Source: Phycisphaeraceae bacterium (GTDB lineage: Bacteria; Planctomycetota; Phycisphaerae; Phycisphaerales; Phycisphaeraceae). Taken from it: DNA of 64,000 nt. Position 1 is the first letter of the stretch, and every line of letters starts with the position of its first letter. Of this stretch, positions 1 to 64,000 are shown piece by piece. Below the pieces are notes generated by a model. It made no database searches. It saw only the letters and a program-made list of their open reading frames with translations, and was not told where the DNA came from. The stretch spans positions 4,384,001 to 4,448,000 of the forward strand of contig OY771506.1 of assembly GCA_963674705.1 (NCBI GenBank), written 5' to 3'. Both the position numbers and the translations under genes were made by a program.

Positions 1-71
1 CGCCCCTTCGCTGCGCTCAGGACCGGCGTTGGTGTGTGTTGGACCTTGCTAATTGAAGCGAGGTTGTTGCG

Positions 72-1682
72 CTATCTGGTTGGCGCATCCTTGACTTTCT
101 TGCCCCATAGTGATCGGCCTTCGGGGGTGAGGCCGGTGTAGATGAGGGTGGGTTTGCGTGGGTCAGCTTCCCAGTCGAGTTCTTTTTCGACGTAGAGTTT
201 CTGGCCGGCGATGGTCAGGACTTTTTCTTTCTCGTCGTAGGACCACTTGCCGGTCAGTGCGCCGGTAGCGGTTTTGTTTTCGTGCAGGATGAGTTGGGTT
301 GATTCTCTCTGCTTGCGGAACTCGTGGTCGAGCAGGATATTTTCCCATGTGCCGACGAAGTCGTTTTCGGTGATGTTGCCTTGGGGCATGTTGGTGTAGC
401 GCTGGGGCATGACAACGGGCCAGCCGTCATCGGTCCAGCGGATCTTGCGGACGTGGCCCATCATGATGGCGTTGGAGTATTGGTTGCCGTTGACGTTGTG
501 CGGGAGCCTGCCTTGTGAGCAGTAGAACCATTCGCCGGTGTCGGGGCTCTGGACGATGCAGCAGTGTGAGATGCCGACCCAGCCGGGGTGGTTGTTGAAC
601 TTGTAGGGGTGCGTGAGGATGGGCCAGCACTCATCGCCTTGGGTGATGTTACCGCCGTCGATGCCGAGGTATGGGCCGGTGATATTTTTTGACCGGCAGA
701 CGCGCGTGTTGTAAGCAACGGATAGTTCGTCGTAGGCTAAAAACAGGTAGTAGTAGCCTGTCTTTTCGTTGTACATGATCTCGGGCGCTTCCATGCCCTG
801 CCAGCGGTTGTTCGGGTTGCCGAGGAACCGAGCGGCGATACGCGTGCCGTAGTCATTGATGGATTTGAGCGGCTTGGCGGGTTTGCCTGTGTCGGGGTTG
901 AGTTTGAGCGCGACGATGCCGGAGTGCCACGAGCCGTAGATCAGGTAGTGTTCGCCTTGGGGGGTGACGATGTAGGTGGGATCGATAGCGTTATAGCGGA
1001 AGTAACCGCTCCAATCGGATCGACGGTTCTGTCGTGACCAATCCTTGCCGCGGTCGGACACGGAGCAGGTGACCATGCCTTTGTCTTCCCACTGATTGCT
1101 TGCCAGGTCGTCGGTCTCCATCATGCCGATGAAGGCGCGTTCGGTCCAGGAGTTGTCGAAGTTTTCGGCTGTGTTTGGTTTGCCGGTCTGGATGTAGTTA
1201 TCAATGATGATGCTGTAGTAGAGGCGGTACTTGTCCCCCACTTTGCGTGCGACTGGCGCCCAGTAGCCGTAGCGTGGCTCGGTGATCGGTTCGAGGCCTT
1301 CTTCAGCGCGCAACTTGTTGAGCGTGGGCAGGACCCAGTCGGGGGTATCTTCCATGAGCATGCCCATGAAGTCCCAGTGGACGAGGTCTTTGGACCGGCG
1401 GTACGGGAAGTGGCCGTGGCCCATGTGCGCGTTGCCGTAGGAGGCGTCGGTCCAGTACATGTAGTAATACTGGCCGTCGTAGACGATGGTCGGGTCGTGG
1501 ACGTTGGCGAGGTTCCATTGATCGCGGTGCTCCCAATCGGCGATAGGCGAGTAGTCGTCGACCTGCACCGGGGGTGTGTAGGTTGTCTGATCATCCGTAG
1601 TGGCATGCGTCGCGTCCTGAGCGCAGGCTTGTTGCAGAGAGCACGACAGCAAAACAGCGAAAAACCACAGGCATCTGAACAT
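72..1682 (-). CDS. Secreted GH43 endo-1,5-alpha-L-arabinanase with C-terminal beta domain
   Basis: NVHDPT (general base), YWAP, NAIDPT and MEAPEI motifs of GH43 arabinanases; signal peptide MFRCLWFFAVLL...ACA. Start moved to ATG 1682 because GGAGG lies 6 nt upstream. Confidence 0.9.
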   Translation of the reverse strand: MFRCLWFFAVLLSCSLQQACAQDATHATTDDQTTYTPPVQVDDYSPIADWEHRDQWNLANVHDPTIVYDGQYYYMYWTDASYGNAHMGHGHFPYRRSKDLVHWDFMGMLMEDTPDWVLPTLNKLRAEEGLEPITEPRYGYWAPVARKVGDKYRLYYSIIIDNYIQTGKPNTAENFDNSWTERAFIGMMETDDLASNQWEDKGMVTCSVSDRGKDWSRQNRRSDWSGYFRYNAIDPTYIVTPQGEHYLIYGSWHSGIVALKLNPDTGKPAKPLKSINDYGTRIAARFLGNPNNRWQGMEAPEIMYNEKTGYYYLFLAYDELSVAYNTRVCRSKNITGPYLGIDGGNITQGDECWPILTHPYKFNNHPGWVGISHCCIVQSPDTGEWFYCSQGRLPHNVNGNQYSNAIMMGHVRKIRWTDDGWPVVMPQRYTNMPQGNITENDFVGTWENILLDHEFRKQRESTQLILHENKTATGALTGKWSYDEKEKVLTIAGQKLYVEKELDWEADPRKPTLIYTGLTPEGRSLWGKKVKDAPTR

Positions 1683-1768
1683 GATCAACCTCCAAGTTGG
1701 CATGAACCGAGCAAAAACGCAGGTCGCATACGGATAATTATAAGCATCATTTACCACAATCCAGCCGG

Positions 1769-1784
1769 TTTGTCACGTGATAAA
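1769..1784. promoter_or_regulatory. Candidate operator palindrome upstream of the arabinanase
   Basis: TTTGTCACGTGATAAA is a 16-bp palindrome with one mismatched pair, about 90 nt upstream of the start codon. Confidence 0.3.
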
Positions 1785-1846
1785 TGCTAATCCGTGAGTT
1801 TGCGGATTACTGTCGAGAGGTTGTTTGAAGGCCAAGTCTATCTGGA

Positions 1847-2974
1847 TCACACATCGCCCATGCAGACGCCGGTGAGTCTTGCGGTGTTTACCCATGGGTG
1901 ATCGGCCGGGACGAGTTTGCGGTTGCCTGCCACATCACACAAGGGAACTGGTACCGCCTGGTCCCCTTTCGCTGCGATCATCACGCCGTACTTCTCGCGA
2001 TCCAGACAGTTGGCGGCTTCGACGCCGATGCGTGTAGCGAGCAGGCGGTCGGCAGCGGAGGGTGTGCCGCCGCGTTGCAGGTGGCCGAGGATGGTCAACC
2101 GAGCTTCCAGGCCGGTCATGCGTTCGAGTTCGCGCGTCAGGTGAAGCGTGTGGTCGCCTCGTTTCAGGTCGAGTTCGTAGAGCTTGTCCTTGATGTTGGC
2201 TTTTTCGGCCTTGTTCTTGGCTTCGCTCTTTTGCTTGCGCAACTCGGCAAAGGCGCGCTCTTCTTCAACCGACATCGCGCCCTCGGCGACGGCGACGATT
2301 GAGAAGCGTTTGCCGCTCTTGGTGCGACGACGGATCGCGTGAGCGACTTTGTCCAGGCTGTACGGGATCTCGGGGATGAGAATGACGTCCGCCCCGCCGG
2401 CGATCCCCGCGCCAAGCGCAAGCCAGCCGGCCCGGTGGCCCATGATCTCGACGACGATGATGCGGTTGTGGCTGGTCGCTGTTGAGTGCAACTTATCGAT
2501 CGCGTCGGTAGCGATGCCCAGCGCGGTATCGAAGCCGAACGTGACATCGGTGATGCCCACATCGTTGTCGATGGTCTTAGGCAGTGTGATGATGTTGAGC
2601 CCGGCGTCCATCAGGAGCTTGGCGTTTTTCTGCGTGCCCCCGCCGCCGAGGCAGACCAGCGCGTCGAGGTGATGGCGCTTATAGGTTTCAACCATGACGC
2701 CGGTCATGTCCATGACCTTGTCGCCGACGGGCATCTTGTTGGGTTTGTCACGACTGGTGCCGAGGATGGTGCCGCCGCGTGTGAGGATGTTGGAAAGCAG
2801 GTCGTCTTCGAGGCGGATGATGCGATCCTGCATGAGACCGCGGAAGCCGTCACGGAATCCGATAAGGCTCATGCCATAGGTCCCGATAGCGGGTTTACCG
2901 ACGGCGCGGATAGCGGCGTTGAGCCCGGGGCAGTCTCCACCGGAGGTCAGGATTCCGATATTACGTTTGGGCAT
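1847..2974 (-). CDS. pfkA: 6-phosphofructokinase (PfkA family, Gly/Lys atypical ATP-dependent or mixed-substrate type)
   Basis: [36 protein letters not shown] and LGHLQRGG motifs. Start ATG 2974 with GGAG RBS. Confidence 0.93.
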
Positions 2975-3289
2975 ATAGGTCACTCCAGTGGCACGTTGTA
3001 CCGTGCGGCGGGTGGATCGTCCAGATAACACGAACGTATGGTTATCGCTGAAACATCAATAAGCACTAGCGTATCCGTAGATTAACCTGGTATCTCATAA
3101 TTCATGCAAAGACAGTTGCTTGAATTGATGTATTGTGCGGCGACCTAATCAGTACAAGGGGATACACCGATACCAGTATTGATGCTACTCGCTTTTTCGT
3201 GGTATCCAGGTATCAGTTTACTTCAGAAGAATCGGTCCGAGTTGGATAACTGATCGGCTAGACGTAAGGATTAAACCCCGGACAGACAC

Positions 3290-5293
3290 ATGGCTGAGAC
3301 ACAAACAAGTCATCCGGATCATGCCGAGATCAACTTCGCTCGTGGTAAGAGACGTATCTTGATCATCGATGACAATCATGCGATTCACGATGACTTTCGC
3401 AAGATCTTGAACCACGACAGCGCTGATGAGGAAGTGCTTGCAGCGGAGCAGGCATTGTTCGGTGAATCCACGTCCCGTGCGCAGACCGTCGTGGAATACA
3501 GCCTGGATTCGGCGTATCAGGGGGAAGAGGGTCTGGAAAAGGTCACGACAGCGATGCAAGACGGTACGCCGTATGCCATGGCGTTCGTCGACATGCGCAT
3601 GCCTCCGGGTTGGGATGGGCTTGAAACCATCGCGCGTATCTTCGAGGCCGACCAGGATATACAGGTCGTGATCTGCACGGCGTACTCCGACTATTCGTGG
3701 AACCAGATCGTAGACAGGCTGGGCACGAGCGATCGGCTGCTGATCCTCAAGAAGCCGTTTGACTGTGCGGAAGTTCGTCAGCTTGCGGCGGCATTGACGG
3801 AGAAGTGGCGTCTCGGTCGCAAAGCTGCGTTTAAGATGCAGCAGCTGGAAAGCGCGATCCAGGAACGGATGGAAGAGTTGAGCAATTCCAACGAGAAACT
3901 CCGTCTGGAGATTGCACAGCGCGAAGAGGCAGAAGACAAACTACGGCACCATGCGCTTCATGATGCATTGACGGAGCTTCCGAACCGGGTGCTGCTGATG
4001 GATCGCCTGGGACGTTGTTGCGAACGGTCTCGGCGTGAGCCGGATTATCACTATGCCGTCTTGTACATGGATATCGATAACTTCAAGCTGGTGAACGACA
4101 GCCTCGGGCACCCGTACGGCGACAAGCTGCTTGTTGAGGTGGCCAAGCGTCTGAACGCTTGCATCCGTGCGATGGACACCAACTCCCGACCGACGGCCAA
4201 TACAACGGCGCGTCTGGGTGGCGATGAGTTTGTCATCCTGCTGGACACGATCCGTGAGGTAAAAGATGCGGTACGGGTGGCGCAGCGTATCCAGTTAACG
4301 CTGAAAGAGCCTTTCTTTATCGACGGTCACGAGGTGGTGTCCTCCGGCAGCATCGGGATCGCGGTGGGCCTCGAAAGCAATTACACCTGCTCGGATGATA
4401 TCCTTCGCGACGCGGATACGGCGTTATACGAAGCGAAGCGAGACAACAAAGGCACCTTCAAGGTATTCGATTCTCACATGCGATCACGTTTGATCAGACG
4501 ACATGAGATCGAAACAGATCTACATAAGGCGCTTGAACGTAACGAACTGGATGTCGCGTATCAGCCTATCGTCAGCCTGATCGACGGCAGGCTCAAGGGA
4601 TTCGAGGCGCTATTACGCTGGCGACATCCTGATAACCGCAACGTTCCCCCGGACCTGTTCGTCCCGATCGCTGAAGAAACGGGCCAGATCGTCCAGATCG
4701 GTGAGTGGGTGCTGCGTCAGGCATGCCGGCAGATGAGCCAGTGGCACAAAAAAAACGAACAACATCGCAACCTGAGCATCAGCGTCAATATTTCACCCCG
4801 TCAGATCCAGCAACCTGACTTCATCGCCATGCTGGATGGTGTCCTGGCTGAATCGGAGCTGGATTCCAGCAGGCTGAATCTGGAACTGACCGAAGGTGTC
4901 TTGATGAACCAGGACAAATCGACGATGGCGTTGTTCAGCCATTGTGAAGCACGGAAGATCAACCTGCATATGGATGACTTCGGGACGGGCTACTCATCCT
5001 TGAGTTATCTGCACAACTTGCCGGTGGACACGATCAAGCTGGATCGCAGTTTTGTGCAGAACCTGGACCTGAGCGGTGAGTACACCGCCACGGTACAGGC
5101 GATGGTTGTGCTGGCGAACAACCGCGGGATCAGCATTATCGCCGAAGGGATTGAGACATCCAATCAGCTGGTGCAATTGCAGGCACTTGATTGTGAATTC
5201 GGTCAGGGCTTCTACTTCGCCAAACCGATGGCGCCCGAACTTGCTGGCAACCTGCTCGCTCAAGATGTTGTTGGGTTCAAGTGTGCTGGCTGA
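3290..5293 (+). CDS. Response regulator receiver - GGDEF - EAL protein (diguanylate cyclase/phosphodiesterase)
   Basis: ILIIDD...FVDMRMP...KPFD receiver; HDALTELPNR and intact GGDEF; FEALLRW and DDFGTGYSS EAL motifs. Confidence 0.93.
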   Translation: MAETQTSHPDHAEINFARGKRRILIIDDNHAIHDDFRKILNHDSADEEVLAAEQALFGESTSRAQTVVEYSLDSAYQGEEGLEKVTTAMQDGTPYAMAFVDMRMPPGWDGLETIARIFEADQDIQVVICTAYSDYSWNQIVDRLGTSDRLLILKKPFDCAEVRQLAAALTEKWRLGRKAAFKMQQLESAIQERMEELSNSNEKLRLEIAQREEAEDKLRHHALHDALTELPNRVLLMDRLGRCCERSRREPDYHYAVLYMDIDNFKLVNDSLGHPYGDKLLVEVAKRLNACIRAMDTNSRPTANTTARLGGDEFVILLDTIREVKDAVRVAQRIQLTLKEPFFIDGHEVVSSGSIGIAVGLESNYTCSDDILRDADTALYEAKRDNKGTFKVFDSHMRSRLIRRHEIETDLHKALERNELDVAYQPIVSLIDGRLKGFEALLRWRHPDNRNVPPDLFVPIAEETGQIVQIGEWVLRQACRQMSQWHKKNEQHRNLSISVNISPRQIQQPDFIAMLDGVLAESELDSSRLNLELTEGVLMNQDKSTMALFSHCEARKINLHMDDFGTGYSSLSYLHNLPVDTIKLDRSFVQNLDLSGEYTATVQAMVVLANNRGISIIAEGIETSNQLVQLQALDCEFGQGFYFAKPMAPELAGNLLAQDVVGFKCAG

Positions 5294-5534
5294 AATACAC
5301 GGCAAATGCAGGCTAACTTGCCGACTGATATCAGCCTCTCTCGCGAGCGATTCAACGCCGTATAAGAACAGTACGCTTAAGTATTAATAAAGACATGTCG
5401 AAGTTAGTAATGCGGTAGCTGTTGGGGAAAGTACTCGCTTGATGTGCCTTGCCTGTTTTGTGGCAAGCCGAAGTGTGGGTTGTATCAGGCTTGTACCTGG
5501 ATAACGTAAACCTACCAATTCGAGGCCACGAGAG

Positions 5535-7619
5535 ATGTCACAATGCAACCCATTCGCACGGGAACAAGGGCGCCCGCGGTCTGCGTTTAATCATTGTTTC
5601 TTAAGTCTATTGGCAGCGCTATTACCCATAGGTATGGCGCAGGCCGACACGACTACAGTAGAGGACGAAGAACCAACCACCGCGGTCGACACAACAGACC
5701 TGGAACAGATGTTCGATCTGGACATCGAACAACTGATGCAGATGGATGTGACTTCGGTGGCTGGCGTGGCTCAGCCGTGGTTCCAGACACCGGCGGCGAT
5801 GTATGTCTTGACGAGTGAAGACATCCGCCGTGCCGGGCACACAAGCATCCCCGAAGCGTTGCGGATGGTGCCGGGTATGTTCGTGGCAAAGAACAGTTCC
5901 TGGTTGTGGAGCATATCCGCACGGGGATTTAACGGTTCGTTCGCCAACAAGCTCCAAGTCCTGGTTGATGGACGCGAAATATATGATCCGCTTTTTTCAG
6001 GCACACTTTGGGAGATTCATGACATCATCTTTGATGACCTGGACCGGATCGAGGTGATACGCGGCCCCGGCGCAACGCTCTGGGGTGCCAACGCGGTGAA
6101 TGGTGTGATTAATATCACGAGCAAGAGCGCCAAAGACACGCAGGGCTGGTACCTGAGCGGGATGGCCGGCAATTATGAGAAAGGCGCCGGTGAGTTGCGC
6201 TACGGAGGGCAGCTATCGGATACAAGCTGGTTCCGTGTCTGGGGCACCTATCATGACCGTGCCGCCTTCGATTTACCCGAGGGTGCACAAGCAAGTGACG
6301 ACTGGGATATGGCACGTGCTGGCTTCCGTGTAGATTCAGAGCTTGAAGATGCGGAAGGCGATACAAATCTCACTGTTCAGGGCAATATGCAACACTCTGA
6401 CCGGCTGGGAGATGATTTTAGTGCTCCAGTCCCAGGGCACTTGACGACTACAACATATAGCACTGATTCACGGTCGGAAGGTTTCAACCTGCAGTTTAAT
6501 CTGAATCAGGCGTTTCAAAACGGGAACGGTTGGCAATTCAAAGGTTCTTTCACACATAACACACATACCGGGTTCGGCGGGTTCCAACTTGATGAAGATA
6601 TTGCGGACCTTGACTTTCAGCATCACTTCGCGTTTGAAGACGTGCATAAACTGATCTGGGGCGTGAATGGCCGGTACATCAGCTACGAAACTGAGGCGGG
6701 GCCGACGCTGTCATATACCCCCAGTGACAAAGATACCGGTCGTGTCTCTTCTTTCATACAAGATACGTTGACGTTGGTTGACGATCAGCTATTTCTGATG
6801 GCTGGCTCGAAGTTCGAGTATAACGATTACACGGGTTTTGAATATCAACCCAGTGCGCGGTTGTGGTGGACACCTGATGATCAGCATACGATCTGGACAA
6901 GTTTTTCCCGGGCGGTACGTGTAACGGGCCCGACAGATCAGGATCTGTTGCTGAATACAGCATATGTTGACACGGGTTTGGCTGCGGGGGGACCCGCAAG
7001 CGGGGTGTTTGTCCCACTATATCATGTCGGGAATCCAAATCTGGGACCAGAGGTTTTATTTTCCTATGAGGCAGGCTATCGAGAGCGTCTCCGTGATAAT
7101 CTGACGCTGGACATCGCGGGTTTTTATAACGAATATGAAGACCTGGTCACCGCGCCGCCAGGTGGATTATCCGGGGTGTATCGTTCCACCGGACATGCCA
7201 CGCATTACGGCGTCGAGACTGTAATCGATTGGCTCGTTACACCGTGTTGGCGTCTTACCGCCAGCCACAGTTTCCTGTACATGCGGTGGAGCGATGATCT
7301 CTATTTTAATAATTCACCCACACCGAAGAACCAGTTTCAGGTCAGGTCCGAGTTGGATATCACGGATGATCTGGAATTCAATGCGGCGTTGTACTACTAC
7401 GACAAACAGGAAGTCATAGGGCCGGTGCCGACGAGCATCGATGCGTTCGCGCGGCTGGATATGGGTATCACCTGGCGGCCGACGCATAACCTTGAATTGT
7501 CGTTCTGGGGTCAGAACCTACTTGACTCGATACACAGCGAGGCGCCTGCCTCGCTGGGCACGACGTCTCTCGGAGAGGTGCCAATGAGTTTTTATGGGAA
7601 GCTAACCTATCGCTTCTAA
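5535..7619 (+). CDS. TonB-dependent receptor
   Basis: Signal peptide, plug motifs (ALRMVPG, ISARGF, DRIEVIRGPGATLWGANAVNGVINI), amphipathic beta strands, GQNLLD and C-terminal YRF. Confidence 0.92.
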   Translation: MSQCNPFAREQGRPRSAFNHCFLSLLAALLPIGMAQADTTTVEDEEPTTAVDTTDLEQMFDLDIEQLMQMDVTSVAGVAQPWFQTPAAMYVLTSEDIRRAGHTSIPEALRMVPGMFVAKNSSWLWSISARGFNGSFANKLQVLVDGREIYDPLFSGTLWEIHDIIFDDLDRIEVIRGPGATLWGANAVNGVINITSKSAKDTQGWYLSGMAGNYEKGAGELRYGGQLSDTSWFRVWGTYHDRAAFDLPEGAQASDDWDMARAGFRVDSELEDAEGDTNLTVQGNMQHSDRLGDDFSAPVPGHLTTTTYSTDSRSEGFNLQFNLNQAFQNGNGWQFKGSFTHNTHTGFGGFQLDEDIADLDFQHHFAFEDVHKLIWGVNGRYISYETEAGPTLSYTPSDKDTGRVSSFIQDTLTLVDDQLFLMAGSKFEYNDYTGFEYQPSARLWWTPDDQHTIWTSFSRAVRVTGPTDQDLLLNTAYVDTGLAAGGPASGVFVPLYHVGNPNLGPEVLFSYEAGYRERLRDNLTLDIAGFYNEYEDLVTAPPGGLSGVYRSTGHATHYGVETVIDWLVTPCWRLTASHSFLYMRWSDDLYFNNSPTPKNQFQVRSELDITDDLEFNAALYYYDKQEVIGPVPTSIDAFARLDMGITWRPTHNLELSFWGQNLLDSIHSEAPASLGTTSLGEVPMSFYGKLTYRF

Positions 7620-7644
7620 GCGAAGTGAATAAACAACCAGTTTT

Positions 7645-8490
7645 ATGTTCATGCATACCAAGACATCCAGATCGCTTAACTGCAAGGCCGAGGCGGCGAG
7701 TGCCGTCACGTCGGCGGGCTGGTGTCGTGGGCATATGGATCATGCAACAACTTCCGCGTTTATCCGGCATGCAATCCTGTTGATTTTATGCTCTCTGGTG
7801 TTCCTGCTTTCGCTGCTTCTGAGCACAAACACCGCCTGTGGATCAGATGTCGACAAGGACAAACTCATCAAGCTGAAAGCTGCATATGTATTCAACCTGT
7901 TGAAGTTCACGCACTGGTCTGAAGACAAGTTCGATGATGATAAATCGCCTGTGAAGGTGATATTTGTCGGCAACTCCCCGGTAGCAAAGGTCTTTAAGAA
8001 GGCTGTTGAGGATCGAACCGTACAAGGCCGAGTTATTGAAACCTCCGTGCTGCCCTTCCCACCACCGGGATATGACGACATCGAGCGGACCGACGATGAA
8101 AAACAGGCGTTATTGAACAGATTCCATCATCAACTGCACACATCGCACATGGTGTATATCAGCGACGGCCTGGCCGGAGACTGGCCTATGTTGCGAGAGT
8201 TGACCAGCGAGTGCCAGACGTTACTGGTAAGCGACATCAATCGCTTTGCAGAAGATGGTGGGATGGTCGGTTTATCTCTGGATGAAAATAATCGGCTTGG
8301 CTTTGTTGTGAATCAGGATACGCTCGAGCAGCGGGGTCTGAGGTTAGGCTCGTCCTTGATGAAGCTCGCCAAGGTCGTGAAGCGCTCGCAATCCATGCTG
8401 GATGAGTCAGGTACCTGGTTGTGTGTATGGATGCTCAGTTCTGAACATCCATACATTCCCTCTGAATCAGTGAGGGAGACGGGCACATGA
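7645..8490 (+). CDS. YfiR-family periplasmic regulator
   Basis: LKAAYVFNLLKFTHW and FAEDGGMVGL...FVVN...GLRLGSSLMKLAKVV are typical YfiR/DUF4154 motifs. The start may be ATG 7735. The stop overlaps the next start (ATGA). Confidence 0.85.
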   Translation: MFMHTKTSRSLNCKAEAASAVTSAGWCRGHMDHATTSAFIRHAILLILCSLVFLLSLLLSTNTACGSDVDKDKLIKLKAAYVFNLLKFTHWSEDKFDDDKSPVKVIFVGNSPVAKVFKKAVEDRTVQGRVIETSVLPFPPPGYDDIERTDDEKQALLNRFHHQLHTSHMVYISDGLAGDWPMLRELTSECQTLLVSDINRFAEDGGMVGLSLDENNRLGFVVNQDTLEQRGLRLGSSLMKLAKVVKRSQSMLDESGTWLCVWMLSSEHPYIPSESVRETGT

Positions 8491-10562
8491 CCAAGCTACC
8501 CGGGCTGAGCTTCCGCACCAAGCTGATGGTGTTGTTGACGTTAACCAGCGTGCTGACGATCGTGCTGGCGGCATCAGCGACAACAATCTTCGACTACTTC
8601 TGGAGCAAAGACGAAGCGGTCAATTCCGTGCAGACCCTGGCACAGGTGACCGCGTCAAACAGCGCCGCGGCGATCGTGTTCAACGATCCTGAAGCGGCGA
8701 CGGACATCCTTAGCGCGCTGGAAGCGGTGCCCGGGATCATCACTGCGCGTATCTATGACATGGAAGGCAATGTGTTTGCCACCTACGGACAGGAACACGA
8801 TCACTTCGACCTGACAAGCGGTGATGTGGAGACGGCCTATTCATTTGATGAGGAAGGTTACCTGGAGCTATCACATGTGATCATGCTGGATAACGAGCGG
8901 ATCGGTGTGATCAATCTGCATTATGACATGCAGCTTGTGCAAGAAAGATTATTCAGCGAGATCTTTGTTATCGGGTTTTGTGCGATTTTAGCCATCATGG
9001 TGGCGATGTTACTTGCGATGAAGCTGCAAAGCACACTGATCCGGCCGATCCTGGAACTCGAAAAAACCGCAAGAGAAGTTTCCCAGACACAGGATTACGC
9101 GCTTCGGGCAACCCAATACAGCAATGACGAACTGGGCACGTTGACGGATAAGTTCAACGAGATGCTCAGCCAGGTCCAGGCGCGTGATGATGAGCTGGCC
9201 AAGTCACAGGATCGTCTGGAAGAGCAGGTCATCCAACGAACCAAGGAACTGGAGGCAGCTAAGGGACAGGCCGAGGCCGCGGCGGCATCGCTGGCGCTCA
9301 GTGAGGATCGGATCCGGTCCATCCTCAGGCAAGCGCCCGACGGGATCGTCACGTTTGACTCAAAGGGCATCATCAGTCTTTCCAATCCGGCTGCGCAACG
9401 GATATTCAACTGCACACAGGATGACTTCCAACTAATCAACATCAACGACTTGCTGGCGGATGCGTATTACATCAATGAAGAAGGCATGATCCTGTCTCTG
9501 AATAATGCCGAGGGAAACCGGAACCTGGGCAGCTATGCAGAGATAATGGGCAACCGGCGGGATGGATCGACGGTTCCGATCCGGCTGGCGATCAGCCCAT
9601 CGAAGTTAAGCGGCGCGGATATGTTCACCGCCAGTATCCGTGATATTACCGATCAGAAGCAGGCTGAGCAGGAGAAGGAAGACCTGAACCGTCAGCTCAT
9701 GGAAGAGTCACGCCGCAGCGGTATGGCGGAGATAGCGACGGGTGTGCTGCACAACGTGGGAAACGTGCTTAACAGCGTCAACGTTTCGGTGAACCTGATC
9801 AACGACCGCTTGAACAAGTCCAAGGTCCAGAGCCTGTTGAAGGCGGCACAGATGGTGCGAAACCATCTGGACGACCTGCCACAATTCATCCAGAACGACG
9901 AGCATGGCAAGCACCTGCCAGACTTCATCGTGCAGGTGGCGGAGCATCTGGATAGTGAACACAAGGACCTGGCTGAAGAAATCAAGAATCTGTTTGACCG
10001 GACGCTGCACGTCCAGGAAATCATCAGCACACAGCAGTCATACGCCTCGGCAGGTGGTATTGTTGAGAACATCTCACTGAACGATGTGGTTCAGGATGCT
10101 TTGCGGATTAATGAGGCAGGATTGAAGCGCCACCATGTTCATCTCACGCTTGAATGTGCAGACCAACTTAAACTGTCGGTCGATAAGCACAAGCTGCTTC
10201 AGATCCTGGTAAACCTGATCAGCAATGCGAAGTACGCGGCAGATCGCAGCAAACCGGAGTGTCGTGTGGTCATCCGTGCACATGAGTCTGGTGCTCACAG
10301 CGAGTTTGCCGTGATCGAAGTAGCCGACAACGGCGTTGGTATCTCGCCGGAGAATTTGTTACGGATATTCAACCACGGGTTTACAACACGCCAAGACGGG
10401 CACGGCTTCGGCCTGCATAATGCAGCACTATCGGCACACGAACTGGGTGGCACGCTTCACGCTCATAGCGATGGGCCGGGCAAGGGAGCCACATTCACAC
10501 TCAAGATCCCGATCAAACACAAGAGTCAGAGCGAGGAGGCCGAGTATGAGCATACCATGTGA
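8487..10562 (+). CDS. Membrane sensor histidine kinase (periplasmic CHASE-like domain, HAMP, PAS, HisKA, HATPase)
   Basis: Two TM helices around a YfiN-like periplasmic segment (AAAIVFND..AA..IL); HAMP DELGTL; PAS; H-box GVLHNVGNVLN; NLISNA, DNGVGI, FTT and GHGFGL boxes. Confidence 0.9.
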   Translation: MTKLPGLSFRTKLMVLLTLTSVLTIVLAASATTIFDYFWSKDEAVNSVQTLAQVTASNSAAAIVFNDPEAATDILSALEAVPGIITARIYDMEGNVFATYGQEHDHFDLTSGDVETAYSFDEEGYLELSHVIMLDNERIGVINLHYDMQLVQERLFSEIFVIGFCAILAIMVAMLLAMKLQSTLIRPILELEKTAREVSQTQDYALRATQYSNDELGTLTDKFNEMLSQVQARDDELAKSQDRLEEQVIQRTKELEAAKGQAEAAAASLALSEDRIRSILRQAPDGIVTFDSKGIISLSNPAAQRIFNCTQDDFQLININDLLADAYYINEEGMILSLNNAEGNRNLGSYAEIMGNRRDGSTVPIRLAISPSKLSGADMFTASIRDITDQKQAEQEKEDLNRQLMEESRRSGMAEIATGVLHNVGNVLNSVNVSVNLINDRLNKSKVQSLLKAAQMVRNHLDDLPQFIQNDEHGKHLPDFIVQVAEHLDSEHKDLAEEIKNLFDRTLHVQEIISTQQSYASAGGIVENISLNDVVQDALRINEAGLKRHHVHLTLECADQLKLSVDKHKLLQILVNLISNAKYAADRSKPECRVVIRAHESGAHSEFAVIEVADNGVGISPENLLRIFNHGFTTRQDGHGFGLHNAALSAHELGGTLHAHSDGPGKGATFTLKIPIKHKSQSEEAEYEHTM

Positions 10563-11868
10563 TGCTACCGGTCGCGTTCTCGTTTATGACGATCGCGATA
10601 CGCTCTGGCCCAAGATCACCGCATTGCTTTGCGGGATGAAGATTCCGATCATCGAGGTCCAGGCCGCGCGTAGCGAAGACCCGATCGTGGAGATCATTCA
10701 GGAAGCGATTGACGAAGACGAACCGTTTTCCGCGGTTTTCTGGTCGGCCGGCGCCGGTCTTGACCGGCTGTCGAAGGTTTCCGCCCTGTGGGATGTAGAC
10801 CCAAGACTAAGTGTCGTATTGTGTACCGGATCAGGTGATTACCGCTGGCAGGAACTGGCGGATGCCATGGATCAGTCGGGGCCATGGTATGTGCTGGAAG
10901 GCACACCGCGCGAAGCCGAAGTCTGCCAGCTTGTCCTGAACGCTGTCAGCCATCATTTTGCGTTGCATTCGCCTGAATTCCAGCAGTTGCGCCTGGACCT
11001 TGAACGCGCCAACATCAATACGAGCATGCTTGAGATATGCAACGGCGCGCTGCACAACATCGGCAACGTACTCAACAGTGTAAGTGTCTCGGCAGGCCTG
11101 GTGTGTGACAGCATCGGCAAATCAAAAACCATCAGCCTTCAGAAAGCCTCGGATCTGATCGAACAACACCAGCACGATCTTAGTGACTTCATCACGAATG
11201 ATGAACACGGCAAGCATCTGCCTAAGTTCCTGATCGATGTCAGCAAGGTCATCGGCCAGGAAAATCAGTTCCTGCAACACGAACTCTCGGGCATCACTCG
11301 ACATCTGGAACACATCAAGCAGATCATCGGCACGCAGCAATCGTATGCCGGTCAGATTGAGATCATCGAAGAGGTCGAACTGACGGAGTTGCTGGAGGAT
11401 GCACTTAAGATCAACATCGCCGGGCTCGAGAGCCAGGGCGTGCAAGTCATCCGTGAGTTTGATGATGTGCCCCGCAGCATGGCGTGTCGGAACAAGGTGT
11501 TACAGATCCTGGTTAATCTCATCAGCAACGCGAAAGCGGCTCTGCGCGGCAGCGGCGATGAGCAGAAACTGTGGCTGCGTCTTCATCTGTCTAAAGACAA
11601 TGCGGACTATGCGTGCGTGCAGGTGATCGACAACGGTGTTGGTATCACTGCTGACAATCTGAAGCGGATATTCGATCACGGTTTCACGACGCGTTCGACG
11701 GGTCATGGCTTTGGATTGAACTCGGCAATCCGCGCGGCGAGGGAAATGAAAGGCAGGCTCTGGGCGGAAAGTGACGGCCTGGACCAAGGCGCCACCTTTA
11801 CGCTTGAACTGCCGCTAGCTCATCACCAGCTTCAGCAACCCAACAACACGCGACGCAATTCAGCCTAA
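10546..11868 (+). CDS. Soluble histidine kinase with degenerate N-terminal receiver domain
   Basis: Start ATG 10546 with GAGGAGG RBS, overlapping the upstream gene end. H-box GALHNIGNVLN and HATPase boxes present. The receiver-like region lacks the phospho-acceptor Asp. Confidence 0.85.
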   Translation: MSIPCDATGRVLVYDDRDTLWPKITALLCGMKIPIIEVQAARSEDPIVEIIQEAIDEDEPFSAVFWSAGAGLDRLSKVSALWDVDPRLSVVLCTGSGDYRWQELADAMDQSGPWYVLEGTPREAEVCQLVLNAVSHHFALHSPEFQQLRLDLERANINTSMLEICNGALHNIGNVLNSVSVSAGLVCDSIGKSKTISLQKASDLIEQHQHDLSDFITNDEHGKHLPKFLIDVSKVIGQENQFLQHELSGITRHLEHIKQIIGTQQSYAGQIEIIEEVELTELLEDALKINIAGLESQGVQVIREFDDVPRSMACRNKVLQILVNLISNAKAALRGSGDEQKLWLRLHLSKDNADYACVQVIDNGVGITADNLKRIFDHGFTTRSTGHGFGLNSAIRAAREMKGRLWAESDGLDQGATFTLELPLAHHQLQQPNNTRRNSA

Positions 11869-11900
11869 ACAGCGTGTGATATCCGCACCAACAAAACCTG

Positions 11901-12056
11901 ATTTATTGTCATTCCGTGCCACACCGGTGTCACATCTCATTTTTATTGCATTTATATCTTAATTATTATCAGATATTTATGCTGCTTTTATTGCACCATA
12001 CCTTTTGCAGGTATTTCGTTACACCCGCCTCCTTCACTTCTGATACATTTTGTATC
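11901..12056 (+). promoter_or_regulatory. AT-rich ara promoter region with repeated motifs
   Basis: TTTTATTGCA at 11941 and 11986, variant ATTTATTGTCA at 11901, palindrome ACACCGGTGT at 11921, and GATACA-TTT-TGTATC at 12042. Confidence 0.35.
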
Positions 12057-12136
12057 TTGAGAGCCGCTTGTTGGGATTATACGAGCCGGCTCGGAATCCA
12101 TATAAATCCGCCTTACCGCATGGAGGAACCGCAATC

Positions 12137-13834
12137 GTGGCCAAGAAACAGACCCCCGCCTACAGCATCGGAGTGGACTACGGCACTAACAGCGTCCGGG
12201 CGTTAATCGTCGATACCGCCAATGGCCGGGAAGTCGCTTCACATGTGTATGAGTACCCTTCCGGTGATGCGGGAATCCTGCTGGACCCGAAAGACCCGAA
12301 CGTCGCGCGGCAGAATCCGGCAGACTATATAGATGGCTTCATTACCTCCGTTAAGAAGGCGGTGCTGAAGGCGAAGAAGGTGCGCGGCTTCAAGCCGGAG
12401 TACGTGATCGGCATCGGCGTGGATACGACCGGTTCGACGCCGATCCCGGTTGACCGCGACGGGATACCGCTCGCGCTTCAAGCCAAATTCAAGAAAGAGC
12501 TGGCGGCACATGCGTGGCTATGGAAAGACCACACCTCGCACGCGGAAGCGGCGGAGATCACGAAGAAGGCTTCAAAGTACAAAGTGAAGTACCTGGCCAA
12601 GTGTGGCGGGACGTATTCCAGCGAGTGGTACTGGTCGAAGATCCTGCACTGCAAGCGTACCGCACCGAAGGTATTCAAAGCGGCGTATTCGTGGGTTGAA
12701 TTGGCTGACTTTATCCCCGGCTACATTACGGGTAATACAGACCCGGACACGATGCCACGCGGCATCTGTGCGGCGGGTCACAAAGCGATGTATCACGAGG
12801 ACTGGGGCGGCTTACCGAGTAAGGACTTCCTCAAGAGTCTTGACCCGGCGCTCGTGCCTTTGCGTGATCGGTATACAGACAAGGCTGTACCGAGTGATGA
12901 AAAGGCGGGCGATCTGACGGCTGAGATCGCGAAGAAGGTTGGCTTGCCGGCCGGGATCGCGGTTGCGGTGGGCGCGTTTGATGCACACCACGGCGGCGTC
13001 GGTTCGGGAATCAAAGCCGGCACACTTGTGAAGATCATCGGCACCAGCACGTGCGACATGATGGTCGCCCCGATGGATAAGAAACTACCGGATATTCCCG
13101 GGCTTTGCGGGATCGTGCCGGGCTCGGTCGTGCCGGGAATGTACGGCCTGGAAGCCGGGCAGTCGGCGGTGGGCGATATCTTCAACTGGTTCGTGAAGCG
13201 ACTTACCCCCGAAAGCTACGGCAAAGGTGGTGAAGCACACGTGAACCTGACTAATGAAGCGGCGAAACTTGCACCGGGTGCATCCGGCCTGATTGCGCTG
13301 GACTGGAATAACGGCAACCGCACGATCCTGGTCGACCCCCTGCTGTCGGGCCTGCTGATCGGCCAGACGCTGCACACCACTGCGGCGGAAGTCTACCGGA
13401 CGCTGGTCGAATCCACCGCGTTCGGCGCACTGACGATCATCAACCGGTTTGAAGAATACGGCGTGAAGGTCAAGGAAGTCGTCAATTGCGGCGGGATCAG
13501 CGAAAAGAACGCGATGGTCATGCAGATCTATGCGGACATCTGCAACCGCCCGATGAAGATCAGCCGATCGTCACAGACCTGTGCGCTGGGCGCGGCAATC
13601 TTCGGCGCGATCGTCGGCGGCAAGTACAAGAATGTCCTCGCGGCACAGAAGAAGATGACCGGGACCAAGCCGAATGTGTTCCGACCGATCAAGAAGAACG
13701 TCGAGGTGTACGCGAAGTTGTACAAGCTCTACAAGCAGCTACACGATGGCTTTGGCAACACAGGCAGCAAAGGCTCGATGGATAAAGTGATGAAAGAACT
13801 TATCGCGATCCGTGAAAAGGCGAGGAAAGGATAA
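12137..13834 (+). CDS. araB: L-ribulokinase
   Basis: IGVDYGTNSVR, GVDTTGSTP, WKDHT, YSSEWYWSK, AAGHKA and LDWNNGNR motifs. GTG start at 12137 with GGAGG. Confidence 0.95.
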   Translation: MAKKQTPAYSIGVDYGTNSVRALIVDTANGREVASHVYEYPSGDAGILLDPKDPNVARQNPADYIDGFITSVKKAVLKAKKVRGFKPEYVIGIGVDTTGSTPIPVDRDGIPLALQAKFKKELAAHAWLWKDHTSHAEAAEITKKASKYKVKYLAKCGGTYSSEWYWSKILHCKRTAPKVFKAAYSWVELADFIPGYITGNTDPDTMPRGICAAGHKAMYHEDWGGLPSKDFLKSLDPALVPLRDRYTDKAVPSDEKAGDLTAEIAKKVGLPAGIAVAVGAFDAHHGGVGSGIKAGTLVKIIGTSTCDMMVAPMDKKLPDIPGLCGIVPGSVVPGMYGLEAGQSAVGDIFNWFVKRLTPESYGKGGEAHVNLTNEAAKLAPGASGLIALDWNNGNRTILVDPLLSGLLIGQTLHTTAAEVYRTLVESTAFGALTIINRFEEYGVKVKEVVNCGGISEKNAMVMQIYADICNRPMKISRSSQTCALGAAIFGAIVGGKYKNVLAAQKKMTGTKPNVFRPIKKNVEVYAKLYKLYKQLHDGFGNTGSKGSMDKVMKELIAIREKARKG

Positions 13835-13837
13835 ATC

Positions 13838-14533
13838 GTGCTCGAAGACCTGAAGGCAGAAGTCTGCCAGGCGAATAAAGACCTTGTGACCCACGGGCTG
13901 GTGATCCTGACATGGGGCAATGTCAGCGGGTTTGATGCGGACAAGGGTTTGGTCGCGATTAAACCGAGCGGCGTGGCGTATGACAAGCTCAAGCCGGACG
14001 ATATCGTGATTGTCGACCTGGATGGCAAAGTGGTTGAGGGCGATCTCAATCCGTCATCCGATACAGCGACGCACGTGTTGCTGTACAAGCACTTCGAAGA
14101 CATTGGCGGCGTGACGCATACACACAGCCTGTATGCGACGATGTTCGCGCAGGCGCGCGTCGAGATCGCCTGCATGGGCACGACGCATGCGGACCACTTC
14201 AATGGTCCGGTTCCCGTGACTCGGCCGTTGACCGAAAAGGAAGTCGAAGAAGCTTACGAGCACAACACGGGATTGGTAATTGTTGAGCGGTTCAAGGGCA
14301 TGAAACCAATTGAAATGCCAGCCGTGCTGGTCGCAGGACACGCTCCGTTTACCTGGGGCAAGAACGCTGCTGATTCGGTGAAGAATTCGATCGCGCTTGA
14401 AGCGGTCGCGCATATGAATCTCGGTGCATCCACCTTAAGCATCAGCGAGCCTAAGCTTGAAGATTATGTGCTAAGGAAACATCACGAACGCAAACACGGC
14501 CCGAACGCGTACTACGGGCAGAAGAAGAAGTAA
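13838..14533 (+). CDS. araD: L-ribulose-5-phosphate 4-epimerase
   Basis: TWGNVS, IKPSGV, PSSDT, HTHS, GTTHADHF and C-terminal RKHG.NAYYGQ. Confidence 0.96.
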   Translation: MLEDLKAEVCQANKDLVTHGLVILTWGNVSGFDADKGLVAIKPSGVAYDKLKPDDIVIVDLDGKVVEGDLNPSSDTATHVLLYKHFEDIGGVTHTHSLYATMFAQARVEIACMGTTHADHFNGPVPVTRPLTEKEVEEAYEHNTGLVIVERFKGMKPIEMPAVLVAGHAPFTWGKNAADSVKNSIALEAVAHMNLGASTLSISEPKLEDYVLRKHHERKHGPNAYYGQKKK

Positions 14534-14544
14534 GACAGAATTCG

Positions 14545-14650
14545 GCCGCAAATAAACGCGAATCAACGCAAATATTTTGGATATCAAACAAGGACTGATT
14601 ACCTCACGTCCTTTATCCTAAATTCGCGTTTATTAGCGTTCATTTGCGGC
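14545..14650. repeat. Decamer-built long inverted repeat element (REP/MITE-like), copy 1
   Basis: GCCGCAAATAAACGCGAATCAACGCAAAT (14545-14573) pairs with 14622-14650: 29 bp, 4 mismatches. Confidence 0.75.
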
Positions 14651-14684
14651 TAAAAGTATTAAACATCAACACACGGATACCATC

Positions 14685-16184
14685 ATGATCGATTTTTCAA
14701 AATATGAAGTCTGGTTCGTCACAGGCAGTCAGCATCTTTATGGCCCGGAAACGCTCAAGCAGGTTGATGCTGACTCGGCCCAGATCGCCAAGGCGCTGGA
14801 TGCGTCTAGTGAATTACCGATCAAGGTGGTGTTCATGCCCGTGCTGACGACGCCGGATGAGATCACCAGGCTTTGCACGGAGGCGAACGCATCGGAAAAC
14901 TGCATCGGGCTGATCACGTGGATGCACACGTTCAGCCCGGCGAAGATGTGGATCAACGGGTTGCGTCGGCTGACCAAGCCGTTCTGCCACTTGCACACGC
15001 AGTTCAACAGGGATATCCCCTGGCAGACGATCGACATGGACTTCATGAACCTGAACCAGTCTGCCCACGGCGGACGTGAGTTCGGCTTCATCTGCTCACG
15101 CCTGCGTCGCAACCGCAAGGTCGTGGTCGGTCACTGGCAGAACCCGGAGGTGCAAAAGAAGCTCGGTGTCTGGCAGCGTGCGGCGGTAGCGTGGGCGGAT
15201 TCCAAATCGATGAAAGTTGCACGCATCGGCGACAACATGCGCCAGGTCGCGGTCACCGAGGGCGACAAGGTCGAAGCCGAGATCAAGTTCGGTTACGCGG
15301 TAAACGGCTACGGCATCGGCGATGTGGTCGCACACCTCAATGATGTGACCGATGCACAGGTCGAGCAGCTCTGCAAGACGTATGAAGATGAGTACGTCTT
15401 AGCGGACAACCTGAAGGCCGACGGCACGAAGCGCCAATCGCTACTGGATGCGGCGAGGATCGAGCTGGGTTTGCGTTCGTTTCTGACGGAAGGCGGCTTC
15501 TCTGCATACACGGATACCTTCGAAAACCTGCACGGCATGAAGCAGCTGCCGGGTATCGCGTCGCAGCGGCTCATGGCCGCTGGCTACGGTTTCGGTGCCG
15601 AGGGTGACTGGAAGCACGCCGCACTGGTCCGCACAATGAAGGTGATGGCGCATGGCCTGAAAGGCGGCACCAGCTTCATGGAAGACTACACCTACCACTT
15701 CGAGCCCGGTGGCAACAAGGTGCTCGGTTCGCACATGCTGGAGATCTGCCCATCGATCGCGGGCGGCAAGGTGAGTTGCGAAGTGCATCCGCTGGGTATC
15801 GGTGGCAAGGAAGACCCGGTGCGGTTGAAGTTCGATAGCGCTGCTGGGCCGGCGATCAACGCGACGGTCGTCGATATGGGTAACCGATTCCGTATGGTTG
15901 TGAATACGGTCGATGCAAGTGCGCCTGATCAGGCGATGCCGAACCTGCCGGTCGCCGCGGCGATGTGGACCCCCCACCCAGACCTGGCGATCGGTGCGGC
16001 CGCGTGGATCCACGCCGGCGGCGCACACCATACCGGCTTCAGCCTGTCGCTGACGACCGAACACATGGAAGACTTTGCCGAGATGGCGGACGTTGAATTC
16101 CTCGTGATCGACAAGAACACCGACCTGCGCAGCTTCAAGAACGAGATCCGCTGGAATGATGCTGCGTACAACGCGGTGAAGTAA
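14685..16184 (+). CDS. araA: L-arabinose isomerase
   Basis: [50 protein letters not shown] and GGAHH motifs. Confidence 0.97.
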
Positions 16185-16190
16185 GTCGAG

Positions 16191-17279
16191 GTGAATGTGA
16201 GTACGAAAAGCGAAGCATCCAAAGCGACACAATGTGCCGCCTTGCTGATGGGCCCGAAGGATATTCAGTCGGGACAGGTGCCTGTGCCGGCTGCGCCCGG
16301 TAAGGGTGAAGCATTGATCCGTGTGACGCAGGTCGGTGTGTGTGGGTCGGACTTGCACACGTTTATCGACGGGCGGATCGGCGACACCGTGCCGGAGGGG
16401 CCGTTCGTATTGGGGCATGAGTTTGCGGCAGTTGTGGAAGCGGTTGGTGACGATACTCATGATGGATTCGGCAATGCGCTACAGGTCGGCCAGCGTGTTG
16501 CGGTCGAGCCGGCGCAGCCTTGCGGCAAATGTGAGTTATGCTTGACGGGTCATCCGAATCTGTGTCCGGATCACAAGTTCTGCGGTGTCTGGCCGACACC
16601 CGGCGCGCTGCAGGCGAAGATGGTCGTGCCGGGTGATACGTGTTTCCCCGTGCCGGACTGTATCGATGATGAGCAGGCGGCGCTGCTTGAGCCGATGGGC
16701 GTCGGGCTGCATGCGATCGATTTGGCGCATATCCACGTCGGGTACAGCGTCGCGGTCGTAGGCTCGGGAACGATCGGGCTCTGCTGTGCACAGGTTGCGA
16801 AGCTCGCAGGCGCGTCGCCGCTATTCGTGACGGATCGCTTGGCGCATCGGTTGAAGGTTGCGGAAAGCTATGGTGCAACGGCTGTCGACATCGAACTGTG
16901 TGATCCGGTGGAAGCGGTGATGCAGGCAACGAATGGCCGGGGCGTGGATGTTGCGATCGAGGCGGCCTGGTCGAGTAAAGACTCGGTCATGCAGGCGGTC
17001 GATATGCTCAGGCCCGGCGGACGGTTGGTGGTTGTCGGGATATCGGGTGATGACAAGCTGGAGTTCCAGCACTCGACGGTCCGCCGTAAGGGTGTGACGA
17101 TCGCGATGTGCCGGCGGATGAAACATACCTACCCGCGTGCGATTGAACTGGTCAGCACGGGTAAGTACACATTCGACGGGCTAGTCACACATCGTTACAA
17201 GTTAGATGAGACGACACAGGCCTTCGCCACCGCGGCCGACTATGACTCCGGTGGGGTGAAGGTGATGATTCAGGTCTAA
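16191..17279 (+). CDS. Zn-dependent medium-chain polyol/alcohol dehydrogenase
   Basis: GVCGSD, LGHE, structural-Zn CGKCELC...C and GSGTIG Rossmann motif; co-transcribed with araA. Confidence 0.88.
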   Translation: MNVSTKSEASKATQCAALLMGPKDIQSGQVPVPAAPGKGEALIRVTQVGVCGSDLHTFIDGRIGDTVPEGPFVLGHEFAAVVEAVGDDTHDGFGNALQVGQRVAVEPAQPCGKCELCLTGHPNLCPDHKFCGVWPTPGALQAKMVVPGDTCFPVPDCIDDEQAALLEPMGVGLHAIDLAHIHVGYSVAVVGSGTIGLCCAQVAKLAGASPLFVTDRLAHRLKVAESYGATAVDIELCDPVEAVMQATNGRGVDVAIEAAWSSKDSVMQAVDMLRPGGRLVVVGISGDDKLEFQHSTVRRKGVTIAMCRRMKHTYPRAIELVSTGKYTFDGLVTHRYKLDETTQAFATAADYDSGGVKVMIQV

Positions 17280-17288
17280 GGCTTTGTT

Positions 17289-17383
17289 TTAGCCACAGAT
17301 TAACACGGATTAACACGGATAAAGGCATTATTGTTTCAGATATGAGCAAGCATCCGTGTTGATCGGTGTTTATCTGTGGCTAA
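17289..17383. repeat. Decamer-built long inverted repeat element, copy 2 (between convergent genes)
   Basis: TTAGCCACAGATTAACACGGATTAACACGGAT (17289-17320) pairs with 17352-17383: 32 bp, 3 mismatches. Confidence 0.75.
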
Positions 17384-17406
17384 CTTTCTTCATGTAATAA
17401 CGCTAT

Positions 17407-19512
17407 CTATCGTGAATGAATCTTTGCTACCGAGGTGAACGGAGGGCGGCCGTGTTCGTTGAATGGCTCGGCGCGGTAGTAGACCGCATTATCCTGCGGT
17501 GCTGAATTGTCGATGTATTGTGTCTGATTGGCGGGCAGTTCTGCAATGCAATCGGCGGTGCCTTTAGACCCATCAATGTATCGGTATATGCGCCAGCCAG
17601 TCGCGTTCTCGACATTCGTCCAACTGATTTTCACTTTGCCTGCGCTTTCGGCTTGTGCGTGAATCGCTTTGGGGGGCAGTGGGGTTTGCGGGGTTTGTTC
17701 CAGGCCGGAGGTCAGCCAGGCGAGGTTGATTCGCTCGAAGAGCATGCGCTGGTAACGTTTTGTGTCGCCCCATGAATAAAGCAGACCGATCGTGTGGTCG
17801 TCGAGTACGGTGAGACAGGAGTAGGCAGACCATCGCGGGTGTAGATGACGCTCGAAAGCCCAACTGAAACCTTCATCGTATGAGAGACGAATGGTCATGT
17901 TGATCCGACCTTCAGCGCCGTAGGGATAAATGTTGGCGGGATTGGATAAGATCAGACGGTCGCGGTCCTGTTGGTCGGCGCGTGTGTACCGGAGGATGCT
18001 TGCCTGACAGCCGCCGCTGTAGCCGACGGCTTGGCCGCCGGGGGAGATGAGTTGCGGCTGTTGCGTGACAGGCGACCATGTATCGCCAAGGTCGTTGCTA
18101 TATGACTGACACAAGAGCATTTTTCGGCTGCCGACGCGTCGCATGTTAAGCATAAGCCGGTCGTCGGATAATTCGACGACTTGCGCTTCGCTGACTCGGT
18201 CTCCTGCTTCGCCGCCGAGTTGCCAGGTTTGACCGTGATCGTCGCTGTAGAAGACAAGTGAACGCGAAGACCTGCCGTTATCGCTGCCTTCGTTGCGTGT
18301 GGCGGGGATGACGATTCGGCCGTCGGTTGTTTGAATGCCGACACCCGGGCCGGTGGCGAACCATAACCACTGTGGTTTGGTAACCGCGTCTGTGATTTCA
18401 ACAGGCTTGGACCATGTGACGCCGTGATCGTCGCTATACATCGTCCAGACGGTTCGTCTGCTTTCGGCCTTGCCTGCTTGAAGCACAGTCTGTGTGTCTT
18501 TTTCCAGGCTGTGACACGCGATCATCCAGACGCGACCGGTGTCGCGGTCGACGACAGGGGTTGGATTGCCGCAGGTGTTCGTACCATCGTCCCAGACAAC
18601 TTGCAGCGAGCCCCAGGTTTTGCCGCCATCGGTGCTGCGGCGCATAACAAGGTCGATATTGCCATAGTCAGCACCGGAATTCAGCCTGCCTTCTGAAAAC
18701 GCGAGGACCGATCCGTCTGTCGCGGTAACAACAGCAGGGATTCGGAAGTATGCGTAACCAAGATCACCGCCGAAGTCGCCGCTGATAAAAGGCACAGAAA
18801 CGGTCGGCGGATTCAGTTCGATCATCGATGCGACTTGTTCGGGCGTGAGTGCGTAGTCGTAGACCTTGACCTCATCGAGCAGACCATTGAAGTGGCGGAC
18901 GGGGTGGGCGTCTGTTCCGTCGTGGCCTAATCGCAACGGCTGAGATCTGACGACATCGCCCGGTAGAGAACCTAGTTGCTTACCATCGACATACAGGTAT
19001 ACGGTATCGCTATCACGCACAGCGACAAGGTGATGCCAACCCAGGTCAAACGGGAAGTCGAACGCTTTTTGCGATTCATTGATTCGGATATATATCTGGT
19101 CCTTATCGCCGCGGACGGCACTGATGGAAAAGTCCTCCGCGTCGCCGACCGCGATCATGTTTCGCAGCATGCTGTTGCCGCCGGGCGCTTGGGGGAATCG
19201 ACGGAACCAGTAGGCGATCGACCAGGTCTTGCCGGTGAAGAGTGCTTCTGAGTTGTCGATCACCACGACATCGTCAACGCCGTCCAGTGATAGTGCTCGC
19301 CCCTGATAGCCTGCGTCAACGACGGTAGCGCCGAACAATTGCCCATCATGCTTGTGTCGCATAGCGTCGAGGACATGTGTGTTATCTTCACAACGCTCAA
19401 AAGGCCAGTAGGCGACGGGTGGTTTGTTGATTGCTAGAGCTAAAGTGATATTTGCAGCACATAATAGTGACACAAGAGCAACACAGATTGCCATAATACT
19501 TCTAACGGTCAT
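17407..19512 (-). CDS. Secreted GH33 sialidase with N-terminal LamG and C-terminal FN3-like domains
   Basis: LamG (WHHLVAV, FNGLLDEVKVYDYALT), FRIP, several SxDxGxTW Asp-boxes and SAYS nucleophile Tyr. Confidence 0.9.
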   Translation of the reverse strand: MTVRSIMAICVALVSLLCAANITLALAINKPPVAYWPFERCEDNTHVLDAMRHKHDGQLFGATVVDAGYQGRALSLDGVDDVVVIDNSEALFTGKTWSIAYWFRRFPQAPGGNSMLRNMIAVGDAEDFSISAVRGDKDQIYIRINESQKAFDFPFDLGWHHLVAVRDSDTVYLYVDGKQLGSLPGDVVRSQPLRLGHDGTDAHPVRHFNGLLDEVKVYDYALTPEQVASMIELNPPTVSVPFISGDFGGDLGYAYFRIPAVVTATDGSVLAFSEGRLNSGADYGNIDLVMRRSTDGGKTWGSLQVVWDDGTNTCGNPTPVVDRDTGRVWMIACHSLEKDTQTVLQAGKAESRRTVWTMYSDDHGVTWSKPVEITDAVTKPQWLWFATGPGVGIQTTDGRIVIPATRNEGSDNGRSSRSLVFYSDDHGQTWQLGGEAGDRVSEAQVVELSDDRLMLNMRRVGSRKMLLCQSYSNDLGDTWSPVTQQPQLISPGGQAVGYSGGCQASILRYTRADQQDRDRLILSNPANIYPYGAEGRINMTIRLSYDEGFSWAFERHLHPRWSAYSCLTVLDDHTIGLLYSWGDTKRYQRMLFERINLAWLTSGLEQTPQTPLPPKAIHAQAESAGKVKISWTNVENATGWRIYRYIDGSKGTADCIAELPANQTQYIDNSAPQDNAVYYRAEPFNEHGRPPFTSVAKIHSR

Positions 19513-19559
19513 GCCGGCGACTCCTTAACGCTCATTCATATTCATGCAATGAAGTGTAT

Positions 19560-20804
19560 TTACTCTGCCGTTGGCAGGTCTTTGCCATCCAGCAGCCAGG
19601 CGAGGTTGAACTTGGCAATACAGATGTGCTTTGGAGCAAATGCGCCGAGGCCTTCCTTGACTCCGCCCCGCTCGAACAGGCAATAGATCGTGCCATCGTC
19701 TGCCACGGCCAGGTCGGTGTAACCGCTGCGATCAGGTTCGATCGTTCGGCTGACTGGCCAGGTTTTGCCATCATCGAAGCTGGCGCGGATGGTGACGTTG
19801 AGGCGCGAACGAGCTCCCCACTTCAAGACGACCTCATCACGGTGGCTGCTGTCGGGGCTGGTATAAAGCAGGATGTCCGGGCTCTTACCATCGGGATGCG
19901 GCATGCGAGTTAGGCTGGCCATGCAGATGGCGTCGTAAAGGCCCTCGTGAAACTCTGGCTCGCTCCAATCGGTTGCGCCGTCCGGGCTGATACTGATGAG
20001 TCGGCGGTACTTCTTGGATTGATTTCGGATGGATGACATCACCCGGCCGTCGGATAGCTCGACGAGTTGTGATTCACTTGGGCTGGGGACCTCTTCACTA
20101 TCATTAACGATGATGTCGCCGGCCTGCCAGGTCTTGCCACGATCGTCGCTGTAGATAGTAGATACGAGTGACGGGCGGTGTGAATGGTTCGGTGAAAGCC
20201 ATAGCGGTACGACGAATCGGCCGTTGCGCATCACAATGCCGTGGCCGGGCCCCATGGCGAGTACGGTCCATGGGTAATCATCTCGATCGCGGAATACATC
20301 AAAGACGTATGTGATCTCTTCCGGGGCAGACCAGGTTTCACCTTCATCTGTACTGACTTTGTGATATGCATGGTTGTAGTTGACCTGAAAGATCAGGTGA
20401 ACCGTATCGGTATCGGGTTCGACGATGAGGACGGGATTCTCGACGAGGTTTGTACCGTCGTCCATGATGATGGCCTGCTCGGTCCAGGTTTTGCCGCCAT
20501 CGGTGCTGCGTCGGATCATGGAATCGATGTTGACCCAGTCGCCGTGGCCGTCGAAGCGGGCGGAGCATAGGGCGAGGATGGTGCCCTTACGCGTGACAGC
20601 TAACGAAGGGATGCGGTAGGTCATGTAACCGTCGCGGCCGGCTTCATAGAGTTCGGTGACCTCGAAAAATGGTTTGTCATCCTTATTTGCCTTGGATTCG
20701 CCGACTGCCACGTGCGTTAGTGAAAGGCAGATGGTTAAGATGAACAGGACTATTACGTATGTTGGTTCAATTAATGATTTCAATAGAGGTCGCTTCTGAT
20801 TCAT
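19560..20804 (-). CDS. Secreted GH33 sialidase
   Basis: YRIP, Asp-boxes STDGGKTW, STDEGETW, SDDRGKTW and SFDDGKTW, SGYTD. Confidence 0.9.
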   Translation of the reverse strand: MNQKRPLLKSLIEPTYVIVLFILTICLSLTHVAVGESKANKDDKPFFEVTELYEAGRDGYMTYRIPSLAVTRKGTILALCSARFDGHGDWVNIDSMIRRSTDGGKTWTEQAIIMDDGTNLVENPVLIVEPDTDTVHLIFQVNYNHAYHKVSTDEGETWSAPEEITYVFDVFRDRDDYPWTVLAMGPGHGIVMRNGRFVVPLWLSPNHSHRPSLVSTIYSDDRGKTWQAGDIIVNDSEEVPSPSESQLVELSDGRVMSSIRNQSKKYRRLISISPDGATDWSEPEFHEGLYDAICMASLTRMPHPDGKSPDILLYTSPDSSHRDEVVLKWGARSRLNVTIRASFDDGKTWPVSRTIEPDRSGYTDLAVADDGTIYCLFERGGVKEGLGAFAPKHICIAKFNLAWLLDGKDLPTAE

Positions 20805-20870
20805 GATAACTCTCCAAGTGTCAATGGCCTGATCGTGGCAGGGATAGACATATTGATGTCGTCGGTATGT

Positions 20871-21833
20871 TTAACTGTGCTTACTAAGATCGATGAGATT
20901 AATAAGTGGCTGACTCTGGTGATATCGCATCAGATTTTCGATAAAGAGGTCACACAGGCGGTCATATTCCTGTACATAGCGCCCGGCGGTATGCGGCAGG
21001 ACGATGACGTTTGGCATGTCCCAGAATGGGTGATCGGCCGGGAGTGGCTCGGTTTCAAAGACATCCAGTCCTGCGCCGAAGAGGTGGCCCTCATTTAGTA
21101 CCTTAACCAGGTCTGATTCAACGACCAAAGCCCCCCTGCCGACGTTGTAGAAACATGAGCCCGGCTTCATTTTCCGGAACATGGATTCGTTGAACATGCC
21201 TTGCGTCTGTTTATTGGCCGGCAAGCTGAGTGCGACATGATCGCAATCCGGCAGGATACTGGCCAGATCATCAAAGCCGAAGATTTTCGCGACAGGTGGT
21301 TCCGGTTGCTCTTTGCCGGTACGTGTAACACCGATGACATTCATGCCGATACCGGTACAGCGTTTGGCTATCTCCATGCCGATTGAACCGAGTCCTACAA
21401 CACAAATGGTATCACCTGTAACCATGCGGTATGCATCCACTCGTTGCCAGAGATGCTGTTGCTGATCCCTGATATGCAGATTGATGCATCGGGATAAGGC
21501 AAACATCATCGCCAGGGTTTGTTCCGCACAGGCAACAGAGAAAATCCCCTTGGCGTTACACATGATGAAGTCTGTTTTTTTTTCGAGTCCACAATCCAGG
21601 TAGGGGTCGAAGCCGGCGCTACATAATTGGCAGAAGCGTATGTCTGAGTTGGCAACAGCCTTAGGATTAGGCCAGCCGACGACGATGTTGCAATCATGGA
21701 AAGCTTCGGTCTGAGTTGATTCGCCAAGCGTGTGGTCTACGCGATCTACTGTCGCCCAGCCTTCGACAACCTGTTGTATCTGTTGAAGGTGTTTATCTGT
21801 GAAGTGATTAACAGCAACCAGTATCTTTTTCAT
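20871..21833 (-). CDS. D-isomer-specific 2-hydroxyacid dehydrogenase
   Basis: GLGSIG, NVGRG, LDVFETEPL and PHTAG catalytic motifs. Confidence 0.92.
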   Translation of the reverse strand: MKKILVAVNHFTDKHLQQIQQVVEGWATVDRVDHTLGESTQTEAFHDCNIVVGWPNPKAVANSDIRFCQLCSAGFDPYLDCGLEKKTDFIMCNAKGIFSVACAEQTLAMMFALSRCINLHIRDQQQHLWQRVDAYRMVTGDTICVVGLGSIGMEIAKRCTGIGMNVIGVTRTGKEQPEPPVAKIFGFDDLASILPDCDHVALSLPANKQTQGMFNESMFRKMKPGSCFYNVGRGALVVESDLVKVLNEGHLFGAGLDVFETEPLPADHPFWDMPNVIVLPHTAGRYVQEYDRLCDLFIENLMRYHQSQPLINLIDLSKHS

Positions 21834-21848
21834 CGCAATACTCCCAAC

Positions 21849-23018
21849 TTATTCGTAAGCGCCCAGGACTTTGTAGTGCGTGCCCGGCTTGAAAGGATAC
21901 AGGGATTCGACTTGATCGGGCAGTTGCACACCGAGGCCCGGCACGGTCGGTGCCTTGAGCTTGCCATTTTTGATAATGATTGGATCAACCAAAAGGTTTT
22001 CACGTAGCGGGTTGGCGACACTTGGCACTTCCAGATACTTACAGCCCTCAGATGCAAATGCGGCGTGGAAGTTCCCCATCATGCCGATGCCACCGCTCCA
22101 AGCGTGAACCGCGATGGGAATCGATCGTTTCCAACAGAGATCGGCCACGGCTCGTAATACACTAATGCCGCCTATCAACGCGGCATCCGGCTGGAACAGG
22201 TCAAGTGCATCAGCTTCGATGTAGGCGTTGGCTTCATAAACACTGGTCGCGGTTTCTCCGCCGGCGATCTTGATCGGTGATTCGGCGCGGATGGCGGCGT
22301 ACGACTTGATATCGTTGACAGCGGCGGGTTCTTCGAGCCAAAGGATATTGTATGGTTCGATCGCACGGGCCACCGCCAAGGCGTAATCGACACACCATGG
22401 TTCTTGTGCCAATCCCTGTGCGGCATCGACCGCCAACTCACAGTCATCGCCGAGGGCATCTCGACAGATTTCGACTTTCTGAACGATCTGGCTTAATTCA
22501 GGCAGGTTGTTGATGCGGATCTTGACAGTGTTGAATCCCTGTTGGCGGTAGCCAACCATCTCTTCACGCAGTTCCGGTTCAGGCTTGGTGTTGCCGCCAC
22601 TTGCATAGACGGGGATTGCGTCGTGACATGGACCGCCAAGTAATTCATGAACCGGTTTGCTTTCACACTTGCCTTTCAGATCCCACAATGCGAGTTCGAT
22701 TCCGCCGATCACGCTCTGGTTCAGGCCGAAGCGTCCCCAATATCGGCTTGCCAGGTGGATACGCTGCCACACGGCCTGGATATCATGAGCATCCACACCA
22801 ATAAGGTCTGATTCAAATTGTTCGGTAAGCGCTTTAACTGCTTCAGGAGCGTAGACGCCGGCGTAGGTTTCACCGAGGCCGAACTGGCCGTCGTCTGTTT
22901 CGACGCGGATGATTGATGCGGAGCGTAGTCCGGTGCGTAGATGCAGGCGAACCTCATCGTCGCCGGGCGTAGCATACGGTGCGCTAAGTAGAATACACCT
23001 GACCGATCGGATCTTCAT
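21849..23018 (-). CDS. Mandelate racemase/muconate lactonising family enzyme (probable acid-sugar dehydratase)
   Basis: GLGE, ALWDLKGK, PVHELLGG, KIR, metal ligands D/E/E (VDA, LEEP, GET), VHAW and PGLG. Confidence 0.9.
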   Translation of the reverse strand: MKIRSVRCILLSAPYATPGDDEVRLHLRTGLRSASIIRVETDDGQFGLGETYAGVYAPEAVKALTEQFESDLIGVDAHDIQAVWQRIHLASRYWGRFGLNQSVIGGIELALWDLKGKCESKPVHELLGGPCHDAIPVYASGGNTKPEPELREEMVGYRQQGFNTVKIRINNLPELSQIVQKVEICRDALGDDCELAVDAAQGLAQEPWCVDYALAVARAIEPYNILWLEEPAAVNDIKSYAAIRAESPIKIAGGETATSVYEANAYIEADALDLFQPDAALIGGISVLRAVADLCWKRSIPIAVHAWSGGIGMMGNFHAAFASEGCKYLEVPSVANPLRENLLVDPIIIKNGKLKAPTVPGLGVQLPDQVESLYPFKPGTHYKVLGAYE

Positions 23019-23048
23019 AAGTATGTCCGTGTTGAATCGACTTCTTAA

Positions 23049-23978
23049 CTACTCAAATAATTCTGGTAACTGCTGCCGGGCAATCGGACGCAATCGCCCG
23101 GCCTCTACATCGGGAACACCCCGATAGGGCCAGCGCAGACGTGTGCCGACCTGGCTCCAATTACCCACTGCGGCAAGCAGCTTGTCTAACGCGGTATTAC
23201 TGTGACCGAGCTGATCGCGGTATGGCACGATGTGCTCTACCATGAACTGCATGATGCGTTTTTCCAGATCGAGTGCGGCAGCATAATCGGATTGAATCGA
23301 GGCCTGCCACTTCATCGCACCTTTAGGTGATAAGCAGGCTACGTTGCTGTATGAGCCATGAGCGCCGAGTGGCGTCATTGTGGCAAGTTCATGGCCCGGA
23401 ACAAAGATGGACAACCTCGGAGCGTGCTTCTTCATGGAAGCGAACCAATCCGCATCACCGCCGAGTACTTTCAGGCCGAAGAGTGTCGGGATGCGTTGAG
23501 CGAGCCGGCCGATACTCTCGAAGCCAAATGATCGTTTTGCGTGCCCCGGCATGTAAAGCACGAGACCGATTGGATCGACCGTTTCCGCGATCCGTTCGAG
23601 GAAGTCCCCCGCTTCCATCTCACTACAAGGCACCCAATCAGGCAAGATGACTTGGATAGCGCTGGGATTCAATGATTTGGCGCGGTGTGCGCGGCTGAGG
23701 CTGATGCGCGGGTCCATATGGCTAGCGCCGATCTGAAAAGGCATACCCATAGCTTCGCACTTTTCAGCCAGCAGTGCGTTGATGCGATCTGTTTCGGATT
23801 CATCCTGGTTGTGCAGTTCGCCGGTTGATCCGTTGGAGTAGATACCGTCGACCTGACAATCAATAAGGATATCGATCTCGTTTGCGAGATTGCCGAAGTC
23901 GATCGCATCATCGTCGACAATGGGCAACATGAGCGTACCCCATGTGCCTCGGATTTTGTTGGGATTTAAAGGTTTCAT
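23049..23978 (-). CDS. DHDPS/NAL-family class I aldolase, distinct from NanA
   Basis: NGSTGE, catalytic Tyr (LYMP) and Schiff-base Lys (GLKV). Confidence 0.87.
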   Translation of the reverse strand: MKPLNPNKIRGTWGTLMLPIVDDDAIDFGNLANEIDILIDCQVDGIYSNGSTGELHNQDESETDRINALLAEKCEAMGMPFQIGASHMDPRISLSRAHRAKSLNPSAIQVILPDWVPCSEMEAGDFLERIAETVDPIGLVLYMPGHAKRSFGFESIGRLAQRIPTLFGLKVLGGDADWFASMKKHAPRLSIFVPGHELATMTPLGAHGSYSNVACLSPKGAMKWQASIQSDYAAALDLEKRIMQFMVEHIVPYRDQLGHSNTALDKLLAAVGNWSQVGTRLRWPYRGVPDVEAGRLRPIARQQLPELFE

Positions 23979-24011
23979 AAATTACTCAAAGATTACCATT
24001 GAAGGGTTTGC

Positions 24012-27000
24012 TTATTCGGGATATTGCTTGAGCCATTCGACAAGTTTAGGCGTATCAAGAGTTCGGGTGAGACGGAAGACGGATGCAGGGCCGAGGTGCT
24101 GACCGAGGTAGATGAAGATGTGTTGGACGCCAGCCTCTTCATCGATAACCGCCCCACCGGGGTGCATACCATCGGCTCCAGTAACCATGATACCGCCACG
24201 AGTCATGAGCGTGCCTTCGAAACGCCAGTCACTACTACCTTCAGCAAGCTGCTGCGGATCAATGCTCCAGAGGTTGAGTGTCATACGGAGGCGTTGTTGC
24301 TCGTTACCTTGGCCCCCCCCGTTTCGGTTGGTGCAAACGGCTTCATAGCGTTTGGTGACGGGATTGAAGTCAAGCGCGACCGTATCCTGGGAAAATGGAC
24401 CATAGCCGACAATGTCTACCTCGTCGCGGACATCAGTGGCGCGTATCGTCGTCAGAGCGGGTGTTAGGGGCAACCAGCCATCAGGGGAATAAGCCTGCAT
24501 ATAACGCCAGGTTTTGCGCTCGGGCTCGAAGCTTTCTTTGCCATGACATCGAGCAACCATAACCATGGCGTTGTTGTGAAGGATGACAGTGGGTTCTATG
24601 GCATACGCCCATGGTTCGGGCATGTTGTAGATAATCTGCTCCCAGTCGCGTCCGCCGTCTTTCGAATAACGCACGATAAGCTCTTCGTTCTTGCCGTGTC
24701 CGAATGATACGATCCCATACTCAGGGTGCTCGAGAAGTTTAGGACCATTACAGATGACTGGACCGGGGATGTCATCCTCGCCGTAGGCTTGAGGGTGATG
24801 CTCCCATGATGCGCCACGGTCGGTAGAAGTGAATACACCATAGGGCGATACCAGCACAATCTCACCGTTGGATCTTCTGACCATACCATTACCAAAACTG
24901 ACCCGGCAGTTCTTTGTTTCCTGTTTAACGTATGTACGGATATCAATCGGCTTTGACCAGGTGCTGCCGCCATCATTGGAACGTGTGATGACCGTTTCGC
25001 TGAAGTATTTATCTTTGGGCTTCTTGATACCCCAACGTGGTGTATGCTGAGGTTTTCGCAGGAATGCAACGATAATAGTATCGCCATCCTTGACCGCAAC
25101 CGGCCAGCCGAGGTGGCTGTTATTACCGAGCAGATTTTCACCGTAGGGTACTACAACGGGTTTAAGCACCAGGGGGCCGGTGTCATGCGAATACTTTTCT
25201 TTGAGGAATCGTGTGACACGCAGCGAACGGGCGATCACCTCTTCACGATCACCAAAAGAAGGCGAGCGATCGAGATCTATCATTGATAGTGCCCTCCCAT
25301 CAGCGGGTGTGGGCAGGCCCGTATTTGTCAGAGCTTCGTGGACTGTCGTTGCGATGATGCCGGCAGCATAATCATCGGGGTGGATCTTGTCGGCAAAGTG
25401 ATCGCCCAGATCCTTTAAAGGTGTATTCATATCAATCGTTGCCACGCCGGTTTCGGCAACGACGCGGTCGATCGCCTGCTGGATCACTTCAAGGCGCGGG
25501 TCCTGATAGAACTTGTGGCCTTCGTAGATCGGAGCGAGTTTACCCCAGATGAATACCTTTGGCTTGCTGGGCAGTTTACGGTATGAATCGATCAGAGCTT
25601 CATAGTCCTTAATAAACAGGTCAGGATCGAATGGGTCTTCGTTCACATCGTTAATACCCAGATTGATGATGACGATGTCGGGATTGTGGACGATGGATCG
25701 GCGGTATGGGAGTTGCAATGCATAGCCGCGGTCCCAGTTCTTTAATACAAAACCGTTGACGACTGTTGATCCGGACACGCCGTAGTTACGGACGTCGAAC
25801 AAGGGGCCGAGTTGATCTTCTAGCTGGGCCGGATAGCTGTAAATGTTAGCGTTGCTCGTGCCCATGCCGTACGTGATGCTGTCGCCTACGCAAGCGACAC
25901 GGAGCGTGTGCCAATTATCTGTGCGGAAAGGCGCAGCGGGCAGGCCTTCACTGTTGTAAAGCGTGACGGGCGGGTAGGATTCCCATGCATATCTGACGGC
26001 GACGGGATGGCTGACATTATCGCTTGTAAGAACGATCTTGTTGTTTACCAGTTCTGCCTTAGCCTTGGCGAAACGTTTATCTTCGCCGGCGATCCAGAAA
26101 CCGCTATCGCCTGATTCGCTTTCGCGTAGTTCCAGGCCGTTGGCGGTGTTGTTAAAAGTCAGCACGAGTGCGCCGTTATCCGGGCTGACGGATTTAAGTG
26201 TGGGGCCGGTATCAACGATTGTTTTGCCATACACACGGCTGAGTGCAAGTCGGGCCATGCGTTGGCCGACAGGTAGCTTGTTGCGAGGGTGGACATTCTT
26301 CGGGTCCCCCATGTCGATCGTCACAGCTAATCCGGATCGGGTCGCTTCAGACAGATCGGCCTGGCTCTCACGGAATTCGGGCCAGGCGTATCGGTAGATG
26401 CCCGGGAGTTGGGCGCAAATAACGGGTAAATCCTGTCTCCCAAAGGCATCCCGCCAGGACTTCACCGCCATAGGGAACATCATGTTGTGCAGGCGGATGT
26501 CCTCAGCGTTGGATTCACCCTGATACCAGATGATGCCGGCAACCGGAAGACCTTTATACGGTTCGATACCAGCCTGATACATGAAGCCGGACCGGTAATG
26601 GTGTTCTGCCTTCTTGCCGGGCTTACCTGCGTCGACCCATTCCTTGAGATGTAGGCTGGCACGTTCGTTTACGAATATGTCAGCAAGGGCGCAGTCGAGA
26701 AATTCGTCTTCGAGCTTGCGTAACTCAGGATCATCAACGATCTGTTGGCGAGGAATCCATGCCTGGACGGGTGTGCCCCCCACCGCCACGTCTATCAGGC
26801 CGATGGGCACGTTCAATTCATCATGGAGCATCATGCCGAAGTAATAGCCGATGGCGGAGAATCGGCCGGACACTTCTTCATCGCCATGGGTCCAACCTTC
26901 ATACGCAAAGAAACTCTTCGGGGTTAGCGTCTGATCGAGTTCAAGCGGCCAGGCCTGTTTGCCCCAAGGCGTGGTGATCTGCGGATCAAACAAACGGATA

Positions 27001-27476
27001 CCATCGATGTTCTGACTTTCTAAGGCAGTTTGTTCGCCCTCGGGCGTCAGCTTGAGCGTCCATGCCATGTTGGATTGGCCGGCACATATCCAGACTTCAC
27101 CTATAAGGATGTCCTGTAGCGTAATCGTTTCATCTGCGGCTTTGATGGTCAGCGTTTGTCCCTGATCATTTGCGGGCATTGCATCCAATACGACACGCCA
27201 GTTGCCGTTGGTATCGGCCTTGGTGCTGACTTGCTGGCCTGCGAATGAGACTTCAACCGAGGCGTCGGGGGAAGACTTACCCCAGATAGGCATCGGGACG
27301 TCTCGTTGGATGACCATGTGACTGGTAAACACATGGGGTAATACAAGGTCACTACCTTGTGCGACCGCAGTGCACCAACCAAGAAAAACGCAAGCGAAAC
27401 AGAAAACCCTGAAGCTATTTAGCCATGACATGCGAGAACGTATGAGATCCATCCCGTAGTATTCCTTGTTATCCAA
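24012..27476 (-). CDS. Tri-domain secreted protein: sialate O-acetylesterase + second SGNH/GDSL esterase + Asp-box beta-propeller
   Basis: GEVWICAGQSNM, WYQGESN and VHPRNK (SASA); GDSIT, LGIND and DKIHP (GDSL); SNDGGSTW, STDRGASW and SKDGGRDW Asp-boxes. Start uncertain (27476, 27452 or 27431). Confidence 0.85.
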   Translation of the reverse strand: MDNKEYYGMDLIRSRMSWLNSFRVFCFACVFLGWCTAVAQGSDLVLPHVFTSHMVIQRDVPMPIWGKSSPDASVEVSFAGQQVSTKADTNGNWRVVLDAMPANDQGQTLTIKAADETITLQDILIGEVWICAGQSNMAWTLKLTPEGEQTALESQNIDGIRLFDPQITTPWGKQAWPLELDQTLTPKSFFAYEGWTHGDEEVSGRFSAIGYYFGMMLHDELNVPIGLIDVAVGGTPVQAWIPRQQIVDDPELRKLEDEFLDCALADIFVNERASLHLKEWVDAGKPGKKAEHHYRSGFMYQAGIEPYKGLPVAGIIWYQGESNAEDIRLHNMMFPMAVKSWRDAFGRQDLPVICAQLPGIYRYAWPEFRESQADLSEATRSGLAVTIDMGDPKNVHPRNKLPVGQRMARLALSRVYGKTIVDTGPTLKSVSPDNGALVLTFNNTANGLELRESESGDSGFWIAGEDKRFAKAKAELVNNKIVLTSDNVSHPVAVRYAWESYPPVTLYNSEGLPAAPFRTDNWHTLRVACVGDSITYGMGTSNANIYSYPAQLEDQLGPLFDVRNYGVSGSTVVNGFVLKNWDRGYALQLPYRRSIVHNPDIVIINLGINDVNEDPFDPDLFIKDYEALIDSYRKLPSKPKVFIWGKLAPIYEGHKFYQDPRLEVIQQAIDRVVAETGVATIDMNTPLKDLGDHFADKIHPDDYAAGIIATTVHEALTNTGLPTPADGRALSMIDLDRSPSFGDREEVIARSLRVTRFLKEKYSHDTGPLVLKPVVVPYGENLLGNNSHLGWPVAVKDGDTIIVAFLRKPQHTPRWGIKKPKDKYFSETVITRSNDGGSTWSKPIDIRTYVKQETKNCRVSFGNGMVRRSNGEIVLVSPYGVFTSTDRGASWEHHPQAYGEDDIPGPVICNGPKLLEHPEYGIVSFGHGKNEELIVRYSKDGGRDWEQIIYNMPEPWAYAIEPTVILHNNAMVMVARCHGKESFEPERKTWRYMQAYSPDGWLPLTPALTTIRATDVRDEVDIVGYGPFSQDTVALDFNPVTKRYEAVCTNRNGGGQGNEQQRLRMTLNLWSIDPQQLAEGSSDWRFEGTLMTRGGIMVTGADGMHPGGAVIDEEAGVQHIFIYLGQHLGPASVFRLTRTLDTPKLVEWLKQYPE

Positions 27477-27494
27477 ATTAATGTAGTGTAATAA

Positions 27495-28664
27495 TCAGGC
27501 CTTCTGGTATGCGTCGATCACTTCTTTAGCATCGTTGAAGTCTTTGGATTCGTAGGTCATAACGATACCGGTGGGCCATTTTTGTCTGGCTTCGCCGCTG
27601 ATCAGTGCATCACGCCCTGGCTGATGGTTCGTAAAGGGGACACCGGCTGCCATGGTTTGCTGATAGATCGCGTCGACATCCATCATCCAGGGTTGGCCCA
27701 GGTCGAAGCCTTTCATGCCGGGTGTTTGGAGCATGGGTGCGATGAGGTGCTGGCCGTCGCCACAGAAGTGCAGCGTACCGCCACCGACGGCTTCTAGCAG
27801 ACGACCATCGTGCTTACGAACCTGCTCCGCGTACATGTCGGCGGACATCATGATGGCCGAGTCATTACGGATCAGCAGTCGGCCGGGCAGCTCCCATGCA
27901 TGCTGTGCTGAACCGAATGGATCGAGCCGATCAGTCGTGAATGCGCGGAACTTTGGCTCAACCATCAGCATGACATCGACGATCCGCTGAAGCAAAAGAT
28001 CGACCAAGTCGGGCTGTTCGTAAAATGCGATGAACATGTCGCTGCCCCACAGCAGGTCCGCGGTATCAAGCGGGCCTTGCAGGTCGGGCATGGCGATTTG
28101 GATTACGCGCTGAGCGTTAGGATATTTGGCGAGTTTTTCCGTGTAGTAGTTCAGCGTGGCAAATGAACGTTCGAGGATACCGCCGTACTCGAGGTCTGGC
28201 TCGGATTGATCGTTGGCGATGGCTTCGATTTCAGGACCGGTGCCGAAAGGTTTAATCCAGGGTGGATTGTTTTCGTGTTGCTCCCAGTGCCCACCCAGAA
28301 GCGATGCGATCTGGATGATGCCGTGGTTGTTGCGGATCAACATAGGGCTGTCATCTTTCAGTAGCAGCCCGGGCACAACGGAGGTCAACAATTCGTTGTG
28401 CATCATCGCGATCGGGCTATTGAATGCCACCTGATATGGATACACGCTGAACTTGTCGAAAGGCTCAGGGAGTGTCATCGCGGAGCTGAAAGGCAGGCGA
28501 CAGACAAGCGGCGGACGATCCACATCCTCGCAGACAAGTGCACTGCGATATCGGCTATCCACCTGGTTGCAATGCTCCTGATCAGCAAGGCGGTCGATGT
28601 GTTCAAGAAGTAGATCTAACTTATTTTCAGAAACTTCAACCGCTGCTTCTGAGTGTACAGACAT
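27495..28664 (-). CDS. Uroporphyrinogen decarboxylase / MtaA-CmuA methyltransferase-like TIM barrel
   Basis: DRPP, DLQGPLDTA, NDSAIMMS and LHFCG motifs typical of URO-D-like proteins. Function unknown. Confidence 0.7.
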   Translation of the reverse strand: MSVHSEAAVEVSENKLDLLLEHIDRLADQEHCNQVDSRYRSALVCEDVDRPPLVCRLPFSSAMTLPEPFDKFSVYPYQVAFNSPIAMMHNELLTSVVPGLLLKDDSPMLIRNNHGIIQIASLLGGHWEQHENNPPWIKPFGTGPEIEAIANDQSEPDLEYGGILERSFATLNYYTEKLAKYPNAQRVIQIAMPDLQGPLDTADLLWGSDMFIAFYEQPDLVDLLLQRIVDVMLMVEPKFRAFTTDRLDPFGSAQHAWELPGRLLIRNDSAIMMSADMYAEQVRKHDGRLLEAVGGGTLHFCGDGQHLIAPMLQTPGMKGFDLGQPWMMDVDAIYQQTMAAGVPFTNHQPGRDALISGEARQKWPTGIVMTYESKDFNDAKEVIDAYQKA

Positions 28665-28712
28665 CAGGCAATCCTTTCGGCATATCTTGAACCAGTCACG
28701 ATGCGATCCCGG

Positions 28713-28748
28713 ATAATAAAATGCGGGCGCCTGTGGTGGGGCGCCCGC
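28713..28748 (-). terminator. Intrinsic terminator-like hairpin between the PEP-CTERM gene and the catabolic operon
   Basis: 9-bp GC stem GCGGGCGCC/GGCGCCCGC with an 8-nt loop, followed on the minus strand by ATTTTATTAT. Confidence 0.6.
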
Positions 28749-28830
28749 GATCAGTGCTTGAAAACATTAGGTTCATCTTGCACACACTTCGGAAGCCGTT
28801 ACCCCTCCGACATGTGCGGGTAATTGTTGA

Positions 28831-30090
28831 TTAACGACGACGCAGGATTGCCAAGCCACCGAGACCGAGCAGTGCGAGCGTCGCGGGTTCCGGGACGACG
28901 GAAGTCGGGGGCGTACCTTCATTCCAGTGGTTGAGGACGATATCGAGGTCATCGAGACCGACATAACCGTCGCCAGACGGATCCGCAGCGGCGTCAGCCG
29001 GAGGCACGTTCTGGTTCCATGCCTGGAGGATGATGTCCAGGTCGTCGAGGCCGACGAAGCCGTCTTTGTTCAGGTCACCCGGGATATCCGGTGTACCTTC
29101 GACATAGGCTGCTTCATACTGTGCGAGGATTTCTTCAGGGGTTAAAGCACGATTCCATGTAGCGACGGCGTCCATGTCACCATTATAACGGTGGGCGTTT
29201 ACACGGCCCTTGCCGAGGCGGTTACGGAAGTCGAAGTCCATGATGTCGTCGAAGACGCCGGGGTTATTGACCGGGTCCGATTCCTGAAGGATGGGGGCAT
29301 ACGAGGTGGAGTCGAAAGCGGTAGAAACCTGCTCACCACCACCGAGCGTACCGCCGTCGATGTAGAGGTTGAGCATGCCAGCATCGGTGCCCATATCATA
29401 CGACCAGGTCGCAGCGACGTGGTGCCATTCACCGTCAGAATAATCGACGACACCCGAGGTGCCATTGGAGATGGTGATAAATTCACCCTCTTCCAGATTC
29501 AGCATGAATATGCCGTTACCGCTGGGCAGGTCCCAGAGCCGGAGGTTAAGGTTGTGGCCGCTGCCTTCATCGCCGCGCCAGAGCACGCCTGCGAAGTCAC
29601 CGTCCGGGCTGGGATCGGTTGATTTGACCCACATGCTGATCGAACTGCCAGCCATGGTCATGGGATTGTGTGCGGTATCCGGGGCGTTTACACCTTCGTT
29701 AAACAAGTGCGTGACCACACTGCCGGAACCCGAGGTGTTAAAGTTGTATGCGTTGTTTGTGGCTTCAAAACCAAGGAAGCCGTCCGCGGGACGCAACCCG
29801 GGAACTTCCATCTGGATATCGGAGCCGGCGTTGGTGTCGTTGTAGTAGACATCGGTGCCCAGCAGCGTATCCAGATTATCGATCTCGGCGATGATCGGGG
29901 CGACAGCCACCGGATCAACCGGTTCGGCATCATCCAGGCCGAAGTAGATCAAGGGCGTTTGACTTGCGATGACGTCCTGATAGTTACCCGCTTGCGCGGA
30001 CTGGCTGCCTATACCCAGCAGCATCACACCACAGGGTAGCGCCATCAGCAGCCGTGCGGTCCTTTTCATTCCCAGTTTCTCTCGCAACAT
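28831..30090 (-). CDS. LamG/concanavalin-like protein with dockerin-like repeat and PEP-CTERM sorting signal
   Basis: Signal peptide, DGEWHHVAATW, two GDxxxDGxVGLDDLDI repeats, VPEPATLALLGLGGLAILRRR. ATG 30090 with GGAGG. Confidence 0.88.
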   Translation of the reverse strand: MLREKLGMKRTARLLMALPCGVMLLGIGSQSAQAGNYQDVIASQTPLIYFGLDDAEPVDPVAVAPIIAEIDNLDTLLGTDVYYNDTNAGSDIQMEVPGLRPADGFLGFEATNNAYNFNTSGSGSVVTHLFNEGVNAPDTAHNPMTMAGSSISMWVKSTDPSPDGDFAGVLWRGDEGSGHNLNLRLWDLPSGNGIFMLNLEEGEFITISNGTSGVVDYSDGEWHHVAATWSYDMGTDAGMLNLYIDGGTLGGGEQVSTAFDSTSYAPILQESDPVNNPGVFDDIMDFDFRNRLGKGRVNAHRYNGDMDAVATWNRALTPEEILAQYEAAYVEGTPDIPGDLNKDGFVGLDDLDIILQAWNQNVPPADAAADPSGDGYVGLDDLDIVLNHWNEGTPPTSVVPEPATLALLGLGGLAILRRR

Positions 30091-30605
30091 GTTCACCTCC
30101 AAAGTTCAAAGTATGGAAACACCTCTCGGCGAAGTTAAATCTGTTTGGCCTGATCCTTATTAAGATCAATACCAGACAGCTTGTGACATCTATTATTCAG
30201 TTGATGTGACTAATCCTTCCAAGCCCCCCGTCATTATCAGTGCCATTTAGCGTATGGCTGTTATCCCATACTCACCAGGCAATGTAACCCATAAACCTCT
30301 CACAATGGCAAATATATCTGATTCCGAGCCAGTGTCAATAGATATTTCTATACTTAAAGAAAATTTATTAGACGCTCAACACACATCGAACAGACCAGTA
30401 AATCGTAAAAACTCGACCGGCATTGTTATTTTAAATATATATTTTACAATATATTATGGATTTTAATTCCGATTTTTGACTGCACCCCATTTTAAACAGC
30501 TGCCATACCTAATTGGCCTAATAACTGTTTTTATTGCCACGATCGGCACTTTTTGACAGAAATACATCTTGCAATCAGAAAATAATTAATCTATACTATA
30601 AGCAG

Positions 30606-31688
30606 ATGTCTGGAAAAACCCCCTCTAGTAACATCGTTGAGCTGGCTGGACGTATCCGTGCGGACATTAAGAATCGCGCGCTTAAACCCGGGGATCAGTA
30701 CCTGAACTCGGCAGATGCGGCCAGACAGTTTCAAGTCAGCACACACGCTGCTAACCGGGCGCTTCAGTTGCTCGCCAAGCGGCGTGTAGTCACTCGCAAG
30801 CAGCGACTTGGTACGGTCGTCACGCTTGAAGAGAACACCGTGCCTAATGGGATCACACTCGATCGCATCCACCTACTGGTGCGCGAAGACTATTTTAAAT
30901 CCGAAGGCGTGCTTGCGGACGGCGTGATCATGGGTATCCAGGGCGAAATGCCACGGGTGGGCATCCAGTTCAACTTCCTTCCTTTAAATGAAGAGCGGCC
31001 TTATGTTGAAGACCTGGTTGGACAGGTGCTCAAGGCAGAGGGCCAGGAAGGATTTGTGCTGGTTCGCGCCTCGCTGATGACACAGCGTGTCGTTGCCCAG
31101 AGCGGCTGCCCCGCAGTGGTCCATGGCACACCGTACCCATCGATTGAACCGTTGTGCTCGATCGATCGGGACCACGTGCTGGAAGCAGAATTGCTTGTGG
31201 ATTATCTATGCCGTAAGCGTGGCGCGAAACGCATCATATTAATGATGCGAGAACGACTGCATGCCGGCGACCACATTTTCCTCGATGCGATGCATCAACA
31301 GATCAGCAAGGCGGGTCTTGGGCCGGATGGTCTGGTGCTGCGATGCCTGCCACAGGACAGTGATCTTGTCGAAGTTGAGTTGAACAGGATTCTTGATATG
31401 AATCCTGACACACCGACCGGCATTATCTGTGCGACGGAGTTTCTAGCACAGGTTGCCAAAGATGAGTTAGCAAAACGAAACGGCCAGGACAGGAAAAATC
31501 ACATTGCGCTCATGGCGTTCTATCGCCGTCCCGGGCATAACGACCCGAAAGTGCCTTACCTGCATGCACGGGTGACACCTGAGCAGATCGGCGCCAACAT
31601 CGCGAGCTTGTTGATGCGGCAGATCATGAGCGGTCAGATTTCCATCCATGAAACTTACCCGCTGGAAGTCTGTGGGGCAGATACGTAA
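30606..31688 (+). CDS. GntR-family regulator with periplasmic-binding-protein-like (LacI-type) effector domain
   Basis: IRADI...LKPGDQY...FQVS..AANRAL..L...GT winged HTH. Start ATG 30606 is inferred. Confidence 0.85.
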   Translation: MSGKTPSSNIVELAGRIRADIKNRALKPGDQYLNSADAARQFQVSTHAANRALQLLAKRRVVTRKQRLGTVVTLEENTVPNGITLDRIHLLVREDYFKSEGVLADGVIMGIQGEMPRVGIQFNFLPLNEERPYVEDLVGQVLKAEGQEGFVLVRASLMTQRVVAQSGCPAVVHGTPYPSIEPLCSIDRDHVLEAELLVDYLCRKRGAKRIILMMRERLHAGDHIFLDAMHQQISKAGLGPDGLVLRCLPQDSDLVEVELNRILDMNPDTPTGIICATEFLAQVAKDELAKRNGQDRKNHIALMAFYRRPGHNDPKVPYLHARVTPEQIGANIASLLMRQIMSGQISIHETYPLEVCGADT

Positions 31689-31868
31689 TACGGCAACGAA
31701 TCAGGATTCACCTATTGAGAGGCGTTACGTTACACAAAAGTACCCAGGCCAGCATTGCGAGGGATAGATAAAGAGTATGCCGGCTAATCTTGCCGGCTCA
31801 GCAGACGCAATCACTTGGATCTAGCACCCTGTTTGAGTTTGTTACACACACATATGGAGGAGGAGAGA

Positions 31869-32891
31869 ATGCGTGCTTTCTACAGTCGGAACAAGTCAGT
31901 TTTAGGAATCGGCCTTGGGATCGCGGCCATGAGCATGACAATCACAGCACAACAGGCCTCGGCCAGCTACCTGTCTGAGATTGCCAGCCAGACGCCGTTG
32001 CTCTATTGGCAGATGAACGAATCGAGTATCGTGAATCCATTCCCGGCTAGGATCGACAACCTGAACGCACTGTTGGGCTCCGGCTATACCAATTCAGGAA
32101 ACGTGGGTGGTAATGTCGTCGTCGGGGTTTCCAGCATGAGCGCGGCCAACGGCTTCCCCGGCTTCGCCGCGGGCAACACCGCCTACAACTTCAATAATTC
32201 GGGTTCCGGCAGCGTGATCACCAACCTGACCCTGCCCCGAGAGTCCATGACCATGGCAGGTAGCTCGATCAGCATGTGGGCGAACTCCACCGACCCGAAC
32301 GACAGCGGCCTTATGAACGGCACAATGTGGCGGGGCGATGAAGGCAGCGGTCACAACCTGAGCCTGCGCATGGTCGACGACGGCATCGGCAACGGGACAC
32401 TGGGGCTGTACCTGGAAGACGCCGAGGGCGCGGGCCCGAGCGGTACGCTCGTTATCGCGACCGACGGCTCGGTCGATTATTCCGACGGCCAGTGGCACCA
32501 CGTGGCCGCAACCTGGGACTATGACATCAACACAGACGCCGGTACGCTCCGGGTCTATGTAGACGGCGGTATCCTCGGCGGAGGTGAAGAAGTCTCACTA
32601 GCGTTCAGTTCGGCGACTTACGCGCCTATCATTTTCGAATCCGACCCGGTGAACAACCCGGGCGTGCTTGATGAAGTGATGGACTTCGACTTCCGTAACC
32701 GCATGGGTAAGGGCCGAGTTAACTCCCACCGCTACAACGGTGACATCGACGAAGCGGCGATCTGGAACCGCGTGCTCTCCAGCCAGGAGATCGCCGACCA
32801 GTACGCTTCGGCCATACCCGAACCCGCCAGCTTGGCGCTGTTGGCTTGCGGGGTCGGCTACATCGGAACGCGCCGGACGGTGCGTTCATAA
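31869..32891 (+). CDS. LamG-like PEP-CTERM protein, paralogue of 28831-30090 without the dockerin-like repeat
   Basis: GGAGGAG RBS, signal peptide, DGQWHHVAATW and IPEPASLALLACGVGYIGTRR. Confidence 0.88.
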   Translation: MRAFYSRNKSVLGIGLGIAAMSMTITAQQASASYLSEIASQTPLLYWQMNESSIVNPFPARIDNLNALLGSGYTNSGNVGGNVVVGVSSMSAANGFPGFAAGNTAYNFNNSGSGSVITNLTLPRESMTMAGSSISMWANSTDPNDSGLMNGTMWRGDEGSGHNLSLRMVDDGIGNGTLGLYLEDAEGAGPSGTLVIATDGSVDYSDGQWHHVAATWDYDINTDAGTLRVYVDGGILGGGEEVSLAFSSATYAPIIFESDPVNNPGVLDEVMDFDFRNRMGKGRVNSHRYNGDIDEAAIWNRVLSSQEIADQYASAIPEPASLALLACGVGYIGTRRTVRS

Positions 32892-32902
32892 CTGGACACG
32901 AA

Positions 32903-32928
32903 CGTGTGTCGGTTAACACTGACACACG
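32903..32928 (+). other. Stem-loop between the PEP-CTERM gene and the prepilin-type gene
   Basis: CGTGTGTCGGT-TAAC-ACTGACACACG: 11-bp stem with one G-U pair. Confidence 0.6.
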
Positions 32929-33002
32929 CCATTTATAAAGAACACCGCATATCCTGGAGCGGATCCAGTTTTTCAGCTCAGGGATCACATGGAGGCTATG
33001 AC

Positions 33003-33800
33003 ATGCAACGGATCAAGGGCTTTACACTGATCGAACTGTTGGTTGTGATTTCTATCATTGCGCTACTGGTAGGAATCCTGTTGCCTGCATTGGGCGCAGC
33101 GCGAAAGACCGCGATAAGTGCCAAGTGCTTATCGAATCACAAGCAGCTCGCGTTGGGCATTATCAGCTACCAGAACGATTATAAGGATCACTTCCCCAAC
33201 AAGACGATCCGAGTTTACTCACCGACCGGTGTCCCGCTCGGTATAGCCTATGCCTCCTGGACCTGGGTTGGCACCGCTGCGGTGGACTCCACCGGGATGG
33301 CCAAGCGTTGTGGCGCAGATGTGCGATTTCTGAACCCGTACGTCGGCGGCCCTTACGATGACCCTGAAGCCGATGTGCCGATGGGTATGTGCCCGGCCGA
33401 TGAGAAGTCTGATGACGATTCATACTTCAGAGAAACAGGCACCTCTTATCGCGCCAATAACACGCACGCCAGGAGCCTGACACGCAACGACAGGTCCGTA
33501 TGGGGTGACGACCGACCCGGCCGCATAGCTACCGAAGTCGTCAATCCGTCCAGGACCGTCGCGATGCTTGAATCCAAGGTATTGGAGATTGTCGTCCCGG
33601 CCACGGTGAGCACGCACATTCCTATCGAAGACATGCCCGCGAAGTACTTCTTCCACTCCGGCCCGGGCGATGCCAGGTTCAACACATCGTTCTGTGACGG
33701 TCACGCCGAAATGGTCACCTACCAAAACAACGTTTGGTCGAACGAAACATACACGTTCAATATTGATAATGAAGCTGAGATGCAGACCGTGGAAAAATAG
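33003..33800 (+). CDS. Prepilin-type N-terminal cleavage/methylation protein (DUF1559-like)
   Basis: [33 protein letters not shown] and C-terminal H...N..F.DGH. ATG 33003 with GGAGG. Confidence 0.9.
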   Translation: MQRIKGFTLIELLVVISIIALLVGILLPALGAARKTAISAKCLSNHKQLALGIISYQNDYKDHFPNKTIRVYSPTGVPLGIAYASWTWVGTAAVDSTGMAKRCGADVRFLNPYVGGPYDDPEADVPMGMCPADEKSDDDSYFRETGTSYRANNTHARSLTRNDRSVWGDDRPGRIATEVVNPSRTVAMLESKVLEIVVPATVSTHIPIEDMPAKYFFHSGPGDARFNTSFCDGHAEMVTYQNNVWSNETYTFNIDNEAEMQTVEK

Positions 33801-33845
33801 AATTCAAACTCAATGGTTTGGTATGAAGTTTGGTGAGTCACATCG

Positions 33846-33962
33846 GTCTCATCGGAATGAACTACCCCATCGAGACAAGCCTCCCACACTCGCCATTGCA
33901 TCCGACAAACCAGCTCGTCGATTGAATCGGCGTCCTTAGAAGTCGGAGTAATGGTGAGTGTG
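33846..33962 (+). ncRNA. Candidate structured RNA / 3'-UTR element
   Basis: 33885-33906 pairs with 33942-33962 (21 bp, two G-U pairs, one bulge) and encloses a smaller hairpin. An extra GTCTC/GAGAC stem lies upstream. Confidence 0.4.
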
Positions 33963-34176
33963 CATGGCTAAGGCCTGATGTATCAAGTGATTCTTAAGTC
34001 ACTGTGTATTACGTCAAATAGCAAACTAAACCAATGATGTGATATGGAGTTCACACCCACATGGCTCGTTAAACTCCGGCCTCGTGTGGAGTGTAATTGA
34101 TGCAACGACATGAGGGGTTTGCGTTAAATAAGACCAGCTTTGTCTATGAATTTTGCGGCATTTGTAATTGCCTGAT

Positions 34177-35046
34177 ATGAGAAGTCGGAGGCACCGTATC
34201 ACAAGGACGTTGATTCAGGCCGTTAAGAAGGATGACGACCTGTTGGCTGAGATTGAGCAGGCCGAACCGGGGGGTGGCGTGTGTATCTGGTGGCTGGGGC
34301 ACAGCGGTTTTCTGATCAAGTCACAGTATGGCTCTATATTGATCGACCCTTATTTGGGTGATAGCCATTCAAGCCAGGATTCGATTACATCCTCACAGTA
34401 CTCAAGGCTGACCGAACGGTGTGTGGATCCATCCAGACTGACCAGCGTTGACTTGATAGCGATCACACATAACCATCCGGGACATTTAGACCCAAGCACG
34501 ATACAAGCATTACTCACAGCGAATCCGGATTCGTTACTCATAGTTCCCGGTGCGCAACGAATTAACGTGTGTGAGATCCTGGAATGCGAGCCTTATTGGC
34601 CACTTGGTGTTGATGCGGGCTTCACCGTTCAAGTCGGTGGCATGGTCGTGCATGGCATTCCGGCGTTCCATAATGAGCCCATTGTCGATAATGCGAACCG
34701 CTTCAATTGTTTGGGCTACGTTATCAACCTGGGTGGCATAACGATCTACCATGCCGGTGATACGATCCAAAACGACCCAATTATTCAGGCGCTGAGCCGT
34801 CACACGATTGATGTCGCGGTATTACCAATCGGCGGTAAGTTCAACGGCATGGATACTCCCGACAATCTCGATGCAAACGAAGCGGCGGTATTCGCAGATT
34901 CTATTGGTGCAAAGTTAGCTGTGCCATGTCACTATCAGATGTTTTCATCCAGCCCGGAGTCTGCGGATCATTTTGTGCAGCATTGCGAGTCATTGAAACA
35001 AGCTTACCGCGTACTCAGAAGCGGTGAACGTATAGATGTCCATTAA
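34177..35046 (+). CDS. Metallo-beta-lactamase-fold hydrolase (UlaG-like lactonase family)
   Basis: WLGHSGF, IDPYL, THNHPGH, AFH, YHAGDT and PCHY motifs. Start uncertain (TTG 34210 possible). Confidence 0.82.
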   Translation: MRSRRHRITRTLIQAVKKDDDLLAEIEQAEPGGGVCIWWLGHSGFLIKSQYGSILIDPYLGDSHSSQDSITSSQYSRLTERCVDPSRLTSVDLIAITHNHPGHLDPSTIQALLTANPDSLLIVPGAQRINVCEILECEPYWPLGVDAGFTVQVGGMVVHGIPAFHNEPIVDNANRFNCLGYVINLGGITIYHAGDTIQNDPIIQALSRHTIDVAVLPIGGKFNGMDTPDNLDANEAAVFADSIGAKLAVPCHYQMFSSSPESADHFVQHCESLKQAYRVLRSGERIDVH

Positions 35047-35074
35047 AAAAACAGGCATCAAATCTGATGCCTGT
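35045..35074 (-). terminator. Intrinsic terminator between convergent MBL hydrolase and nanA
   Basis: ACAGGCATCA-AATC-TGATGCCTGT perfect 10-bp stem; the preceding A7 tract is a U-tract on the minus strand. Confidence 0.8.
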
Positions 35075-35117
35075 CCTATTGAATGTGTATTGCTTGGGTT
35101 GTTCAAGCGATCATTCG

Positions 35118-36074
35118 TTAATCCTGGCTGACGACTGGGGTATTATCTGGGGCAACAAGCATATGTTCGAGCAGGCCTTCCTCCTCAAGCATCGTACGTA
35201 GTTTCTTTGACTCACCCGGCTCAAGCGAACCGAGCGGCAGCCGGCACGGGCCAAGCGGGCAACCGCTCCAGCCAAGGATCTCTTTGAGTGCTGCAAACAG
35301 GGGGAACTGAATCAGGACCTCTACTAATCTGACGGACATATATTGACATGCCTGAGCGGTGTCGATGTCACCTTCACGGAATGCTTTTATCAATCGATAG
35401 TAGATCGGTGCCGCAATGTTATAAGTGCTGCCAACCGCACCATGGGCGCCCACGGCCAGACCGCTGATCAGCATCTCGTCCGTACCCCACAGGAAGTCAT
35501 AGCGATCCTGGTACTTCTCCAGGCAGGCTTGGTACTCATGAACACGTGAGTCGGTAAACTTCACACCCGCGAAGTTTGGGATATTCTTTTGAGCATACGA
35601 AACCAGATAGTCCATATTCGGCTTGATACCGGTGAAGCCGGGTGCGTGATAGTAATAGAACGGGATATTGGGCGCGCCGCTTGCGATCTCGGCCATACAA
35701 TCCATCAGCCGCTTATCCGAATCTACTTTGAAGTAGGATGGAGCAAAAGCAGATACCGCATCTGCGCCGACGCTCTGGGCGTGCGCGGCAAGCTCGCGTG
35801 CTTCGGCGACGCTGTTATGGCCTACCTGGATAAAGACGGGGATGCGGCCATGCGATCCAGCGACAAAGGCTTCGGCAACTGTTTTACGTTCGGCGCCGGT
35901 CAGGCTTGCGCCTTCGCCGGTCGTGCCCATGACGTACATACCAGCGATGTTCATCCGAACCAGATAATCCACATAACCCGCAATCGCTTCGGGCATGACT
36001 TCACCGCTGCTGGTTAATGGCGTGCATGTTGCCGCCATGAGACCTTCAATTCTTTTTAACTGGGACACTGCCAA
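35118..36074 (-). CDS. nanA: N-acetylneuraminate lyase
   Basis: GTTGE, PSYFK, FYYYHAP, GVKFT, GTDE and GAVGSTYN, typical of NanA/NPL; located among sialidase genes. Confidence 0.9.
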   Translation of the reverse strand: MAVSQLKRIEGLMAATCTPLTSSGEVMPEAIAGYVDYLVRMNIAGMYVMGTTGEGASLTGAERKTVAEAFVAGSHGRIPVFIQVGHNSVAEARELAAHAQSVGADAVSAFAPSYFKVDSDKRLMDCMAEIASGAPNIPFYYYHAPGFTGIKPNMDYLVSYAQKNIPNFAGVKFTDSRVHEYQACLEKYQDRYDFLWGTDEMLISGLAVGAHGAVGSTYNIAAPIYYRLIKAFREGDIDTAQACQYMSVRLVEVLIQFPLFAALKEILGWSGCPLGPCRLPLGSLEPGESKKLRTMLEEEGLLEHMLVAPDNTPVVSQD

Positions 36075-36117
36075 CTCCTAACCGCATCATGACGATGCAT
36101 TGATCCCCCCGATACCG

Positions 36118-38841
36118 CTACGACGCGGCATCCTGATTGACTGTATGAATTGTAAGCCCCGACAAATCTTTCTGCTTGCCAGGCACAACAAAACTCACAA
36201 TGTAACCGATGATGAAGCATGTTGATATGCCCACCGCCGCATAAATAAAACCCTGGATATCAGTTAATAAGGGTAGCGCAAACATCACCGCGGCCCCAAT
36301 GACCACGCCAACCATTGCCCCCAAGGCGTGACTTCTCACAGTCAGCGCGCCTAATGCAAACAAGCCGCCAAGTACGCCCATAAACAGGCCAATGATCAAG
36401 ATAAACTTGTCAAACAGACTCTTGATGCTGGGATCTACGAAAACGATTGCCAAGAGTGTGCCAGCCGTGCCCAGCAAGAGTGTTGTCACACGGGCAGCGT
36501 TTAGATACCCCTTCTCAGACTTGAACAGTTTCAATGGCTGGAAGAAGTCTACCGTCGCGGCAGTGGCCGTTGAATTCATACTTGTCGAGATGGTCGATTG
36601 TGCCGCGGCAAAGATGCCGGCAACAATCAAACCTGCGATACCGACCGGTACTTCCTGGATAATAAACAATGGCAATATCTGGTCGGTGGTGTGCGTCGGG
36701 TCGAGTTCACCCGGATTGTGTGCGTAGTATGCAAACAGAACGGTGCCGAGGCCGTAGAACAGCAGTGACGCCGGGACCGCCAGGAATGCAGCCAGCCAGA
36801 TGGAGTTTGCAGCCTGCTTGGAACTGGACGTGGTCATATATCGTTGCACAACGGCCTGATCTGCTGTGTAACTGGAGATATTCTGGCCGATCCCACCCAG
36901 GATGACAATCCACAAAGCTAGTGAAGCACTGGTCGGATCGAGATGGAAGTTGACCATGTGGAGTTTGTCATGTGCAGATGCGGTATCGAGCACGCCGGAG
37001 AAACCGCCATCGGTGCCCATCACCGCCAGGATAAAACAAAATAGTGCTCCACCCAGCAAGATGAACGTCTGGATCGTATCGGTCCAGACCACTGCTTCAA
37101 CGCCACCCATCGTGCAGTAGATGATGCTTAAAACGCCCATGATCAGAACGCATGTCACTGGCGATATCGGTGTCACCGATGCCAGGGCAAGTGCCGACAA
37201 AGACATGACGATCGCCATACGGAACACGTGGAACAAAATAAACAACAGGCTGGCGAACATCCGTACGCCTCGGTTGAATCGCTTTTCAAGGTATTCATAA
37301 GCACTTGTGGCGTCGATGCGCCTGAAGAAAGGTAGCGCGATAAACACCGCGATAGGCGCGACGACGGGGATCATCATGTTGCCGAGGAAGTAGACCCAGT
37401 CCTGAGCGTAAGCCTTGGATGGGATACCCATGAAAGTCAACGAGCTGAGCATGGTCGCGAAAATGCTGCAAGCAGCGGCCCACCAGACGATCTGCTTGCC
37501 GCCACGGAAGTAGTCGTCGGTGTTCTTGTTCTTATTCATGAAGTAAACACCGACGCCAACCATCGACAGCAGATAGATGATCAGTACGGAAAAGTTAGCA
37601 ATACCAAAAGATCGATCCGATTCGATCGGGTCGATCTTCCAGACAGCAGTGGTTCTGACGCGTGGGCGAACTTCGCCGGCAGCAACAATGATTGAACCGC
37701 CCCACTTCACGGCATTGGTTGTAACCTGGTTGCTCGGTGTAGCACCGGCTTCAACCCAAGTATCAGTGATCGTGTGATAAGCGTAGGATTCTTTAGGGAA
37801 TCCGGGGTGGTTATCGCGAAGCTCATCCGCCTTGTGGAATAACGAACCATCCGCGCCGCCAAGTATAAAGATATGCGACTGGCCAACTGATGCCGACGTT
37901 CCCGCCATTACACAAACAGGCGCGTCAGCACGCTGACGCCAGGGGATGGCAAACTCACCTTCCCCAGAATACTTGCCTGTTGATTCGTTAAAAGCTGCTG
38001 CGTCATATTTGCTGGGATTGAATTCATATACATCACGTAAGAATTCAATCGTCCCCTCTTCATCAGATACACGTCGGCCACTGATAATATAGATGCAATC
38101 ATTAAAGCCGTTATGTTGTGCCGCAACGATATTGAAAGCTCGCGCGGGTCCGGGCCAGGTAGGTAGTGCCTCCCACTTCACATTACCCGGATTATCTTCG
38201 TAGCCCGAGAGATCTAAGCGCCAAAAACCACTGTGTGCAGAATCAAGCCCCGATCCAGTTTGCCCACCCGCGACATAGACGGTTTGTCCGATCATGGCGG
38301 CCGCCATGAATGCGGATGGCTGGGGCAGCGAAGGAAGCTCTACCTGATCGACTGATTGCTTGTCCGGATCCCATCGCAGCAAGAAACAATCCGCGTAAGT
38401 GGTGTCCGCGTCGTTACCACCGATACAGAGAATGCCGAACTTTGTCGATACCGCACCGCCATAGGCAAGTGGCTTTGTAAGGTGAAACGGACCGGCCCAG
38501 ACAAGCACGCCTTCGGGATTCTTATGCAGTACCCAGATCGTGTCGTGCCAGACCTTCGGGACATCCCAGATATCCTGACCGGCTTCCGTAGGGAAGTTTG
38601 CCCCCCCTGCTACTATCAAAGCGTCGTTGGAAACACCCACAAAAGGCCCAGCCACACCGATCCCATCAGGCAAATCTGGCAGGGCATTCCATTCAAGCCA
38701 TTGACGCTCAGCGTGCTCTACCGCCTCAGCGGCAGCCCTGGCAACCGGAGGAACCCAAAACAGCAATGAGGCCAGAATGATGAAAACTGTGAACCGGATA
38801 ACCCAACAACGTTCAGACGTGTCGGATGAATGATTGAGCAT
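36118..38841 (-). CDS. NanM-like Kelch-repeat mutarotase fused to a sodium:solute symporter (sialic acid transporter)
   Basis: N-terminal Kelch repeats (VAGGANFP, IGG, VAGG, LGG) followed by an SSS permease (DYFRGG, SIFATMLS, AYEYLEKRF, WTD.IQ, DQAVVQRY). Start uncertain (ORF open to 38919). Confidence 0.88.
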   Translation of the reverse strand: MLNHSSDTSERCWVIRFTVFIILASLLFWVPPVARAAAEAVEHAERQWLEWNALPDLPDGIGVAGPFVGVSNDALIVAGGANFPTEAGQDIWDVPKVWHDTIWVLHKNPEGVLVWAGPFHLTKPLAYGGAVSTKFGILCIGGNDADTTYADCFLLRWDPDKQSVDQVELPSLPQPSAFMAAAMIGQTVYVAGGQTGSGLDSAHSGFWRLDLSGYEDNPGNVKWEALPTWPGPARAFNIVAAQHNGFNDCIYIISGRRVSDEEGTIEFLRDVYEFNPSKYDAAAFNESTGKYSGEGEFAIPWRQRADAPVCVMAGTSASVGQSHIFILGGADGSLFHKADELRDNHPGFPKESYAYHTITDTWVEAGATPSNQVTTNAVKWGGSIIVAAGEVRPRVRTTAVWKIDPIESDRSFGIANFSVLIIYLLSMVGVGVYFMNKNKNTDDYFRGGKQIVWWAAACSIFATMLSSLTFMGIPSKAYAQDWVYFLGNMMIPVVAPIAVFIALPFFRRIDATSAYEYLEKRFNRGVRMFASLLFILFHVFRMAIVMSLSALALASVTPISPVTCVLIMGVLSIIYCTMGGVEAVVWTDTIQTFILLGGALFCFILAVMGTDGGFSGVLDTASAHDKLHMVNFHLDPTSASLALWIVILGGIGQNISSYTADQAVVQRYMTTSSSKQAANSIWLAAFLAVPASLLFYGLGTVLFAYYAHNPGELDPTHTTDQILPLFIIQEVPVGIAGLIVAGIFAAAQSTISTSMNSTATAATVDFFQPLKLFKSEKGYLNAARVTTLLLGTAGTLLAIVFVDPSIKSLFDKFILIIGLFMGVLGGLFALGALTVRSHALGAMVGVVIGAAVMFALPLLTDIQGFIYAAVGISTCFIIGYIVSFVVPGKQKDLSGLTIHTVNQDAAS

Positions 38842-39146
38842 GATGAGGTGTTTTCCAAGTGGCAGGAACGGTCTAATTGATACAAGCAGCATAATGGTAA
38901 AGGAATCTGCACGCAACAAGTATTTTTAGATTATACGAAATATATTAAACCCTGCCAATCAGGCCTATAGGCCCGGACAGGCCCAATAATTGAGGTTTTG
39001 GACAAGCCTCATGCCAGTCATATGAGAGAAAAGTGGGTATATGGCACACAATCTGCTCTCCCACAGCCCAGACCAGGTTCCCCAAGCACTCGTGTATATG
39101 ATATTAATTATTGATATCATTGATTTTATGGAATTAATAATATATC

Positions 39147-39174
39147 TTGACATACGAAAATATTATGCTAGTCT
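39147..39174 (+). promoter_or_regulatory. Sigma70-type promoter for the sialidase operon
   Basis: TTGACA-N16-TAGTCT with extended TG, 50 nt upstream of ATG 39224, in an AT-rich divergent intergenic region. Confidence 0.55.
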
Positions 39175-39223
39175 AGGATCAGGCGTGTAGTCTGCGCCCC
39201 ATTTACATGTACTTGGAGCTGAA

Positions 39224-40945
39224 ATGTCTGAGCTGTTTTTGCGTCCGTCGACCTTTCTGATCCTTCTGATTACCTGTATCTCAGCTACAGCGTCAGCTGA
39301 GACTTTAGTGGAGCGTGGCGAACCTATCGCAGTCAAGCAACTGCCGGGGCCGTGGCAGCAGGTCGACGGGGCGCTGATTGGCCAGGAGATGGGGCAATTC
39401 CTGTTCGGCAACTTCAAGATGCTTGAGGGGGACGTATCGATCAAACTGCGTATGTCGATCGAAAGCTTTAACGGAACGGCTACGGCCTTCATTCTCGATG
39501 CCAATAATTACGTGGGATTTGACTCCAGAAGCGGTAGCATTTTTCTTGAGGGCCCCCGCTTCACTGACTCTGGGTCACGTAAAATCGCAGATCGTGACAA
39601 AACCATCCAAGAGGGTGTCCCCTTCAACTTTGAACTCAAACGACAGAACGGTGAGTTGCATTTTTATATCAATGGGAAGCTACTCAGGTCACAACCCGAT
39701 CCAGCGAAAGCATTCGGAACTGTTGGCGTGCGCACTCATCGTGCCAAGATTGCGGTTTTTGATTTTTCCGCCGAAGGAAAGTCTCAGCCATTACCCGAGG
39801 ATCATGATTATATGAACCCGAGTGTTTCGTTCGAAAAGCCGGACCTGACTTCACTCAAACCTCAACCGGGTGTAGAGACATCCGTGGTGTGGGAAAGCGA
39901 TGTCGACGGTTATGACACCTATCGCATCCCCTCGGTAATCATGACTACCACGGGGACGCTGCTGGCATTTTGTGAAGGACGTGTAAATAGCCGATCAGAC
40001 ACGGGCAATATCGATCTGATTGTTAAGCGGTCAGACGACGGGGGTGCAACCTGGAGCAAGCAAAGCATTGTATGGGACGATTCGGTACACACCTGTGGCA
40101 ATCCCTGCCCGGTCGTTGATCGGAGCACGGGAGATATTGTGTTGTTGATGACACACAATCCGGGAAATGAACACGAGATAGATATTCAGGCTGGTACCGT
40201 AGCGCAAGGCAGAACGGTCTGGATCACCCGAAGCAGTGACGACGGCATTACTTGGTCTGCACCCAAGAACATCACAAGCCAGACCAAGAACCCGGATTGG
40301 GGCTGGTATGCGACCGGCCCGGGCATTGGCATACAACTCACGCATGCTCCACATACTGGTCGACTGGTTATTCCTGCAAACCACTCCATCAAGGTGGAGT
40401 CCAATGGGAAAACGGTCAGCGATAATGGCGCTCATACGATTTATAGCGATGATGGTGGCAAGACATGGAAGATGAGTGATCCAGTCAGGCCGAGTTGTAA
40501 TGAGAGCCAAGTGGTCGAGTTATCAGATGGCAGACTGATGCTGAACTCCCGTTCGTATGAGGACCCGAAACTACGGCGTATCTCTTTCAGTAGCGACGGA
40601 GGTGAAACCTGGTCCGAACCGAAGATCGAGCCTCAATTGATCGAGCCACGCTGCCAAGGCAGCACGATCCGGTTTGATACGGGGGATATATCCGCTAAGC
40701 CATTAATACTGTTTTCCAACCCGGGCACACAAGCTGGCAGATACAACCTCACCGTACGTGCAAGTATGGATGATGGTCGGACATGGCCACTCGCTAAAAC
40801 GCTGGAGCCGGGCTATGCGGCCTACTCCTGCTTGATTCAGTTGGATGACGACACCGTGGGCTGTTTGTACGAAGGAAGCAAACCCGGTCGTCCTTATCAA
40901 TGGATCGCATTTGCCCGGTTCGATTTGGATTGGCTGAAGGAATAA
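39224..40945 (+). CDS. Secreted GH33 sialidase with N-terminal beta-sandwich (lectin-like) domain
   Basis: Signal peptide, YRIP, FCEGR, five Asp-boxes, NESQ, NSR, AAYS and LYE. Confidence 0.92.
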   Translation: MSELFLRPSTFLILLITCISATASAETLVERGEPIAVKQLPGPWQQVDGALIGQEMGQFLFGNFKMLEGDVSIKLRMSIESFNGTATAFILDANNYVGFDSRSGSIFLEGPRFTDSGSRKIADRDKTIQEGVPFNFELKRQNGELHFYINGKLLRSQPDPAKAFGTVGVRTHRAKIAVFDFSAEGKSQPLPEDHDYMNPSVSFEKPDLTSLKPQPGVETSVVWESDVDGYDTYRIPSVIMTTTGTLLAFCEGRVNSRSDTGNIDLIVKRSDDGGATWSKQSIVWDDSVHTCGNPCPVVDRSTGDIVLLMTHNPGNEHEIDIQAGTVAQGRTVWITRSSDDGITWSAPKNITSQTKNPDWGWYATGPGIGIQLTHAPHTGRLVIPANHSIKVESNGKTVSDNGAHTIYSDDGGKTWKMSDPVRPSCNESQVVELSDGRLMLNSRSYEDPKLRRISFSSDGGETWSEPKIEPQLIEPRCQGSTIRFDTGDISAKPLILFSNPGTQAGRYNLTVRASMDDGRTWPLAKTLEPGYAAYSCLIQLDDDTVGCLYEGSKPGRPYQWIAFARFDLDWLKE

Positions 40946-41059
40946 TCTTCGGACTCACCCGGCACGGATCCGGTGAGATCCGCCAGGTAATGCAGCCCAA
41001 TCGGGTGATGAGTATCGGCTGTCATGCGTGCGTGTGACACGTGGAGGAGTACAAGGAAG

Positions 41060-43183
41060 ATGTCCAGCGGAATGATCAAGCGTTCGGCCGGTGTTGCAGC
41101 CATTTGCACATCCGCTGTTGCGCTGTCAGCCGTGCAGGTGACGGCGGGTGTCTTCGAGTCCTCGACCGTATTCACCTCGGGTGAAAGCGGCTATACCTGT
41201 ATCCGCATTCCCACCATCATCAAAGCAAACAACGGGATGTTGCTGGCATTTGCCCAGGGGAAGTACGGCAGTTGTAGTGACTTCGCCGACAGCGATATGA
41301 TCTTGAAGCGCAGTACCGATGGCGGACGAACATGGGGCCCGTTGCAGGTGCTTGATACCAACGGCACCGGTGTGACCGGTGGCGCCTGCCCGGTGGTGGA
41401 TGCAGCGACAGGGACAATAGTGGTACCGTTCATGCGGGACGCTCAGCCCTATCTGATGCGCAGCACGAATAACGGCGCATTCTGGACGGGGCCGTTCCCT
41501 TTAGCGTCGCAAGTGTTCTCAAGCGAATGGTCGGCTATGGGGTTTGGTCCGGTACACGGTATTCAACTCCAGAACGGACCAAACGCGGGGCGTTTAGTCA
41601 TCCCCTGCAAGAGCATCCTGGCCGATCAGAACCTGGAACCGGACGGACGCGAATCGCACGTTGTATACAGCGACGACGGCGGCGTCACCTGGGCCATCGG
41701 CGGAAGTATGAAGAATCCCAATGCCGGATTCGGCCCCAATGAATCAACCGTGGTTGAGTTGAATGACGGTAGCCTGTACTTGAGCGCTCGTAACCAAGGC
41801 GGTGGCTCTCGTCATCGACTGGTCGGCTTCAGCCCCGACGGTATTCAGGACTTCGACGGCGACCCGAACGACGGCATCAATTCCAGCGTTGTAGATACCG
41901 GCCTTGTCGATGCACAGGTCCAAGGTTCGCTACTGAGAGCTTCGGCTGATCGCATTATCCACAGCCACGTCGTCAACGACACCACCGACCGCTATCACCT
42001 CACGATCTCCAGCTCCTTCGATGAGGCGCAATCCTGGTCCGACCACAAGTTGATTCATCGCACACGTACCGCGTACTCCGATCTTGTAGTGGCACAGGGC
42101 GGTGAGATCGGTGTGATGTATGAAACCGGCACCTATACCGAGATCCGCTTCGGCTGGTTTGATGAATCATGGTTAGACGACACCGCTATTGTTCACTACG
42201 ACTTCAGCACAGCCAACTTCGCCTCCGACGGTGGTGTCAACAAGTTCCGCAGCACAAGCGGCTTTGACTATGACGCCCAGGCTCTGTCCTTTGTCACGCA
42301 TGTCGCGGGCAGTCAGGACTACGAGGGTGACGGCGCTATCCGTTTCTCCCTCGCCGCCAGCGGCGACACCCTGCGCATGTTTGATGCCACCGCCGACAGC
42401 AACCTTGAGTTTGAGCATGAGGACAGCTTCACAATAGAGGCTGTTTTCAACACATCGAACCACGACACCAATGTCGGTGTGATTCTGGACAAGAGTGAAA
42501 CAGGAAACAGCAACGGTGAATTCTCACTCGAGGTCGAGAACAGCAAAGTTAAATTCCACCTGCGTGACTTAAACGGCCTCGAAGCCAACCTGCTGAGCAG
42601 CATCGACGTCAACGATGGCCTCTGGCACCACGTCGCCGCTGTACGCGATGCGAACGAGAAGCGGCTGTATCTCTATGTCGACCACCAGTTCGCTGGCACC
42701 GTCGTCGACCAGACGACTGCCGACTTCGGTGACATCGCCTTCGGCCAAGCCGAGGTCCCGATCATCGGCTCTGACGCCCAAGGCCTCTTTCAGTTCGGTG
42801 GAGATCTACAGCATTTGAAGATTTCAATGGCCGCGCTGGCGCCGGATCAGTTCCTGCAAAAACTCAACACTGGGTTGGTGGGCGACCTGAACGGTGATGG
42901 ATATGTCGGGCTGGATGACTTGGACATCGTCCTGAGTCACTGGAATTTGACGGTCCCACCAGGAGATGCCGCGGCTGATCCGACCGGCGACGGATTCGTT
43001 GGCCTTGATGATCTTGATATCGTGCTGAATAACTGGAATACTGGAACACCACCCACATTCGTAGCGATCCCGGAACCCGGGACCACAACTTGCCTGTTTT
43101 TAACTACAGTGCTTATTTCTTATTGGCGCAGCCAGGTTCGGCTGCCACACCACAATGTCCGTACGGATGGAAGAGAAGTTTGA
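41060..43183 (+). CDS. GH33 sialidase - LamG - dockerin-like - PEP-CTERM (tandem paralogue 1)
   Basis: IRIP, Asp-boxes, TAYSD, DGLWHHVAAVRD, GDLNGDGYVGLDDLDI repeat pair and IPEP+TM. ATG 41060 chosen by RBS. Confidence 0.87.
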   Translation: MSSGMIKRSAGVAAICTSAVALSAVQVTAGVFESSTVFTSGESGYTCIRIPTIIKANNGMLLAFAQGKYGSCSDFADSDMILKRSTDGGRTWGPLQVLDTNGTGVTGGACPVVDAATGTIVVPFMRDAQPYLMRSTNNGAFWTGPFPLASQVFSSEWSAMGFGPVHGIQLQNGPNAGRLVIPCKSILADQNLEPDGRESHVVYSDDGGVTWAIGGSMKNPNAGFGPNESTVVELNDGSLYLSARNQGGGSRHRLVGFSPDGIQDFDGDPNDGINSSVVDTGLVDAQVQGSLLRASADRIIHSHVVNDTTDRYHLTISSSFDEAQSWSDHKLIHRTRTAYSDLVVAQGGEIGVMYETGTYTEIRFGWFDESWLDDTAIVHYDFSTANFASDGGVNKFRSTSGFDYDAQALSFVTHVAGSQDYEGDGAIRFSLAASGDTLRMFDATADSNLEFEHEDSFTIEAVFNTSNHDTNVGVILDKSETGNSNGEFSLEVENSKVKFHLRDLNGLEANLLSSIDVNDGLWHHVAAVRDANEKRLYLYVDHQFAGTVVDQTTADFGDIAFGQAEVPIIGSDAQGLFQFGGDLQHLKISMAALAPDQFLQKLNTGLVGDLNGDGYVGLDDLDIVLSHWNLTVPPGDAAADPTGDGFVGLDDLDIVLNNWNTGTPPTFVAIPEPGTTTCLFLTTVLISYWRSQVRLPHHNVRTDGREV

Positions 43184-43185
43184 AG

Positions 43186-45234
43186 ATGAAGATTCTGACT
43201 TATGCAATTGCCGTGCTGTTGATGACAAGCGTATCCTTAGCCAGCACCATGGTTGAGACCACGGTATATGATCGTGGTGAGGGCGGCTATTACGGCTTCC
43301 GCATCCCAGCGATAGTACAGGCGCAAGATGGTACGATTCTGGCTTTTGCTGAAGCACGCAAAAACAGTCTTAGTGACTTTGGCGACATCGACCTGGTTGT
43401 GAAACGCAGTTACGACGGCGGGCAGACGTGGAGCGCTTTGCAGATTATCAACAGTAACGGAACAGCAGAATCCGGCAACCCCGCTCCGGTTGTCGACCAG
43501 ACAACAGGCGACATCCTTATCCCGTTCACTAAGGATCGCCAAACAGTCTGGTTATCCCGCAGCGTCAACAACGGTGTCACCTGGACCGCCCCTGTGAACA
43601 TCACGTCCATGGCCAAACTTCCCACGTGGGACGGGATCGGCTTGGGCCCGAACCATTCGATCCAACTCGAGCGCGGCCCCAACGCGGGACGTATCGTGAT
43701 CCCCAGCAATCACAACCTGCTCGGGCAGAATCTTGAACCGGACGGTCGTGAGATCAGCCTGATTTATTCAGATGATGGCGGTGCGACGTGGAATGTCGGC
43801 GGAACCCTGATCAACACCACCGCAGGGATCGGGCCCAATGAATCGAACGTCACCGAACTGGTGAACGGTACGCTCTATGTCAACGCTCGCAGCCAGGGCG
43901 GATTCAGTCGACATAGACTGATCGGATACAGCAACGATGCGGGCCTGTCATTTACAGGCCAGGCACAGTTTGACTACGGCCTGGAAGACCCACAAGTTCA
44001 GGGTTCGGTTGTGCGCTATTCGGCAGTTGATATGGGCGACAGCCAGAATCGGCTGCTGTTTTCCAATCCAAAAACGCAGGACTCCCGCGTCCGACTTCAT
44101 GTTCGTAGCTCGTTTGATGAATCATTGACCTGGAATGAGGGCAAGATGATTAATCGCGGTCCCAGTGCCTACTCGGACCTGGTCACACTCAATGATGGCA
44201 AGATCGGTGTGCTCTATGAATGGGGCAATACGACAGGCTATGAAGAAATTCGATTCGCCACCTTTACCGAGCAGTGGTTGGACGACCCGACCGTGCTGCA
44301 ACTGAACTTCGACGAACAGGCTAGCGGGACCGCCCCATCCACCAGCAACTATCTGAAAGACAGCCGTGGATACGGCCTGAATGGCACGGCCTCAAACGGC
44401 CCTACCTTTGTCCCGGGCGACCCGCGTTACGCAAACGGTGCGGCACTTCGTTTCACTGCTGGGATTGACGAGGTGCGCATCGATGACAGCAACAATTCGA
44501 TGTTAGACTTCGAGGCGGAGGACAGCTTCACGCTTGAGGTCGTGTTCCGCACCACCGACCACAGCGGGACGACCGCCAACGAAAGCGGACCGTTGATCAG
44601 CAAAGATATCGGTTCAGGGTTGCCCTCTTACTTCCTGCGTGTACAGGATTCGAAAGCCCGGTTCCTTGTTTCGGACAATTCAACTTTGACGTCACTGTAC
44701 AGTAACGTGGACGTGAATGATGGTGAATGGCACCACCTTGCGGCGATCCGCAATAAGGAAGCCGGCAGGTTGTTTCTCTATATTGACTACCTGTTTGCCG
44801 GCTCAGTGATTGACACAACAACCGGCGACTTCGCCAACTCCAGCGATCTGCTGATCGGTTCGTTTAACGACAGCTCCGGCACAACGGACAAACAGTTCAA
44901 CGGCGACATCGACTTTGTTCGCATCTCGGCGGGCGCGTTATCTGTGTCGGAATTCATCTTACCTTACGATCTGGTGGGTGATCTGGATGGCGACGGCTTT
45001 GTCGGGCTGGATGACCTGGATATCGTGCTGGGCAGCTGGAACCAGAATGTCCCGGCCAATTCCATCGCCGACCCATCGGGTGACGGCTTTGTGGGGCTCG
45101 ATGACCTAGACGTTGTTCTCGGTAATTGGAATGCGGGTACCCCTCCCAGCGAGAATATCGTACCCGAGCCAATGACACCCTGCGGCATAATCGGTCTACT
45201 GAGCTTGTTTATATGCAGCCGCCGTCACTCTTGA
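43186..45234 (+). CDS. GH33 sialidase - LamG - dockerin-like - PEP-CTERM (tandem paralogue 2)
   Basis: Start ATG 43186 (MKILTYAIAVLL signal peptide), FRIP, Asp-boxes, SAYSD, LamG, dockerin-like pair and VPEP. Confidence 0.9.
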   Translation: MKILTYAIAVLLMTSVSLASTMVETTVYDRGEGGYYGFRIPAIVQAQDGTILAFAEARKNSLSDFGDIDLVVKRSYDGGQTWSALQIINSNGTAESGNPAPVVDQTTGDILIPFTKDRQTVWLSRSVNNGVTWTAPVNITSMAKLPTWDGIGLGPNHSIQLERGPNAGRIVIPSNHNLLGQNLEPDGREISLIYSDDGGATWNVGGTLINTTAGIGPNESNVTELVNGTLYVNARSQGGFSRHRLIGYSNDAGLSFTGQAQFDYGLEDPQVQGSVVRYSAVDMGDSQNRLLFSNPKTQDSRVRLHVRSSFDESLTWNEGKMINRGPSAYSDLVTLNDGKIGVLYEWGNTTGYEEIRFATFTEQWLDDPTVLQLNFDEQASGTAPSTSNYLKDSRGYGLNGTASNGPTFVPGDPRYANGAALRFTAGIDEVRIDDSNNSMLDFEAEDSFTLEVVFRTTDHSGTTANESGPLISKDIGSGLPSYFLRVQDSKARFLVSDNSTLTSLYSNVDVNDGEWHHLAAIRNKEAGRLFLYIDYLFAGSVIDTTTGDFANSSDLLIGSFNDSSGTTDKQFNGDIDFVRISAGALSVSEFILPYDLVGDLDGDGFVGLDDLDIVLGSWNQNVPANSIADPSGDGFVGLDDLDVVLGNWNAGTPPSENIVPEPMTPCGIIGLLSLFICSRRHS

Positions 45235-45253
45235 TCACAAAGGATCTTTTCTT

Positions 45254-47320
45254 ATGAAGCTTTCGCTCTCAGCACTGCTTGTAAGTTGCCTGGCAGTCAT
45301 CCTTCCCGCGCAGGCAGACACCATGATCGAAAACACGGTCTTTGACATGGGGGAAGGTGGTTACTACGGCTTCCGCATCCCGGCAGTTGTGCAGGCGACT
45401 GATGGCACGATCCTGGCATTTGCTGAAGGTCGTAAGGATAGTCTTGGAGACAGCGGTAATATTGACTTAGTTGTCAAACGTAGCACTGATGGCGGCCTTA
45501 CATGGAGCGCTCTACAGGTAATCAGTGATAATGGTTCACAAGAATCAGGTAATCCTGCTCCGGTAGTCGACCTGGATACGGGGAATATCATTATTCCTTT
45601 CGTCAATGACCGGCAATACCCGCAAGTCAGTATCAGCACGGATAATGGACTGACATGGTCAACGCCTGTTGATATTTCAACAATGGCAAGACCATCTACC
45701 TGGAACGGGTACTACTTTGGCCCCAATCACGCAATCCAACTGCAACGCGGCGAGCATGCTGGCCGCATAGTGCTACCCAATAATCATGGGTTGGCAGGTC
45801 AACCACTGGAACCCGACGGTCGCGAAGTCAGCCTGATTTATTCGGACGATGGCGGTGTCACATGGAACGTTGGGGGCACGCTGGTCAATCCTACCGCAGG
45901 CATCGGTCCCAACGAATCATGTGTGACTGAACTTGTTGACGGCACACTGTATGTGAACGCGCGTAATCAGGGAACCTACAGCAGGCACCGTCTTATTGGC
46001 TACAGCGAGGACGCCGGCCTTAGTTTCACCGGCTTGGCAGAGTTCGAATACGACCTGGTAGACCCGCAGGTGCAGGGTTCTGTCGTTCGCTATTCAGCGG
46101 TGGATATGGGCGATGCATACAACAGATTGTTGTTCTCTAATCCAAAGACTACAGACTCTCGTACCAGACTGTTTGTGCGTAGTTCATTCGATGAGTCAGA
46201 GTCCTGGGATCAAGGAAAGATGATCCATCGTGGCGCATCTGCGTATTCCGATCTTGTTACGCTCAACGATAAACGGATCGGTGTTCTCTATGAATGGGGC
46301 GACACAACCCGTTATGAAGAGATACGTTTTGCGACGTTTACTGAATCATGGCTGGATGATCCAACTGTTCTACAATTGAATTTTGATGAACAGACCAGCG
46401 GCACAGCCCCATCAACCAGTGATTACCTGAAAGACAGCCGCGGCTATGGTCTGGATGGCACGGCATCGAACAGCCCGACTTTCGTCGAAGGTGATCCACG
46501 GTATCAAAATGGCGCCGCTCTCAGGTTTACCGCTGATACTGACGAGGTACGGATTGACGATGTGGGTGTCTCCATGACCGACTTTGAAGCGGAGGACAGC
46601 TTCACGCTCGAAGCTGTTTTCCGAACGACTGCACATAGCAGCACCAGCGCAACCGCGAGCGGCCCGTTGATCAGCAAAGACGTGGGCACATCACAACCGT
46701 CATACTGGCTTCGTATACAGGATTCCCGTATTCGGTTCCTTGTTTCCGATGGCAATTATGAACCTAATCTATATAGCGACGTCATCGTCAATGATGGTGA
46801 GTGGCATCACGTTGCCGCGGTACGTGATGCGGAAGCCGGCACGCTGAGTTTATATGTCGATTATGTGCTCGCTGGAACCATCGCAGATACAACGACAGGT
46901 GACTTCGGGAATGCGAATGACCTGTTAATCGGCACATTCAATGACAGTTCCGGAACGACCAGCAAACAATTCATCGGCGATATTGACTTTGTACGTATTT
47001 CGCAAGCAGCATTGAGTGTCGATACGTTTGTTCAGCCGTATGTGCTTGCGGGCGATCTGGATGGCGATGGGTACGTTGGGCTCAGTGACCTGGATATCGT
47101 ATTGCTTAGCTGGAATACAACCGTGACACCAGGCAGCATTCCTGCGGATGCAAATGATGATGGGTACGTGGGACTTGATGATCTGGATATTGTGCTGAAC
47201 AACTGGAATGAAAGCACGCCCCCTGAAGTTTCAATCCCCGAACCAGGATCTGCAATCATGCTGCTTGTATGTATTTTGACTAATCGGCTACTAATCCAAC
47301 GGCGAACTTTTCACTCATAA
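45254..47320 (+). CDS. GH33 sialidase - LamG - dockerin-like - PEP-CTERM (tandem paralogue 3)
   Basis: Signal peptide, FRIP, Asp-boxes, SAYSD, LamG, dockerin-like pair and IPEP. Colinear with and very similar to paralogue 2. Confidence 0.9.
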   Translation: MKLSLSALLVSCLAVILPAQADTMIENTVFDMGEGGYYGFRIPAVVQATDGTILAFAEGRKDSLGDSGNIDLVVKRSTDGGLTWSALQVISDNGSQESGNPAPVVDLDTGNIIIPFVNDRQYPQVSISTDNGLTWSTPVDISTMARPSTWNGYYFGPNHAIQLQRGEHAGRIVLPNNHGLAGQPLEPDGREVSLIYSDDGGVTWNVGGTLVNPTAGIGPNESCVTELVDGTLYVNARNQGTYSRHRLIGYSEDAGLSFTGLAEFEYDLVDPQVQGSVVRYSAVDMGDAYNRLLFSNPKTTDSRTRLFVRSSFDESESWDQGKMIHRGASAYSDLVTLNDKRIGVLYEWGDTTRYEEIRFATFTESWLDDPTVLQLNFDEQTSGTAPSTSDYLKDSRGYGLDGTASNSPTFVEGDPRYQNGAALRFTADTDEVRIDDVGVSMTDFEAEDSFTLEAVFRTTAHSSTSATASGPLISKDVGTSQPSYWLRIQDSRIRFLVSDGNYEPNLYSDVIVNDGEWHHVAAVRDAEAGTLSLYVDYVLAGTIADTTTGDFGNANDLLIGTFNDSSGTTSKQFIGDIDFVRISQAALSVDTFVQPYVLAGDLDGDGYVGLSDLDIVLLSWNTTVTPGSIPADANDDGYVGLDDLDIVLNNWNESTPPEVSIPEPGSAIMLLVCILTNRLLIQRRTFHS

Positions 47321-48693
47321 TGACAACTCGACAGAATGACAATGATGACAGTGAATACTCCTCTACGTATCTAACGCGCAGACGGTTCCTGACAGCAGCC
47401 CTCGGCATTTCGGGATCGATGATCGCGGCTCCACCATTCCGGGGATGGAGTCAGGCGGCCACTGCCCCCAGTAGTCGAGTAATCGACGATAGTCAGTGGG
47501 GATTCGGTGACCAGGAAAAGGCACGCCTGGCCGGACTGCTTCAACACAAATTGCTTGATATGGCAGTAGTAGCTACTTTGCCTGAGAATGCAAAGGTTCG
47601 TCACTTGGGTTGGCCTGTGGCTACACGACTGCTTAATGGTCGGACAATTGTTTTGTTCCGTCGTGCAAGTGGGCATACTGACTCAGACGATGCCAGGCTT
47701 GCCGGGCATTACATCTTGTATTCCGATAATCTGATTGAATGGAAACCGCAGCAGCCGTTACGACTTGGCCCTGTGCCTGGCATGCATTGTATTGGCTCTG
47801 TGGTGGATGCGGACGGCAATGAGCGTGTCATTGCCATGACCAGTGGGAATCCTCAAACGCTGTATACAAGTGATGATCATGGTGTAACCTGGAAAGCCGA
47901 TGCACAAGCACTTCAGGGGATACTCAGGACCGCTGCTCATATCGGCCCGAACCTGATACAGCATCCTGACTTTGGTCTTGTGGCCGCTTTCGGTCAGGAA
48001 ACAAAAGGCGGACGCCGGAATTATCTTGTCAGTTCAACAGATGCGGGTAGGCATTGGCAAGAATGTATCTGGCTGAGAGATGTACCGGGCCGCGGCTTTG
48101 AACCGTCTGTAGTTACATGGGGTCCCGGCCATATGATCATGATTAGCCGGGAGACTTTAGCTGACTTTGCTATTGGGCCGAACGGACTTTGGGGTCATAG
48201 TCAACATGTATATCAGCATCATCATGCCAGTCCGCTATCTCTTGTGAATTTTAAAACATCACGGACTAACATTGTTGGTAATCCAGCTGCCGGTAATGGG
48301 TGTAACGATACCGCAGAAGTAATTTTTAATCCTGTCTCTCAACGTATTGAGGTACTCCAGAGTCACCGCTGGGGAGGTGGATTGGGCCGAACGGGTCGTA
48401 CTATTCCCAAAGATGAATCACTAGAAGTCAGTTCTCTTAATTTATGGAGTATCAATCCGGACGACTTGCTAGCTGGAAGCAGTACATGGCGTTTTGATGG
48501 AACTATCATTGAGCGAACCGGATTTAGCCGAAAAGGTAATCGTGATGGTCTGCATCCTGGAGGTTCTATCGTAGACATTGATGCTGGCATGCAACACATT
48601 TTCGTCTATGCCGGTTGGCGTAGATCCCCAGCGAGTATTTTTAGAATCAGTAGAACGTTAGATACAGACGCGTTGAGACGCGCTTTACTGTGA
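47320..48693 (+). CDS. Tat-exported Asp-box beta-propeller protein of unknown function
   Basis: TRRRFL twin-arginine signal; SDDHGVTW and STDAGRHW Asp-boxes; homologous to the C-terminal domain of 24012-27476. Confidence 0.78.
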   Translation: MTTRQNDNDDSEYSSTYLTRRRFLTAALGISGSMIAAPPFRGWSQAATAPSSRVIDDSQWGFGDQEKARLAGLLQHKLLDMAVVATLPENAKVRHLGWPVATRLLNGRTIVLFRRASGHTDSDDARLAGHYILYSDNLIEWKPQQPLRLGPVPGMHCIGSVVDADGNERVIAMTSGNPQTLYTSDDHGVTWKADAQALQGILRTAAHIGPNLIQHPDFGLVAAFGQETKGGRRNYLVSSTDAGRHWQECIWLRDVPGRGFEPSVVTWGPGHMIMISRETLADFAIGPNGLWGHSQHVYQHHHASPLSLVNFKTSRTNIVGNPAAGNGCNDTAEVIFNPVSQRIEVLQSHRWGGGLGRTGRTIPKDESLEVSSLNLWSINPDDLLAGSSTWRFDGTIIERTGFSRKGNRDGLHPGGSIVDIDAGMQHIFVYAGWRRSPASIFRISRTLDTDALRRALL

Positions 48694-48748
48694 TATGTGA
48701 TATAAATACTAACCATACGCCAATATCGTCACAATTCTATGAACTGTT

Positions 48749-50227
48749 ATGAAAATACACACTATCCTGACTTGGTCACTTCTTACTACCTGCGTGCTGT
48801 CATCTATTTGGGGGTGTAGCGTTGAAAAGACCCAACATGTATCTGCAAAGCGATATAACGTTCTTTTCATCGCACTGGATGACCTTAACGCTGAAGTCTC
48901 ATCGTTTGGATCAGGTGTGGCTATAACGCCAAATCTTGACAAGCTTGCTGAGCGAGGCACATCATTTCAACATGCATATTGTCAGCAGGCCGTTTGTAAT
49001 CCATCGCGAGCATCGATTATGACGGGGATGCGTCTTGACACATTGCGTGTATGGGACCTACGTACACACTTCCGGGACACACACCCAGATATTGTCACTC
49101 TGCCGGAGTTGTTTAAGCAGAACGGATACTTCACACAAGGTATTGGGAAGCTATATCACAACTGGGGCAAGCTGACATACGAGGGCGATCCGCAATCATG
49201 GTCTGTGCCACAGGTTTATCACCATGCCCCACACTACAGCGATTGGTATATCCCTGGGGCGGCGCTAGGTACACCTGCGACCGTACAGAACGGCCCCACG
49301 CAATGTGTTGATGTGCCAGACGAGACATATTTTGATGGTCGTATTGCACAATTAAGTATCCAGGCACTCCGCGAACATAAAGACGAACCCTTCTTCCTGG
49401 CGGTTGGCTTTTGGAAACCACATTTGCCGTTCAACGCGCCTAAAAAGTATTGGGATATGTATGATCCTGCGAAGATTCCCGGCCCGATCCCTGCAACTCC
49501 CCCCCGCGACTGTCCAGACATTGCACTTCACAACTTCAAGGAATTACGTGGATATGCGGGGATGCCCAAGGAGGGCCAACCTACTGAACAGCAGGTACGT
49601 GAATTAAGGCACGGCTATTATGCAGCAATCAGCTTTGTTGATGCACAAATCGGCAAGGTCGTGGATGAGCTTGATCGCCTGGATCTGGCTGATTCCACGA
49701 TCATCGTTCTTTGGTCCGACCATGGTTTTCACATAGGAGAGCATGCCCTTTGGGCCAAGACTTCGAATTTTGAGCGTGACGCAAGAGTCCCGCTTATCAT
49801 CAGTGTACCGGGACAAGGAAAGAATGTCCGTTGCGAAGCGATGGTCGAGTTATTAGATGTTTATCCCACACTCGTCGAATTATGTGGTTTAAAACAGCCG
49901 GACCAACTTGAAGGCAACACACTTGTACCATTAATAACCAGCACCAATAGTGGACAAGAACGTGTCGCGCTGACACAACACCCACGCCCCCCCTACTACA
50001 AGGAAAAGGATGGTCCTACACATATGGGGTATTCATTACGCACCACCCGCTATCGATACACAGAGTGGCGGGATTGGCACACTGGTGAAGCAAGTGCAAT
50101 CGAACTCTATGATCATGATGTCGATCCTAATGAAGCCGAGAATCTGGCTAATCATCCGGATATGGTTGAGACGATCAAGCTGCTTTCAGCGAAGCTTGCT
50201 GAAGTTGCTCCTCGCGAGAAACATTAA
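48749..50227 (+). CDS. Formylglycine-dependent (S1) sulfatase, iduronate-2-sulfatase-like
   Basis: NVLFIALDD, CNPSRAS (CxPxR), GKLYH, KPHLPF and SDHG. Possible lipoprotein signal (WGC). Confidence 0.92.
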   Translation: MKIHTILTWSLLTTCVLSSIWGCSVEKTQHVSAKRYNVLFIALDDLNAEVSSFGSGVAITPNLDKLAERGTSFQHAYCQQAVCNPSRASIMTGMRLDTLRVWDLRTHFRDTHPDIVTLPELFKQNGYFTQGIGKLYHNWGKLTYEGDPQSWSVPQVYHHAPHYSDWYIPGAALGTPATVQNGPTQCVDVPDETYFDGRIAQLSIQALREHKDEPFFLAVGFWKPHLPFNAPKKYWDMYDPAKIPGPIPATPPRDCPDIALHNFKELRGYAGMPKEGQPTEQQVRELRHGYYAAISFVDAQIGKVVDELDRLDLADSTIIVLWSDHGFHIGEHALWAKTSNFERDARVPLIISVPGQGKNVRCEAMVELLDVYPTLVELCGLKQPDQLEGNTLVPLITSTNSGQERVALTQHPRPPYYKEKDGPTHMGYSLRTTRYRYTEWRDWHTGEASAIELYDHDVDPNEAENLANHPDMVETIKLLSAKLAEVAPREKH

Positions 50228-50263
50228 GCCACGGTTTAGCACACACAGTAAATAGATGGAATC

Positions 50264-52342
50264 ATGAATAGAACGCAACGAATGTACCGTGTCATACTTC
50301 TATTAGCTATATACATTACAGGACTCGGCTGTTTTGCAGAGTCTACGATTTCTGACAGTTCCGTACTCGATATCGGATTTGAGTCTCAGCCAATGGGCAC
50401 GCTGAAGCGTATCACTGTTAATAACGGTTGGATTGTATCTACCAAAGGCAAGTCCGAGATTGTTGCTGGGAAGCAACGTACCGGCAAACATTCATTAAGA
50501 ATGTATGACTATGATAGTATTGTCAGTTGGGAACCTCAGGCTATTGATAGTGATGCGCATGAATTATCTTTCTGGGCTGAACGTTGGACAAAGAACGGAC
50601 CATTCGAATTCCGCGTTGAATTCTTTGATGGCACATCTTGGCGCGAGGTCTACCGTGGTGATGATGATATTGAAACCGGTGGCTACAAGACCCAGGTAAT
50701 CATCCCGCTGAATGGCGTAATTCCAGAGCGTATACGATTTATCTGCCACAGTGATCCTAACAAGGGTGTCTTGATCGATGATATCCGTATCACACGCTCA
50801 ATGCGGATGGCTGTTAAATCGGTAGTTGCAGAGCCATCTGGCATGCCTGTTTTGGTGGGCAACCGGCATAATCCTGTTGTGCGTATCTGTCTCAATACAC
50901 CCGGCAATATTGATAAACTACATCTGAATCGTATTAAACTTGAGTTGAGTGAGGAGAGTACTTCCTTAATATCTGCAATTGAGATATTCGGTACGGGTGG
51001 TATACCGTCATTGGATTGGCGAAATCCACACACAGTTTTTGGTGACGCTATCGCGATTGGGACACCTAAACCGCCCGCCCGCTCACTGACATTCGAATCT
51101 GACTATCCCCTTCAAGACGGCAAGAATTACTTTTGGGTCTCATATCAACTGAACAATCGTGTAACCCCGAATCATACGCCATTGGTACAATGTCGCGAGG
51201 TCATGCTTAGTAATGGCGACGCGATAACATTAAATAACAATACCAATTCACCCCAAGCCACGGCATCACAGCGTGTTGGCATTGCACTTAGGAATACTGA
51301 CGAGGATGACGTTGCCGCTTATCGGATACCTGGGTTAACAACTACGAATAACGGCACACTGATCGCTGTCTATGATGTCCGCTACAACAGTTGGAGTGAT
51401 TTACCCGCAAATATCGACATCGGCATGAGTCGGAGCACAGATGGTGGAATTTCCTGGGAACCGATGAAGATAATTGGCGATATGGGACATGATCCCCAAT
51501 GGGCATATGATGGTATCGGGGATCCAGCAGTACTGGTAGACAGACAGACTGGCACAATATGGGTGGCTGGGTTGTGGAGCCATGGCGAGCGCGGCTGGAA
51601 AGACTCTGGGCCCGGTCTTAGTCCTGACGAAACAGGTCAACTTGTTCTTTTCAAGAGTGATGATGATGGCCGCACCTGGTCAGAACCGATTAACATCACA
51701 TCTCAAATTAAAGACCCGAAGTGGCATCTTGTTTTCAACGGCCCAGGATGTGGCATCTCCATGCGAGATGGTACTATCGTCTTCGCCGGCCAGTTCAAGG
51801 ATGCAGATGATATGCCGTACTCAACGATCATTTATAGCAAAGATCATGGGATTACCTGGCATATAGGATCGGGTGCGAAATCCAACACAACCGAAGCACA
51901 GGTTGCGGAACTCAGTGATGGTTCACTTATGCTGAACATGCGTGATAACCGTGGTGGATCACGCTCTGTCTATGTAACAAATGATCTTGGTCAGACTTGG
52001 CACGAACACCCAACATCCAGATCAGCTCTTCCTGAACCTGTTTGCCAGGCAAGCCTCATTTCCATGGATGTGCCGAAACTGAGTAGACCTATACTGCTAT
52101 TCTCAAATCCAGCAGTTCCTGACAAACCACGTCGCAATATGACCATCAAGGCTTCAGTAGATGATGGCAACACATGGCCAGAAGAATATCATTTATTGAT
52201 CGACTCGGGTGCATCTGCTGGATATTCATGCCTGACGGTAATCGATCAACATACTGTGGGGATATTGTATGAAGGAAGTCGTGCCAATATGACATTTCTA
52301 AGAATACCTCTCAAAGATATTCTTGGGGATCTGTTGAAGTAA
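50264..52342 (+). CDS. GH33 sialidase, Bacteroides NanH-like, with N-terminal accessory domains
   Basis: YRIPGL, DIGMSRSTDGG, GDPAVLVD, TTEAQV, NMRDNR and AGYS motifs. Confidence 0.92.
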   Translation: MNRTQRMYRVILLLAIYITGLGCFAESTISDSSVLDIGFESQPMGTLKRITVNNGWIVSTKGKSEIVAGKQRTGKHSLRMYDYDSIVSWEPQAIDSDAHELSFWAERWTKNGPFEFRVEFFDGTSWREVYRGDDDIETGGYKTQVIIPLNGVIPERIRFICHSDPNKGVLIDDIRITRSMRMAVKSVVAEPSGMPVLVGNRHNPVVRICLNTPGNIDKLHLNRIKLELSEESTSLISAIEIFGTGGIPSLDWRNPHTVFGDAIAIGTPKPPARSLTFESDYPLQDGKNYFWVSYQLNNRVTPNHTPLVQCREVMLSNGDAITLNNNTNSPQATASQRVGIALRNTDEDDVAAYRIPGLTTTNNGTLIAVYDVRYNSWSDLPANIDIGMSRSTDGGISWEPMKIIGDMGHDPQWAYDGIGDPAVLVDRQTGTIWVAGLWSHGERGWKDSGPGLSPDETGQLVLFKSDDDGRTWSEPINITSQIKDPKWHLVFNGPGCGISMRDGTIVFAGQFKDADDMPYSTIIYSKDHGITWHIGSGAKSNTTEAQVAELSDGSLMLNMRDNRGGSRSVYVTNDLGQTWHEHPTSRSALPEPVCQASLISMDVPKLSRPILLFSNPAVPDKPRRNMTIKASVDDGNTWPEEYHLLIDSGASAGYSCLTVIDQHTVGILYEGSRANMTFLRIPLKDILGDLLK

Positions 52343-52348
52343 TCCTCA

Positions 52349-53539
52349 TTACTTCAAAGTGCTCAGCTTCATCTGTTCCAACAGTTTCCAGCAATTCAAC
52401 TGCATACGAGGCAGATGGAACGGCCCTTTCCACATATTCCCCTTGAGAGTGGATGCTATAGTACTATCGCGGTGCAGATACCCGAACCATTCACCGTGCT
52501 CCGTATCCGGGAAGTGCTTGTGTGCCCAATCATGGACTTTCTTATGCCAATCCGCGTAGACATCTTTCCCAGTCAAATGATGCGCCAGTAATGTTGCATA
52601 GATTGCTTCGTTGTGAGGCCACCAAAGCTTCATATCGTGCTCATATCGTGGATTGGGATAACCTTTACAGTCTTTAAAGTACAGGATTCCTCCATGCACA
52701 TCATCCCAACCGAACTCCAACGACCAGTCAAGGATCTTGCATGCTTCAAATAATAACGTCTTGTTATTATTACGATAACGCGATTCTTCCATCATGAACC
52801 ATGATGTCTCGATTGCATGCCCCGGATTGACCTCTCGACCATCCGGTTCATCCACGAATTCTCCATTCGGCCCGACGCTTTCCAGCAGAACCTTGAATTC
52901 CGGCTTAAGAAAGTGATTAATGACTTCTTCCAGCACTTCATCAATGGTTGTCTGGTAAATTGGATCGTCATCAATCTGCCGAAGAATCTGCGAAGTAGCC
53001 AACAGTATCATTGGCATGGCGTGAGACTTCATAGATCGTGTTTGTGGGATGCCTTTGGGTTCCAGTAAACCAGGTGTCTTGTAATATTTAATAATCAACT
53101 TGAATAAGTCCGCCGCTTCTTGGCTGGCCTCGTCGTCACCGGATGCTTTGGCATATTCTGCTAATCCGACCGCAGCGAATGTCTCGGTGAATAAGTAGCG
53201 ACGTTTACGCAAGGGCTTCCCGTCACGGGTTACGGCGTAAAACATCCTCCCGTCTGAGTCGAAGCCGTATTTACGCAAAAATCCGATACCATGCCGGGCC
53301 AGTTCCAGCCATTCCGGCTTCTTCTCTACCTGATTATACAACCTTGCAAACAACCAACTGATCCGCCCCGCGACCCACATCGGCTTGTCTGTCGAGACGA
53401 TCGTGCCGTCCGCATCCAGGAATGTCATGAAACCGCCACATTCTCTATCCAGGGCATGGCGGGTCCAGAATGGAATGGTGCTGTCAAGTAGACCGTCTCG
53501 ATAAACCGGTATCAGTTCTTCTATCCTGGATAGATCCAT
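52349..53539 (-). CDS. nanE: N-acylglucosamine 2-epimerase (AGE family, Bacteroides-type NanE)
   Basis: IPFW..H..D...GG, DK..W..GR, NPGHAIE, KLWWPHNE, GEWFGYL and KGPFH.PR motifs. Confidence 0.9.
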   Translation of the reverse strand: MDLSRIEELIPVYRDGLLDSTIPFWTRHALDRECGGFMTFLDADGTIVSTDKPMWVAGRISWLFARLYNQVEKKPEWLELARHGIGFLRKYGFDSDGRMFYAVTRDGKPLRKRRYLFTETFAAVGLAEYAKASGDDEASQEAADLFKLIIKYYKTPGLLEPKGIPQTRSMKSHAMPMILLATSQILRQIDDDPIYQTTIDEVLEEVINHFLKPEFKVLLESVGPNGEFVDEPDGREVNPGHAIETSWFMMEESRYRNNNKTLLFEACKILDWSLEFGWDDVHGGILYFKDCKGYPNPRYEHDMKLWWPHNEAIYATLLAHHLTGKDVYADWHKKVHDWAHKHFPDTEHGEWFGYLHRDSTIASTLKGNMWKGPFHLPRMQLNCWKLLEQMKLSTLK

Positions 53540-53629
53540 TATATTTCCTTACTACAATTATAATATAGTTTATAAATAACGGCTTTGTATATGTGGCATG
53601 TAATATGAGGGCATTTTACCAATTGAATG

Positions 53630-55732
53630 TTATTTTTGCATGACGATCACAGGATTCTGCCAGTATGCCCAATCGTGGGAATTGTTAGTCTTGGGGTCAA
53701 CCTCCAACGTAATACGTACTGATTTGCCGGCATAAGCTTTCAAGGAGGCATGCTGACTATTGTTGTTACTCAGACTATCGTGTTCCATCAACAACTTGTC
53801 ATTGACAAACAGCCGGTAGACTACCCCGTCCCCATTACCGGACTCGGTGTACAGCGTTGTATGAAACTCAAGGCCTTTCCGATCGGGCAACAGAAGCTCG
53901 TACCGTATTTTCGCTCCTTTGTGTGGCGTGCCTTGGGGATGCAGGTAGATCCCTTTATGGACGCCGCCATCGGCTTGAGGGAATAAGCGAGTTCTATACT
54001 CAAGTGAATCGGTGATGGTCGCTGAATCGATCTCCTTAACAAAATCATATACTAGCTCGCCATCGGAAATGACGTACTCAAGGTCGGGCGAATGCTCCGG
54101 AATAGCTGCTTTATATACATAGACGTCATCCCAGGAATCCAAGCCTAATATGGCAAGTGCGAACTTTACCTCATCACGCCAATTTGGTGTGCCGGCGGCC
54201 TGGAACACATACCACAATTTTTTCTTTTGGTCTGGCGTGGACATGTGGCCGGGAATCTGCTTCGCGGTCCATAATCCGAGTCTCAAGCCGAACTCACCGC
54301 GATGATCTACATGACGGTGTAGTATATAGGCCTCAATTTTTGGTATCTGCTTGATGCGTTCATATGACAAAGCGTAAGCCGCTGCCTGTATCTCCTCCCC
54401 ATCGGGCCCTGCCGGGGTATCAAAACCTTGTTCAGAAAGTATCAACCGGCGTGACCGTCCTTGAATCATATTTCGTGGTTTATCCATGTAGCCCGCTAAA
54501 ACTTCAAGGTTTCTGAACGTCACCATAGGCGTGTCATATCCAAACGTTGCCATGTCATCCTGCCAGAAACGAGGATTACGCAAATCCTGCGGATAAGGAT
54601 GATACGCGATGTGCCAAGGATAATTGCCTTCATTTATTGACAATTCAACCAGCTTATCAAGCAAGGCCTTACCTGACAGACTACGTAATGGATCTTGTGA
54701 ATTCGGCCTAACCCAGCTATGGGTTAGTGAAATGAAAACCGGGATATCGGAATGTGCCTGCGATATCGCAAGCCAGGATAGCCTGACCTGGTTAAGATAC
54801 TCCCGGGCTACGGTATCCAGGTCTGCTGGCCCCATGTTGTGCCAAGTCCAATGCGAATCGACTTCATTACCGATGATGTATCCACCGATCTGCCCGAATC
54901 GCTTATCCGGCCTGCTATAACGTTCGGCGAGAAACTCCATCAACGTAGTATAAGTCACTACGCTTTTCTTGTTCGATAGATTAACCGCGAAGTGGCTGAA
55001 TTCCGGATCAGTAATATATGCGTCAGGATGGATTAGCGGATTGTTTTCTCTAGCGGGCAAGCCAACGATATTAAGTATCACCGCAACAACGTTGACATCT
55101 GCTTTAGTAAGATCGGATATCGTGTTATCTAGAGACCTCACATAATCCGGATTAATACGGATGGTGATACCTTCTCTATGGAGCATCCATTCTCTATCTG
55201 GATTTTCAGCTCCTTCTGGAAGAAGCAAATTGCTAAGGTTTATGTTCCAGTGTGTATGCCGGGCACCGAGTTCTTTAAGATCATCGATCACAACTGGACA
55301 CGAAACACCTTTGACTTCGCTCGGCCAGGTAACATCTTGATGGTACTTGGATACGCCATCCATCTCAGTAACCCAGCGGAGATACTGCTGCCCATCGAGA
55401 GTTATCAGAAACTGTTGATAGAGAAGATTGTTCTTGCCATTCCACTTCGGCAAGCTGATCGTATCGCTTGTAGGCTTTTGATCGTAGAGCACCTTGAAGT
55501 CTTTACGATCCTGATACACCGCCCCGGCTTCGATGCGACAAGCTTGAATGTCTTCGGGCAGATGTACGTATAAACTCTCGGTAGTTGCACCGACATATAT
55601 CTGTTCGTCTGTTTTGTCCTGCCCCCACACACTGCTTACGGCAAAATAAAAAGCCACAAGAAACAGCACAATCGCCATTCTTCGATAGTTTCGTCGCTTA
55701 CCCCCAGCCAGAAAGATTACTGTAATATTCAT
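53630..55732 (-). CDS. Secreted clan GH-A-like putative glycoside hydrolase (DUF5722-like) with C-terminal carbohydrate-binding-like domain
   Basis: IGNEVD acid/base-like motif, AYHPYP and LSEQG nucleophile-like motif; C-terminal LHP...GDGV...DWAYW beta-sandwich. Confidence 0.65.
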   Translation of the reverse strand: MNITVIFLAGGKRRNYRRMAIVLFLVAFYFAVSSVWGQDKTDEQIYVGATTESLYVHLPEDIQACRIEAGAVYQDRKDFKVLYDQKPTSDTISLPKWNGKNNLLYQQFLITLDGQQYLRWVTEMDGVSKYHQDVTWPSEVKGVSCPVVIDDLKELGARHTHWNINLSNLLLPEGAENPDREWMLHREGITIRINPDYVRSLDNTISDLTKADVNVVAVILNIVGLPARENNPLIHPDAYITDPEFSHFAVNLSNKKSVVTYTTLMEFLAERYSRPDKRFGQIGGYIIGNEVDSHWTWHNMGPADLDTVAREYLNQVRLSWLAISQAHSDIPVFISLTHSWVRPNSQDPLRSLSGKALLDKLVELSINEGNYPWHIAYHPYPQDLRNPRFWQDDMATFGYDTPMVTFRNLEVLAGYMDKPRNMIQGRSRRLILSEQGFDTPAGPDGEEIQAAAYALSYERIKQIPKIEAYILHRHVDHRGEFGLRLGLWTAKQIPGHMSTPDQKKKLWYVFQAAGTPNWRDEVKFALAILGLDSWDDVYVYKAAIPEHSPDLEYVISDGELVYDFVKEIDSATITDSLEYRTRLFPQADGGVHKGIYLHPQGTPHKGAKIRYELLLPDRKGLEFHTTLYTESGNGDGVVYRLFVNDKLLMEHDSLSNNNSQHASLKAYAGKSVRITLEVDPKTNNSHDWAYWQNPVIVMQK

Positions 55733-55899
55733 TATTACAAGACCTTATAACATAGTGGAAGAATCGGTAGTGTATTTGTCGACCTGTTGAAAGCAGCGTT
55801 CTCGAATCGGATATAATTCGATGTACATCATTGGATTTCCTCCCCTGGGCGAACAACTGGAATACCAATCTGGCTCTCATTGGACCTGTAGTGGAGATT

Positions 55900-57789
55900 A
55901 TGTTGCTCTCTGACCATTATAACTCCGCACACTGGGTGCTGAAGGAAGCCGATACGTGGCAGAACGTCGCGGATTGGCCGGATCCAATTGCTCCGCTGTG
56001 GGAAAGGTATACCGAGATATTGAAGGATATGAGGCTGCCCGAGTCCACCGGCCTGTCTCGCGAAAACTATCTGCATGTAATCAGCGGTATCGTCGTGTAC
56101 TTTGCCAAATTTCAGAATGATAAGGGCGCAGTCATCGACCCCTATCATGAGGTTGAAATTCAGTATTCAACCCCCTGTTTTGCCCTCGCAGCTGCGACAT
56201 TGTTTGTTCACGATGGTCGAGAGGATCTACTAGAGCCGGCGGCATGTGCGCTCGAGTGGTCGATAATAACTTTGAGTCAACGCAGGGCAGCCACATCTCA
56301 CGAGGACTTCTTCCCGCCTCTAATAGCACATACACTATCTTTGGTTAAGAGCAAGATAGAGCCAGCACGTTTCGCTGAATGGATACGACTAATCAAGGGT
56401 TTTGACCCGTATGATATTTATCGTGTTGCGCCTGGTGATAACAACTGGAACGTTGTGGCTCTAAGCGGCGAAGGGCTTTTTTATCTGCAAGGGTTGCGTG
56501 AAAACAATACTTACGTCGAGCATTCACTCGCTGCACAGGGTCAATTCTTCAACTCGCCTTGGGGCCTTTATACCGAGGGCCCCATGGCATACGATCTTTT
56601 CCCCCGTATATGGGTTGCAGATTTGCTGGCGAGCGGCTACACGGGATACCGGGCCGACATACTTGAGGATGTCTTGGGGCGAGGTGTTAAGACAAGCCTG
56701 TTTATGCAATCCCCTGCCGGTGAGTTACCTGCTGGTGGACGCAGCGCTCATCACCAATGGAACGAAGCTGAACAGTGTGTCATGTTTGAAGTATATGCAT
56801 CCAAGGCAATACTTCGAAACGATTTGGCAGAGGCTGGGTCATATAAACGTGCGTCCCATCTCGCTCTGAAGTCTTTACTTCGTTGGATTCGCCCAAGCGG
56901 TGAACTTTGGATAGTTAAAAACCGTCGCAACCCAGCCAATCAACATGGCTATGAATCTTACTCGTCTCACTCTCAATACAATCTGCTTACCGCTGCGATG
57001 TTAGCATTAGCCTTTAAGCACGCTGAGCGAACTGAAGCTATTACTGAGTATTACACGCCGGCTGAAGTCGGTGGATTCGTATTCCAACTCCCCGACCCCT
57101 TCAATAAACTAATCGCAAATGTCGGTGGACACTACCTGCTTATCGATTACTACGCAGATCTGACTCACAATCCCACAGGCTTGCTTCGGATTCATCAATG
57201 CGGGATGGATCCTCAGCTTGGACCAAGTGATGGACTGACCGAAACAGCGGCATATCACCTACCCGATGGACCCCAAACTTCCGCCGCGGTCGGTGTGTCC
57301 TGGATTGATTGCAATGGCTCATGGCGGCGGCTTGCGGAATATGGACATCTCCATGGCCAACCGGGACAGTATGGACCTGTGTCCGCCGAACTTGATATGA
57401 TTGAACAATCCCCTGAACGTGTGGTATTTAGTCTTACATATCATGGGGAGTTCAATGGCCCTCAAGCTATCATAGAACGCTACACACTCACCCCGGATAC
57501 TGTCATTCAAAATACTGAGCTTCTGGATTATGATGGCGCATCAAGATTGATCTGGCCAATACTGGCAAATGACGGTGTAAACGATCTGGCTATCACTACG
57601 ATCGATGATACAATTCGCGTGTCGTCCAAGGATAGCACGCAGACATTTACAACACATGGCGCATATACAACTCAGGTCCTTCCAGAACGCTATGGCTGTC
57701 GTAATGGATGGGCCCGTATAGCTGTTTCTGAATTCGGGCCCGGTATCATGCCAGCCATTGTAATTACATCCACCATCGTTCATGACTAA
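55900..57789 (+). CDS. Conserved hypothetical protein, possible alpha-helical toroid glycan lyase/hydrolase
   Basis: Long ORF with NNWNVVA and GRSAHHQWNE motifs, helical N-half and beta-rich C-half. ATG 55900 with GGAG; ORF open from 55831. Confidence 0.55.
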   Translation: MLLSDHYNSAHWVLKEADTWQNVADWPDPIAPLWERYTEILKDMRLPESTGLSRENYLHVISGIVVYFAKFQNDKGAVIDPYHEVEIQYSTPCFALAAATLFVHDGREDLLEPAACALEWSIITLSQRRAATSHEDFFPPLIAHTLSLVKSKIEPARFAEWIRLIKGFDPYDIYRVAPGDNNWNVVALSGEGLFYLQGLRENNTYVEHSLAAQGQFFNSPWGLYTEGPMAYDLFPRIWVADLLASGYTGYRADILEDVLGRGVKTSLFMQSPAGELPAGGRSAHHQWNEAEQCVMFEVYASKAILRNDLAEAGSYKRASHLALKSLLRWIRPSGELWIVKNRRNPANQHGYESYSSHSQYNLLTAAMLALAFKHAERTEAITEYYTPAEVGGFVFQLPDPFNKLIANVGGHYLLIDYYADLTHNPTGLLRIHQCGMDPQLGPSDGLTETAAYHLPDGPQTSAAVGVSWIDCNGSWRRLAEYGHLHGQPGQYGPVSAELDMIEQSPERVVFSLTYHGEFNGPQAIIERYTLTPDTVIQNTELLDYDGASRLIWPILANDGVNDLAITTIDDTIRVSSKDSTQTFTTHGAYTTQVLPERYGCRNGWARIAVSEFGPGIMPAIVITSTIVHD

Positions 57790-57910
57790 CCTCCCTCATG
57801 TGAAGGGCGTGAAGCATTCGGATTCGCGTGTCTGTTTGAGCCCCATAGGGTCAGCAGCTATTATGCAAATCACTACAGGCCATGTTATTATATTTTGCTG
57901 GATATAGACC

Positions 57911-59113
57911 ATGGCAGCAATAATAAACCCCAATAACTCTGACTCTTCCCGTTCAATTTATGTGGTCAACGTAGTTGCCGCATGCAGCATCGTATTTGGT
58001 CGCGATACATTGCGGGGGATATTGAAGTACGCCAATCTTCAGCAGGATTGGCTCATTCACGTGGATCCTTGGGATACGACTGGCCGTCACGAGGTATACC
58101 CGGAAACTGATGGGGCGATTTATGCTGGTGGTGGTGATGATGTTTATCACATGCTACTTAATAGGAGTAAGCACGTCGTCTGTTGTGAGGCATCCTACGA
58201 TCAATCAAAATCCCCCATCGTTTCATCTGACGAAGAAGCAATAGGCAAAATCGCGGCGGACCATCTCCTTGATTGCGGCTATCAACACTTCGCTTACTAC
58301 GGTGTCGCTCATGGCGCTTCGCGGAATGTGGGCAATATGCGCTATTCTGGTTTTGATACCGAACTGAAGTGCAGAGATCATTCATGCAAATTTGTCTGTC
58401 CGGTTTCCTGGCCATCTGGCTCAGAACGTATGTCGCGCTCACACCGACGTACATTAATTGAGTGGCTCGATCCCCTGCCTAAGCCAATTGGGATAATGAC
58501 AAGTGATGATACCCTTGCCTTTGATTTGGCTGCAGCTATTCGTGAAACCAAGTTCAAGGTACCCGATGATATTGCCATAATCGGCGTGAATAATGATGAA
58601 CTACTCTGTGAAGCCGCTTCGCCTCCTCTTTCGAGTGTTGATGTCGACTTTCAGCGGTTAGGATATGAAGCTGCTAAATTGCTTGACCGTATGTTGCGGG
58701 GAGATAATATTTCAAAATCCCAAAGACATATTCAGATGAGTCCTTTGGGTATTCATCAGCGAGTCAGTACCAACCAGCTTGCGATTGACGATAAGGACCT
58801 TGCAGCAGCCATTCAATTCATCCGAAACCATGCCTGTGATCCCTGTGGTGTACGCGATGTCCTGAACCACGTACCTGTTGCACGTCGCTGGTTAGAGCGC
58901 GAATTCGTTGAGAAGGTAGGCAGAACACCGTATGAAGAGATTCTTCGTGTCCGGATCGATCAATCTAAACGTATGCTGTTACAATTAGATCTTTCTGTTG
59001 ACGAGATAGCCAGAAGGTGTGGATACTCAGCAACTTCGAACTTCAATCGCATCTTCCGGAAAGTAACGGGACAAACACCGGCTGCTTTCAGGCGCAGTTG
59101 CCGTTCAGATTGA
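57911..59113 (+). CDS. XylR-type transcriptional regulator (LacI-like sensor + AraC HTH)
   Basis: LPKPIGI, VPDDIAIIGVNND and LSSVD sensor motifs; C-terminal IA..CGY....F.R.F....G.TP..FR AraC signature. Confidence 0.92.
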   Translation: MAAIINPNNSDSSRSIYVVNVVAACSIVFGRDTLRGILKYANLQQDWLIHVDPWDTTGRHEVYPETDGAIYAGGGDDVYHMLLNRSKHVVCCEASYDQSKSPIVSSDEEAIGKIAADHLLDCGYQHFAYYGVAHGASRNVGNMRYSGFDTELKCRDHSCKFVCPVSWPSGSERMSRSHRRTLIEWLDPLPKPIGIMTSDDTLAFDLAAAIRETKFKVPDDIAIIGVNNDELLCEAASPPLSSVDVDFQRLGYEAAKLLDRMLRGDNISKSQRHIQMSPLGIHQRVSTNQLAIDDKDLAAAIQFIRNHACDPCGVRDVLNHVPVARRWLEREFVEKVGRTPYEEILRVRIDQSKRMLLQLDLSVDEIARRCGYSATSNFNRIFRKVTGQTPAAFRRSCRSD

Positions 59114-59295
59114 TTCGGTCTGCATTGATATCTGGCACATTTAGCCTTTTTCCCTACGGCAACCGCGGTATACATAATTTCCCTGCCATGATTGATGCAT
59201 TATTTGGTTGATTACCTCCTAATATTTATCGCTTTACTACTGTGCGTGTACTCTGTTTGGATACATACACTTTGTTTCTATGTACTTACGCACGA

Positions 59296-59314
59296 TTGAC
59301 CCAATCTCTTAAAA
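59296..59314 (+). promoter_or_regulatory. Operator-like motif, copy 1
   Basis: TTGACCCAATCTCTTAAAA, 18/19 identical to 62363-62381; TACAAT -10-like element at 59345. Confidence 0.6.
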
Positions 59315-59396
59315 GAATAACACTAATTTCCTAATCTTCTTGGGTACAATTCATGAGATCATGTTCGAAGCAATATCGTACAGGAGGCCCCGAGAT

Positions 59397-60956
59397 TTGG
59401 ACGTTAAACGATTAATCTTCTGTCTTCTCACATCAACCCTGCTTCCCGTCACAGCGACAGCAGATGATTTCTACATTGCTACAAACGGAAATGACACCAA
59501 TCCCGGGACTGTCGCCCATCCATTCGCATCACTCGCACGCGCACAACAGGCAGTATCTCCCGGCGATACAGTATGGATAAGAGGCGGTGTATATGAATTC
59601 AATGCTGGATTTGGGGCAAGTGAGTATGCAGTATTGTTCAATAAAAGCGGAACAGCAGATAATCGCATCAATTACTGGGCCATGCCGGGAGAGCAACCGG
59701 TTTTCGACTTCTACAACTACCTCCCGTATGAACGTATACGCGGCTTCAGCATTCAAGCTGATTATCTGCACTTCAAAGGCCTTGAACTTCGTGGCGTTCA
59801 GCAAGTAATTACCAATGTTAATGAATCGTGGGCAATACGCGTTGAAGGACCAGGTGGTGATTACAACATCTTCGAACAACTTGATCTGCATCACAATGAA
59901 GGACCTGGCTTATTTATCGTGAACGGTGGTAATAATCTAGTACTTAATTGTGACTCTCACGATAACTACGACCCTGACCGCGGGGGGGAAAACGCTGACG
60001 GCTTCGGCAGTCATAGCAACGATGATGGCAATATTTTCAGTGGTAACCGCGCTTGGAATAACAGTGATGACGGATTCGATTTTATTAACTCAGACGGCCG
60101 GGTCATACTCGAATACTCTTGGGCTTGGCACAACGGCTATATCTACGATACTGATACTGCCGCAGGAAATGGCGCAGGCATCAAAGCAGGCGGTTATGGC
60201 TTGAATACAGCAAACTTCCCAAATCCGGAAGACGTACCAAGAAACGTCATTCGCAATAATGTTTCTTTCGATAACCGAGTTCAGGGGTTTTATGCAAACC
60301 ACCACCCCGGGGCGATTGAATGGCTGAATAATACAGCCTTTGATAATCCGCGAGGTTTCGATCTTCTTAATGATGTTGATCCAGTTAACTGGACTGCCGA
60401 GCATTACCTTCGTAATAATATTGCGTTTGATAACGGCACCAATCTGATTAACGATAATCAGTCCCAGATCGATGATGAATTCAATACCTGGAATCTTGGA
60501 TTCAATGTGTCAGTGTCGGATTTCTTAAGCACCGATACAACAGGTGTTGACGGTCCTCGCCATGTTGACGGCAACTTACCTGATCTCGATTTCCTTAAGA
60601 TTACATCCTACAGTGATCTTATTGATGCAGGATCAGATGTGGGGTTACCGTTCTTTGGTGCAGCGCCGGATCTTGGGGCATTCGAAACGGGGGGGCCGCT
60701 GACCGGCGACCTTGATGGAGACGGGTTCGTCGGACTTTCTGACTTGGACATCATACTTGTTAACTGGAACCTTGCTGTACCACCGTCAGATGAACGTGCT
60801 GATCCCTCCAACAATGGATATGTCGGCCTGCAGGATCTTGATATTGTCCTCAACAATTGGAACGCAGGCACACCACCTGCCATGCCTGTTACTATCCCGG
60901 AATCGAACTGCACAATTCTTATATGTGTAACAAGTCTGTTGATTTTTAAGCGCTAG
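59397..60956 (+). CDS. PL9-family polysaccharide lyase (right-handed beta-helix) with dockerin-like repeat and degenerate PEP-CTERM
   Basis: GND.NPGT...PF, ENADGF, NSDDGFD and GNG.GIK (catalytic Lys) motifs. TTG 59397 with AGGAGG. Ends IPES+TM+KR. Confidence 0.85.
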   Translation: MDVKRLIFCLLTSTLLPVTATADDFYIATNGNDTNPGTVAHPFASLARAQQAVSPGDTVWIRGGVYEFNAGFGASEYAVLFNKSGTADNRINYWAMPGEQPVFDFYNYLPYERIRGFSIQADYLHFKGLELRGVQQVITNVNESWAIRVEGPGGDYNIFEQLDLHHNEGPGLFIVNGGNNLVLNCDSHDNYDPDRGGENADGFGSHSNDDGNIFSGNRAWNNSDDGFDFINSDGRVILEYSWAWHNGYIYDTDTAAGNGAGIKAGGYGLNTANFPNPEDVPRNVIRNNVSFDNRVQGFYANHHPGAIEWLNNTAFDNPRGFDLLNDVDPVNWTAEHYLRNNIAFDNGTNLINDNQSQIDDEFNTWNLGFNVSVSDFLSTDTTGVDGPRHVDGNLPDLDFLKITSYSDLIDAGSDVGLPFFGAAPDLGAFETGGPLTGDLDGDGFVGLSDLDIILVNWNLAVPPSDERADPSNNGYVGLQDLDIVLNNWNAGTPPAMPVTIPESNCTILICVTSLLIFKR

Positions 60957-61008
60957 TTATTCTGTTGCTGTATTTGTAATCAGCACGCCTGACATATCTC
61001 TTGATGAG

Positions 61009-62187
61009 CTATTGTTGTCTTACCAACTTACTAAGTAGACTACCATCTCGAACACAATCGGAGATCATCACTTCAATATTACTGATTGCGGTGCCCTCGC
61101 CATCCTGATGCGCGACACCACGCTTTAGTATACTCGGAGACACATCGATAACTGAGGCATTCGACGTGGCGAGTTCGCATGCCAGAACATGCTGGCGTGC
61201 GTTTTCCAATGATGCGGGATGAGTGTGGTTAATCCTGTTACTCAGCATACCTGCCATGGTTGGAGCTATATGTGCACGCGAATCGGTATTCCAAGGTATT
61301 TGCTCGATGCTTTTTCCACGCTCAATCACCATTCTATCAGCATCAATCATAGACAACTGACCTTTCTCGGTATATATCCTGACCGTCGGCGTGACAATAT
61401 GCTGACTCGCATGTGATAGATGAATGTCAATCTCGATATCATCCGTGGTGGTAATCCGCATGCTAACTGTGTCATAGGTCTCGATTTCAGCGGCACGATA
61501 CAAGTATGATTGAACAGACTTTACTGCTGCTGCTGTGATGTAATCCGAACCGAGTAGAAACAGCGCAAGCATAACGAAGTGAGACATCGCATTTGAAGCC
61601 GGACTATCGTTGATGATCTTTTGTCCAAGTGTCATGCGCCCAGCCCAGTCTGTGCGAGTATAGTACTGCCTGGTTCGCGGCCAACACCCATATACCACTG
61701 CCCTTCTTGCTTTCCCAAGACGGCCACTGACCAGTGTTTTCTTGGCTGTTTCGACGACGGGATCGTATAGATGTTGAAATCCAACGATCACCGGCCTGCC
61801 TGTTGCCTTTCGAACATCGATCATTGCATCAACATCATCAATGCATCCTGCCGCTGGTTTTTCACATATCACTGCCTTACCACTAGTCAATGCAGCAATC
61901 GTAAATTCCTTGTGCAGATGGATCGGCAAGGGAAGCCAAACAGCATCTATATCCTCTGCTAACAATCCATCTACATCATGTGCTATTGTCACCCCTATTG
62001 ATTTCAGTTTTTTCATGATCTCGGTACACTTCTCTGGTACCGGATCACATGCAGCAACAAACTGAATCTGTTCGTCATTGTTAAGATGATGACGTGACAA
62101 GTACTCACATACAATCTGTCCGTAACCACGGATACCTATACAGCCGAAACGAATCGCCTTTTTCCTTTCTAATCTTGAGGAAGACAC
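61009..62187 (-). CDS. Gfo/Idh/MocA family NAD(P)-dependent oxidoreductase
   Basis: GIRGYG, P.HLH, CEKPAA, VGFQ and NAMSH motifs. GTG start with AGGAG. Confidence 0.88.
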   Translation of the reverse strand: MSSSRLERKKAIRFGCIGIRGYGQIVCEYLSRHHLNNDEQIQFVAACDPVPEKCTEIMKKLKSIGVTIAHDVDGLLAEDIDAVWLPLPIHLHKEFTIAALTSGKAVICEKPAAGCIDDVDAMIDVRKATGRPVIVGFQHLYDPVVETAKKTLVSGRLGKARRAVVYGCWPRTRQYYTRTDWAGRMTLGQKIINDSPASNAMSHFVMLALFLLGSDYITAAAVKSVQSYLYRAAEIETYDTVSMRITTTDDIEIDIHLSHASQHIVTPTVRIYTEKGQLSMIDADRMVIERGKSIEQIPWNTDSRAHIAPTMAGMLSNRINHTHPASLENARQHVLACELATSNASVIDVSPSILKRGVAHQDGEGTAISNIEVMISDCVRDGSLLSKLVRQQ

Positions 62188-62362
62188 GAGCCTTCTCCTG
62201 GATAGACTGACATACCAATCTGGTTATTATTCGAACACATACATGCTCAAGAATGTATGTTTGAATCTAATTTACCACACTTCTATCGTGAGACCAGAGG
62301 TTTGAAGGCAACCCTCAGATCATATTTTGAAGGTCTACCCCTACCTTCTTGAAAACGGCGGT

Positions 62363-62381
62363 TTGACCCAATTTCTTAAAA
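62363..62381 (+). promoter_or_regulatory. Operator-like motif, copy 2
   Basis: TTGACCCAATTTCTTAAAA in the divergent intergenic region. Confidence 0.6.
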
Positions 62382-62700
62382 CTTTGAAACGATTCTCACA
62401 ACATATAAGTCTTGCAATAGGTATGGGCTGGCGTGATAATTATCTCGGCTTGATGAAGATATTTCTTACCACTTGGCGGTCATTTTATTGAAGGTTTTTA
62501 ACTTTTAGTGAGTAAGTGTGATCGTCTCAGAATCGTGCAATTTGTAACTCATTATTGAATCGCTTTTGTGCCAATTCGTTCCGTAGTTGCTCGTTACCGT
62601 GTTGATCTTTCTCATCTGGAGTGGCCTATGTCTGGCCAGCACACGTCTGTTCGTTGTGTGTCCTTAAACAATCCTGTTCCTGGAGACGGAGAATACCACA

Positions 62701-63483
62701 ATGAAAAGAGTGCTAACTATTTTAAGTGTTTGTAGTACTATGGTCAGTGCAAGTGCGACAACGGCCGCCATTGGCACTCACACCTTGTTGCAGACGGACG
62801 AAAGTATGGGCAATGGTGCGAGTTGGGCCGTAGGTGTCTACAACGATAACAACACACCTGCAGACGCGAATAAAGCCAGTTCTAGTGGTGCCGATATCCG
62901 TGACTTGGGTACCGATGGTATCACCGATACATCTGAAACAACACGTAAACGCATTGTCGTGATGAAGTGGGACCTTGGAGGTATTGTTAGCCCCGGTGAG
63001 ACAATCTCCGCTATTACACTCAGTGGCACAAACATCGGTCAAACTACAGGTGCTTTGATCGACTTCTATGCTGCTATTGATGGCAGCACCGCTGACATCC
63101 AGGGCTTGACCCTGCTCGAAACAAAAGTCACCGCTATGAATTGGGCCGGTTACAACTATACTGGCCCAACCACGCCTGGTGGCTTCGACAGCACCATACC
63201 ACTGGACCTTGCGCAATTTACATTGGTTGGAAGCTCGCCTGGTAACGGTGGCGTGTATGGCATCACGATCAGTGATGGTGATTTATTGAATGCTGCCAAT
63301 GCCGATACGAATGGCACACTTATCATTGCTGGTTTGCCGACCGCGGAGAATAAGGCAATCAGCCTCACACGTGGTAATCCGAACTCAGCAATTAAGCTCG
63401 ACGTAACCGTAGTTCCCGAACCCGCAAGCCTGGCAACATTAGGACTGAGCGGCTTGGCCCTATTGGGTCGCAGCCGTAAATAG
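62701..63483 (+). CDS. PEP-CTERM sorting domain-containing protein
   Basis: Signal peptide, Thr/Gly-rich beta-type body and VPEPASLATLGLSGLALLGRSRK. Confidence 0.9.
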   Translation: MKRVLTILSVCSTMVSASATTAAIGTHTLLQTDESMGNGASWAVGVYNDNNTPADANKASSSGADIRDLGTDGITDTSETTRKRIVVMKWDLGGIVSPGETISAITLSGTNIGQTTGALIDFYAAIDGSTADIQGLTLLETKVTAMNWAGYNYTGPTTPGGFDSTIPLDLAQFTLVGSSPGNGGVYGITISDGDLLNAANADTNGTLIIAGLPTAENKAISLTRGNPNSAIKLDVTVVPEPASLATLGLSGLALLGRSRK

Positions 63484-63493
63484 TTTATTTTTG

Positions 63494-63521
63494 GGTGTGT
63501 GGTTCGACAGAACTATACACC
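63494..63521 (+). other. Stem-loop between the PEP-CTERM gene and the prepilin-type gene
   Basis: GGTGTGTGGTTC-GACA-GAACTATACACC: 12-bp stem with two G-U pairs. Confidence 0.6.
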
Positions 63522-63598
63522 TATTGCGTTACATCAGACACTCGCCAAGGATGGTGAACGACTGGTATGGATCAGGCGAATGATAGGAAGCCTTGAAG

Positions 63599-64000
63599 AT
63601 GTCATATAAAACCACGACTAAAAGTTACCAGGCATTTACACTTATCGAATTACTGGTTGTCATCTCGATAATCGCACTGCTGGTCGGAATCCTGCTACCG
63701 GCCTTGGGGGCAGCACGGGAAACTGCTAAACGAAGTGTCTGTGCCAGCAACACACGTCAGAACGCGGTCGGCGCATTATCCTATGCTACTGATAACAACG
63801 ATTGGTTGGCTGATCCTGGGGGCCTGTATAGCCCTGCTGATGGCGCGTACCGGATCACGAACTACAACGACTTCTACAAAGTTGGAGATATAGATAAACC
63901 CAACGGGCTTGGGATACTCTACAAGCAAGGGTATCTGTCCGACTATAGAATATTCTATTGCCCAACACAGGATGACGGCGTATTTACCTGGGAATACTAC
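63599..64000 (+). CDS. Prepilin-type N-terminal cleavage/methylation protein (partial, runs off the window)
   Basis: Read manually, absent from the ORF track: [54 protein letters not shown]. Confidence 0.9.

Follow-up and report, generated by a model that had tools for sequence, protein, structure and literature searches.

A sialidase operon of a Phycisphaeraceae bacterium with a candidate accessory route for a variant ulosonic sugar

Operon architecture and genomic context

The window analysed here is a stretch of 64,000 nt from a Phycisphaeraceae bacterium (GCA_963674705.1, OY771506.1, 4,384,001-4,448,000), and all coordinates below are relative to it. Seven co-directional genes occupy the minus strand at 17407-28664 in the ORF listing, with gaps of 47, 66, 15, 30, 33 and 18 nt counted upward from the 17407 end; this spacing of 15-66 nt confirms the compact arrangement put forward in the original prediction. 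The first gene, P0001 (27495-28664, 389 aa), encodes a cytoplasmic protein of MtaA/URO-D fold that is a candidate methyl-ether:corrinoid methyltransferase. It is followed by EST (24012-27476, 1154 aa), a secreted SASA sialate O-acetylesterase with a GDSL/SGNH part and a C-terminal BNR_2-like propeller; ALD (23049-23978, 309 aa), a divergent class I aldolase of the DHDPS/NAL family and the signature gene of the module; ENO (21849-23018, 389 aa), an acid-sugar dehydratase or cycloisomerase of the enolase superfamily (mandelate racemase subgroup); HADH (20871-21833, 320 aa), a cytoplasmic D-isomer-specific 2-hydroxyacid dehydrogenase; SIA2 (19560-20804, 414 aa), a secreted GH33-type sialidase; and lastly SIA1 (17407-19512, 701 aa), a secreted GH33-type sialidase with a LamG domain. 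The two sialidases, esterase, 2-hydroxyacid dehydrogenase, enolase, aldolase and URO-D-like protein named at the outset were all correctly assigned, as judged by Pfam and, for P0001, by fold. Signal-like N-termini are present on SIA1, SIA2 and EST and absent from P0001, ALD, ENO and HADH. None of the seven genes encodes a transporter, aldose dehydrogenase, lactonase or corrinoid protein, and all four cytoplasmic proteins fall short of every NCBIfam equivalog cut-off.

Upstream of P0001 lies a terminator-like hairpin (28748-28723, minus strand) with a 9-bp all-GC stem, an 8-nt loop and the T-run tail ATTTTATTAT, which suggests that the seven genes form a separate unit. A sigma-70-like promoter was sought in the 58 nt left between the hairpin and P0001, and none was found. 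On the far side of the hairpin, a LamG and PEP-CTERM surface protein (28831-30102, minus strand; Laminin_G_3 58.2 bits, PEP-CTERM 25.7 bits) has its own promoter-like site (30338-30311, 11/12 positions matched). Synteny of the locus extends to two related genomes, with protein identities of 87-98% (L011) and 57-78% (L012), and the surface protein gene keeps its position in both; its functional membership in the operon is putative. A divergent GntR-family regulator (30534-31688, plus strand; GntR HTH 34.2 bits) also adjoins the locus in these genomes (91% and 72% identity, respectively), and we infer that it is a candidate regulator of the locus.

Canonical nan genes begin 6 kb from the operon. 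NanA (35118-36074, minus strand) scores 180 bits to DHDPS and 171.3 bits to the NanA NCBIfam model, below its cut-off of 281, and is accompanied by a fusion of the mutarotase NanM with a sodium:solute symporter (36118-38919, minus strand; NANM 104.7 bits, SSF 138.7 bits), the only transporter near the operon. Like these two genes, a GlcNAc 2-epimerase (AGE, 52349-53539) and a sulfatase (48749-50227) lie outside 17407-28664; the sulfatase, originally counted as part of the locus, does not belong to the operon. At the other end, a Zn-dependent MDR dehydrogenase (16191-17279, plus strand; ADH_N, ADH_zinc_N, Glu_dehyd_C 48 bits) terminates an araB-araD-araA string and converges on SIA1 across a 127-nt gap. 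We conjecture that it could act as a sugar 1-dehydrogenase feeding ENO.

The secreted enzymes

SIA1 matches Laminin_G_3 (73.9 bits) and BNR_2 (109.8 bits), and its translation has a hydrophobic, signal-like stretch at the N-terminus, together with Y-F-R257-I-P and five Asp-box-like motifs of the form S/x-D-x-G-x-T/S-W. SIA2 (BNR_2 110.9 bits) similarly carries Y-R64-I-P with five Asp-box-like motifs, and among solved structures its best matches are bacterial sialidases (4bbw, 119.5 bits; 1eur, 115.6 bits). In other phyla, homologues of SIA2 (39-46% identity) adjoin those of ALD and P0001. EST matches SASA (61.5 bits), Lipase_GDSL_2 (88 bits) and BNR_2 (33.7 bits); no RIP motif was seen in the translation of its propeller part.

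P0001 and the corrinoid partner

P0001 has no Pfam or NCBIfam match, falling short of PF01208, and no PDB match by sequence or profile search. Its AF2 model (pLDDT 94.7) is placed by Foldseek closest to M. mazei MtaA (4ay7, E 1.8e-12, TM 0.65/0.74) and then to URO-Ds, and the protein is URO-D/MtaA-like only at the level of this modelled fold and via homologues that do carry PF01208. All 29 homologues retain H299, C301, G302, D104, D105, R111, D268 and D321, and no second Cys as in the zinc site of MtaA-type proteins is conserved among them. The family recurs beside sialic-acid genes in several phyla: sialic markers occur in 28/49 P0001-related loci and in 27 of the 43 with a span of 5 kb or more, compared with 0-2 for controls. 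Its other recurrent partners are further URO-D paralogues (18/49), RraA-like proteins (8/49) and FAD_oxidored proteins of PF12831 (7/49).

Corrinoid O-demethylase systems comprise MT I, a corrinoid protein, MT II and RACo in acetogens and Desulfitobacterium, with MtaABC as the methanogen counterpart. Their substrates include aryl methyl ethers, methanol, methylamines and betaines; we know of no corrinoid methyltransferase that acts on a carbohydrate. The P0001 system resembles them in its MtaA fold and His-x-Cys motif and in the presence in the genome of a corrinoid protein (CoP) with the signature D97xH99xxG102, of RACo and of DUF1638. It differs in the trans location of its corrinoid genes and in that P0001 lacks the conserved second zinc Cys and scores below PF01208. 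The original suggestion of O-methyl removal with a corrinoid partner therefore stands only in part, since no partner lies in the operon, nor CoP or RACo within 10 kb at 48 of the 49 P0001 loci, whereas CoP and RACo are encoded 1.09 Mb from the operon in the same genome, where RACo, DUF1638 and two URO-D paralogues are situated at 5.50 Mb. The exception is a Chloroflexota nan cluster (L030/L172) that holds a full corrinoid methyl-transfer chain, in the order ABC-P0001 homologue-ENO (60% identity)-NanA-NanA-NanE-ROK-URO-D-CoP-RACo-MTHFR-URO-D-...-sulfatase-...-LamG/BNR_2. An MTHFR homologue also occurs in L033.

RACo tracks the family across genomes, being present in 5/5 relatives with a P0001 orthologue vs 5/36 without, in 13/15 P0001-bearing genomes hand-picked across phyla, and, in a Planctomycetota sample, in 10/10 genomes with a P0001-like match (full-length in only 2/10) vs 112/300 overall. 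Because RACo is so common in Planctomycetota, lifestyle or genome size may account for part of this co-occurrence; the three genomes of the genus that have both P0001 and RACo are also its largest. In one P0001-bearing MAG (G339; 3.0 Mb, of uncertain completeness), no RACo and no small corrinoid protein were found. A complex model of P0001 with the genome's CoP scored 0.76, a mark met by 116/157 solved complexes and 2/215 mismatched pairs, vs 0.00 for the best of three controls; this score is a model confidence, computed without cofactors, to which family likeness may contribute. At least 84% of contacts agreed between runs with a partner pLDDT of at least 84, and the modelled interface brings C301 and W136 of P0001 to the His loop (H99-G102) of CoP. 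The model supports a predicted P0001-CoP interaction.

The alternative that fares best against these data, which we consider possible if rather doubtful, is that P0001 is unconnected with corrinoids or methyl groups. On this view it would be a TIM-barrel enzyme, independent of cofactors or dependent on a metal, that decarboxylates, hydrolyses or isomerises the sugar acid, and the other six genes would work as proposed below. URO-D is itself a cofactor-free decarboxylase, and the absence of CoP and RACo within 10 kb at nearly all family loci, the unconserved second Cys and recurrent partners that are not classic O-demethylase parts are all in line with such a role, as are the RACo genes of three family-bearing genomes (two Bacteroidota, one Verrucomicrobiae), which have no CoP or URO-D neighbour. 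Set against it are the MtaA structural match with its invariant His-x-Cys, the genomic co-occurrence of RACo, the CoP, RACo and MTHFR genes of related loci and the complex model, which together lead us to retain corrinoid-dependent demethylation as the preferred role.

The aldolase, enolase and dehydrogenase

ALD matches PF00701 (DHDPS) at only 53.7 bits, and its AF2 model (pLDDT 93.4) is nearest to E. coli NAL (E 1.8e-18, TM 0.82/0.85). In a quick ML tree, 68 ALD rows form one clade (SH-aLRT 99) apart from 26 other DHDPS-family rows, and a branch of 2.4 changes per site separates them from NanA-type proteins, in agreement with the claim that this aldolase is distinct from NanA. The family is a large one, with 3165 clusters at E<=1e-30, and K170, Y142, K148, H196, D114, W115, N212 and an (S/T)(T/A)GE motif are invariant in 58/58 distinct members. 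The GxDE motif of NAL aligns with P194-G195-H196-E197 (P-G-H-x across the family), such that the sugar-tail Asp191 is replaced by the invariant His196 while the Schiff-base Lys170 and Tyr142 are kept. The distal pocket thus appears remodelled relative to NAL.

ENO matches MR_MLE_C (178.3 bits) and MR_MLE_N (52.1 bits), and 27 homologues all retain K166, R168, D198, E229, E230, E255, D278 and H305, bearing out the predicted KxR motif (K166-I167-R168). No orthologue was found at E<=1e-60 or E<=1e-90 in 300 other Planctomycetota or 400 other Chloroflexota sampled, with 4-6 candidates scored per genome. HADH matches 2-Hacid_dh_C (182.7 bits) and, best among NCBIfam models, D-2-hydroxyacid dehydrogenase (206.6 bits, under the 400-bit cut-off); its translation contains G147xG149xxG152, R233, E262 and H281, to which we presumptively assign the roles usual for such enzymes.

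Neighbours of ALD were assigned by clustering and Pfam in 80 metagenome loci, 28 of which are shorter than 5 kb. They include GH33 (21 loci), NanA-like (18), GntR-FCD (16), Opp-type ABC (13-15) and NanM (11) genes. By tblastn, any of GH33, NanA, NanM-SSF or AGE is found in 29/80 loci (23/52 of those of at least 5 kb) and absent from 51/80, with matches to eight control proteins from the window in 0-1 of 80; CoP and RACo are absent from all 80. Across several phyla, the ALD family recurs beside GH33, NanA, NanM, NanR and sialic-type transporters; on rhizobial megaplasmids, the gene order is NanR-TRAP-ALD-NanA (S. meliloti pSymB) or GntR-ABC-DHDPS-ABC-ALD (R. johnstonii pRL12). ALD, HADH and ENO homologues are contiguous in four loci that are close kin (L114, L123, L130, L131) and partly so in four others (L085, L098, L099, L117), the trio enolases being only 25-42% identical to ENO. 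Orthologues of the cytoplasmic enzymes were expected to accompany GH33 genes. Relatives of ALD and P0001 do lie beside GH33, NanA and NanM in other phyla; for ENO and HADH such co-occurrence was seen indirectly only, through the recurring trio. With the gene assignments upheld and this co-occurrence found for two of four enzymes, the original interpretation is partly supported.

Non-phosphorylative Entner-Doudoroff and pentose oxidation pathways, archaeal versions included, combine an MDR dehydrogenase, an enolase-superfamily aldonate dehydratase and a DHDPS-family KD(P)G aldolase, and the glucarate/galactarate route runs from dehydratase through aldolase to reductase. ENO, ALD and the adjacent Zn-MDR dehydrogenase represent the same three families, joined by the reductase-type HADH. 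We judge it unlikely, nonetheless, that the four cytoplasmic enzymes form a generic pathway of this kind for an ordinary neutral sugar (arabinose, galactose, mannose) of the same glycans, in which ALD would cleave a C5/C6 2-keto-3-deoxy acid and not a C8/C9 ulosonic acid. Such a pathway would suit the top NCBIfam matches of ENO, all below cut-offs (arabinonate dehydratase, 174 bits; talarate/galactarate dehydratase, 167.5; galactonate dehydratase, 164), its PDB matches to cycloisomerases or dehydratases, the adjoining Zn-MDR and araBDA genes, the missing GxDE tail-binding motif of ALD, the GMC oxidoreductase that precedes HADH-ENO in L085, and the GFO oxidoreductases and FAH-family protein of L030/L172. 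However, scores lie far below equivalog cut-offs, the module is embedded in sialidase/NanM/NanA loci, and 72/80 ALD loci have no enolase-family neighbour, which argues that the ALD substrate is not usually enolase-made. The gene directly next to ALD is often GH33, NanM or a sialic-type transporter, and in some loci (e.g., L145, L161, L101) no other DHDPS-family gene was seen. ALD also has NALs as its closest structures and is found in rhizobial operons made up of regulator, transporter, ALD and NanA only.

That ALD is a redundant, fast-evolving NanA paralogue cleaving Neu5Ac, in an ordinary extra sialidase/esterase operon that has caught up unrelated metabolic genes, seems to us improbable: its catalytic residues are all kept, NALs are its nearest structures and PGAP labels one rhizobial copy (H43) N-acetylneuraminate lyase, yet it is just 16-24% identical to NanA-type proteins across the long branch noted above, carries His for Asp191, shares an operon with a NanA-type gene in at least 18 loci, also in rhizobia, which argues against simple redundancy, and keeps its ALD-ENO-HADH order and P0001 link in other lineages.

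Proposed route and substrate

On balance, we favor the explanation that this is an accessory operon for a variant ulosonic (sialic-acid-like) sugar beside the nan genes, probably including corrinoid-dependent O-demethylation. The route is likely an undescribed breakdown of a modified, possibly O-methylated, keto-acid sugar, with every catalytic step proposed from sequence and models. Outside the cell, EST would remove O-acetyl groups and SIA1 and SIA2 would free the sugar, which may enter via the neighboring NanM-SSF. P0001, with its MtaA fold and invariant His-x-Cys, would then take a methyl ether group off the sugar and pass it to the distant CoP, held in its reduced state by RACo. ALD, with Lys170 and Tyr142 kept and His196 in place of the NAL Asp, would cleave the sugar acid to pyruvate and an aldose, and the oxidized aldose fragment would be processed by ENO and HADH in a non-phosphorylative branch with a 2-keto-3-deoxy acid as intermediate.

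Canonical nan clusters contain NanA, NanM, a sialidase, a NanS/EstA-type O-acetylesterase, an SSS, TRAP or ABC transporter, and AGE or NanK/NanE, as described in a review (PMC10017367). The operon resembles them in its secreted GH33 sialidases, SASA and SGNH esterase and NAL-fold class I lyase, with NanA, NanM-SSF and AGE in the same window. It differs in that its lyase belongs to a separate clade without GxDE, and ENO, HADH and P0001 play no part in any described nan pathway; the terms enolase, dehydratase, hydroxyacid, uroporphyrinogen and O-methyl do not appear in the text of that review. Marine bacteria reportedly demethylate 6-O-methyl-D-galactose with a cytochrome P450 (PMC6292453), and there too a sugar methyl ether is removed so that catabolism can proceed, but that system is oxygen-dependent and built on an unrelated protein family, and the operon has no P450.

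As to the substrate, our rough ranking places some other ulosonic acid first, an O-methylated or otherwise tail-modified sialic acid level with a Kdn-type sugar next, and a Kdo-type sugar last. An echinoderm origin is speculation. There is precedent for NanA-family lyases that serve a sialic acid other than Neu5Ac: the aldolase of Sphingobacterium sp. is Kdn-specific, and a single polar residue, Asp50, is reported to set its specificity (Nakagawa et al. 2022, as described in PMC10017367). In the ALD family, Asn49 is nearly invariant directly before the G-(S/T)-(T/A)-G-E motif, and our guess is that it corresponds to this Asp50.

A seven-gene unit added to a complete sialic acid set

Our findings suggest that the operon at 17407-28664 joins a sialic acid utilization locus to an uncharacterized NAL-like lyase clade and to enzymes that hint at demethylation and oxidative processing. 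The window covers positions 4,384,001-4,448,000 of the host genome (G000), which is 5.54 Mb on a single contig and has its closest named relatives among Phycisphaeraceae and Phycisphaerales metagenome-assembled genomes (MAGs), one protein being 90% identical in L011 and 71% identical in L012, loci from two such relatives. Seven minus-strand open reading frames follow one another in the same direction, with intergenic gaps of 15-66 nt. In order of transcription they encode P0001 (27495-28664), a protein with the MtaA/URO-D fold; EST (24012-27476), an esterase; ALD (23049-23978), a divergent aldolase of the DHDPS family; ENO (21849-23018), an enolase-superfamily protein; HADH (20871-21833), a D-2-hydroxyacid dehydrogenase; and the sialidases SIA2 (19560-20804) and SIA1 (17407-19512). 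A hairpin at 28748-28723, with an all-GC stem of 9 bp and a T-rich tail, parts the upstream LamG/PEP-CTERM gene from P0001, so that the seven genes appear to form a single unit; a search of the short spacer between the hairpin and P0001 gave no sigma-70-like promoter. Each of the seven genes in the original prediction was confirmed by the ORF listing, Pfam and a reading of the translations. Its interpretation, an undescribed route for a modified or alternative keto-acid sugar, holds in part: the aldolase clade and the sialic acid context of the locus were borne out, and the catalytic mechanism is one that we infer, for a substrate that may be a ulosonic acid.

The outer part of the operon, comprising the sialidases and the SASA/SGNH esterase, is ordinary. 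SIA1 and SIA2 both contain the BNR propeller of GH33 (BNR_2, 109.8 and 110.9 bits, respectively), the arginine of the (F/Y)RIP motif (R257 in SIA1, R64 in SIA2), five Asp-box-like motifs and a signal-like N-terminus, and SIA1 carries a LamG domain in addition. The best relatives of SIA2 in the PDB, the comparison having been made for this protein alone, are sialidases. With a six-bladed propeller, the RIP arginine and Asp boxes, both are predicted GH33 exo-sialidases. EST, at 1154 residues, combines a SASA domain (PF03629), matched at 61.5 bits over two separate stretches, with a Lipase_GDSL_2 domain (88 bits) and a BNR_2-like propeller behind a signal-like N-terminus, and this pairing of SASA and SGNH/GDSL domains in a secreted protein predicts sialate O-acetylesterase activity.

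Outside the operon, the window encodes a canonical NanA (35118-36074), a NanM-SSF fusion (36118-38919), a GlcNAc 2-epimerase (AGE, 52349-53539), six more BNR_2 proteins (39224-52342) and a sulfatase. The ordinary sialic acid set is complete in the window, and the operon is thus an addition to that set and not a replacement for it. The opposite flank of the operon holds araB-araD-araA and a Zn-MDR dehydrogenase. Genome-wide there are 18 BNR_2 matches, 10 of them inside the window, and nine DHDPS-family matches. The NanM-SSF gene is a single minus-strand ORF of 933 codons in which a NanM-type Kelch mutarotase is fused to a sodium:solute symporter, and homologues of the fusion occur in the Bacteroidota loci L029 and L036 (35-38% identity over >90% of the length). 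The six BNR_2 genes form a plus-strand tandem array broken by the sulfatase gene (48749-50227); three members (41024-47320) share a C-terminal LamG domain and a very similar architecture, with an overlap of 94 nt between the frames 41024-43183 and 43090-45234. A DUF5722 protein (53630-55732, minus strand, 356.8 bits) adjoins the epimerase gene. Two plus-strand sensor-kinase ORFs at 8487-11868, one with CHASE8-HAMP-PAS-HATPase_c architecture and the other with a further HATPase_c domain, share 227 nt in the ORF listing, and the true start of the second probably lies further downstream.

A distinct aldolase clade in sialic acid loci

ALD passes the gathering score of PF00701 and so belongs to the DHDPS/NAL class I aldolase family, weakly relative to NanA (53.7 bits over residues 10-248 against a cut-off of 22.1; 180 bits for the window NanA). 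It reaches no NCBIfam equivalog at all, including those for NanA (TIGR00683, 47.7 bits against a cut-off of 382; NF003164, 50.6 against 281), and is 16-24% identical to NanA-type proteins. The nearest solved structures to its AF2 model (pLDDT 93.4) are NALs, namely 2wnn (E 1.8e-18, TM 0.82/0.85) and the Corynebacterium glutamicum enzyme (TM 0.85). Invariant in all 58 distinct members are K170 and Y142, which align with K165 and Y137 of Escherichia coli NAL (1hl2), taken here to be the Schiff-base lysine and the catalytic tyrosine. Family positions 51-54 (T/S, A/T, G and E in the 58 members) keep the (S/T)(T/A)GE motif, presumably the carboxylate-binding element represented by S47/T48 in E. coli. 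The NAL-specific GxDE motif (G189, D191, E192), which we assume binds the glycerol tail, is absent from ALD, where P194-G195-H196-E197 is aligned instead; H196 is invariant (58/58) and position 197 is variable, being most often H, L, Q, A or R, and E in the window protein. K148 is also invariant, and R282 nearly so (56/58). In a quick maximum-likelihood search, 68 clade rows were split from 26 others (NanA-like neighbours, the window NanA and other DHDPS paralogues of the genome) by a branch of 2.41 changes per site with SH-aLRT 99. At E<=1e-30 the family comprises 3165 clusters, and the metagenome scan contributed 442 relatives. Judged by sequence, ALD is a member of a distinct, widespread clade tied to sialic acid loci, with K170, Y142, K148 and H196 as its putative signature.

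The association with sialic acid loci was examined in the best 80 of the 442 relatives (50-72% identity), for which all ORFs were clustered and the cluster representatives named by Pfam; the ORF filter kept the ALD ORF in 65 of the 80, and an antisense ORF displaced it in 14 others. The most frequent neighbours were GH33 proteins (21/80 loci), NanA-like DHDPS proteins (18), GntR-FCD regulators (16), Opp-type ABC transporter parts (13-15) and NanM (11), followed by enolase-family proteins (8), HADH (7), sulfatases (5), two URO-D-family clusters (5 each), and AGE, NanE-ROK fusions and Ldh_2 (3 each). When the window proteins were used as tblastn queries, GH33, a non-ALD NanA, NanM-SSF or AGE was found in 29 of the 80 loci, and in 23 of the 52 loci of at least 5 kb; eight control window proteins matched 0-1 of the same 80. 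The remaining 51 loci contained no sialic marker by tblastn, and 28 of the 80 are shorter than 5 kb. FAH, GFO, GMC, PfkB and GNAT proteins were considered as recurrent partners and rejected, their counts being 0-4 among the 80 ALD loci and 0-1 among the 49 P0001 loci.

ALD often shares an operon with a NanA-type gene, and in other loci, such as L145, L161 and L101, it is the sole lyase seen beside GH33, NanM and a transporter. Found sometimes beside NanA and elsewhere as the only lyase, ALD reads to us as a putative second lyase with its own specificity rather than a spare NanA. Of the ligands considered, a 9-O-lactyl, sulfated or phosphorylated tail, hinted at solely by K148, H196 and R282, was set aside, as were Dha or aldarate-type substrates and an oxidative ManNAc route. 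For comparison, a 2023 review describes a Kdn-specific aldolase from Sphingobacterium whose specificity is set by Asp50 (PMC10017367).

Plasmid records with an ALD homologue of 41-58% identity number 146 and come from Rhizobium, Sinorhizobium, Neorhizobium and Phyllobacterium. On pSymB of S. meliloti, ALD lies together with NanR, a DctPQM-type TRAP transporter and N-acetylneuraminate lyase, and on pRL12 of R. johnstonii 3841 it accompanies GntR, ABC transporter parts, a DHDPS-family gene and ABC ATPases. Although sialic acid catabolism counts as well mapped, a clade of >3000 clusters related to NanA sits inside nan operons, spans Planctomycetota to Rhizobium with no assigned function, and travels with proteins of the MtaA/URO-D-fold, enolase-type and 2-hydroxyacid dehydrogenase families; its presence in tractable rhizobia makes the question of its function directly testable. 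In the 146 rhizobial records, as in the megaplasmid loci L169 and L170, the ALD homologue lies in a NanR/GntR-transporter-lyase operon with no sialidase nearby.

The enolase-superfamily protein and the dehydrogenase

ENO contains both domains of its superfamily (MR_MLE_C, 178.3 bits; MR_MLE_N, 52.1 bits), and D198, E229, E255, D278 and H305 are invariant in 27 sequences, such that the carboxylates that we take to be the metal ligands of the mandelate racemase subgroup and its presumed catalytic His-Asp dyad are kept. ENO is accordingly best described as a predicted member of this subgroup. At the end of strand 2, enzymes with a KxK motif use the second lysine as the S-specific base. This motif is absent from ENO, which has K166-I-R168, invariant in the same 27 sequences. 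It belongs to no dehydratase equivalog (the best scores, 174, 167.5 and 164 bits, compare with cut-offs of 650, 500 and 311, respectively), and the nearest characterized families, arabinonate, galactarate and galactonate dehydratases and sugar-acid cycloisomerases, are matched far under their cut-offs. HADH matches PF02826 at 182.7 bits, and its translation contains G147/G149/G152 of a GxGxxG motif, presumably for NAD, together with R233, E262 and H281, which we take to be the Arg-Glu-His catalytic triad; these features predict a D-isomer-specific 2-hydroxyacid dehydrogenase, which at 206.6 bits falls short of the 400-bit equivalog cut-off.

In four loci that are close kin (L114, L123, L130 and L131), the genes for ALD, HADH and an enolase-family protein directly adjoin one another, stop codons overlapping start codons, and the trio is partly assembled in L085, L098, L099 and L117. 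The enolases of the trio loci are 25-42% identical to the window ENO and their HADHs 36-44% identical to the window HADH. At E<=1e-80, ENO has close homologues in 141 clusters, among them sequences from Adhaeretor, Aeoliella, Paenibacillus and Opitutaceae; a sample of 300 further Planctomycetota and 400 further Chloroflexota genomes gave no orthologue (E<=1e-60 or E<=1e-90). The sole independent orthologue with genomic context, on the Chloroflexota contig L030 (60% identity), is immediately preceded by a P0001 homologue and followed by a NanA-type gene. From family chemistry, ENO and HADH would process the non-pyruvate fragment released by the lyase through a non-phosphorylative oxidative route, for which the archaeal D-arabinose pathway offers a lead. 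The dehydrogenase and lactonase that this route needs are absent from the operon, and the Zn-MDR dehydrogenase beside it is only a candidate for the former.

An MtaA-fold protein recurrent in sialic acid loci

P0001 has no Pfam match at E<=0.001, and is thus outside PF01208 as scored, no NCBIfam match, and no match in the PDB by single sequence or by a 29-row profile; precomputed PF01208 matches exist for a minority of its homologues. Its model (pLDDT 94.7) finds Methanosarcina mazei MtaA (4ay7) as the top Foldseek result (E 1.8e-12, TM 0.65/0.74), then >20 URO-D entries and, weakly, MetE, and P0001 is therefore modeled as a URO-D/MtaA/MetE-like TIM barrel. Among 29 homologues H299, C301, G302, D104, D105, R111, D268 and D321 are invariant, and H299-x-C301 corresponds in alignment to the H-x-(C/D)-G motif found in ordinary PF01208 paralogues. 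MtaA-type zinc methyltransferases have a His-x-Cys ... Cys zinc site; the 29 homologues contain no second invariant cysteine, and D321 could serve as a metal ligand. An aliphatic methyl ether would need Lewis-acid activation, as methanol does in MtaB, which would fit a zinc site at His299/Cys301.

True P0001 relatives (at least 31% identity) are present in 49 of 52 species-genome loci. GH33, NanA, NanM-SSF or AGE accompanies them in 28 of the 49, and in 27 of the 43 loci of at least 5 kb (controls, 0-2), and an ALD homologue in eight, including loci of Prolixibacteraceae and Chloroflexia. Twelve chosen loci had 186 listed ORFs, of which 99, drawn from ten of these loci, were named by Pfam. Recurrent partners in the 49 loci are URO-D paralogues (18), RraA-like proteins of the aldolase/decarboxylase family (8) and FAD_oxidored proteins (PF12831; 7). 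The latter lie directly beside the P0001 homologue in L013, L025, L026, L028, L029, L035 and L036, and at L013:10997-14602 the oxidoreductase forms one fusion protein of 1202 residues with a BNR_2 propeller and a Golvesin_C domain. The RraA-like gene follows the P0001 homologue in L025, L026, L034, L035, L038, L039, L040 and L057. In Prolixibacteraceae the order GH33 - P0001 - RraA - GH33 - (URO-D) - MFS - ALD - URO-D is conserved.

A third GH33 locus in the host genome (4.598-4.617 Mb) encodes LamG, four BNR_2, SSF, IU_nuc_hydro-like, DHDPS (220 bits), URO-D (132 bits), PfkB and a second URO-D protein (51 bits). As this locus pairs URO-D with GH33 and DHDPS proteins, the pairing is a theme within the organism as well as across phyla. 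In the overlapping interval L164:3477-18691 (4.601-4.617 Mb) all genes are on one strand and include a pseudopilin-like N_methyl protein.

Evidence for corrinoid-dependent methyl transfer

A corrinoid protein (CoP) with its activator (RACo) is found nowhere in the window, in 48 of the 49 P0001 loci or in any of the 80 ALD loci. The sole exception is the Chloroflexota contig L030, extended as L172. Its co-directional genes begin with an Opp-type ABC transporter, a P0001 homologue (36% identity), ENO and the NanA-type gene; after a sulfatase on the opposite strand come NanA, NanE, a ROK kinase, URO-D, CoP and RACo, then a 243-residue unknown, PF13769, MTHFR, URO-D, two GFO oxidoreductases and GNAT, and finally a sulfatase, a FAH-family protein and a LamG+BNR_2 sialidase. 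The host genome itself carries a corrinoid island 1.09 Mb from the window (5.503-5.512 Mb), with URO-D, CoP (motif D97-x-H99-x-x-G102, or DxHxxG), an AraC regulator, an amidohydrolase, RACo, DUF1638 and a second URO-D protein. Around it lie genes for GH4, GH3, GxGYxYP, DUF2961, FGGY and PfkB kinases and a sugar ABC transporter, an arrangement that suggests a broader capacity of the organism to demethylate methylated sugars. The exact extent of the island is 5,503,750-5,511,736 (L080:3751-11736), and its amidohydrolase is of the Amidohydro_2 type.

At the genome level, P0001 and RACo co-occur. Among 41 relatives, RACo is present in all five with a P0001 orthologue (E<1e-60) versus five of 36 without; within the genus the figures are 3/3 versus 0/8, those three also being the largest genomes. 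The RACo match of one genome, G007, is a fragment at a contig end. In P0001-bearing genomes picked beforehand for taxonomic spread, RACo occurs in 13 of 15; of the other two, one has small corrinoid proteins and the second, a 3.0-Mb MAG, a MetH-sized match only. A sample of 300 Planctomycetota genomes contains RACo in 112, including all ten with a P0001-like hit (E<=1e-30), of which only two are full-length. The idea that other P0001 genomes share a conserved corrinoid core next to RACo was rejected, as CoP lay beside RACo in only one of six regions examined. A model of the P0001-CoP complex supports binding with a score of 0.76, which is model confidence without cofactors and may stem from family likeness, against 0.00 for the best of three controls; of 157 solved complexes 116 attained this mark, as did two of 215 mismatched pairs. 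The model runs share at least 84% of contacts with partner pLDDT of at least 84, and the interface places W136 and C301 of P0001 against the H99-G102 loop of CoP. A CoP and a RACo encoded elsewhere in the same genome, with this predicted contact, would allow corrinoid chemistry in trans. Based on the Chloroflexota contig, the co-occurrence, the island and the complex model, we tentatively regard corrinoid-dependent methyl transfer as the likeliest job of P0001, at somewhat below even chances.

Natural O-methyl ulosonic acids include 8-O-methyl sialic acids and 5-O-methyl-Kdo, and to our knowledge Kdo aldolase is an orphan activity to which no sequence is assigned. In the route that we propose, P0001, working with CoP and RACo in trans, would take methyl ethers off such ulosonic acids; ALD would act as a lyase dedicated to the demethylated sugar or to a non-Neu5Ac one, possibly the missing Kdo aldolase; and ENO, HADH and a dehydrogenase would burn the released aldose non-phosphorylatively. 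This joint reading, with P0001 as the substrate-specific methyltransferase of a ulosonic acid O-demethylase, is doubtful as a whole. If it were true, P0001 would provide the first corrinoid-dependent demethylation of a carbohydrate and an anaerobic demethylation route for methylated acidic sugars, and the operon would represent a common, overlooked branch of acidic sugar metabolism, its family being present in soil, freshwater and marine phyla and on rhizobial megaplasmids. We see the main value of our analysis in three results: a defined ALD clade with its signature residues, the occurrence of that clade in tractable rhizobia, and a link at the genome level between MtaA-fold proteins and the machinery for corrinoid activation.

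The inner part of the operon (ALD, ENO, HADH and P0001) is not in the described nan pathways, and enolase, dehydratase, hydroxyacid, uroporphyrinogen and O-methyl are not mentioned in the text of the 2023 review (PMC10017367). The literature searched, mostly outside subscription journals, gave no account of the module, of a URO-D-like protein in sialic acid loci or of corrinoid sugar demethylation, so an earlier description is possible. The sole sugar demethylation in that literature is an oxygen-dependent P450 route (PMC6292453).

Two further features of the corrinoid gene families were observed. Many RACo_C_ter matches in unrelated genomes contain exactly one in-frame stop (TGA, TAG or TAA) within the frame, as at G016:C1:2072474-2073208 and G024:C2:68010-68762, for which a gene boundary, a frameshift or recoding would each account. 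A Victivallales contig (L062:1241-12832) carries about seven URO-D-family paralogues together with CoP, RACo and DUF1638, an array that looks like a multi-substrate methyltransferase battery.
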